NCBI RefSeq assembly: GCF_947568905.1
Contig: NC_079166.1
Location: 65,162,001-65,226,000 of the forward strand
DNA: 64,000 nucleotides
Reading direction: 5' to 3'
DNA from: Ostrea edulis
Lineage: Eukaryota
Shown piece after piece: positions 1 to 64,000 of this stretch. The notes under the pieces were generated by a model, which saw only the letters and a program-made list of their open reading frames with translations, did no database searches and had not been told where the DNA came from. Position 1 is the first letter of the stretch, and each line of letters starts with the position of its first letter. Made by a program: the position numbers and the translations under genes.

Positions 1-1151
1 GGTTTTGACACATTCACCTGAGTACCCTTAACTGCTTCAAATTCAATAGCTAATGATATAGCAGCTTCTAATGGTTGCGGAGGATGAAAAATGACATGGT
101 CATGTATTGCAGAATTGCCTATCCCATTGATAAACTGTTCAAGGACATTGATCTCCCTATCCTTATATGTCATGTCAGGAAATTCCAACCACCCTAGCCG
201 CCTTAAAGAATAACCATAGTCAGCAGAACTCTCACCAGACTTTCTTCTACGTGACCTAAATTCACATCTATGAGCTATAACTAACTCTTGTGGATTGAAC
301 TTTTTGGTCAAGATGGATTTAATTGAATCATAGTCAGATCTCTGTTCAACTGTACGATCACCTAACAACTTCTGAGCTTCTCCTCTTAAACACATAACTA
401 ATTATTGACCCTGTACATGATATGACCACTTATTCCAGGAGGAAACTTGTTCAAAATGCACAATGAAGTATTTCCACTCTACTGATCTACCATCGAACTT
501 ATCAGGTTCTTTTTCCTTTCTAACAGGTTGACTATGATCTGACCTATTGACTCTAGATGTGTCTACAGATGTAAATCTATTTGACCTTTCTGAAGGAAGA
601 GAGTGTAGTGTGCCTAACTGTGTAGGTGTAGTCCTAGCTGTCTGAGTTGTGCCTATTTGACTAGATGTATCTGCCACAGACTTGTATGCATCTAACTGTG
701 ACCTATGTAGTGCTATAAATAACTCTAACTCCTGTCTCTCTAACTCCTTAATTTGCCTCTGTAATGCATCCGTATCTGTTTCCCTACTATGTGAAGATGC
801 ACCCAAACCTACAGGAGAACCTTGAGCTGAATCCTCAAAAGTGACTTTCTGGTCTATTCTAGCACCATTATCAACAAAAGCATGATCACCTAATTTGGCA
901 CTCTTGTTCCGATGCACTGACTTTCTCTTCTCATACTCATTCTTCACTCTCTCATAACATGCAGTCAGTTCTTGAAACTCTCTGTCCATCTCTTTCTCAT
1001 TCATGCTATCGGGCTCTTTTTCAAGGGCTACAAAATCAGGGTAAAGACTATCATCTAATGCATGAGAACGGGCACCTTGAAAATGAATCTTAGGCCTAGC
1101 ACCACTATCTTTGGGTGTGGATGTATGGAAGGGAGGTAAAGGCGAAGTCAT
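1..1151 (-). pseudogene. Gypsy/Ty3-type LTR retrotransposon gag, interrupted by one in-frame stop at 402-404; runs off the window start
   Basis: ORF 402-1151 ends in EPDKFDGRSVEWKYFIVHFEQVSSWNKW. Reading through the TAA gives LVMCLRGEAQKLLGD...FNPQELVIAHRCEFRSRRRKSGESSADYGYSLRRL...LEQFINGI...LEAAISLAIEFEA, a typical Gypsy capsid-like gag. It starts just downstream of a PBS and an LTR end. Confidence 0.85.
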
Positions 1152-1164
1152 GGTTTCTGTCTAG

Positions 1165-1187
1165 GAATCCTGGTTTCACAGGCACCA
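1165..1187 (-). promoter_or_regulatory. Primer-binding site of the Gypsy element, best match tRNA-His
   Basis: Minus strand reads ...TTACA ttt TGGTGCCTGTGAAACCAGGATTC. This matches the complement of an invertebrate tRNA-His 3' end (TGGTGCCGTGACCAGGATTC) with two small bulges and lies 3 nt from the LTR terminus. Confidence 0.6.
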
Positions 1188-1190
1188 AAA

Positions 1191-1506
1191 TGTAACGGGA
1201 ACCAGTGTATCTCCAGGGACTAGAATAAGCCAAACCTTTCCCAAAGTACAAGATCTAATCTTTCTGTATTCATTCAATTGACTATAGATAGTACTTGGGA
1301 TCGGAAGGACTTATTAAATTATTGAAAATGTAAATTACACTGGTTGAAATGTATACCCAGGTTCTTTAGTGATTCCCAGATTATGATCATCACCTTGTTT
1401 TGGAAATGAAAAGATTTGTAAAGTTTATGAATTTATTATGACAAAAGTAAATATGATTTTAGACTAGTTGATAACAAATAACAAATATGTTTTCCAATAT
1501 ATATAT

Positions 1507-1560
<54 letters not shown>

Positions 1561-2563
1561 AACTGGAATTAATTATCCAATATAATTTAGTAACAAGATA
1601 TATGAAAAATAAATTATATTGTAAAACTTTAAATATGGGAGAAATGTTACTTTATCAAAAATATGTAATTATTGCGCTAAAGAGCTTCCATACACCCAAG
1701 AATATAGACCATTGTTATAAATAAACATGGGGATAGGCTAGGTGTAAATATATAACTCAAAAATGAAATAAAGTAAGGGATATCTAATTCTACCCTGAAC
1801 CAATGGGTGACTCTACTATGGGTAACTACAATCCTAACTTTCAAACTCTAAACTTTGCTATCGAACATGAAGTTCTTAAAGGCACGAACCTTAACGTTCT
1901 TGACCCCTAGCAGTGTGAATTTCACTCTTCTGGGTAGCTCTATTTATAGGCAAAGCAAACCAATAAAATACTAAAAATAAATGCCTAATCTGATTAGTCA
2001 GGACTTAGTCTCTTAGCCAATAGAATTATAGAATACAGATTACGCTTGGGATGACTGGAAATATGGCGGGTATAATGAATTACTTAAAGAAGTGAAAGGT
2101 AAACATTTGTAATATCAAAACATTCACTTTATATGATTTCAAAATGACTTTTGAAGTAAATAAATATATAATAGACATATTATATAAACTTAAGAGCTGG
2201 AAATCTGATATCCTAAGATCAGTGAAAAGCACAATTGTCACATTTGTATATTACAAGCAAAGAATTATAACTCGATAATGTACACAGGGATGGCCGAATA
2301 CTAAGATATCACGCATATTAATGACGATTGTCATATCTTCACTGATTATTCTCTATATAAAAGTACTACATAAAACTGTATATTTCCCTGAAATTAACTA
2401 TTTCCCCCATCTGAGGACTACTCACTGCAAAATCAGTGCTACTCCCTTAGACTACTCAGGAAATCCAGTTTTAGCCATATCAGCATTTTGGAGAACAGTT
2501 ATTATACACTGATGATGTAATGATATTTTTTTTCAAAGAAATAATATACAGTTATTAATTACA
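1191..2563 (-). mobile_element. 5' LTR of the Gypsy element; left boundary firm, right boundary tentative (2255 or 2563)
   Basis: The LTR 3' end ...GTTACA abuts the PBS at 1191. A TATA-like CTATAAATAGAG lies on the minus strand near 1938-1949. Candidate TGTAA 5' starts on the minus strand are at 2255 and 2563. Contains a (TA)n tract at ~1496-1558. Confidence 0.5.
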
Positions 2564-2614
2564 ATGGTGTGAGTAGTTTTTGTAAGTATTGCTTAACTTC
2601 CAGTTATTTCTTAA

Positions 2615-5600
2615 TCAGAACAATTTAAATCCGGAAAAGGTCGTAATATGACCACCATCACTGTAGTACCCAGTACCTCCTCCCCGCCTCACCCACACTC
2701 TGTCAGCTTTCTGTAGAGGCAGAACAACAAGATTAGTTCCCGTCTGATGAATCTGAATTTTAGACCCACTGTTATACCAGGCTAAAGCCCGAGCTTTCGT
2801 AGATCCGTTTAACACTATATCAAAAGAAATGTATTTCTGAGAGGCAGATTGAACAGAAATATAGAAGACATAAGTCCCTGCAGAGAGTGCAGTGAAGACA
2901 CCAGTATTAGAATTGTAGCCCCCTCCTTCATTGTAGATGGCATGGGGGAAAACGAGAGTACTCCCAGTCCAGCTACGATCACCCGATTTTATCCCGGCAG
3001 TAAAGGCCACATTCAATCCGTTATCTACAAAGAGAAAATGAAACTCTTTTTCATGTAATGGTTTATGCTTAACGTCTTGGATATTTTGACGGAAAACACA
3101 TACAATCGACTGTTTGACGGTTGACTGAAAAACAATCATATCCACCTACTCCCGGAAATATTCCCCTACCCAAATGCATAATTAACACACCAGTATATGG
3201 ATTTATAATGCATGTGATTGTAGGCAATACAATAAAGAAGTAGGATACATTGATTGGTGAGATTTGTACATGCTCTAACCAACAAACTTAAAACAAATGT
3301 CAAGACAGTGGCCCAATTCCATGACCTATATATAGGGCAACAAGGCTCATGTAAAGCCTTTTCGTGATGAATGCTTCAACATATTGAATAATCCATGTAG
3401 TACGAAACTATAAAAGTAAAAAAGCAATTTTGAGTACAGTCTCCAAAAGAATCTTGAAACACATAAATCCATTTTGAAGTTTGACAGCACAGCAAAGAGA
3501 AGGACTGAACATCAACAGCTTCAAGTAAAATATTCACATACAAAACTAGACTAAGCTAGAGCAGAATATGTTTAGCATATTTTGTACCACATATTTTGAT
3601 AAACGTCACTTTATACATGTACTACCAAATGGACTAGATTTAGCTACATAGATGCACTGATATTATGAAGTCACACATGTGTACACAACATCGTTGCATG
3701 CGTGACAAACTTAACAGTGTGATAACCTTGACACTCTTATGTCACTATATTTAGGACACACCGATGTTTAGGTGATGATTAAAGTTCTACAAATATACAC
3801 ACATTAAAACTTCACAAAACTACGATAAACAAATTAAGCTCGAAAACTTACTCTATGTTGGTGGGATAAAATTGCAGAAAGTGTTGGAAAGGCAACATCA
3901 TTTGATAATGCCGTCCTGGTGTGATTTATCAAAAATGCAGAAATAGGACTCCATCAGGAAACGATACCAAGAAAGACAACTCTATGTCGTAACATTTACA
4001 GCTCACCCAAATCACCTAATTCATACACATATGAAACCTGAAAATATGGTGCAATAGCAGTTTAAAACTTGAATATCTACTAAAAAAACAACATTCAAAG
4101 CTACCTATATTACACACCTTACATGTACATGTAGTTTTGTCGGGGCGTCGGTATCGAGGAGCGGAACTAGGGCTTCTCAGGTAAAAGTAAGCGTTCTAAC
4201 CACTAGACTACCGATTTCTTTATAGTCATATACAAAATTTCAAACCGTTGTTTTAGCCTTATTTTTGATCGGGGACCTATATTCTGCGCCAAATGTGGAT
4301 ATTCCAATTCTAATATATGAAAGTGTGCTTTAATAGATATCAATAAGATATCTAACACAAACTCAAGGTCCGGGATGAATTTTCATGGATTAAAAAAAAC
4401 ATTAATGTATGCTAAAAGGGGATGTTTTATGATTCTTTTAAGATGTAACAGTAAAATCTCTATTGAAGTTCGGTCATGACCCACGGGTCCAGGTCCATAC
4501 AGTCTTGACTATAGGTACACTCTACATGAGTAATTGACAATTTGTAGCATTTTAATTCTTGAAAGAAGAAAAAACCATTCCAACATAAACAAAACTCAGA
4601 CTGTGGCTCCACCCTGACCCAATTGGTGACCATTCTGGTCAGGTTGTTCTTGGGAAGAAAAATGAACATCATCCTTCATTTGAATTTTTTTGAAATTTGC
4701 ATTCCTTTTACAGAAGAGTGCTTTTCACAAAAATTCAGCTAATATGATTGGTAGTTCTGGAGAAGTCGAAAATGAGAAACACCGACGAATATAACAGGCA
4801 TCGTATAACCCGCAATGCTCATGTGTATCACTATATGGCTCATCAGGTGAACTAAAACCTGGCCATGATACTAATGCATTAGAGCTAAATGTATGTTACT
4901 TTCTACTAATTTTGTAACGTAAGTGATCTCGAGAAAGGCATTTAAACATTCCACAGTTCTGACTTTGATTGAAGATCGTGAATCACTTTCAGGTCTTACG
5001 TGATTACATCTAAAACTGCTATTGAAGGAAAGAGAGTATACTTAAATCATTGAAGGATCTAAGTAACACTTGCCCTTGATTTCAATCATATGAACTTTAT
5101 TCACAATCATTATGCATTTCTACGTTCTAAACAATAATGAATCTTAGCCTGATGATTTAAAGATATAAAAAGTGACAGTAGAATGAAAACGAGATTACTA
5201 CAAGTATTAAAACACGAAGACATAAAGATTGAGATGTTGCACTTTGTTCAATCAATACAATTCCTCAATATATCATTAAATCAAGGCTAAAGGCTTAGAT
5301 GTGAGTTTATAAATATAATAACCACACATAAAAATGATCTAAACGCCAAACTCCAAGCAGACAAGATATATTGACTAATATCACACACAGTATTTTCTTA
5401 ATTTTTGTGAAATAAACAATGAAAGTTTGTTTTTACTTTTGCAGACTCATGAAACTCCGAAATAAATTTGAGCAACTTCCTGTTACACTAGTATTTGTCT
5501 AACAATATTTTAGACCAGAGCTTTTAAATAAGGTATTCAAAGTCTTTGTTGACTGTTGACTGTTATAACGATGGCAGACCCCAACGCCCTCCAGAAGATG

Positions 5601-8600
5601 AGAAAACATGTTACTTTACGAGGTGGAGGGAGACTTTGACTGCATTAGATTGCATCAAACTCCATGTTATATTTCCTAGTTCTTCCTCAGTTGGGATCCC
5701 AAAAACGATCTTGCTAAATAAATGAAACATTTGGACATATCGCGATCAGCAGACATGACCTTCCTATCCAAAAACGTCTCAGTTTTTCTTGGATAATTGA
5801 TGTCAACATTTCATTTTTAAGATCCCCGTCGAATGTAGGTCTTGAGCTCGCAGCACGCTCTGTCAATCATCAACAGTTCATTCGATCCAATTGGGTTCAT
5901 TTCCTTAATTGCTATGCAAGGAAATATGTTGCTTTGGCAAATTATGACCACTCTATCCCAGAGCATTGGCTGTTAAGAACCACTTCTTGCGTTGTTTCGC
6001 TTGAGGTGGGAACACTTGGTCAGATTTCCCCACTTTCTCGGATTGTTTCAGCATTCCACAACTGTGTATGGCTGAATCATCACAATTAGAAGTGAACATT
6101 TTCTTCGACGCTTCAAATAAGCAATTGCAACAGCATATTTGAAAGGATGAGGACATCAGTGATGTGAGCATTTTCATAAAATAGGCAAATGGTTCCTCAT
6201 CCCATGGTATTTCAATCCTGAACTTTAAAATGTGCATAGCAGTAATGACCTTTGGGAATACTGAGATTCCGAAGGAACAGCTGAACAACAACGTTACAGT
6301 AATAGCCAAGTTGTTCATGATACATACACATGTCGCCAACGAAATCAGACACGTTAATGAATAGAATTCAAACATAGTGTTACATGGGGCATATGATTGA
6401 TAGCTACACGTATCGACAGACAACATCCCGCTGAACTAGCCACTCGTCCTTTTGATTCAAAGTGTATTTCATATATTACGTGTATTAAAGGGTCAGACTT
6501 CTTCACAAATTACACATCTGTAACAAATACATTGATTATCCTATATACGGACAGAGACACGAGATCTAATTTAGCCACATACAAAACAGGGAAATATGGC
6601 CTGCATGCTTGGTTTCAATGGGGATTCATATGTAGTATTGAAACGATGAGAATATCTTTTCTTTCAATAATGCAAACAAACTTTTCGTTGCTATCAGGGG
6701 ACCTGTACGTCAGTTTAACTCTGATACAGGGATTAAGTGTGTGGGAACTGTCAATGAGTTGTGAAGAATCCATCCGTGTTGGGTTTTTTTTTTACTAAGA
6801 AGGCGAATGCCTGTAGCCCTTTATTTCTCTATATGTCTCCTATTCCGTGAGTGACCCGCCAAAGAATTAGGATTCTCAACAACATACTACGCATTATTGC
6901 GAAAACCCTACACACGAGACTCACAAATTTCATGGCGGAAGCAAGGGTAGTGATGAATTTTAGTCCCCTAATTCCTTCGAAAGAGGATGCAGAGATAACT
7001 TACTATCTTGACATCGTCCATGTTACGTGCCCATGAAACTAACATACCTCGTATTACCCGAATTTATTGCATTGTGGGAGCAAAAAGGGATCTAAAACTC
7101 TCAATGACGGCATGTTCCAACTAGACGTGTTCAGATGTTGCAATTGATATATGTACCTGATGAGACAAACCAAGTGAGATATCCTTTTTACGTGTATATT
7201 GTGGAGTGGAAAAGAAACTTGCATGTATGATTAGAGGAAATGATTTCTGGGGGAAATGGGAACAAGAACATGTGTCTACCCTACAACCATGGCGTAAAGG
7301 GACATGCGAATATGACATTTCTAGGGAAGAAGGCGTAGTTTTCATGAATAATGCTGATTCTTTCAGAAATGTGTGCCAGGCCTTTAACTTTTGTCAAAAG
7401 AACCTCTCCTTCAGCTGATGAACGTGTTAGTGAAGTAGTGACCCGAAGAATCAAGGGAAATAATCACGTTATGTAAACCAAATTTGTTCTGAAAACAATT
7501 GAGCTTATCAAAAAATTAATTTCATTCCAATTCTCGTTTCTATGCGATTAGTTATGTGCACACTGTAGTAATATCACTAGTCAAACGACTTCCCAAGGAG
7601 ACAGTAGAAGAGTGTGATGATGTCTTCTTCTTTTTTCGAATTGGTTCAAATTTCACTCTAAATTCTAGTGTACAAGCACAACGAGTTTAGTAAACATTTT
7701 CTCGTTGGTTATTAGTTCAAACAGCACAGTATGTAAATTGTTTTTGGTATCTACAGCGCTGTGATTATTTCAATCCCTGCCTTAAACATTATAAACATTA
7801 TCAATCGACGTATTTTGACAAAAATTACATTTCTCGGAATCTGTAAATAAACCATATGGGCATGCCTTTGTATAAATAGTGGACTGGATTATACTAGGTG
7901 TAAATATATTTGATACGATTCTTTATTCGCACCATACTGCGAATTCAGATGATGTAATTCAACAATCGCTGCCATAAAAGAGTAGTTTTGCGAAAATATA
8001 GATCATTTAAATCATCTTATGACAGGATGCAGCTAGTATATTATAGATTTGAATTATGGCATATTGTTGCATGTATAGATAGTAATTTTTCCGCTGTGTT
8101 AATAGAAGGTTTACGGTATTTGAAATGCGCATAGATCGACTACAGGTGAGGATCGATTTTGTGTTTTGCTTTTCATTATTTTTGAAGTCTTTCAGCATTA
8201 ACTAGGAGTAGCATTGGCGCTAGCATTTGTAAAAGTACAACTCGTTTGATGACAGCTTACACAGGGTAGTTGTAAATTTCATCTTACCACAGTTTGATTT
8301 TGAAACATTCATCCTGAAAACCTCTAACGATGAAACCGCAGATGATAATTTGAGCTGTTCATCTGTTGTCTTCTTTGCCTGACTCTCCAACTTAATCACG
8401 GTATTGTTCAGGTTTTCTGTAATACCAAGCAGTGCACATTTTATTATTTAAATATGCAGAGATGTAAAGTTCTGTATGCAACATTCTAACTTTTAATCAT
8501 ACTTATATTCCACCCGAGATGTAAAGAATTTTATATTACGAATTTATATTTTTGATACGCAGACTACAATAAAAGAGAAAGGTCTTTTACCCATTAAAGT

Positions 8601-9317
8601 TCTGTTCATTTCTGATTGTGAATCCTGTAAGTGCCTGATCAATGCCGATAAGTTGCTGAATTTTCTTCTAGTTTCCGATTGTTCAAATTTCAGATGTTCA
8701 ATTGATGTATTCCAAAGACTTTCAATTTCACGACTTTTCTCATCTTTGATTTTATTTTCGTTTTCAATCTTCTCCTTTAAATCTAAAAGTGTCACAGAGA
8801 GGTATCGCACTTCCATTTTAATATCTCCAACAACTTTATTCGTTTTGTTAACGATGCTTTGTCTTTTCTCATCATTTTGTCTTACAATAGAAATTTGGTT
8901 TTCAGTAATAGTTGTAATGTTTTTGTCGACAATGTTAAAGTGGTCTTCAAATTCCTCTATCTTACGATGACACTTCATATTACCGTCCTTAAGCTTTTGA
9001 TTTTCCTGTTGCAAAGTGTCCATACGTATTTTCAATGCAGCTATCGTCTGCTGAAGACTTGATACCGTGGTCTCGGTGGACACCATGTTTCGCTTCATGG
9101 TCTGAATATCGTTCAACAGTGCGTGGACATTCTTGGTCAGAGCTAAGCGAATCACGGTTTCCTGGTTGATGATCTGCCGTAAGACATCCACATCTTTTAT
9201 TTCGCGCCGGTTACCTTCCAAAGCAGTGGAGTTCTGATCCTCAATATCAGTTAACAGCGAGTAAGTCTCCGCTTTAATGAAGACAGCTAAGACTGCGCAA
9301 AACCTTAATAACTTCAT
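2615..9317 (-). CDS. C1qDC gene A: secreted coiled-coil + C1q (gC1q) domain protein, ~421 aa; join(complement 8591..9317, 8288..8416, 2615..3024)
   Basis: Exon 1 has a signal peptide ([16 protein letters not shown]) and heptad coiled coil, with donor ATGG|gtaaaa. Exon 2 is 129 bp (ttacag|...TGTG|gtaaga; [13 protein letters not shown]...[16 protein letters not shown]). Exon 3 follows ttctctttgtag| and encodes a C1q domain (VAFTA...[23 protein letters not shown]...GTYVF...TFSGFKLF). All introns are phase 1, and 727+129+410=1266 nt is an intact frame. Confidence 0.88.
4141..4212 (-). repeat. Degenerate tRNA-derived SINE head
   Basis: Minus strand cggtagtctagtggttagaacgc...ctagttccgctcct shows an A-box and a decayed B-box; no complete cloverleaf. 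Confidence 0.4.
4330..4858 (+). mobile_element. Helentron-associated (HINE-like) element fragment with a ~170-bp satellite-type unit
   Basis: Contains a unit similar to the 58-61 kb arrays (ggctccacccTGACCC...gaagaaaaatgaa...ggtagttctggagaag) and a HINE-type 3' end (gctca...caggtgaactaaaa). Confidence 0.5.
5440..6426 (-). pseudogene. Decayed coding-like remnant inside intron 2 of C1qDC-A; family unresolved
   Basis: Protein-like stretches across frameshifts and stops (…[12 protein letters not shown]…HSCGMLKQ…KKWFLTAN / [26 protein letters not shown]…[13 protein letters not shown]). No domain recognised with confidence. Confidence 0.3.
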
Positions 9318-9359
9318 ACTGCCTCTACAGTGAACTGTCCTAACAGCAACAGAAGTTTA

Positions 9360-9363
9360 TATA

Positions 9364-9419
<56 letters not shown>
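9360..9419. repeat. (TA)n microsatellite immediately upstream of the C1qDC-A start codon
   Basis: Near-perfect TA run about 45 nt upstream of the ATG at 9317; it merges with a TATA-like tatataaa on the minus strand. Confidence 0.9.
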
Positions 9420-9423
<4 letters not shown>

Positions 9424-10519
9424 CTTTGTTTGATATGATTGACATTCCTTAACTTAGGATAGGCTGGTGGCCACTTACGATTCAGTTCTTAGTATTTTCA
9501 CATTGCACGCATACGGATATGTAACGTATATATGCTACTCTCAGTTTAAACAGTTCGCTTTAACATAATATTAGTATATTTAACATGTTCCCCTAAAATT
9601 GATAGAAAGATTTATTTCTGGAGGTTTTTTCCGATAACCGTGAATCATGTAAAATCGCAGCGAGGGTAACCTACTGAAAAACTCTGAATTTCGATAAATG
9701 ATCCAGCACTTTGATTACATGCTAAACTCTGAATTTCGTTAAATGATCTCTGATTACATGTTAAAGGTAGTTGAGTGACCTAGCGCTCTGAATACACACT
9801 GAAGTCTAAAAGTAAAGTGATCCAGCGCTCTGGTTACATGCTGAATATAGTTGCGTGATCTACAAATGTAGCTATAATAACACTCTGATTACACGCTGAA
9901 GTCTGTAGTTGTGTATTCTAGCACTCTGACTTCATGCTGATCCCCAGCTTATTCTTCCGTATATCATTATAGTGAAGTATGGTTTACATTAGCCACGGTG
10001 CCCGTGCAATTGGTTTGTGGACGATTTTTCGGATCTCGTAAGAGGACTGACGTTTACATTACATATGGACATGGTGGCATTTCTGTGGACTCCCGTGAAG
10101 TGGTCGGGTTAAACCTGCATTTGTGATGGCTGTGCGGAAATTGTACAAACACTGTGCAGTTATACGCGATCTCCGCAACTTTCTCTACGAAGCCCTCGCG
10201 ACTCTAGTGGAAGTGCCGTTCGATTGTCCTACGAAACTGGACGACATTAATGACATCGATGGTTTGGCTACACGCTTCGCAACCGGGGATGGGGGTGGAG
10301 TGGGGATCTATTCCGTTCCGGTGCAACGTCAATCCGATGACGGGCAAGCAAAAAAAACCAAACAAACGACCTCGAATGTATTCCAATAAGCTCCATTTTT
10401 ATATCAAATTCACATTCAATAAAAAAAGACTTACTGTCTTGTTTCTGATAAATATTTGATAGAAACGATGAGATCTCCCTATTGTACGTTTAAAACATGT
10501 TGATAATAACTAAGTAGGG

Positions 10520-10860
10520 ATTTATACAGAGTTTGGAGGCATTGATTTTGTATAAATTCCGCACAACCGGAGGCGGAGTTTGTATATTACATGTAACAAC
10601 AACCGGAGGCGGAGTTTGTATATTACATGTAACAACAACCGGAGGCGGAGTTTGTATAATACATGTAACAACAACCGGAGGCGGAGTTTGTATATTACAT
10701 GTAACAACAACCGGAGGGGGAGTTCGTATATTTACAACAAGTATGTATATTCACGAATTGGACTACAAGCTGATGAATCAGATTCATTTTGGGTTGATAT
10801 CGTCACACTTAAGTCTAGACCGTTCATTATAGGCACGTTTACCGGCCTCCTCATGATCAA
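10520..10860 (+). mobile_element. CR1/L2-type LINE ORF2 apurinic-endonuclease fragment (decayed)
   Basis: Motifs GGGVCI and, across frameshifts, SRIGLQADESDSFWVDIVTLKSRPFIIGTF-YRPP, characteristic of the LINE APE domain. Confidence 0.7.
10564..10735 (+). repeat. 36-bp minisatellite (caaccggaggcggagtttgtatattacatgtaacaa), 4 full copies + 1 partial
   Basis: Copies start at 10564, 10600, 10636, 10672 and 10708, head-to-tail without spacers. Confidence 0.95.
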
Positions 10861-11309
10861 AGCTTTTTATAGTGTTTAGAGGATAAAATCAGTCAACTAA
10901 GACTATCATTATTGGTGATTGTAATGTATTTCTGCAAAATGTTTCAGTTTCTTTATTCCGTGACACTTAATATATCATACATGTAGGCATTACAATGCAT
11001 GTACAAAGCATATATATTATTATATAATACAATTACATACATGGTATAATAACATCATATATTATTGATTTCTTTTTCAAAATTGCAATCGTAATTGTGT
11101 TTTGCAAAACTATTTTTTCCTAAATTAATTAATTACTACACATTAACTGTATCATCATGAAGACACTTTGTCTTCAGGAGTAGTATGATTCTTGATATAC
11201 TTTTATTAAATAGTTCGCATGCATACCATAGGAATTACAGAAGCATTTTAAATGTATTTGGTTTTATACAATTTATGGAAAATCCTACAGGAGCAAAAAC
11301 AAATGCATG

Positions 11310-12130
11310 CCGTTAATAGATCATATCTTTGTGAGTAACAAAGACAAATTTGTACAGCCTGGTACAATTCTTTTTGGCATGAGTGACTATGATATGATAT
11401 ATTGTACAAGGAAAATATGTAAAGGTTAAATAAACAAGCACAATCCTGTCAGAATTAGGTGGATGATTTTTTAAATTCTGACCACTTTGTGAAAGAGCTT
11501 GAGAAAAGTAACCAGAACTCAAGTATGGTATTTAATTCTGTTTATACGAATTGGGATAGATTCTGAAATTTCTCCAAATATTTTGAATACTTATATTACA
11601 CTAAAAGAAGTACGGTTGAAACAGGGAACAGAGCTCGGGTGTGTTAGAGAATTTCAAAAAGATAGGTTTTATATGTTTTTCGAGAAAAGCAAGAATCGTC
11701 AAGATTATTCAAAATTTTGTTAAGAAATTTGGCCCAAAGAAAGATGCATATAGCAAAAGCTGCCCATATTTCAGAGAAAATAGATGAGAGCAAAGACGAA
11801 AATAATAACCTTAGTTTACTTTTAAAAGATTTGGGATACAGAAGCCAGAAAAGGGAAGATTCGAAAGACATATTAGACAGTGATGGTCAAACATGTCCTG
11901 ACACGGTCGATATAGCAAAATATCTCAACTTATTTTTTACCACTCTTGATTCAAAGCTTGCGAATGCCCTTCCCTTTGCGTATGGTTTTGTGGGGGTCAT
12001 GTCAGATTGTTTTAAACAATATTATGAAAATAGAAATGTAAACAATAGCATTTTGAAAACATTAAGCTGTTTAAATGTGTCTAAAAATACAGAAATCTGT
12101 GCTGCTGAATTTGAAAAAAAGAACAATATA
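11310..12130 (+). mobile_element. CR1/L2-type LINE ORF2 fragment (end of endonuclease plus linker)
   Basis: IDHIFVSNKDKFVQPGTILFGMSDYDMIYCTRK (APE C-terminal motif) and IAKYLNLFFTTLDSKLANALP (conserved pre-RT linker); multiple stops and frameshifts. Confidence 0.75.
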
Positions 12131-12260
12131 TAGATAGATAGATATATGCTCAGGTTACTTTTGGAAATAAGAAGTTAATACAGTTAATACAGTGGGACAT
12201 GTACGTGTTCATGCTTCTCAGGTTCCGGTTGGATTACTGTCTACAAGTATTAACAAAAGG

Positions 12261-15101
12261 TTAATAAATCTGAAAACCAGAGAAAGTCATGATTGGAACT
12301 GATTGAGAATAATATCCTGATCCACTATTTCTTTTTACATATACCCTATCACCGCGCTGTAGATGAAGGAGAACCATGTTTGCGGCGTTCTGGTATATAT
12401 TAAAGGAGGGTGATCCAGTTATATACGCCATTGTTTTCACTTTGGCGTTGTCATTATGAACAATATCGAAATATACGTATTTTTTATTATAAGATTGTGC
12501 TGAAAGAAAGAATACGAAATGTCCCTCAGAAGGAGAAGTGAAAATCCCTGTTTTTGAATTGTATCCATCTCCTTCGTTGTAGAGAATTGTTGAGAACACT
12601 AGCGTGCTTCCGCTCCAGCTACCACTGCTAGATGGCATTCCAACCGTAAAACCAATTTTCCCCTTTTGATCTGTGAAATAAAATTTACAAATTTCGATGC
12701 AAATTTAAGTGGTCATTAAAACCTGGACGTGGTAAATGGAATAACACAGTGATAGTTAGCCATCTCATTAATTAATTGACCGGTGCTTTGTTAAAAAGTA
12801 TCTTTTTAACATTTGTCTTACATAGAGCACATCGATGCATGCAGTTCAAATTCAAAGTTCTAAATGAGGTGGATGTAAAGTTGAAATGTCAAACAAAAAA
12901 TGACACGTACCACAACTGTTGCTGGAGAAGTTAATTCGGAAAACCTCCAGGGATGACACGGAGGCCGACAATTTCAATTGTTCAAACTGCATCTGTCTTA
13001 ATTCTGCCCTCAATTTGTCTATTGTTTTGTTAACGTTCCCTAAAACATACCATTACATATGAATAAATAGTAAATTTCATCACAATAAATATAATCCTGT
13101 TACACATGCTGACTATATTGGTTTCGTGTATACATATACAAGTATTTAGATTGAACATCGCATTTGATGCCGGTACAGCAATATGTATCTTTGAGTTCTG
13201 ATATATTTTAATTCACTTTATATTTTATCTAAATTATCTATCATGCCACTGATTAAAAAGTAACATTATCCTTGTTATAACATATGATAAAAGGGTTTAG
13301 AAGATTACGTAATTTCTAATTTCTAAACCTTTGTTACAAATTGCTATTAGGATATAATCATCATAACGAAATTTGCAATGTATAAAACAGATGATAGAAT
13401 TCTGAAATAGGGGAGAAGAGTAATGAATGGAGTAATGAATTGGCAAAATAATGTGGGACAAAAACAACAGTAAGATGCAGAACAAAAATGTCTGAACTTT
13501 TCACCGTGAGGTGAGGTGACGGAGATTATTAGAATGCATGTTTATAGCTTGTTTACAAGATCATGAGGGTGAAATCGATTTTGGTCAGAGGAAACGTGTA
13601 ACCAATCGGAGTGTAAGAAATCAGTCACCAGAGGTCAAGCATTTATATATATTATTTACAAGAAAAATGAAATTAAAAATTATGCAAAACCTTAGAAGTA
13701 AAGTTGAGTATGCAACGCTAAACTATAGATTTTTCAAGGAAATAATTGTGTTGGCTTTGAGTTTGAATTAAAAGCCAATGTCAATATTACAGATTATTAA
13801 GATATAACAAATATGGTAAGGAATTTTGGAGGATGTACGGGGGTATAAATACGAGGAACAGAGACAGAATTCTTCATTAGCTGAACAGAACTTTGTCTTT
13901 GGCCTTTCATTTATACAGGTAAGATATTAAGTATAATTGCGCATTTCTGAAATAACTTTTTAATTTTTCAGATGGTTTCGCTAAATTTTGTGTGTGAACT
14001 TTTATATTAATGCTTGTAATTATCATTGTATATTGTATAATATAAATTGTAATCAATAATTATAATGATGAAATGTTTAATTTCTTTAATAAAAAAGAGT
14101 AGCTGAACAGAACCTTGTCTTTGGCCTTTCATTTATACAGGTTGAACGAGATAGAGCTACTCCGTTCGGCCTGTGAACACACAAAGATCCCTGGTACCTA
14201 ATAAATATTTGCATATCACGCTTTGTGCCATAGCTGACTCCAAAATACTTCTTCCCCCAAACTTGTGTATGAGCTATTACGAAGTTCGAGTCAGTTATGG
14301 GGCGAAATAGGATATGATGTCACACTTAAAGTGAATTAGAGAGGAACAAAAATGCTATATTCTACCCTCGACATCTGAAGACATCAAAGAATATCCTTTC
14401 TCTATGGCTGCTATGGTGTTGTTTAAATGTTCCTGTTTCTTGTTAGATGCTACTAAATTGCCCTCAACCTTCATCAAAGACTTGTTCAAACGTTTAGATA
14501 TATTATTGTACATTTCTTCAACGCGTCCAGGAATCTCTTTTCGTATTTCTCTGGTACTTTCGTTCAAATCAAAGAGTGTAATTGACAGATATCGAACTTC
14601 AGTTTTAGTATCTGTTAAAATTTGAGACATGTTTTTCTCAAATATTTCCCTTTCCTCGCTAAATCTGCGTTGAAATTGTTTTCGATCGTTCCTGATTTCT
14701 TCTAAGTTTTTAATGATATCACTACTTTGATTACTGATACCATCGGTCTTTCCTTTCAGTTTCTGATTGTCCTGCAGCAGTTGTTTATTTTCATCCTTCA
14801 GTGTTTTTATTTCCTGTTCGGTTGTCTGCTTTAAATTAGAGAGACCGTTTTCGGCAATCGATAAACTCTGCTTCAATGTAAGCATGTCTTTCATCAGAGC
14901 GTGTACATTTTTTACTAAAGTCATCCTTATAAGCGTTTCTTGGTTCAAAAGCTGTCGGAAAATTTCGACATTATTAATGTCGCTGGCAGAAACTTCCATT
15001 TTTGTAGCATTCTTTACTTCGTCTGTCACAAGTGATACCCCCTCCATTACTTGGATCGGGATGACCGAAACCAAATACACACAGAGGAGCGGTGATAACA
15101 T
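12261..15101 (-). CDS. C1qDC gene B: secreted coiled-coil + C1q domain protein, ~424 aa; join(complement 14366..15101, 12911..13039, 12261..12670)
   Basis: Signal peptide MLSPLLCVYLVSVIPIQVMEG; RQLLNQETLIRMTLVKNVHAL motif shared with gene A; donor GAGG|gtagaa. The 129-bp exon 2 (gttttag|...TGTG|gtacgt) reads [16 protein letters not shown]. Exon 3 after tatttcacag| encodes a C1q domain ending TFSGFQIY. 736+129+410=1275 nt is an intact frame. Confidence 0.9.
13878..14142. repeat. 43-bp direct repeat (13878-13920 and 14100-14142) flanking a 179-bp AT-rich segment
   Basis: tagctgaacagaac(t/c)ttgtctttggcctttcatttatacaggt occurs twice with one mismatch. Confidence 0.85.
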
Positions 15102-17819
15102 TTCAAAAGATTCAAACTGGAAAGCTTAGAGTTATTCCTACTGAATATTCGCATCTAAATGACAGGTCTGACACTAATGTGTGTGTATATATAGTTTCAT
15201 TAGTTCGTAGTGTATTCTAGTCTCTGATTGGTTAAATAGAAACTAGGATATGCAATTTATTTTGTATAATATGGTTTAGTATGGGGACACACACACCCCC
15301 GACAACCAGCATCCGGAACTACTTTTCTCACTTTCGTTTTGATTTCTATAAAATAGAAAGTCAATGTGTACAATAACATACTTCTGTTTAATACACAGAC
15401 TTTTCTCTCGATGCTAAGCAAGACGTATTTAGAATCTATCTATGCTACATGTACTTGAATAATAGATTAAAACAAATTAGATATTATATTCGAATTAATG
15501 GTATACCGAGTACATTCTATATTTGTAAATTTTGCCCTATTCATTTTAAAATACATTTCTTACTGGGGAGAGGGATATGTTTGATGCGTCACAATTTAAC
15601 AGATGACGTCACCTCACAATTGACTTGTGGATCGCGATTAATCGGGCCGCGCAAGAGCGCAGTCTAGACGGCATTAGCCTAGACGGAATCGACAAAAGTG
15701 ATCGAAGTGGTAAACTAAATAGACTTTGATGTCACAGAAAAGAAAACGCGGGAAAATATATCATCCGGTAAATAGTTTCGAGACTATTTCTCGAGGGTGA
15801 GATAGTTTAGAAACTATTTCACGACTAGCGTTATCCAGAAGAAATAGCAAATCCATTCACCTAACATTTATATAGCAAAAACATTCTGAGGTATAATAAA
15901 TATATAATTATATTAATATTCAAGCATTCCCAAATAGCCCTGTTTGAATACTAAAATTGGAAATAAGTGAATTATTTTTATTTCTTTTTTCGGATTTACC
16001 AAACTCGCCCGTTTTCATTATTTCATATAATTTGTAAGAGTTGTAGAACTTTGTTTACGTGGCGTCATCGTATGAACGGGAATGTTTACAGATCTGATGC
16101 TGCTATTTATTTGCTTAGGGAATGTTACCTTATACTGAAGTAAGTTTGTTTTTTTTACCGTTTCCCATCTGTTTAGCATCTATAAGTCGTTGAAAAACGT
16201 CGGAAGATATTGGTTCTGCTTTTCTCGTTTTATTGCCAAGTCCTCGGGATTTTAGATTTCAGAAATCGTTTTAATTTTCTACATCAAAATTACCGTAAAT
16301 TAACATTTTGATCTCCATTAGGACCGGGAATTTCTAATAATGCTTTAGTATCACCCTCCATAATCCTCCTACTGTTTTCTGTCGCCTAGAACGCTGATTG
16401 TTTTTAAATGAAGTTAAACGTGTTATTGTTCTAAATAAACAATTGTTACTTGGGTTACCCCCCTTTGCTTAGATACTCACTACAATTTAGCGCTGTTTTT
16501 GAAAACGTTTTTATTTAATTCTTCTGCTTAAATTAAATTTTGTCGTGGAAGAAAGCATTATATTTGAAAAAAATTTGTGTCTAACATATTTTTTTCATGT
16601 AGTTATGTTGGATTTCAAAAGATTAAAGAAGAAATAGCCATTTGAAATTCGAGGGCGAGACAGCCCCTTGACAACGGGCCGAGACAGAGATATCTCGGCC
16701 CTTAGGGCGAGACAGCCCTACCTACTTGCAGCTGTCTCACCCTAGCCAAGATAGGTGTATCAGGGCTGATACACTACTAGGTATATGATATATTATCAAT
16801 TGACATGGGGATTTCACATGGGTGGAGGCAAGTCTACTTTTAATTCACATGGGGGTAGATCTATTTATGATTCACATGGGCATAGGGGCATAAGATATAC
16901 ACGTATATATGCTTTCCGCACCGTATCTTTACGGTTATCATCATCTTATTATATTATACACTTCTGAAGATATTTTAAAATCAGCCCTTAAATATCCAAA
17001 CTTGCTAAACAAAATCATTTCATTTCTTTGGTAAATTGTACATGTGTAATTAATATGTCTCAGGGCGTGACCGTGTTTGAGGGTGAAGCAAAAAGTATTG
17101 GCATTAGTATCTATATCCAAAACAGGACCAAAAACAACCCGAAGTTAGCACAAGGACAGAGTTCTATCAAAGTATCCAATTTTGGACATATGATCCGCCT
17201 GTATACTGAACGCAGGAAATATAACGCGATTGATGTAAATAGTCATTGTGACGTCATATTCAGTGTCGTTATTTAACAAATTTGCAAACATAGGAGACAA
17301 CTCAGATATGGCACAATCGTGTTAATCGATGAGTGATTATATATTATTAAGAAAATAAGATTTACATGCTTTTACGGATTTCATGTAACATCTCAGAACG
17401 ACGTGAACTACATGTCCACGCGCTAATATTCAAATCGACGTCATTAGGACCAAAATTTTAAAAGTTCCATAGGTATGGTTTAATTTTTCATTAGTTTTTT
17501 TTTTTTATATTTTCCTTTTAAACATGTATATACGTGTTACCTAAAGGGAGAGTTCCGCCCTTCGGGCCGTGAAAGGGCTTCGCCCTCTATTATCTGTGTC
17601 ATATCATTTCAATTTTTAATCACTGTAACATTCGCAGTTTTCGTCATACTTTTTGACTGCACATCTACATTGCACCTAAACTGTATGCATAATATACAGT
17701 GAATTATGAATGCAATCCATGTTTTCCCCCATTGTATCTCAGTCATATTGTCACTGCCACCTGGGTGTTATGTAGTCCCTATCCCGATTCATACTACTGA
17801 CAAACAAGTTGATGGCACA

Positions 17820-18139
17820 GCATTCTGCAAATTCTATAGTCGTTATAATGATCTAGTTTGCCAATACAGCCTAGCATTGGGTAAAATGCTGCCTGGCGTT
17901 ATTCATACCGATTGTTAGACCGTTCTTGGCACACTGATTTTGACTATGGATAACTCCGTTTACCTGATCAGGATTTAGGGCTCACTGCGAGTGTGACCGG
18001 TCGACAGGGGATGCTTACTTCTCCTAGGCACCTGATCCAACCTCTGGTGTGTCCAGGGGTCTGTGTTTGCCCAGCTATCTAATTTGTATTGCTTATAGAA
18101 GTTATGAGATTAATCACTGTTCGTTATCTTCGCCTTTCA
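17820..18139 (+). mobile_element. Penelope-like retroelement 3' end (RT C-terminus AFCKFYSRYNDLVCQY… plus 3' UTR)
   Basis: Same sequence family as the RT-bearing copy at 62.9-64 kb; ends ...cgttatcttcgcctttca. Confidence 0.7.
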
Positions 18140-18171
18140 AACTCCATGACGTAATGCATTTTTTGCCTAAT

Positions 18172-18448
18172 CCCGTGGGGATCCGGGTTAGAATAGGTCC
18201 TCAGTACCCTTTGCTTGTCGTAAAAGGCGACTAAATGGGGCGGTCCTTCGGATGAGACAGCAAAAACCGAGGTCCCGTGTCACAGCAGGTGTGTCACGAT
18301 CAAAATCCCCCCTGTCCGATGGCCTTAAGCGCCGAGCATAGGGCTAAATTTTGCAGCCCTGACCTTCACTGGCGGAGGTGACGTCTCCATATATGAGTGA
18401 AATATTCTCGAGAGAGACGTTAAGCTGTATTCAAACAATCAATCAAAC
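18172..18448 (+). mobile_element. SINE-like non-autonomous retroelement (CCCGTGGGGATCCGGGTTAGAATAGG… family), near full length
   Basis: Defined 5' end CCCGTGGGG, central GTGTCACGATCAAAATCCC, tail (CAAT)n. Homologous copies at ~31700-31770, 42128-42336 and 54203-54420. Confidence 0.75.
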
Positions 18449-19088
18449 ATTCTTTGCCTTTAATTGATATAGTCCTTTTGCTATTCCCCTTCCTTTATCA
18501 GAATTCTTGGGGCTGTGGACACAAACCCCTGCTGTGCCTCCGGTCCAATAATTTGACCTATCTCTAATTAAACCGAAGATTAGTGGAGTTAAATCAAAGA
18601 TAGGTGTTTATACTTGTACTTTATGACATATCCACAAAATATTTCAGATTTAATTCAGTTACATCTACTTATAAATCAAATATTTTCCACTATTTGGACT
18701 TATCTGCAACGTAATTGGACTTGTCTAATTGACTTTATACTATTCAGTTGAAAGAACCTGATATTATGATTGAAGCTATCATTTATCAAGAAAGTCTTTG
18801 ATTACTTATGCCTATCTTCAATTATTTGAAGATGGGTCTAATTAATGAAAATTAATTTAAATATTGCAAAACATGAAATATTTCTACACACAATATTCAC
18901 AAATATTTGACACTATCTTAAAAAATAATTAAAGAAAGGGTCAAATTCTATTAAAGATGGGTCTCAATTACTAACATTAACCGGGAAAAAACCCATTCAA
19001 AATAGAATTTTACATGCTAAAAACCATTGCATATGATATCAGCACTCGGGCCCCCATATCAACCATCAGGATACACACATACACACAC

Positions 19089-19143
<55 letters not shown>

Positions 19144-19148
<5 letters not shown>

Positions 19149-19173
19149 CCCGGTTGAAATGCTTAGGATTCAA

Positions 19174-19240
<67 letters not shown>

Positions 19241-19667
19241 TAGCAATGAATTCTTAAATGAGCATAACTGCCCTAAGTGAAGATATATTTAATACAAAGC
19301 ACAGAAACTTTCACTTCATTTGGATACCCACTTCCGCCCCTACCGCCCGCCTGAACTCACGACCTGCGGAACCAAATCTCCTAGCAGCATGTAACCAGCG
19401 CAATAGACCGCTCGACCATCTAAGCAAGTCTATATATATATACGATGAAAATATTTTCATGAGAGTACATTATTGTTATACAATGAGATCACTCTTATTG
19501 TGGTATCAAGACGGATTTTTTTCTGTTACCAGTTAGATTTATAGTTTTGGTCGAGGATAAGATTTTGATTAATACATTTACATATTTAGTGTAGAAACCA
19601 CCCATGCTGACTTGTCATATCATAATCAATATCACTTTTGAATCCTAAGCATTTCAACCGGGAATTT
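19144..19667. mobile_element. MITE with ~30-bp perfect TIRs and TA target duplication (Tc1/mariner-like)
   Basis: ta|AAATTCCCGGTTGAAATGCTTAGGATTCAA … TTGAATCCTAAGCATTTCAACCGGGAATTT|ta; inserted at the edge of a (TA)n tract and containing another (TA)n tract. Confidence 0.8.
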
Positions 19668-19789
19668 TACACCTCTATCATTAATCAGTTGTTCTTAACT
19701 TGTCTTTAAGGATCTTCAAAATGCTTCCAGTAAATATCTACATAACAATGTTTTACTGTCTAAAATAATTAGAACTTCAAGTCTTACAT

Positions 19790-20050
19790 ATCATACAATT
19801 AATGACCCATTTGAAACCACATCTTGACTATTTCGTAGTGGTGTCCTTGGATAATGCACTTGAACATGTCTGTTGCACTGATAAGAAATTGCGTCGATCC
19901 CCGATATTTGCTTTAGTTGTCCGTGGAACGACTCGTGGTGACATGTGCAAAAGGTTATCGGACGACCTTCTTTGGAGTACAAATTTTGTGATTGGTGGAG
20001 AGATTGACCAATCAAAGAAACAAGGAAGTTGATGTCGAGTCTTATCAAAA
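19790..20050 (-). mobile_element. Probable decayed LINE (L2/CR1) 3' coding end
   Basis: Minus frame VVPRTTKANIGDRRNF…ALSKDTTT…GFK resembles the VPRT…GDRAF…LWNxLP…FK terminal motif of L2/CR1 ORF2. Confidence 0.35.
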
Positions 20051-21866
20051 GACGTTCCTGTGCTTTGTAACTTATATATGAAATATAGTGTTTACAAAGG
20101 TCAAGATTATTTCAGTCGTCGTACAAGATATACATTGTACATCAATTTCATTTCTTACTCATTAAAAGCTTTCAATGTACAATGGTGTCTAAGTGTTTTA
20201 GGTCAACAAAATGATTGATAAGAGTTAGTGCCGGTTCGTCCGTTATCAGTGTGCAGTTGACGAAGAAACTATCCAATTTTTATCAATTTATCCTTATTTG
20301 TGATTGGTATGAACACTTCTGAGAGTTGTATAATAACATGATTATCATTGTCTACTTTACAAAACACCCCAAATCAGAACATTATCAGTATAGCTACATA
20401 TACTCGCTTCCATGTAACGTTTTGTGGCAACAGCATGCATCTAGTTATAATGAACTTTAGGACCTTTATTATGGAAATTGTGAAATTGAAGACCATGGGG
20501 GTCAGGATTTTAGACATACGTGGGAGCTATATACTCAAAAAAGGAATTCATGAATTAAGAATGCAAACAAATAGTTTACGGTTTACAGCTGGGAAACTAA
20601 CTGGCTTCATGGTTATATTAAGAAGAAAAAATTCATTTTTTGAAAATACATTAGGGTATGAACTGCGACGGACTTCATGAAGAGCATTATACCTTCATGA
20701 AAAGTGTGCTGACGAGAAGTGTTGCGGTTCATAACCTCATGTTTTTTTAAATAAAGGTTTATTTTTATATTTACAATCTACTTTCATTTCTGTCGAAATT
20801 CTCAGACGTTGAACTATAGACGTACTATATTTATCAAGATTCAAAAGCGAATTGTTCATACATGTATAAATGCAACGCTTTCATGAGAGAATATCTACAG
20901 TATCATTACAACATTTCCAGATTGGAAATGTAAACATAAAACAAAATGTTTGCATGGTTTTACGTACTTTTAAGTCTTTTTCACTTACATTGATAAATTA
21001 CCAACTGTAGGTGAAGTACCACAAATTTTGACATACAATGTATGCATGGTGTACAAAACCGCTTCAGTGATCATTTTATTCAATGAATTAAATATGTATA
21101 GCAGTGAGGATTAGTAATCATGCTAACGCCTGCTGCGACACGAAGCCTCGTTTTCAAAGTGTCATCCGAAAGCAACAATACGGAAGTCTCTATCACAATA
21201 CTGAGTTAATGATGAGGTCTAAGGGTGAATCGATGTGGATTTGATAATACTGGAAATGCTTATCAATTTGCTACACAAAAAAATTGTGAAATAAATGCGT
21301 TTAGAATCAACCCCCAATATTCGTCATATATACTGTATCAAATCATTGAAAAGTTAGATAAAAATAGAGCGGATAAACTTGTATGTAATGAACAGTGAGG
21401 CGAGCTAGTGTGAACTACTTATCCCTCGGTCACGGGTTCAGGCCTCATGTAGCAGGCTTAATGAAAATGAATTATTAGTCATTCCTAAAACAAATTAACA
21501 AATAAGTTGGATGCCTGTCAATTGTAGGTAACAAACTTGTGAAATTTCATGAATTCTGGATCAGGAGTTCAACACACTGAGCCAAAGTTTTTGTATTTCG
21601 CATGGACTGAAAATATAGTGAAAGTCAATTCACCAAGCGTAGAAAATCACCATGTACACATGTTTTATGATTTATCAGTGTTAGTCTACGATGATTTAGT
21701 TGACAGTGAGAGTAAGCCTGTTTTATATACATGCCTCCTACACAGACAATGAAATACATCTCATGCTTTCATCGCTGGTTCAGTCTGTAAAAATCACAAT
21801 AAACTATAATGATTTCTGCAAAAATCGTTTATTTACAAACGAAACTTGATTTGTTATACAGTTGTT

Positions 21867-23502
21867 TTATGGGTGGGTTGTATGGTTATAGGGTGGGATA
21901 TTATGCAACTCTTTATACTCGGGACATCTCGGGATGTATTCCTCAATATAATGCTCAACCGTGTCAAGAATTGTATCACAGACACCTTGTATTCTTATGG
22001 GAAATGCGCTTCTCTGACAGGTATCTCTTTTCTCACGGAGCCACACAAGTGTTTCACACATACAATCCAATCTGTTTTCATTTAGAAGCACGTGTTCTAT
22101 GCAAGGCCATACAGAGTTAATCGCTTTAGGTACTGTTGTCAATTGTGTATATCTGAAATCTAGAGTTTTCAGTCTAGGTACTCTGCCAAACGCTTTTTCA
22201 GATATATATTTCAAGGAAGAATTCTGAACAATGAAATGTTCTAAATATCGGAGGTCCTGCAAGTCGTTCTCATCAATTGTTTCTATATCATTGAGGGACA
22301 AATCTAAATCTTTCAAATATCGAATTTCAGAAAGAGCAGCGGGAACTCTCAGAAGGGAACAGTTTCGTAAAGTTAGATTAGTCACAGTTCTTAAATCACC
22401 AACATTCAAATCACTTAAATATCTTAGATTATTGTCATCAATACTAAAATTTTTCAAAGCTGGTAGGTAGATTAAAACTCGGGGAAATTGAGTCAGAGAA
22501 TCGCCATTCAATGACAAAGTCTCCAAGTAAGGGGACTTTAATGGAAAAGACTGAATCAAAATTCCGCGATCTGTGACGTAACGATTCTGATCAAAGTGTA
22601 GCTCTTTTAGATGTTTTAGTTTGCTAATTCCAAGCGGAACTGCAAGCAGATGTGTGTTCTTGATGTTCAAATACTGAAGCGTAGTCTCGAATCCATGAAA
22701 ACTTTCAGCTGAGATGTCACGGACAAATCGACTTAGACCGTCTACAGCAAGTTTATTTAGTATCGGTAAGTGATGTAGCGATGTCGGCCATGATGTCAAA
22801 TATTCATTTCCAATTCTAAGGTCGGTCAGTGAATCACCAAGAGCATGCATCACACTCTCTGTATAATCAGTACCACGAATCATAGGGTTGTGAGTAACAT
22901 CTAGTGTTTGTAAGACAGCGAGTTCTTCCAGCGATTTCGGTAACTTTGTAAATTTGTTGTAACTCAAATCGAGCACTAGAAGAGTGTTCTGAACATCTTC
23001 AAACGCAAGTGAACTGATATTTTGTAAGAGATTTCCTTGCAAGTAAATTTCTTTGAAATGTGTTCCCTTAAATGTTTGAGACGGGATGCTTCGAATTTGG
23101 TTAAAGGATATATCGAAGTAGTCATATGATGTGGAGAAAGTGGGATCCGGAGGGAATGCTGGGACAGACGAGAGATTTCTATGGCTACAGTCTACATATC
23201 TATCCCGACAAGAGCAGTATGAAGCAAGACCTCCGGGACATTGTGCGGTTACTATCACAGGAAGTCCGAGGAAACATGTAAAAATCAGCACAGGAAACTG
23301 AAACGAAATTTCCGGATTTATCAAGTCAATATATTTTGAAACATTTTATTGTTGTTATACTTTAGAATTGTTTAATTTGATGATTGAAACTAAATGTAGA
23401 TTGAAAAGAAAGTTTGATGTACAATGTATTTCGTCCGTGCATCAAACACATTAATTATATCAAAATCATTTGCGTATAGTTTCATACCTTGCAGAGTTCC
23501 AT
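21867..23502 (-). CDS. Secreted LRR-only protein 1 (LRRNT, ~15 LRR, Cys-rich C-cap), ~481 aa; join(complement 23488..23502, 21867..23297)
   Basis: Start exon ATG GAA CTC TGC AAG|gtatga; acceptor tttcgtttcag| phase 0, giving MELCKFPVLIFTCFLGLPVIVTA/QCPGG…CSC…VDC. LxxLxLxxN repeats and a DCMCETLVWL C-cap follow; no TM segment before the stop. AATAAA on the minus strand about 35 nt after the stop. Confidence 0.9.
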
Positions 23503-25789
23503 ATTCTCCTTCCTATCGTTTGGATGATAACAGACTGACAATATTAATAGTCAACTAAAAAGAAAAAGCTGCTTAAATTCGTCGAAGGTAAACACCTAAA
23601 TAAACATACCTAAATTGTCTCGAAATTCAAGCACTCTATGTTGAGAAAGAGATATCTTAGATGCCTCGTTTATCTAACGCTTAGCCTGATTAGATTACGT
23701 AAGCACCACATGCAACATTTTTGAATTTCTTTATGAATATAAAATCGTCTTTGTTTGTAACTTACACGTACGATTGAATATCTCCAGTAGATTATAATAT
23801 GTCTCTATAGAAACTGAGGATAAAACCCCATACTTCCTTTTAATAAAGAAATACACATGTATATGCATATGTATTTCTTTCGGATAAAATCACTTATCCC
23901 AGATTCACATTAAAAACGTACACCATCCTGCATCATCAAACCAAATCATAATTTATCACGAAAGCATATCTGAATTTGTCATCAAACCATATCAACATTA
24001 GCACGTATATCAGAAGACTTTGCTATCAAAGCATATCATCATCTAATACATATTATCAAAGTATATCGATATTTATCACCAAAGCATGTATCAATATTTA
24101 CCATAATTACATATGTACTTGCAATGAAAGCATTTACAAGCATTCAATATTAGAATTTGCTAATATGCTAACAATATTGATTTTTGTAATATGTACACGA
24201 CAACAGTACATGCACCGAAATGATCACCTGCATCACTGTATCAATTGACACACGAGTGCTAATCATTGAGGAGACTAGAAGATCTGGACCTGACTCCACA
24301 GGACGATTCTTGTATATCTACACTCGTACAATATGTAGTCCGTATAACTGGCACAAATATTGTTTTAATTTTTCTCCCTGTAGTTTACATTTTAGATACC
24401 GTATTCAGCACAGAAAAGTATATTGCAACAGAGTTTAAGCCTATAAACTTCATTCCATAAATGATTACACTTATATTATGCAGTAGGCGTATCCAGGCAA
24501 TAGAAAATGTTTTTTCCTGTATGGTTTACGGATCCACTCTGATTTTTATCGCGCGTTGAACGAAATTTGTAGGGCATGTCATTTCCGGATTACAATAACA
24601 ACTAAGTAAACAAGCATGGGATACTTCAATTGCTATTTTCAAAGAAAGGAATCACTAAAACCATTTATAGGAAAATACATTTGATTAAATTATGTGAGTT
24701 GGCAAGGAGAATAGATAAATGGAATATCTTGAGGATATCGGTAAAACCTCACGCCTTCCATCCAAGGATACACGTCTAAATGCGCATTTTCCTTCAATCT
24801 AATTTACACCAAGATACTAAGCACCAATAGTGACTTGGATCGTCATCGTGGGATTGCGCATATCTATTTACGGATCGTCTTCTAGCGAAACCCCAGTTGT
24901 CTCGATGTCAACTTTGCCCTACAATTGCTTACTATCGGGTGACCGCGGTGTGTAAACGTCAAGTCTAATCGGTTGTTCCGGCACATCCCGAAAGTTCTGT
25001 ATTGTGGGAAGCCTTGGAACCAGGAACCATAGTTTAAATAAACTAAGATAACATTACTTGTATGTGCTACAAGAGAATCTTACATAGTAATTTACAACGA
25101 CTTCCTTTCGTTATCTTGAATGTTTTCCCCCAAAAAATCCCCCTTTTAATTTGCTATCCACATATATGCGTCCACCTTGATTTCGAAAAAAAAACAAAAA
25201 CCTCTACGTGAATGAAAGATGAAGATAATGAACAGTGACCCTCTCCACTTGTATGCGTCCACCTTGATTTCGAAAAAACAAACCTATACGTGAATGAAAG
25301 ATGAAGATAATGAACAGTGACCAATCTCATAACTCCTATAAGCAATACAAATCTATCACTATGATGGTGCGCTCTGATAAATCCAATAAATCGAAGACGT
25401 TTGGTTCTTGAGAAAGGTTTTAAAAAAAACAAAATATCCTTTCTATTTCTGTGTGTAATACTTTGGATTCTGATCATGGTCTACCCTGGTCCGACTTCCA
25501 TGGTTTGTTTCTAATTCTGAATTTACTCGTACATTGAGATTCAGGATTTCAAGGACAAGTTGTTCTAGGGAAGATTTTAAAATTAATTTCACAATATCCC
25601 AATTAACTACCCCCTGGAAAGAGGCAAGAGGTTGAAGGGTCCTCTGAATTTGCTTTATTTATTGATAGGTGGACTTTGTGACAAGATACATATGAAATAC
25701 CAAGAGGTTCTGAGAAGTCGGAAATGTGTATACTACATCGACATAATGGCGGACGTCCTTTTTGAAACATGAATGATGTTGGTTAGTTG

Positions 25790-38545: not shown

Positions 38546-38915
38546 TCTTACAAAATGACAAGCAAATACATTTGCTGACTAGCCCAGGTAGCATATGCGG
38601 AAGCCAGGAGTTTATTATACCGACACGAAATGTATGAAAATGTAACAAAAACAATATATGATACACTGTATGAACACTCTACATGTATGAACACTAAAAT
38701 AACAATAGTTGTGACTGATAACATAAATGAATCGAGTATGCTTTCATTAACGACGTCACCGGCCAGGAAACACAAGAAGTAAAAATAAACTCTGGAAACC
38801 TGTGTCCCATACCATGTCGAAATCGCAAATGCGCGCCATCTCCAGGATAATGCAGGGACTTCGTAATTAAAATCTTAAATATGAACATTAAGTGACAAAT
38901 ATATGAAAATAAATG

Positions 38916-39102
38916 ATGAAAGGCGAAGATAACGAACAGTGATCAATCTCATAACTCCTATTAGCAATACAAAATAGAGTGTTGGGCAAATTTGGACCCC
39001 TGGACTCACCAGAGGTGGGATCAGATGCATGGGAGAAGTAAGCATCCCCTGTCCACCGGTCACACCCGCCGTGAGCTCTATATCTTGATCAGGTAAACGG
39101 AG
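38916..39102 (-). mobile_element. Penelope-like element 3' UTR fragment
   Basis: Reverse complement of the 17940-18139 segment (gaaggcgaagataacgaacagtgatcaatctc…tgatcaggtaaacggag). Confidence 0.75.
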
Positions 39103-40118
39103 TAGAATTTTAGATGTACATGTAATCCGTAAAAAAATCATACATCTGGAAAGAAAAGCACAATGAAATCATGTGATGATATAGATATAATATTCAGGCA
39201 CGATGCATCCTTTTTCAAAAAGAAGTAAGGGGGAGGGGGCAGCCGGTGGAGGTGACTTCACAATTGTCTGAAAAAGACACCCCCCCCCCAATACCAAAGC
39301 TATAAATCCTGGCCTGGGGTAAGGGGACAAGTGTTGATCATTCATTTCTTCTGTTAATTTTACATTTTCTATTTCGATGCACTACAGTCTACTATGTAAA
39401 AAGGTAGAGAACCAACCTATTCGTACAGATGGAACTTTTCACGTAATTATCTACCCGTGCGATACTCGCACTATATACCTCTAGATCTGTCAACAGCCTT
39501 ATACAGAAATCTTGTAAAGGTTTCTAATATCCAACAATTGTGTTTTGGACTAAATATTTAGTCCTATTATGAAATGTTTTTGGTGTAGTTAAATTTATGC
39601 TTACTGTAAATTGTTTCAAATCGGTTTTCGGATCCTAAAGGAACTACTTCGTAATATGCGTATGAATGTAGGACATCCACGTGCTGGAAATTTAATGTAA
39701 ACATGGAATCAAAAGTAAGGAAGGCTGTAAAGATACGATAAATTTTGTAAAATAAGATACAAACAGGTACATGGTAAAAATGTACTTAATAAAGTACCAG
39801 TAGGCTTTGAAAAGAGTCTGATGTATCACTTGTTGCCAGAACCTTTAAAGGGAAAGGAAACGAGAATGACTGTTTATATCATGTCGTTATATTGTCACGT
39901 GATTCCAAGCGTTGACGGAGATGTAAGTGAAGTTTGCGTAACGTGCCCTCTGGTGAGAGAATGTGGCTACCGGTAGTCCCCACCTCGACCCTAATTGCCA
40001 CATAACTGCAATACAGATCAGTTGATATACATACATTTATTTTCAAAAGACGAAATCACATGTGAAATAATATCCACCCAGATTTCAATAGAAAGAATAC
40101 ATTAGATATACTGTACAT

Positions 40119-40905
40119 TAGGGGTGCAATGATTCACCACGATGCATCAGAAACCGCGATTCTGTCAGCCAAATCGATTGAGCGAATTCGTTTCGGTCCA
40201 ATAAAAGGTGAAGATAACGAACAGTGATCAATCTCATAACTCCTATAAGCAATACAAAATAGATAGTTGGGTAAACACGGACCCCTGGACACACCAGAAG
40301 TGGGATAAGGTGCATAGGAGGAGTAAGCATATAATACAAAAGAATAGAATGTGTATAAGTTATCTATCCACTTTTCACTTTACAATGGCGCCTTTGATTG
40401 GCTAGAAAACGTCCAATCAATACTTGGGGCACTAATACAAACACAATGGAGGAGCATGATGACACTCTAGTGCTCAAAGATCCTCCCAAGATTAAAAAAA
40501 ATGTGAGTTTTGTTTTGATTATTCCAAATGATTTGCTGCAATTTTGAAATGAGTGCCATTGAGTGGTTAAACAACTTCTTGAGTCAAACTAGCATATGTT
40601 TTTAAGTTTTTTTTTAAAAACTATTTGTGATAGTATATATCTAATTTCTACAAGTTTCTCTAAATCTAAGTTACACTGTACTTAAAAAGTTAAAGGAATT
40701 TATGTCAATTTAATTTAGTCGAGGATGTTTAAAATTTGTCCTTTTTTGAAAAAAAAATTCCATTTATTTATTGAAAATCAATAACATGATATGTAGTGAT
40801 TGAAAGTAAATTATGAATAACCAAGTTACTATTAAAATAATCGAATCGAATGATTAAAATCGAAATCGAGTCGAATTGAAAAGTTGGTGAATCATTTCAG
40901 CTGAA
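40119..40905. mobile_element. hAT-like MITE (TAGGGGTGCAATGATTCACC… left end) containing a nested Penelope-like 3' fragment at 40203-40330
   Basis: Left end taggggtgcaatgattcacc; degenerate right end …aatcgaatcg…ggtgaatcatt; the internal PLE 3' UTR is on the minus strand. Confidence 0.45.
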
Positions 40906-41544
40906 CATTATGTGTAGTTAATAGGATTCATTCATTGAATTGATGATATGCTAAAGACATCTTTATCGTTTATCCTGATCTAAACAAGATGAGGACTAAT
41001 ATCTACAGACTTTGTTACATAATGACCCAACATTGCCTGCGAAAAAATCATACAATGGTCACTTAAATGTAAATCACTGTACAGTCATTAATTACGCTTA
41101 ATTCTTAGAGAAATTCTGGAACTTAATTACAATAAGATGTACATATAGTAAATTTTCCATCTATTCCTTATATTGACGCAATGTATATTCAGGACCGTAA
41201 CGTGTTGTGCACCACTCGTATTTAGGGTGAAATATCTCGTGTTACAATGTGAAAAATGAATATAGACGATGTTAAGAGCCGTGTTCTTTTCGGAAAAAAT
41301 AGATCAATGAAACAAATGAATTTACAACATTTGAAATTGAACTGATTCTATAGTATTTGTATCATAAATTACATAGGCAAAATACATGTCTAGTACAAGA
41401 ATTATTGAGAATATAATGAAATAAAGATGACAAAATTACGCAAATTCAAAGCGTTTTGATAAAAAAAAACAACTTCCTCTGCGAAATCGAATGTAGTCAA
41501 TTTCAACCCCTTTATTTAAATCTAAGTTAATATTATACATTTGT

Positions 41545-41763
41545 TGACTGCGTTTATGGTCAACATGTGTTATGTTGGACCTGAGGATCAAACTCTTGCC
41601 TGAGGCCGAAGGCAACAGTTTGGTTCGAGGGTCCAACATAACACTAGTTGACCGAAAACTCAGTCTAGAAATGCTTTGTTATACCTTCTCTAATAATATA
41701 TAATCAAATAATAAAACGTTTGCTGTTATATATGTATGTATGGTATGTATGTATGTATGTATG

Positions 41764-41827
<64 letters not shown>

Positions 41828-42105
41828 GTATTATGTATTATTCAATCAGTAACAATTCATTGTTCAAACGAACCTGTCCATTGCAAAATCTTGTTGCATT
41901 ACTCTGTCGAGGTGTCCGCCTAAATTGATCGTATTGTCGCAAATGAGGCGTGACGTCGTAGGTCAAAAGTTGACTCGATGTTGACTGAGCAGTCCAACAT
42001 AAAAACAATAAGGGACGGTCAACATTTACTGTGAGAACATTTGAATTATTGGACTTGCTATTATATTGATTTATATAGAAAGTGTTTAATAAAGGTATAA
42101 CAAAA
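41545..42105. mobile_element. Non-autonomous element with a ~120-bp palindromic end centred on GAGGCCGAAGGC (Crypton-like, tentative); contains (TATG)n(TA)n
   Basis: gactgcgtttatggtcaacatgtgttatgttggacc is inverted as ggtccaacataacactagttgaccgaaaactcagtc; TTGTTATACCTT (~41676) is inverted as AAGGTATAACAA (~42092). Confidence 0.45.
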
Positions 42106-42127
42106 ATGATTCAACTGGCCACGTGTA

Positions 42128-42336
42128 GAATTGTTGGATATTGTTTAACATCCCGCTCTAGATTTTTTCACTCATGGAAACGTCACCATCGCCGGCATAT
42201 CTTTATCGTGCCGCACCTGCTGTGACATGGGGTTTGGTTTTTTTTCCCGGTCCCATCCGAGGGACCATCCTAATTAGTTGCCTTTTACGACAAGCAAGGG
42301 GTACTGAGGACCTATTCTAACCCGGGTCCCCACGGG
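42128..42336 (-). mobile_element. CCCGTGGG-family SINE-like element with an internal deletion
   Basis: Ends …cccgggtccccacggg on the plus strand (the family 5' end); tail gatattgtttaacatcc. Confidence 0.75.
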
Positions 42337-43214
42337 CTTCATGTGCAGAATCAAGAAAAAAAAAAACACTTCATAACATATTTTGCCAGTACCATACATG
42401 TATGTACTGAATTAAAACCTACATACATGTAGCTACATATAATTTATGCCATCTTATGCACGTGAGCTGGCTCCCTTGAAATGTTGATATCTACATATTG
42501 TCGTTAATGTGAAATAACTTTCCACTCTATTACGATTTTACGTCTTTTGGTTGATTTTCAAAGTAAACTGTCAATGAGATAGGAACTATTCTATGAGAAA
42601 TACAATGTTTTCTCTTTCTAATATGTACATGTAAATACTAATTAAAAGAATAGATGAATGCTTGCTTTGAAAAGGATCTTATAAATTCTATATATTTACA
42701 ATGTAACATAATAAACTTAAGTCATATTCATCACTTAAAGACTCAATGTTATAAACTTATAGAATTTATAACAAGTTTAAACACGATATTCTATGATATA
42801 GAAGCTGAACAAGAGTTTATCCAGTCTGTTCTCATACTATGTTTGTGCATATACACGTGGAAGCATAAGCATTGTATGTCACACCCTATGAGACTCTAAT
42901 TTGGAAATAAAGAATTCTCTTCTATTCTCTAGGATTGATCAAGGGATTCTCTTGCTCTATGTTCTTGTATGATTCATGATAGCGAAGTCGTGTATCTGTT
43001 TGAAAGAAATAAGGGAAATTTCGAAATAGGATTGACGTTTCCAAAGTCAGAGATAAGACCCTGAGAGCTCTACAGATCAGAAGGAATTCACCGACTGGCA
43101 GTGCAGGTCAGTTATAGATATTCAAAAGATAAGTTTTCAAGTTTTTGTCTTTCAATTGCAGAAATTCAGTGTTGTACAGTATTACAGTAATGTTGTATTT
43201 TTGTAGATTTTACC

Positions 43215-45221
43215 ATGTTGACTTCGTTGTTGGTATGTATGATGTATGTGTGGTTCTCACACACGAATGTGAAGTCCATTTTATAATAACACTAAACGCT
43301 AATAAATGTTTATAAGAAATTGATTCAATGATAATAAGGATAATGATTATAACGAGGAGGATGAAAATCAAACCAGATCACTACACCTCTAATGGTATAT
43401 ATTCATTTCAAAATGAAGGATTATCTCCCTCACGCATAGCTCTTATCCTTAGACGAATTTGACTCCACTTTTTTGGCACACTGTTTTTTCCCTATAATAG
43501 CTCCAAAACTTCATTGTTATTTCGAATTTCAAACATTTCGGTTGAGCATCACTGAAGAGACATTATTTGTCGAAATGCGCATCTGGTGCATCAAAATTGG
43601 TACCGTTTAAGTTTTACATGAGAAACATTCTCCAATTTCGTAATTAACAATTGTAACATAACATGTATTCTCAAACATATAATATCCTCTTCCTGCGTTA
43701 ATGATTTTATTTGATAAAGGAGAGATTTTTGTTTGTTGAGATGTTGAAATATATGCATTGGTAAAAGGTGTACCATTTATCAATTGAATTAGAATGTTTC
43801 ATTTTCGTTAGGTGTGCTTTGCCCTGCTATATAAAGAAGTAGAACCTAGCATTGTTCCAGGAAAACGCGCATATTGTACTCCGCCAACTTCCTATGATGG
43901 CACGTGCAGTTGCGAAAATGACGTCGTGACTTGTACCGGGCAAACGAGGGTGCCAACATTCTCCGGCAGTATTCACTACAAGAAAGTTTCATTTGTCAAG
44001 GGTAACTTTAGAAACATTACCAGTTACGTTAACCCATTTGCAAATCTTCAAACAGATGAACTAGTTCTTCATGATATGGTAATACTGGGAATTCCGGATC
44101 ATGCATTTTTACCTGTGAAATCCATGTTAAAGAAACTGGACCTCTCTAAAAACTATCTCACCGCTTTGCCAAAAGCACTAAAAGACCTCGACGTTCTAGA
44201 GTCCCTTGACGTTTCTGATAATTCTATCGGAGACAAAAATTTTACAGAAGATGTTTTGAGAAAAATTGGAGCGACTCTGACATCATTAACCTTTGGCAGT
44301 TACGATATACTAAATTGGCCACTGACTTTAAAGCATCTTCAGATGTTACAAAATCTTAATCTGACCCGAGCAGCCTTCCAGTTTATGCCTCAGGACGCAT
44401 TTCACGGATTCGCCGGGACGTTACTGACCTTAAGTCTCAGTAAAACGGGGCTTAAATCATTGCCTTTAGCTGTTGCTCGGCTAAATTATTTACAATCCTT
44501 CAACTTTGATCAGAATACCGGTGTCGGAGACTACGGTATGAATGTCCCATTACTACAAGGTATAATGAATTACTTGACAAACGTTTCTCTGAAGCAGGAC
44601 AGTCTTAAAACATTCCCGGAGGCTCTGTCTGTGTTTCATAATTTGAAATCAGTTAGCATGGACTTGAATATGTTAGACTTCGTAAGTGACCACGCAGCGG
44701 GGTCTGTGAAACAGATTGAGAATCTAAGCATGCGCAATTCTAACATATCCCGTATCCCGCAAGCTTTGGCTGACATCACCTCTCTAAAGTCTTTGGACTT
44801 GACGGATAACCGTATACATAGTATTGATGTTCAGGATGTCCAAATTTTACACTCGGTGAAAGAAATCAAACTTAATAACAACCCCATCCTTTACATTTCA
44901 AATCATGCCTTTGACAACAATGGAAATCTGGAACGACTAGAGCTGAGAAACACGAGCTTGAAAGAGGTACCATGTGCTCTAAAATCTGCCATTGAAAATT
45001 TGACACGTGTAAAACACCACTTTCCGTTGACAGTGGACTTATCCAACAACGACATCAGATGCACCTGTGAGCTGAAGTGGCTTGCTGAAACACTCAGCTC
45101 ACATCAAAGCAACATCACGTGGGACATTATTGGAGATTGCGAGACCATCGTTATGAGTATCAATGATTACCTGAATTCAGACAATCTTCTGGGTTGCCCC
45201 TCATCAAATATTTGTAATTGA
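43215..45221 (+). CDS. Secreted LRR-only protein 4, ~475 aa; join(43215..43232, 43812..45221)
   Basis: ATG TTG ACT TCG TTG TTG|gtatgt and ttttcgttag|GTG give MLTSLLVCFALLYKEVEP…YC…CSC…C. ~14-15 LRRs and an RCTCELKWL cap follow; it ends CPSSNICN with no TM segment. Confidence 0.88.
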
Positions 45222-45547
45222 AATGAAATTTTATTAAAACCTGATTGCTCTCTGTCACGCTTATCTTTACAATCAGTTGTTTGTAATTTGTATAGAGGTT
45301 AAGGAGGCATTGACATGCGCAAAGTAGCGTTTGTTATAATGTTATAGATTTACTACATATATATCCACTACGAATGAATGTGGAAAGTTGAATGAATAGT
45401 AAACAAGAAAATGTATTGATGCAAGCATTAATTCGGCCGCATCTATTTGGTAACTATCATAACTATGTAAGGTGGAAAATTGAAGAAAAGGAACGGTGAC
45501 CAATGTCATGAATACCACGATGAATATGAAATTGAGAATATTACAAA

Positions 45548-45694
45548 CATGAATACCTGGAAATATGAGAAGTGTGATCAGGTACCCAGGAGTAAGCATG
45601 AATACCTGAAAATATGAGAGGTGGGATCAGGTACCCAGGAGTAAGCATGAATACCTGGAAATATGAGAGGTGGGATCAGGTACCCAGGAGTAAG
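45548..45694 (-). repeat. 49-bp tandem repeat (3 copies) made from Penelope-like 3' UTR sequence
   Basis: Unit catgaatacctggaaatatgagaggtgggatcaggtacccaggagtaag contains the reverse complement of gcttactcct…cacctgatcccacctct. Confidence 0.85.
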
Positions 45695-46399
45695 TATCCC
45701 CTGTTAACTATAACTAAGCAAACCATTTGATAACCTTCATGTTTTAATTTTGAAACTTATTTTTCCTGCATAAGTCCTTCACTATAATTCATTCTGGCAA
45801 GTTAATGGTATTGTACACACTTTAGATAATGTTCCATTGTGTTAACTCTTTAGATAATGTTCCATTGTGTTAAGTATATAGCTTTCAAAATACTCATATG
45901 TAAAATGTATTTAATTATAACTATATAGAAATGGCTATTTCAGTTTTTAAGTAAGGTATGAATGTAGAAAAAAAATGACCAAAATAAACCGTACAACAAA
46001 GAGAAAGTAATTTCTACAAACTCTGATTACATGAAATAAAACCATAAAGCTTTTCATGCGAAAATAAATAGTACGAGTTAACAGATCCCGGACATCGAAA
46101 ATTCTTATTGTTATTTATCAAAAAATCATGATTAGGTATATGTAAAAACTGTAATCCAAGTCAATAAAATAATCAAATGGTAATAATGGCTTTGGATGTA
46201 TATAATTAAGTTTATTATTTCATAATGTAGGCCTGCAGTAAATCACAGTCGTTTTTCTAAAACCATAACATATAATCGCCTGCCTCCTGGAGGGGGAGCG
46301 ACAAACGAGCGTTACGAAACTATGGAAACGACATAACTCCATTTCATTTTAACTCAAGAATAACCATTTCGTAAATACAAAGATAATCGTTTGCTTTAA

Positions 46400-47210
46400 A
46401 GGGAAAGACAACCCTAACCACATTGTTCCTTTTATGAATAAAGTATCACTTACTGATATCGTAAATGACAGTCTTTAACAACAAAAATCCTTGCTTAACA
46501 ATTAAATCAATATTAATCTATCATGTATTTTAAATTACCCACCGCTAAGAGAGCGGCCATTGGTGTTTAATTTATGACGCCACACCGTATGTTCCGGTTT
46601 ATTTCATCAGTAGCACTGTAAACATGACAAATCACGAACAGTTGAGTTTTGAGCCGTATAGATTTGAGCCCGTTCTTTCGTAAGAAGAAAATGAGAAAAG
46701 AAAACGCTCAGTCGACTTGCAGACCAGGCAGACGGTAAACGTTTCTTCATACAAATGTCTCGAACCTCAACTTGTCATTACGCAAATGATGGATCCACAG
46801 CGGTTTACGTAGTCTTTTTTTTTTTCAAATGACTTGGTTGGGTCGGGAAATTCGAAAGAAAACTTTTTTTCACATCTCCCTTTCGCATTAGTGTAATTAA
46901 CTGCTTGACAGGTCGGCACCAACATATTATTCGGAAGATCGACCACATGCACATCTTTGATGGTCTTAGAATCTCATCAAAACCGGAACAGACGGTGTGA
47001 CGTCAAAATTATTGATTTTTGTGGTCTTGAATACAAAAGCGCTCCACATCATGGCAGCCTCTATAGATCGCGGGAATTTCAATTTTTAACGTTTTCAAAT
47101 TAGTACTGAAGCTTATCTAGGCCGTATATCAACAGAATAGTATGACAAATCTTTATCATATTATTAATCCTATCATTTATCATGTAAAAATCTTTGGGTT
47201 GCCTTTCCCT
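46400..47210. mobile_element. Kolobok-type non-autonomous DNA transposon with a THAP remnant
   Basis: TTAA|AGGGAAAGACAACCC … GGGTTGCCTTTCCCT|TTAA (TTAA TSD, RR termini). The internal minus-strand PTCQAVNYTNAKGRCEKKFSFEFPDP resembles a THAP N-terminus; divergent plus-strand FEPYRFEP. Confidence 0.8.
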
Positions 47211-47871
47211 TTAATGCAGTATTTAATAATTTCATGTTTTGTATTTGTAATGATATGTCCATTTTATAGAGAAGAATTTATATTGCACACATACGTACTG
47301 AGAGTTCTAAATTTGGTGCACGTACGCACCCCTACGCACACACAGGAGAGCGAAAACAAGCCTTCTGTAGACCTTAACAAAGGGACCCGTATTCAGTAAC
47401 AAACCTAATAAATGTTTTGTTTTTCTAAAGAAATATTTAGACTTCAATCATGTGACAGTTTTATTCAATGACGGACCGTCATTCTAGTCCGACACAAAAC
47501 AAAATTATGTGTACACACAGGACACGTGATTTTGTTTGGGGGACATGCTATGCAAAAAAAAAAGTTGTAGGTATCCAATAAAGAAATCGAAGTCATTGTC
47601 GAAAACTAGAAGTTATAGGTCAAAACTCGATAATGGTTTTAAGTTTTTGATGTAAATGAGTCTCCTAGATACATGCAATAGAATAGGAGAAAAACAAAAG
47701 AATGCGATCAGCAATGACAAAAAATTGAATTTTAAAAACTAAAGGCGAAGATACCCATTTTGAATCATTCTTGACCAACCATCATACATGTAAAAGTTTA
47801 ACCCAGATATAATGGGTAAAATAATAAGATTAAGAAAAACGAAAACAAAACACGAAATGTGGGATTATTGC

Positions 47872-48195
47872 CATCTATTTCGCAAATTCCATGGTCGCTA
47901 TGGCGATCTAGTTTGTCAATACAAAATATCATTGGGTCAAATGCTGTTTGACGTGTTTCATACCGATTGTTACGCCGTTTTTGGAACACTGCTTTTGACT
48001 ACGGATAGCTGTTTACCTGATCAAGATATGGGTCTCATGGCGGGTGTGACTGGTCGACAGGGGATGCTTACTCCTCTTAGGCACCTGATTCCACCTCTGG
48101 TATATCAAAGGGTCCGTGTTTGCCCAACTCTCTATTTAGTATTGCTTATAGGAGTTATGAGATTGATCACTGTTCGTTATATTTGGCTTTTTTCT
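47872..48195 (+). mobile_element. Penelope-like element 3' end (FRKFHGRYGDLVCQYKISLGQMLFDVFHTDC plus 3' UTR)
   Basis: Homologous to 17820-18139 and 63680-63960. Confidence 0.75.
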
Positions 48196-49264
48196 ATCTT
48201 TACGACATGTTCAGCTCACTTTCTATAAATTACAAAATAAATAAATGTTTTTAAGAGTCTCGTAATTACATACATCGTTTGTGTTGATGGTAATCAAATA
48301 TTCGTTTATTTACATTTCTCAAATGTTTTATTTTGAACAAAGCTCCCTTTGAAATGTATAAAACTAAATCTCCCTACCATCTTCATTTATAGGGAATCCA
48401 TTTGCGCCTTTGGTTAGTGTATGCTAAATAATTATAAATAGAAATAATGTGCACCCTACGAATATTAGGTAAGTTCTCCTCTTGAAATGTTTTGTTGAAA
48501 GTAAGGTTATAAAGCTAGTTACAGACAAATACTAATATAACATGTTTTAAACACATGTTCTGTTTAATGACAAGATCATCTCATAACTCGTAGTAGAAAT
48601 CTCTGTTTGCCTTGGACGTTTAGAAGGGCGTGACTTTCTTGATGCATCATATGTGCCAAAAGGTGACCTAGGTTCTCATTCGTTAAGAGTTCAATCGCAT
48701 CAGCGATTTTGGATTGTTGCTGACAAAAGTCGAAATCCACTTTAGCCCCACCTCTTTATTGTAAGAAACGCTGTCATTGGTTTCTCGCATCAATCTCATG
48801 ACATTTGCGCTGTTGTCTATCACATGTATATTACTCCTGAATAAAAAGCATAAGTGTAAATTTCAGTTCAGAACATTCAACATTGTCAGTCTTATGTCGT
48901 CCTATGTAATTTGACCGACTTTCAAATCAAAATTCTAAACATGAAATGGCGATCAGATCACAAAATTCCTTTGCAGTTAATGCACTATTCAACTGTTCAA
49001 GTGATAAAAACAAATATTTGGTGGCGAGAAACTCGGGAATGGGGTAGTTATTTGTGATCTGAATTGAGTTTAAGTGTCTGATAAAAGTTTTCAACATGAA
49101 CCATTTTAAATTTCAGTCGTTTCGATGAGGTCCAATTTGACCCGACTTACAGGAAGCCGTTTATAATTTGCAAATCGTTGCTTATACGACGGTAGACGCT
49201 TTTGTAAACTCAACACAATTTTTTTTTACCTCGTAATATCTTTACTGTAAATTTAACGATACTA

Positions 49265-49578
49265 CACTGGTAAAATTGTAACATATGTTTAACATATGAT
49301 TAACATATGTTTTCAAACATATGTTAATCATATAAAAGGAGCACTTAAAGGTCAACGTATGTTTTCAAAAATATAATTAACATATGTTTAAAATATGAAT
49401 AACATATGGTTGTATTATCTTATGATAAACATATAATTTGTTCATATGATATTCACATGTTTTTCTTATTATTGTAACATGAAGTTTATATTAAACATAT
49501 GGTTAACATATATCAAACATATGTTTAACATATGAATATCCAAACATATGTTAAACATATGTTGCAATTTTACCTGTG
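49265..49578. mobile_element. Small CACTA/EnSpm-like MITE filled with palindromic AACATATGTT repeats
   Basis: CACTGGTAAAATTG … CAATTTTACCTGTG terminal inverted repeats; more than ten aacatatg motifs. Confidence 0.65.
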
Positions 49579-49807
49579 CAAAATGTTAACTGTGAAGTAC
49601 AATGTAATTCACATAATGTTGGTAGATACTTTAAACATCAACTATTTGACTTACAAGTTCCCTTCTTTGATAATTTACGTGTCTGAGATAAGGATGATAA
49701 TAAGATGTAAATATTATAGGGATATTGACAATAGAGAGAATATGATGATATAACACTGATATTGAAAGTAGAGAAAATATAGTGATTTTGTAGTGATATT
49801 GAAAGTA

Positions 49808-51413
49808 CACTCTAAAAACAATGTTTAAGTTTGGAACACTTTTTAAACGTGTTTAGGTCTAAACGTGTTTAGGATTGTGCTTATATCCTAAACGCGAAGT
49901 GTAATAAACATGTTCTACCCTAAACATGTTCAGACTGAGAACATGCTTAGCTATGCAAAAATACAGTATCTAAACACAAAATAACATGCTAAACACTTGC
50001 TAAACACAATCCTAAACGTCTAAACACAATCCTAAACGTCTATGCGTTTAGGTTTTGAACATGATAAGCTTAGTAACATTGTTGACATTAGTTTTACAGT
50101 CTTCATGTAGAATATTCCTGTCTTCTGTAAATGAAATTCGAATTGCAGAAAAAACTGCATGTCAGAATTGCCATACTTCAAACTGCTATAGTGTACCAGG
50201 CCCCGATAGTGACCATAGTGTACATCATACGCTGTATTGCAAGTATACACTGTCGAGGTCGATATCCAAAATTGATGGAACCATTAGAAGAGCCGTCTAT
50301 GGGCTTCAACCCTTTCCTGTTGGAAATGAGCAGAGTTTAGGAGTATCCAGAAAATTTTGATCTGGAATTCCATTTCAACTTGAACAGGTCTGGACACATA
50401 CATATAGAATTAAAAAAAAAAATAGTGTAATTCATTGTCTCTGGTATTAGACGTGCCTTTAGTGTTAATTTAAACCAATGCATCACTCTTACTTTGCATT
50501 GGAACAAAATTCATTTAAATCTTGTGAAAGAGAACATCAGTTGCAATTGATGCCCCCCCCCCTTTTTTTTAAATTCAACATCTGACAGTGCCTGTTATGC
50601 GAAAACTAGCATATCAAAGACAAAAAACTTGTTGAAGTTGTACTTGCCGGAAGATATTTAACCATGTATAGTTTACTTCTTTTATGTGCATACGTGATTT
50701 TTAATGGTTTTGTCTTTAACATGTATCGCGGAAATGTCAACCGTGTTGTTTCGGCAGCAATTAGAATATAGAAATAGAGTTATCGGACTTGCAATGTAAT
50801 TTGAGAAGAACCGCGCAAACCCGCATTGTTCGATTTGAAACATCATGGATCCCATAGACACAGTTTGTAATACAAGGGATATTCTTGCTAGATTTTGCAA
50901 TGTTATTCTCCTATAATAGAAGAGAAAGCTACTATTTAAGACTCTTTAATGCTGTGGATTGAGTTTTAAATAGAAGGTTAGCAAATCATTTTGTAATTGA
51001 GACAAAGTCAAAACCTAAATACAAGGAGAACTAAACATGTTCAAAACCTAAACACAAAAGAGGTAAACGTGTTCAAAACCTAAACACAATAAGGGTAAAC
51101 ATGTTCAAATCCTAAACATAATAAGGGTTAAACATGTTCTACACCTAAACATAAAAAGAATTAAACATGTTCAAAACCTAAACACAATTAGTTAGACATG
51201 TTCCAAACCTAAACACAAAGAGATTTAAACATGTTCAAAACCTAAACACATTGGGTTGAACATGTTCAAAACCTAAACGTAAAAAGTGTTAAACATGTTT
51301 AAAACCTAAACACAAAAAGTGTTAAACATGTTTAGATTTAGAACGCGTTCAAAACTGTACACAAGAAATGTGTTTAACTTTGTGTTTAGGATCTAAACAC
51401 CATTTTTAGAGTG
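49808..51413. mobile_element. CACTA/EnSpm-like non-autonomous transposon (1606 bp), TA TSD, ~30-bp subterminal repeats
   Basis: ta|CACTCTAAAAA … TTTTTAGAGTG|ta; arrays of taaacatgttcaaaacctaaacac at 49850-50050 and 51010-51340. Confidence 0.8.
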
Positions 51414-52058
51414 TAGAGATCATACAATATACTGATTTTACATTGATAATGAAGATAAAGGGCACATTAAGGTAATTCCACCCCTCTAGAATTATAGGTT
51501 CAATCATATATTTGATTGTTGATTCTTCAGATAATATATCTTGGTAACAAATAAAAATATGTTGCAGTATTATTATTTTTTTCTTTATCAATTAGCACAC
51601 TTTTACCTGTTATCAACGTCAGAAAATTGTAGTTTTCCTTAAACAGCATAATCAATATTTCATTAAAAACTGGTTAAAACGATGTAATAGTATTCATAAC
51701 AATTTCATGAAACTGTTTTTTTTTTTAAAGTTAAAAAAACCAAACAATATGTTTGTGAAAATAACGGAAATCTATAGCAAAATGAACTAGATAAATAATT
51801 TGATGAAAACAGAGTTATTGCCCTTGGTTTCAATATTTTGAAACATATAATTGATTATTCCCATATAACTCAGACTTTTGAATTTTTTTTTTTTATAGTT
51901 AACAGGATTTTTTACAATAACTATTGAAAAGACAATAAGTAATGCGAAATCAATAGTGATAGAGTTAGTTTTTTATTTATTATTTGAAGCTAACGGCAGT
52001 GTCACTAATTTGCGCATTAACTAGATCCGACCGAGACTGAATGTGAATTTCCAGACAT

Positions 52059-52315
52059 GGAGGGCCTCCGTGGCCGAGTGGTTAGAAAATTGCGCTCAAA
52101 ATCACACGGCCTCTCACCTCTGTCGGCGCGAGTTCAAATCCTGCTCGCGCCGGTAAGTGAGAAAGTTTCCCAGTTTACTATCGGGAGGTCGTTGGTCTCT
52201 TCCCAGGTACATTGTATCTGGGTTCTCTCTTCTCCACCAACAAAAACTAGGCGCCACAGATAACTGAAAAATTGTTGAGTGTGGCGGAAAACATCAATCA
52301 ATCAATCAATCAATC
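52059..52315 (+). mobile_element. Full-length tRNA-headed SINE with (CAAT)n tail
   Basis: Head gggcctccgtggccgagtggttag…gagttcaaatcc (A/B boxes), body …tctccaccaacaaaaactaggcgccacagataactgaaaaattgttgagtgtggcgg, tail caatcaatcaatc. Confidence 0.8.
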
Positions 52316-52456
52316 TGCTCCGAAATTCGGTGACTATTCAGCCGAGCCGAATCTCAGCCGAGAATGGCAGTCAATGAGCTTGTGTAGTATGTGACGTCCT
52401 AAAATATTGGCGAACAAAAACCAATCATCTGAGTTAAATTGCAACTATAGAGAAAT

Positions 52457-52893
52457 TTAATTTTGATGACGAATAACGAAGGAATTTACATCAGGCATCA
52501 CTCTAAGTGGCCGGCTAGTGGTAGGTCTTTGTTGATCACAATCTGTAAAACATGACTGGAACTTCATGCGGCAAGAATTTTCACAGTTTTCATTTTGACA
52601 GTGTGTGACAGCACAGTTGTAATAAGAATCCCCGCATATTTGGTGACAATCTTCAATTTTTTGCAACAGAACTGGACTTAATGTTGTTTTTGAGAAAAAC
52701 ATAGGGAATGCGTTTGGATCCTGAGCAGCGATTAGAACAACAGTGCATATATAAATGAATAGAATATTCCATGATTCTCGCAATCTGTGAAAAGGAACAT
52801 ATATGTCATTTTTTTCTTTAAATTCCAATTTCTAAAGTAATAGGTATTAGGAACAATGCTTTGAAATAACGGAACGTAAACGACATACCTCAT
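52457..52893 (-). CDS. Small secreted cysteine-rich peptide, 110 aa; join(complement 52889..52893, 52457..52784)
   Basis: ATG AG|gtatgt and ttcctttcacag|A TTG give MRLRESWNILFIYICTVVLIAA/QDP…; 8-Cys core CHQICGDSYYNCAVTHCQNENCENSCRMKFQSCFTDC; 5+328=333 nt is an intact frame. Confidence 0.72.
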
Positions 52894-53809
52894 TTTCACA
52901 TGCGTTCATTACACAGATATCGAAATTGCCATTATCGCAAAATATAGGTTGCAAGCCAAGGAATGGTTGACTGATAAGATTTACACCGCGTATTTAATTG
53001 CTTATTGTTACGTATGGTTCTGGATAACGGCAATAATGACGTGTCCCTCTCCGAATTTTAATATGCTGGGAGAGGTACAATTCCCTAAGGAATTTTCATG
53101 GGTGGAAATATAACCCAAATGAATTCCGATAGCAAAAGCTTTATTTTCTAGTCACTTGGTTCATGGGGGTCAAGTGAACATTTTATTTCAATCACCACAC
53201 TATTCTTTAAATATAAAAAGTCAATGGAAACGATTTGAAAATAATTACACGCATCCACATCTTCAGTCATGACAAGTCTCGCGAGAGTTACTCTTCCAAA
53301 TTCAATGAGCTTTAGAAAATTCATATACTGAGATACTTTAAGAACGTAATATAGTGAATGGTTTTCCATTGTTATCGATTAATTCAATTGACAAATACCT
53401 ATGGTGTATATACTCTTTTACAATAAAGTTTGATATCCATGGATTTTGAATGTCATTCTATTTCCTGAGAGGCTACATGTAAAATGGAGTCAGGAGGGGT
53501 GCGTCAAAAATGTAGTTTTGATCACTAATATTGGAGTTTTACAAAGGCTTACTTTTACAATCACAATTTAAAGGGACAAACTTCAAATATGAAAAATTTG
53601 GGAGTTGTATTTGCAAAATTCAAAGACTTTACCGCAATCAGTTGCTGTATATATTGTTTAACGTCCCACTCGATAATTTTTCACTCATATGGGGTCGTGA
53701 TAGCTCAGTAGTAAATAGTCCGACATATATATATATGATTTTGATACTTACCGTGGCAGGGTAAATATCAAAATCGTAAAAAAGCCAGGAAAACGTCAGA
53801 TATTTCGGA

Positions 53810-54204
53810 CTAAGAAGTAGAGTGCTCGCTTCATTGCCGGGAGGTCGTGAATTCAAGCCCCGCTTGTGCCAATCAAACCCAAGATTGATTTAATATTGCC
53901 TAACGGCTAACGTCCCTCTCGAGAATTGTTCACTCACATGGCAAACTTAAGACTTGCTTCTTCGCCAAGCGCACGGTATTTAGAAGTGAGAACCATGGGT
54001 CGTTCAGGTTCGACCTTCAGATATGACCTTCAAAACGTAGGTCCCGTGCCGCGGTATGCGTTGGCACGATAAAGAACCCTCACTACTACTGCGCTGAGCG
54101 CTAAACAAGGCGGGATCTACATTTGTGGTACTTTACCTACAGATGGTGCCCTATCAATATGAGTGAAAAATCCAGAGAGGGACGTAAAAGCAACCGATCA
54201 ATCA
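53810..54204 (+). mobile_element. tRNA-headed SINE with a V-domain-like body
   Basis: Head agtagagtgctcgc…ggtcgtgaattcaagcccc, body ttggcacgataaagaaccctc, tail gacgtaaaagcaaccgatcaatca. Confidence 0.65.
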
Positions 54205-54420
54205 TATGGAGATGTCACTATTTCCGGTGAAGGGCTGCAAAATGTAGGCCTATGCCCGGAGCTTACGGCCTTTGAGCAGGGAGGGATCTTTATCGTGCGA
54301 CACCTGTTGTGACACGAGACCTCGATTTTTCCAGTCTTATCCGAAGGATCGCCTCATTTAGTCGCCTTTAACGACAAACAAGAGGTATTGAGGACCTATT
54401 CTAATCCGGTTATCCACGGG
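54203..54420 (-). mobile_element. CCCGTGGG-family SINE-like element, tail-to-tail with the previous SINE
   Basis: Ends …ttctaatccggttatccacggg on the plus strand; shares the gggatctttatcgtg core. Confidence 0.75.
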
Positions 54421-57180
54421 TTACGGTATTTCTCTCGACAAGCCTACCCCCCTCAACTTTTTGATCTAGTATAGATCTGCCGTCCAAAGATATGTGTGTG
54501 TGGATGGGCGGCAGGCAGAGTCCTAAAATGTGATATATAGAGAACTTTTAAGCTTTCAGGGCTGATGACACATTATTTAGAAATCGTCAGGATAACTTGA
54601 ATTTGCCTGCTTACATTGAGCGCGCTGTGGTACACTTATGATGTACAGTAAAACTTAAAATAACTTTATTTTTAGGGCAATTTTCTGAGTCCCTTTATCC
54701 ATTTCACAGCTCGTCATTTGCATTATATTTGAATATCGATAAATTTTCTTCATAAAAAATTAAAACGAGTAGAATCTAGTGCATTGCGAAAGTGTCGAAA
54801 GAATAGGAATTGCCATAGAGTTTACAATACTGTATTAATAAAATATAATTGTAGGTTTAGTGGTTTTACTGAAGCAGTCTGTATATTTATTTCGGTCCAA
54901 TTTCTGTAGTTGGAGTTAATCCCTTTAAATTGTAAAATTCAGTCGTCGATTATAAAAGTAAGCCTCTTCTTAAAACTCCAATACTGGGTACGCCCTCCAT
55001 TGGTGTTGATACCGGTGCGTGAATAACTGTTTTGACTGACCGACTCTCCAAATGATCCTTTAGGGAATACCCAGTCACTCTCCCAACAATATCCTTCCAA
55101 GTTATTGCGGGTCTGGCAATCCGACGCCTTGATTTCGGATCTCATTATCTAAAGGCGCCATAGTCTTACTTTTTATCTATGTTGCTGATTTTGCATCTGC
55201 ACAATTGTATAAGTACGACAAATTCGTTTTTACCTTTTCATTTGATTTGAATAGCACCTGGGAAATTTCACGCAATGCTACCAATAGCGTGTGGATAATG
55301 AACGCGGGCACAACAAGTCACGGATTTTAAAAGAAGCCCATGGGCCACATCGCTCACTTGAGTCACCTTGGCCTTGCTATCATTCAGCTGTTGTAATTTT
55401 TAGAAGACTCTTTTAAAACGTATTTTCCCCCTGATAACATTTAACCCCATATTGCGGCCCAACTTAGCCCCAAAGAGTCACGACACAACCAAACTTAATT
55501 TCACACAACACAGGGATAACTCAATACAGATATGATTAACATGATCTTGCTATTCTGGAGATGAATACTTTCTAAAAGATCTGTTTTTCCTGTTTGCATG
55601 CATTATTTTATATTTGATCCATTCTAAACCCAAGGATTGATTATATGAATGAAAAAAGCTTGAATCCAGATAACTTAAGGATGGAGACTTGTCAGCGTTT
55701 TTTAACGTAAGTGGGTCTCCATAGTTTGAGTGACGTAAAATTTCTGTTGTTAGTTTTTGGAGAATAAACAATTAATAAATGATTTTATTGAAATAGAAAT
55801 AGCAATTTTGTATTATTTCCTAGCAGAATTCATTGAATTTTCAATGCTTCGATAAACGCACGAAAAAACTTACGACAACCATCTTAGCTCTTGCGAACGT
55901 GGGAGAAAAGCATTGTTCTTTTACAGCATGATTATGCAATTTCCTGAGTTTTCCTCCGATAAAGACATCAACAGCATCGCTCCACACCTGGCACCGACAG
56001 ACGACGCGACATGTCAAATGACAATAATACTGTCACACACGAAGAAAATGTAAGTGAAATGTACACCATCTGTTCTTTTGGGAATAGTAAATCTTTAATT
56101 ATTATCTTCCGTAAGGCCAATACAACTCCAGTATATACTCTATAAAATCGTAGGCCTGCAAAATATTTGTGTACACATGTATAACCTACATGTACGTAGC
56201 TTATACATCAGGACTCTTTACTAGTCAGTGCAGTGTAAATACACGCACATTCACATGAATTTTTAATATTCAGGTACTCTGACGTAATTATGTATCAACC
56301 AAATTAAACATCGTCAATGAAACAATGATAATTACGTGTATTAAAGATGTACATATTCTCAAAACCCCATTCCAGTGCTCATATGTTTATAATTAGAGAG
56401 AAAAAGTATGGTGTCCCAGGCAGGTATAAAATTAGTAAATCATCTGATGTGGATTTTTTAAGAATTGGCTCTTATTAAAAGTAATAGGCTTGATCATTAT
56501 CAACAAAAGCACTATATTAAATGTGTTTATAATTAAAGAGAAAAAGTATGGTGTCCCAGTCAGGTCTAAAATTAGTAAATTATAATGTATGATGTGGATT
56601 TCAAAAAAATTAAATCTTAATTGCTCTTATTGAATGGAATGGGTTTGATCATGAACAAATTACAGAAGTCTTTTTTATTTTTTTTTTAAATAAGTGATCA
56701 TTTGAGAATCAATTATTTTTAACTATTATAAATATTTTTGAGATGTGAAAATGCATTCATGAAATGAAGGGATAGAATGCTTTTCATTTTATATTGAAAT
56801 AACAATTCTTTCTATGGTGAACTGATCAGATGTGTCCAATGTCACTTAGATGCCCACTGTTTTGGATGGGCTAAATTGCTGTAGAAAGGACGATAAGAAT
56901 TTAGATGCTCATAAGTATTCAATGTTTTATTAAATTGAAATTGCAAAAAAATATTGAAAACATTCTATGCATGTTTAAATTATTGAACTAATTTTTTCAC
57001 AAGGTATATGAAAACCCCTAGGGTAAATTCACAGTGGAGAACTGGCAGAAGATTTAATTTCCAAATTAAAAAAAACTTGATACATTTCTTTTATTAAAAA
57101 TGTAGACTTCTCATCACAACATTTCATTAAATCTAGATAATGACGACTATCAAAATTTTAGGAAGCAATCAACAGTACTG

Positions 57181-57660
57181 ATGGAGATAAAAGAAGGAGA
57201 AAATTTCAAGTGTGAGATTGCATTTGATGAGATTGATATGATAATGGTACATGCACCAGAGCAAACTGTCAAACAGCACTCCAGCCAACAACATTTTCCT
57301 CTTGTATTCTTTGACTTGGAATCAAGAGGACTGGGTTTGTTACTTTTTACTACCTGCCCAATATTCAAATTGATTGTTCAGTTGAGAAAAGTTCTTAAAT
57401 GAATACATGTATTATATTTTGGTGTTAATTCATTTTCCAGCTAGAGATTCTCATATTACACAGCTGCCATGTGTGGTGAAGAAAAGTTTCCCATATATAC
57501 CTTTCTAAAAATATCTATAACAGCAAAAGACTCAGAAATAACAGAAATCGAAAATGTTAATGGAAATATGTTTAGCAAAAATTAAAAATGTAGAAGTCAA
57601 TCCTTGGAAAATGGATGCTCCTCTTGATTTTGTTTCAAAATTTCAAACTAAAGTAATTCT
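57181..57660 (+). pseudogene. Decayed, intron-containing DEDD-type 3'-5' exonuclease gene remnant (probably TE-borne)
   Basis: PLVFFDLESRGL followed by G|gtttgt…cattttccag|CT (106-nt phase-1 intron 57335-57440) continues as RDSHITQL-MCGEEKF…ITAKDSEIT, matching the ExoI motif DxExxGL; frameshifted. Confidence 0.55.
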
Positions 57661-58153
57661 GCATTTACAATAGCAATGTATGAATGTTAACAAATATGAA
57701 TGTTTATTGTATACTATACTCAATTTAACATGTTCTGTTTATGAGAGAGAGAGAGAGAGAGAGAGATTATTGCAAGAATTGGAAAGTAACTGCAAAAATT
57801 ATGTGCAAACTGCACCAGTAATGATGTACACGGTGGTGATATTGTTCTCTGAATTTTGATATAAATTAATGTACATGTACCAAATGAAATTATCCTATTA
57901 AATTTCCATTTCAAATGAAAATGAGTGAATTTCAACACAATGTGTTTTTATTTATTAAAATGCAAGGTGAAGATAACGAACAGTGATCAAACCAAGTTAT
58001 AATTAAAAATAAGTTTAAAAAGAACTCTATTTCAGTTTTAAGAACTAATGATGGAGAAAATTCGGATTAGACTGCTTGAAAATTCTAGTCCACGAAAGCA
58101 GCTAGCTTGTGATTGTTGCTTAGAAAAAATCATATTTTTCAAAGCATCATATT

Positions 58154-58586
58154 AAACAAGAGGCCCAGGGGCCTTATAGGTCACCTGAGTATCATGTAAC
58201 AACCTTCCAATGTTTGAATTAGGTTTGTGTTTAAATATAAGAATTTTACTTTTGGATGGAAGAAACATTGAATAGCTATGTGGTCAGCCCCGCCTTTGCA
58301 CCAGAACCCCTGTCCCAGGGGCCATAAATTTCAGTTTTGAAAGAAGCATCCTTGATCATCATTATCATACTATTAGTTTGTCTACTTAATACCCAGCAGC
58401 AGAGGAGAAGATTTTCAAAGAAAGAAAATGCATTTTCACTATATGATCAATAGGGCCCCACCCTAATACCAGAACCCCTGACCCAGGGGCCATGAATTTC
58501 ACAATTTCGAAAGAGGCATCCTTGCTCATCATAACCATGCTATTGGTTTGTCTACTTAATACCCAAGGGCAGAAAAGAAGATTTTC

Positions 58587-58620
<34 letters not shown>

Positions 58621-59763
58621 GAGCCCCACCCTAGCACCAGAACCCCTGATCCAGGGGCCATGAATTTCACAATTTTTAACAAGAGGTACTGTGAGCAATG
58701 CTCACTAAGAATACCCCCCGCTTACCCCAATCTCCCAAAGGGTGTTGGTAATAGGTATAAACTACCTCTTTTCTGAGTGTTGCTACTTCGATGTCCAGTG
58801 CGCATGACCTTTGACCTTTTGACCCCAAAATCGATAGGGAACATCTTCATCCCATGGGTAGTCCATATGTATGATATGGTGACTGTAGGTGGAAAGGATA
58901 ACGCTTTAGAGCCCGGAAACCATATTGCTACTTCAATGTCCAGTGCGCTTGACCTTTGACCTTTTGACCCCAAAATCGATAGGGAACATCTTCATCCCAT
59001 GGGTAGTCCATATGTATGATATGGTGACTGTAGGTGGAAAGGATAACACTTTAGAGCCCGGAAACCATATTGCTACTTCGATGTCCAGTGTGCTTGACCT
59101 TTTGACCCCAAAATCGATAGGGAACATCTTCATCCCATGGGTAGTCCATATATATCATATGGTGACGGTAGATGGAAAGGATAATGCTTTAGAGCCCGGA
59201 AACCATTGCGTCTACAGACGGACGGACGGACAGACGGACAACCCGATTCCAGTATACCCCCACAACTTGTTGCGGGGGGTATAAAGAGGCATCCTTGCTC
59301 ATCATTACCATGCTATTAGTTTGTCTACTTAATACCCAGAGACAGAGAAGATTTTCAAAGAATTTCTACATTTTCACTATATGACCAATAGAGCCCCACC
59401 CTAACACAAGAACCCCTGCCCCAGGGGCCATGAATTTCACAATTTTGGTAGAGGGCTCAACGCTCATTATAATTATGCCCACAGTTTGGCTTCTTGATGT
59501 CCAGGAGTAAAGAAGAAGATTTTTTAAAATTACACTCATTTTGATGGTTTTTGCCCCACCCCTCAGGCCCCAGGGGGGCAGGGACCACGAATTTCACAAT
59601 TTTTGTTCCCCTCCACCCTCAGATGCTATATGCCAAAATTGGTTGAAATTGGTTCAGGGGTTTCAGAGAAGAAGCTGAAAATGTTCAAATGTTAACGCAC
59701 GACGAACGACGACGGACAAAAACAGATAGCAATAGGTCACCTGAATGAATTCAGGTGACCTAA
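58154..59763 (+). mobile_element. Helentron-associated HINE carrying ~170-bp satellite-like tandem units
   Basis: 5' aacaagaggcccaggggccttataggtcacctgag; 3' gacgacggac microsatellite and hairpin ataggtcacctgaatgaattcaggtgaccta; unit spacing of 170 bp (58346 to 58516). Confidence 0.85.
58678..59284 (+). mobile_element. Second HINE nested in the first, with ~3 copies of a 145-bp unit
   Basis: 5' aacaagaggtactgtgagc…ataccccccgc; units start at 58781, 58926 and 59071; (GGAC)n; 3' hairpin tatacccccacaacttgttgcggggggtata. The host unit resumes exactly (…aatttt|aagaggcatcc). Confidence 0.85.
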
Positions 59764-60399
59764 TTATGACCGATAATTTGCTTGTAACACTAATAAATTT
59801 TGATATTGTAAATGTAGTCGCTTTAAATGAATTTAAAATTTGAATTTGAAATAAATCTCATTATTTTAATAAAAATTACTTTCTTAAATGGGTGATGACC
59901 TGCAATTTTTTTCCTTAAGGAATAAACTATAAGGAATTGCCTATCTTTAGGCAAAATTATAGGAATTTGTAAATATATGGTCATTGTATAATTTTCATAA
60001 GAACTTTTATTGTTTTGGCTCAAAAAAGTAAAATTTTAAAATTAGACAGAGGAAATTCGAATTAGAATAGGAACAAGTTTTGGGTATATATTAATAAAAA
60101 TTTTCCCTAAAATATACAATTGCTATATCATACTGTATATTCATACTAAAATATTTGAAAATCAACATCAAGAATTTTTTCTATGAACACTTGTGTAAGG
60201 TATGGTTCAATTTTGCAATTTTAAACGGAAAAAGTGCTATTTTTAGAAAGTGAACTTTCGCTCACTTTGACGCAAAAATAAGGCTGATGACCCCATGTTT
60301 TCTTCATCTTTTTGAATTAAGTGTATCTTAATTCACATTCTGTGAAAAAATGAAAACTTTTTAATTACAATGAAGTTGACAAGACTCCATCCTTAAGAA

Positions 60400-62280
60400 C
60401 ATTTTCATTTTGATATTATTCAGTGCCAGGTTTGATTGAAATTGGCCTAGTGGTTCTGAAGAAGAAAACGTTTACAGACTGACGGACGGACAGACGACTG
60501 AACAGCAGATGATCAGAAAAACTCATTTGAGCTTCCAGCTCAGACAAACTTTCAAGGTAAATAAAAAATAGTATCAAAAGAAAGATTCACAAGGAAAGAT
60601 TCACATATGAAATATGAGAGTCCAATCACTCAACCCTCAAACGTTATGGACAAGGTTAACATTTTAAAGTTTTGTAATTTTGGTCAAACTCCGATTTTAA
60701 AGATCCTGGTAAGAAATGTAAGACCTTGCAATAAGGAAGTTCTATATAAATCATAAAAGCGCAGCCTCAAATAGTTCAAGAAATATTGTCTTGGTTAAGG
60801 TTTCTTCAACATAACATTAACTTCAAGGTCAAGGTCACAATATGAAAAATAAATGAAAAGTTTTCTCACAAGAAATGTTAATATGAAAGCTCTATCACTC
60901 ACTTTTCAAACTTTATGAGCAAGGTTAAAGTTTCGGACAGACTGACAGAACAAACTACGAAATGTACCCCTCACCACCCTCGACTATAGCATAAAACCCC
61001 TTGGATTCACACAACTTAAGAACGTTTGCATTTTGATATTATGCAGTGTGGTCATGCTACTCTTGAAATAAAATTGTTTAAATTAATTTCCTGTATATTC
61101 CCATGTAAAATTTTCATCTGCTATAATAGTCCCATTATAACCAGGGGGCTCCAAGTTGAAGAGAAAACTTGAATCTATTATATATCAGGAAGCTTCCATG
61201 TAAATTTCAACTTTTCTGGCCCAGTGGTTCTTGAGAAGATCCACATAAAAAGATTAAATCCCCTATTTTATGTCAATGTACACCCAGGGACCATGATTTG
61301 AACAAACTTGAATCTACTCTATGCCAGAAAGTTTCCTTGTAAATTTTAACTCTTCTGGTCCAGTGATATACGAATTTGAGAAGATAATTTTGAAATAACC
61401 ACACTCTATTTTTATCTTTTCTTGATTATCTACTCTTTGAAGAGAGCATGGCCCTTTATTTGAACAAACCTGAATTTACTGTACCCATAAGTGATTTCTA
61501 CCAAGTTTGATTGAAATTGGCCCAGTGGTGCTAGAGAAGATGTTACTGTGAAAAGTTCTGTGTGGCAAATATGTCCTCAGAATTAACTATGTCCAACAAG
61601 ATATAAATATTTCAAACATGAAAGTAAAAAACAAATTTGTTCAATACCCATACACACACTCTGTAAGACAAGAAGGTCCCTATTTGAAAACTGTGGAAGC
61701 AGTTAAACGGACAAATCATATACTCTTTGTGTAATATCTACTCAAAACTGACTAAGTTTAACAACGTGTAATTTTCTCAAAAAAATGGAAGAAAAGCAGA
61801 ATCTTTGCCACATGCACATTTTCAATACCCACAAAAATACTCTGCAAAAAATAAGAAGGTTCTCACTTGAAAATTACCCAGACAAATTACGTACCCTCCA
61901 TACAACATTAAGTTTCAAATAAAGGGCAACACTCCTGACAGAGAAGTTATAATGGATCAATATTGTTACATGATCTAAAGTGATCCACAAAGAAGCTACC
62001 TAGCAAGTTTCAGCTAGATGTGTGGCAGAGTACTGAAAAGAAATACAAAAAAAAAACAACAACAAAAAAAAAAACAAAAAAACCAACCGTACGGACAGCT
62101 GGACGAATTGACAGACGTACAGATATCGTTACATGATCTAAAGTGATCCACAAAGAAGCTACCTAGGAAGTTTCAGTTAGATGTGTGGCAGAGTACTGAA
62201 AAGAAATACAAAAAAAAAACCTTACGGACAGGTGGACGAATTGACAGACATACAGATATCGTCGAAAGACGGACGTATAA
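60400..62280 (+). mobile_element. Cluster of fragmented HINE/Helentron derivatives
   Basis: HINE 3' end (gacggacggacagacg…gatcagaaaaactcatttgagcttccagctcag) at 60470-60545; ggtcaaggtcaca unit at 60600-60990; ~170-bp units at 61000-61560; ~150-bp direct duplication at 61970-62260. A HINE 5' end is at ~55328-55380. Confidence 0.65.
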
Positions 62281-62879
62281 AATTTAAATGGTAAGAAACA
62301 CAACCTCTGTTGCAGCAAAGAGAAGACTTTTAGAATTGTAGTCTTCCTACAGAAATAAAATGTGGGAAGGCTGTATCATTGCAACTAGGCTTCATAAAGT
62401 ATAGCATTAGTGAATATCATTAACAAAGAAATAATAATGGCCGCTGAATAATGTATGAAAAACACAAATCTGTACGCGTGTGTCAAATCAAATATATCTC
62501 TTCAGAGTTTCTTTCTTTACAATAAAGAAAAATCCCAATCTTTATATTTTTGAGATCTGCTCTAAATTTGAAAGTTTAGTTGCTGGATCCAGTAAATCTT
62601 CTATCAAGCCCCTTAATTTGCTTCTCATGAAAATATTAATTGCTGTAAAGGAGAAACTTCAAAAGTATTACCTGCCGGAACTGGTGTAAATCTAATGTGT
62701 ATTCGGAAACATTCTAAATTGAAATTACAAAACCTTCCTCTAATCAAATACATCAAAACATGTGACTGTTCAACACTTTAAACGACCATTCATTTCACGA
62801 TGAATTAAAGAATAAAATTTTTGAAGTTGCTTCAATAAAAATAGAGAAAGGAAATATTCATATGTTGTGATCAGTCATT

Positions 62880-63965
62880 ACAAAAAGTTACTTTGTTAAA
62901 GACCACCGTAACTCTGATTCTAAGCAAGAGTACTCTGCAGTTAGTATTAAAAATATGTTAGAAATCCTCATTGACAATATTTTCGCAGTCGTGATCATGT
63001 CTTCCAACAGCCTGTTGGAATTCCTATAGGCACGAATTGTGCTCCTTTGTTAGCTGGCCTGTTTTATATTCTCATGAGGCAGAATTTATTCAAAACCTTC
63101 TACATGAGAAGAAACAAATTTTTGATGTAGCCTTCAACCCGACATCTAGATATATCAACGACGTTTTATCTATTAAATACAACCATTTTCATTCATATGT
63201 CGATTCGAAATATCCCTGTAAAGTCGAAATAAAACACACCAGTTTTCCACGTCTGTTTCATGCTTAGATATTTTATTGAACATAGGTGTTAACAGCAAAC
63301 TAATAACTCAAGTTTATGGCAAACCTACATGTATCCTGACTTCAGCTTCTCCATCATAAACCTATATTCATGTAGCAATATCCCATTATCACCCGCAAAT
63401 AGCATTTATGTATCTCAACTGATTCGATACTCAAAGGGTTGTTCAGGGTATGGTTGCCATTTTCAAAATGGCAGCCATATACAGAAATATTTCATAGTGT
63501 TAAAATAGCTACAACATTTGAGTCCACAGGTCATATATAGCATCAGTGCTGCTTTCCATTCAATTTTCAAATGTTTCAAATGACTGCCAAATATTCAGTC
63601 TGTCGAATTTCGATGAAGGATACTGACAAATAAGCTGATAATACAGGGGTTTCAACAGTCTCGTTAAAAGTCAGCATTTTGCAAAATGTATGGTCGTTAT
63701 AACGATTTAATTTACCAATACAACCTGCATTTGAGTAAAATGCTGTCTGGCATGTTTCATACCAATTGATGCCGTTCTTTACATACTAATTTTGACTTCG
63801 GATTACTCCGTTTACCCGATCGAGAAATGGAGCTAACAGCGGGTATGACCGTTAAAAATAGCATGCTTACTCATAGTCACCCGATCCCACCTCTGGTAAG
63901 TCCAGGGGTATGTGTTTACCCAATAAATTTGTATTTCATATAGGAGTTATGATTGTTTCGTATTA
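62880..63965 (+). mobile_element. Penelope-like retroelement RT C-terminal half plus 3' UTR, decayed
   Basis: LEILIDNIF…QQPVGIPIGTNCAPLL…FLYSHEAEFIQNLL…RYINDVLSI…YPCKVEIK, later IPLSPANSIYVSQLIRY and KMYGRYNDLIYQY…VFHTN; frameshifts and stops throughout. Confidence 0.75.
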
Positions 63966-64000
63966 CCTAAGCTAGTGAAAACAACACGTCTTGTCATTTC

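What the first reader, a model, noticed from the sequence alone, without database searches (positions are those of the whole stretch)
21867..45221. Four-gene cluster of soluble, anchor-less LRR proteins with VLR-like architecture
Seen: four intact paralogous ORFs of ~470-480 aa. Each is built as signal peptide, Cys N-cap, ~14-15 LRRs and Cys C-cap, then stops with no TM helix, stalk, TIR or GPI-like hydrophobic tail. They share distinctive motifs (LGDxLxxLxxG…WPxxxxHL, FHGFxxTL, VPL(G/A)(I/V)xxL, CxCExxWL, GxC(D/E)TI). Each solenoid is encoded by one ~1.4-kb exon behind a phase-0 start exon (2-6 codons in LRR1, 3 and 4; unresolved in LRR2). Known: soluble LRR solenoids act as recognition molecules elsewhere (lamprey VLRs, mosquito LRIM1/APL1 with complement-like TEP1). 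Inference: this may be an undescribed, locally expanded family of secreted bivalve recognition or matrix proteins that automated annotation would label only as generic LRR-like.
Basis: partly seen in the sequence, partly recalled or inferred. Interest (0 to 1): 0.78.

Follow-up and report, generated by a model that had tools for sequence, protein, structure and literature searches.

The report
Old bivalve family of secreted LRR proteins

Summary
The window (Ostrea edulis) holds four intact paralogous genes of 481, 468, 469 and 475 aa. Each has a hydrophobic leader, a Cys N-cap, 15 LRRs and a Cys C-cap, then a stop. Each is one ~1.4-kb exon behind a start exon of 5, 1, 2 or 6 codons. RNA contigs show the LRR2 mRNA polyadenylated ~127 nt after the stop, with no splice joints. 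No TM, TIR or GPI-like tail exists. Databases do give the family only inconsistent generic names, and I found no paper on it. But it is not a recent local expansion: each gene has 1:1 Saccostrea orthologues, paralogue dS is saturated, and relatives occur in Crassostrea, Pinctada, Mytilus, Tegillarca and Potamilus, often in tandem clusters. Orthologue dN/dS is 0.08-0.125, and concave-face positions are not hypervariable. Likeness to VLR or LRIM is generic cap-LRR-cap architecture only. The most likely role is a secreted binding protein for a conserved partner; the function itself is inferred, not shown. This is a new member of a known kind, of modest interest. Earlier notes of this scan concern other LRR families, not this one.

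The parts
23488..23502 (-). LRR1 start exon, coding part: ATG GAA CTC TGC AAG, then donor GTATGA
   Evidence: Sequence. The spliced product equals RefSeq XP_048769885 (P0084). A 5-codon exon with the same donor and acceptor is conserved in relative L009.
21867..23297 (-). LRR1 main exon: rest of leader, N-cap, 15 LRRs, C-cap and stop. AATAAA lies at 21833-21828, 36 nt after the stop.
34119..34121 (-). LRR2 start exon, coding part: a lone ATG, then donor GTAAGG. The intron runs 34118-31634 (2485 nt).
   Evidence: Best of two ATG|GT sites upstream of LRR2. It lies in an 80%-identical island shared with relative L014, and GAAATG|GTAAGG is identical in both. It agrees with the 468-aa RefSeq protein M|IWFVVV. 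No RNA joint was observed.
30230..31633 (-). LRR2 main exon (acceptor cattag|ATT) through the stop at 30232-30230
   Evidence: RNA contigs run collinearly from 30753 to 30101 across the stop.
29880..30229 (-). LRR2 3' UTR. Major poly(A) site at ~30101-30105 after AATAAA at 30121-30116. Minor site at ~29880 after AATAAA at 29899-29894.
   Evidence: Oligo-T/adapter loose ends in four RNA runs; hexamers located.
36056..36061 (+). LRR3 start exon, coding part: ATG ATT, then donor GTATGT
   Evidence: ATG + 1 codon + GTA(T/C)GTA is conserved in relative L013.
36322..37725 (+). LRR3 main exon (acceptor aaaccag|GCC) through the stop. AATAAA lies at 37745, 22 nt after the stop.
43215..43232 (+). LRR4 start exon, coding part: ATG TTG ACT TCG TTG TTG, then donor GTATGT
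   Evidence: The model has no internal stop. There is no independent RNA or orthologue DNA confirmation, and the S. echinata model has a different N-terminus.
43812..45221 (+). LRR4 main exon (acceptor cgttag|GTG) through the stop. ATTAAA lies at 45233, 14 nt after the stop.
34122..36055 (.). About 1.9 kb between the divergently transcribed LRR2 and LRR3 start exons; a possible shared regulatory region
   Evidence: Geometry. Partly conserved in relatives. Shared regulation is an inference.

Best explanation
Shown: these are four expressed-type, two-exon genes of Ostrea edulis. Each encodes a ~50-kDa protein of mildly acidic pI (5.4-6.2) with a cleavable-looking leader, a disulfide N-cap, 15 LRRs, a disulfide C-cap, 7-9 N-glycosylation sequons, and nothing else. 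They belong to an old bivalve family with at least two subfamilies: A = LRR1/2, ending in a CPxYKExxxIxPYN tail, and B = LRR3/4. Members usually sit in tandem clusters. Each oyster gene has 1:1 orthologues under strong purifying selection. Inferred: the proteins are secreted and act as soluble extracellular binding proteins for a conserved partner. That partner is more likely an endogenous protein, or an invariant ligand, than a fast-changing pathogen surface. The mode of action would resemble other soluble cap-LRR-cap proteins such as IGF acid-labile subunit, LRG1, chondroadherin or tsukushi. It would not resemble diversified receptors such as VLRs. The A and B genes, which are head-to-head here and in Mytilus, may be co-regulated.
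For: Gene models. Domain content is LRR only. Structure: pLDDT 90.4, 15 strands plus caps. No TM or GPI-like hydrophobicity, and poly(A) signals 14-111 nt after each stop. LRR2 mRNA is polyadenylated at 30101-30105 with no joints, in 4 RNA runs of a single study. No TIR-like or TM-like coding potential lies downstream. Family: 13 A-type and ~20 B-type clusters of 420-485 aa, well separated from generic LRR hits (>=349 vs <=61 bits; >=222 bits (P0004), then two divergent Pinctada-type members at 112-110 bits and generic LRR below). About 40 full-length single-stretch representatives appear in the exhaustive search. Taxa: Crassostrea/Magallana, Saccostrea, Pinctada, Mytilus, Tegillarca, Potamilus. 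Tree: LRR1-4 each fall in a 100/100 clade with Saccostrea orthologues. Selection: omega is 0.081, 0.078 and 0.125 for LRR1, LRR2 and LRR3 against an ~87%-identical relative; paralogue dS is saturated. Concave-face omega is 0.096, 0.174 and 0.109, all far below 1. Concave identity is only slightly lower than convex across the family (0.32 vs 0.40) and equal within the LRR1, LRR3 and LRR4 orthologue groups. Clusters: Mytilus A(-)|B(+)B(+), C. gigas LRR4-like(-)|LRR2-like(+), Pinctada tandem pair, Tegillarca adjacent genes.
Against: There is no direct evidence of secretion, ligand or tissue. The RNA libraries are 3'-tag-like and of unknown tissue, come from one study, and cover LRR2 only. LRR1, LRR3 and LRR4 rest on RefSeq or orthologue models and sequence signals. 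The signal-peptide call is heuristic, and LRR4's cleavage site is poor. Purifying selection does not exclude immune recognition of invariant microbial patterns. LRR2 orthologues show excess concave variability (identity 0.59 vs 0.74, p=0.006; omega 0.174 vs 0.082). Two C1q-domain genes lie next to the cluster. dN/dS is pairwise NG86 against one relative with dS 0.65-0.86; site-wise positive selection on a few residues was not tested.
Confidence: 0.7

Rival explanations
1. Humoral immune pattern-recognition proteins or opsonins, as reported for scallop LRR-only proteins. They would bind microbial patterns in haemolymph or mucus, possibly together with complement-like or C1q-domain proteins.
For: LRR-only proteins are described as pattern-recognition receptors in the scallop Chlamys farreri (PMC5877582). 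The proteins have a secreted architecture. Two C1q-domain genes are adjacent. LRR2 concave positions evolve about twice as fast as convex ones.
Against: Omega is ~0.1 overall and below 0.2 on the concave face. Orthology is 1:1 with no lineage-specific bursts. The concave face is not hypervariable in LRR1, LRR3 or LRR4. C1q-domain genes are very numerous in bivalves (my own knowledge), so adjacency is weak evidence. The scallop proteins have 1-4 LRRs, and no homology to them was tested.
Confidence: 0.25
2. VLR-like or otherwise diversified recognition molecules, with many variable copies under diversifying selection (the flavour of the first reader's title).
For: Only the shared LRRNT-LRR-LRRCT layout. 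The LRR2 N-cap has the spacing Cx3CxCx6C, which from my own knowledge is also seen in VLRs.
Against: The genes are intact in the germline as single exons. There are 15 LRRs and no stalk, GPI or TM. Selection is purifying and the concave face is not hypervariable. The only VLR-containing entries in the fold-search lists are LGR4-VLR fusion constructs and a TLR5-VLR complex; the alignable long solenoids there are LINGO-1, LGR4/5 and TLRs. There are only four copies here and no fragments or cassettes.
Confidence: 0.02
3. Extracellular-matrix or shell-matrix structural proteins, like small leucine-rich proteoglycans, that organise a matrix.
For: Secreted, glycosylated, acidic LRR-only proteins. 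Chondroadherin is among the structural matches (Z 26.2, rmsd 3.5 A over 315 residues). Strong conservation fits a structural partner.
Against: There are 15 LRRs and a CxC...C...C C-cap rather than the 10-12 LRRs and 'ear' cap of SLRPs (the SLRP features are from my own knowledge). No glycosaminoglycan-attachment or low-complexity matrix motifs were noticed. No accession of the family occurs in the main text of any searchable paper, shell-proteome papers included; supplements were not searched.
Confidence: 0.12
4. Mis-annotated ectodomain exons of membrane receptors (TLR-like or LRIG-like), whose TM and cytoplasmic exons lie downstream.
For: The nearest solved folds are receptor ectodomains, and the automatic names suggest LRIG or LRRC15.
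Against: LRR2 mRNA is polyadenylated 127 nt after the stop, with matching AATAAA and no joints. Poly(A) signals follow all four stops. There is no TIR-like or TM-like coding potential downstream. All relatives, in at least 8 named species, end 0-22 residues after the last cap cysteine, and subfamily A has a conserved C-terminal tail.
Confidence: 0.03

Closest known systems
Vertebrate soluble cap-LRR-cap proteins (IGF acid-labile subunit, LRG1, carboxypeptidase N subunit 2, chondroadherin, tsukushi)
   Same: Signal peptide, Cys N-cap, a long run of LRRs, a Cys C-cap and then the end of the protein; they act by binding conserved partners. Chondroadherin 5lfn aligns at Z 26.2, rmsd 3.5 A over 315 residues including the C-cap. 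Chondroadherin-like and tsukushi appear among weak sequence hits.
   Different: Identity is about 20%, with no orthology. The family signature is absent from them: the irregular LRR4-8 with ..GD.L..F.FG...WP..L.HL, FHGF..TL and VPL...L, and the A-type tail CPxYKE...PYN. No ligand is known here.
LINGO-1, LGR4/5 and TLR5/8/9 ectodomains
   Same: These are the best structural superpositions of the whole solenoid (Foldseek TM 0.5-0.6; VIA Z 27-30; LINGO-1 rmsd 3.5 A over 362 residues) and have a similar repeat number.
   Different: They are parts of membrane receptors with Ig, 7TM or TIR modules. Here the protein and the mRNA end after the C-cap. The list of structural matches is flat (Z 26-32 for about 50 unrelated LRR proteins), so no specific kinship is implied.
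Scallop LRR-only proteins CfLRRop-1 to -6
   Same: Bivalve proteins made only of LRRs, proposed as soluble pattern-recognition molecules (PMC5877582).
   Different: Their immune induction and PAMP binding were measured; nothing was measured for this family.
Lamprey/hagfish variable lymphocyte receptors
   Same: LRRNT-LRR-LRRCT order and N-cap cysteine spacing (the spacing in VLRs is from my own knowledge).
   Different: VLRs are assembled somatically from cassettes, have far fewer LRRs, carry a stalk with a GPI or TM anchor, and have hypervariable concave residues (my own knowledge). None of this holds here.
Mosquito LRIM1/APL1C
   Same: Secreted LRR proteins encoded by paralogues. A paired A/B action is conceivable here because of the head-to-head arrangement.
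   Different: LRIMs carry a C-terminal coiled-coil and a cysteine for heterodimerisation (my own knowledge). The model here shows no coiled-coil. By my reading of the Cys positions, none is left unpaired (A-type: 11 Cys, one at a buried Asn-ladder position; B-type: even number). The disulfide pairing itself was not computed.

Membership tests
Extracellular LRR proteins with LRRNT and LRRCT caps (general class) | N-terminal signal sequence | tested here: met
   The only hydrophobic window with KD19 above 1.2 is at the N-terminus in LRR1-3. LRR4 also has an internal window of 1.38 at residue 90, too weak for a TM helix. The best 8-residue hydrophobic windows score 2.4-3.3. Small residues sit at -3/-1 in LRR1-3, while LRR4 is non-canonical. 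The model is disordered over residues 1-22. No dedicated predictor was run.
Extracellular LRR proteins with LRRNT and LRRCT caps (general class) | Four-cysteine N-cap and CxC...C...C C-cap flanking the repeats | tested here: met
   C25, C33, C35, C42, C417, C419, C445 and C463 are invariant in 26 sequences. Pfam LRRNT scores 23.4 bits against a cut-off of 25.8 for LRR1, and LRRCT is not detected by Pfam. The model shows cap elements.
Variable lymphocyte receptors | Incomplete germline gene completed by somatic insertion of LRR cassettes | tested here: not met
   The complete solenoids are encoded in single germline exons. The window holds no extra LRR cassettes or fragments.
Variable lymphocyte receptors | Hypervariable concave beta-strand residues | tested here: not met
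   Concave vs convex identity is 0.32 vs 0.40 family-wide and equal in the LRR1, LRR3 and LRR4 orthologue groups. Concave omega is 0.10-0.17.
Variable lymphocyte receptors | C-terminal stalk with GPI or TM anchor | tested here: not met
   The proteins end 6-18 residues after the last cap Cys, the tails are hydrophilic, and the LRR2 mRNA ends there.
LRIM family (LRIM1/APL1) | C-terminal coiled-coil domain after the LRRs | tested here: not met
   No residues remain for it. DSSP of the model shows only cap helices up to residue 469 of 481.
Toll-like receptors | Transmembrane helix and cytoplasmic TIR domain | tested here: not met
   No TIR in Pfam. tblastn with four TLR C-termini finds nothing better than E=0.26 in the window, and there is no TM-like open segment downstream. 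Poly(A) follows the stop.
Small leucine-rich proteoglycans | About 10-12 LRRs with a C-terminal 'ear-repeat' cap | tested here: not met
   There are 15 LRRs and an LRRCT-type CxC...C...C cap. The definition of the ear repeat is from my own knowledge.
Bivalve LRR-only proteins (CfLRRop type) | Sequence homology to CfLRRop-1..6 and measured PAMP binding | not tested
   CfLRRop sequences were not retrievable with the tools used. Only the review's description (1-4 LRRs) was read.
This bivalve family (A/B secreted 15-LRR proteins) | End-to-end collinear match of ~440-490 aa with invariant G168, W175-P176, F205, CxC...W...GxC and one big coding exon | tested here: met
   Invariant columns in 26 sequences. 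There are single-stretch full-length matches in the exhaustive search. The gene structure is the same in relatives L009, L013 and L014.

The most novel reading that the evidence does not exclude
The A-type and B-type genes, head-to-head in both oyster and mussel, encode two halves of a conserved heteromeric humoral complex. By analogy with mosquito LRIM1/APL1C, this complex would present or stabilise a complement-like or C1q-domain effector in bivalve haemolymph. That would be an independently evolved LRR-adaptor arm of invertebrate immunity.
Probability: 0.08. Interest if true: 0.65.

Novelty: new member of a known kind. Interest (0 to 1): 0.3.

Why it matters
The result gives a clean definition of a conserved, bivalve-wide and possibly molluscan family of soluble 15-LRR proteins. 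Databases currently scatter this family under at least seven unrelated names, which can mislead transcriptome and GWAS interpretation in oysters and mussels. It supplies exact gene models, including start exons of 1-6 codons that gene callers easily miss. It also shows that the family evolves conservatively, so it should not be counted among the diversified immune-receptor repertoires of bivalves without functional evidence. The conserved clustering suggests a testable hypothesis of co-regulation or partnership between the A and B types. Beyond that it is an ordinary lineage-restricted LRR family of unknown function.

Tried and rejected
(1) Logan contigs carrying LRR2 (22 contigs that all start at the same base) looked like mRNAs. 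They are collinear with the genome over 31730-29020 and end at homopolymer or repeat boundaries, so they are genomic DNA and say nothing about splicing. The JGI contigs L009, L013 and L014 are likewise genomic, but were useful as orthologue DNA.

The libraries are 3'-tag-like and cover only the last 300-650 nt, so the joint was not observed. The start exon rests on cross-species conservation plus the RefSeq protein.

(3) The strict donor scan for the LRR2 start exon gave other candidates at 35.6-35.7 kb that do not fit the 468-aa protein. A second ATG|GT at 33855 lies outside the conserved island. Both were rejected.

(4) Searches for family accessions and UniProt ids in papers returned nothing. 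A hit for 'LRIG3' in a C. gigas gene table is only a same-name entry and was not shown to be this family.

(5) Fold searches give a flat list of LRR solenoids with no functional lead.

(7) The idea of a covalent A/B dimer through a free cysteine was rejected by inspection: the odd cysteine of A-type proteins sits at a buried Asn-ladder position of LRR11, and B-type proteins have even counts.

(8) Strict conservation of the head-to-head A|B order in all bivalves does not hold. In Pinctada the A-type gene is followed in tandem by a member of another clade, and no B-type lies within 10 kb.

(9) The earlier scan notes found concern a different LRR family, one fused to a dead protease.

Full report
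**Observation**

Pfam sees only LRR families in them (LRR_8 E = 1e-21 to 1e-29). LRRNT is just under its cut-off for LRR1, and there is no TIR, Ig, death or kinase domain. In the four-way alignment, identity to LRR1 is 51, 34 and 34%. tblastn of the four proteins against the window finds no further copy or fragment.

**Gene models**

Upstream of each big exon there is a polypyrimidine/AG acceptor in phase 0, and further upstream a short ATG exon with a strong donor.

- LRR1: ATG GAA CTC TGC AAG|GTATGA at 23502-23488, joined to 23297.
- LRR3: ATG ATT|GTATGT at 36056-36061, joined to 36322.
- LRR4: ATG TTG ACT TCG TTG TTG|GTATGT at 43215-43232, joined to 43812.

A cluster look-up shows the window is Ostrea edulis. 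The spliced LRR1 and LRR2 products equal the RefSeq-type proteins P0084 (XP_048769885, 481 aa) and P0088 (468 aa) residue for residue.

Only two ATG|GT sites exist upstream. The one at 34121-34119 (ATG|GTAAGG) lies in an 80%-identical island shared with an orthologous contig of a related oyster, and GAAATG|GTAAGG is identical in both. The LRR1 and LRR3 start exons are conserved in form in the same relative. The four proteins are 481, 468, 469 and 475 aa.

**Architecture**

An AlphaFold2 model of LRR1 built on a 26-sequence family alignment is confident (pLDDT 90.4, pTM 0.85). It shows an N-cap hairpin, 15 regularly spaced beta-strands and a helical C-cap. Only residues 1-22 and 479-481 are disordered. 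The repeats are 23-28 residues long and in clean LxxLxLxxNxL register.

Hydropathy finds the only strongly hydrophobic stretch at the N-terminus, and the last 30 residues are hydrophilic. The mature proteins would be about 50-53 kDa with pI 5.4-6.2 and 7-9 N-glycosylation sequons. Eight cap cysteines are invariant across the family.

**Do the transcripts stop there?**

Yes for LRR2, on direct evidence. In four RNA libraries of one study, contigs run collinearly from 30753/30700/30416/30405 down to 30101-30105, across the stop at 30232-30230. They end in oligo-T/adapter loose ends, which is a poly(A) tail on the minus-strand mRNA. A minor site lies at 29880. No joints were seen, and the remaining ~5 kb of intron and intergenic DNA is silent apart from a dispersed repeat at 31701-31752. 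AATAAA hexamers sit at 30121 and 29899, about 20 nt before the two sites.

The other three genes have AATAAA or ATTAAA 14-36 nt after the stop. tblastn with the C-termini of four TLRs finds no TIR-like coding potential in the window (best E = 0.26). No TM-like open segment lies downstream of any gene. All relatives end 0-22 residues after the last cap cysteine, and subfamily A has a conserved tail CPxYKExxxIxPYN.

**Family and history**

The word search with LRR1 returns 13 clusters of 419-485 aa at 349 bits or more, then a drop to 61 bits or less for generic LRR proteins. With LRR3 it returns about 20 clusters at 222 bits or more. Named members come from Magallana/Crassostrea gigas, angulata and virginica, Saccostrea echinata and cucullata, Pinctada imbricata and Mytilus galloprovincialis.

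The exhaustive profile search adds about 40 full-length single-stretch representatives. Those that could be named include Tegillarca granosa (Arcida) and Potamilus streckersoni (Unionida). A land-snail protein aligns collinearly with the profile (E = 1.8e-27 over 393 columns) and keeps some landmarks. Any two LRR proteins align well, so this is only suggestive.

A maximum-likelihood tree puts each of LRR1-4 in its own 100/100 clade with Saccostrea orthologues; LRR2 also has Crassostrea orthologues. Pinctada sits in an unresolved fork with the LRR1 and LRR2 clades, inside a 100/96 clade. Mytilus sits in an unresolved fork with LRR3 and LRR4, in a clade with only 89/83 support. Deeper clades lie outside.

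**Synteny**

- Mytilus has A(-)|B(+)B(+), mirroring A(-)A(-)|B(+)B(+) here.
- C. gigas has an LRR4-like gene (-) next to the LRR2 orthologue (+).
- Pinctada has an A-type gene followed in tandem by a member of another clade.
- Tegillarca has two adjacent members.

The cluster is therefore old and is not a local expansion.

**Selection**

Nei-Gojobori dN/dS against the ~87%-identical relative is 0.081 (LRR1), 0.078 (LRR2) and 0.125 (LRR3), with dS 0.65-0.86. Between the window paralogues dS is saturated.

Partitioned by structural class, omega at the exposed concave positions (x3, x5, x7, x8 of LxxLxLxxN) is 0.096, 0.174 and 0.109. Convex and loop positions give 0.095, 0.082 and 0.086.

Mean pairwise identity at concave positions is 0.32 against 0.40 at convex positions across 26 sequences. 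The two are equal within the LRR1, LRR3 and LRR4 orthologue groups. Only the LRR2 group shows an excess of concave change (0.59 vs 0.74, permutation p = 0.006).

By their positions in the repeat register, the family-signature motifs (GD.L, WP, FHGF, VPL) lie outside the concave beta-strands, in the irregular central repeats LRR4-8. This is my reading of the register, not a separate computation. Taken together, this is the pattern of a protein with a conserved partner and not of an arms-race receptor.

**Comparison with known systems**

Sequence search of the PDB and fold searches give a flat list of LRR solenoids. Foldseek puts LINGO-1, LGR4/5 and TLR5/9 at TM 0.5-0.6. VIA-align gives Z 26-32 for Leptospira LRR proteins, LINGO-1 (rmsd 3.5 A over 362 residues), TLR5, LGR4, LRRC8 and chondroadherin. 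None stands out.

VLR membership fails on germline integrity, repeat number, anchor and hypervariability. LRIM membership fails on the coiled-coil. TLR membership fails on TM and TIR. SLRP membership fails on repeat number and cap type.

Bivalve 'LRR-only proteins' are already a named concept (CfLRRop-1 to -6, with 1-4 LRRs; PMC5877582). So soluble LRR proteins in bivalves are not new as a kind. This particular 15-LRR family has no paper in the searchable library and carries at least seven unrelated automatic names.

**Mechanism**

Shown: the gene structure, the architecture, the lack of an anchor, polyadenylation of LRR2, the age of the family, its clustering and purifying selection.

Inferred: secretion, and action as a soluble binding protein for a conserved partner.

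My rough odds are:

- endogenous or invariant ligand, by analogy with ALS, LRG1, chondroadherin or tsukushi: about 0.5;
- humoral pattern recognition: about 0.25;
- matrix role: about 0.12;
- the rest, including a membrane-receptor mis-annotation: small.

**Limits**

- No dedicated signal-peptide or GPI predictors were available.
- dN/dS is pairwise only.

Noticed in passing
window 2615-3145 with 8544-9317, and 12261-12638 with 14355-15101 (minus strand): Two tandem C1q-domain genes. In each, an exon encoding a signal peptide plus a coiled-coil region lies upstream of a C1q-domain exon (Pfam C1q E=2e-20 and 3e-21). They lie downstream of LRR1 on the same strand.
   Followed up: partly
window 52457-52828 (minus strand): ORF for a small Cys-rich secreted-looking peptide with no Pfam match. 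It was already noted by the scan as s1-279282.
   Followed up: no
window 31701-31752; also 26304-26377, 25792-25856, 18247-18298: Dispersed repeat (probably a transposable-element fragment) inside the LRR2 intron. RNA contigs match it at 90-95% identity with unrelated flanks. Copies are shared with the related oyster's contig L014. Public genomic contigs break at it (31730) and at homopolymer tracts near 29020-29080 and ~32640.
   Followed up: partly
L010:2007-3414 (C. gigas, minus strand): The LRR4-like gene of C. gigas matches in two pieces in different frames that overlap at 2671-2678. This may be a frameshift, a pseudogene or a tiny intron. The called product of 833 aa is probably a merged model. 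No LRR3-like copy lies between it and the LRR2 orthologue.
   Followed up: no
P0106 (Pinctada, 560 aa), P0343 (Tegillarca, 907 aa), P0089 (548 aa): Over-long family members look like gene-model fusions of neighbouring tandem copies or of upstream ORFs (P0106 contains a partial first copy followed by a full one). They do not look like genuine longer architectures.
   Followed up: partly
window 10533-10879 and 58386-59284: ORFs made of tandemly repeated peptide units (for example TTGGGVCILHV repeats). These are most likely translated minisatellites, not genes.
   Followed up: no
window 34119-34121: A first coding exon that contributes only the ATG, separated from the rest of the CDS by a 2.5-kb intron. 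All four paralogues keep start exons of 1-6 codons, a feature that prokaryote-style and some eukaryotic gene callers miss: the public ORF calls start at internal TTG/GTG codons.
   Followed up: yes
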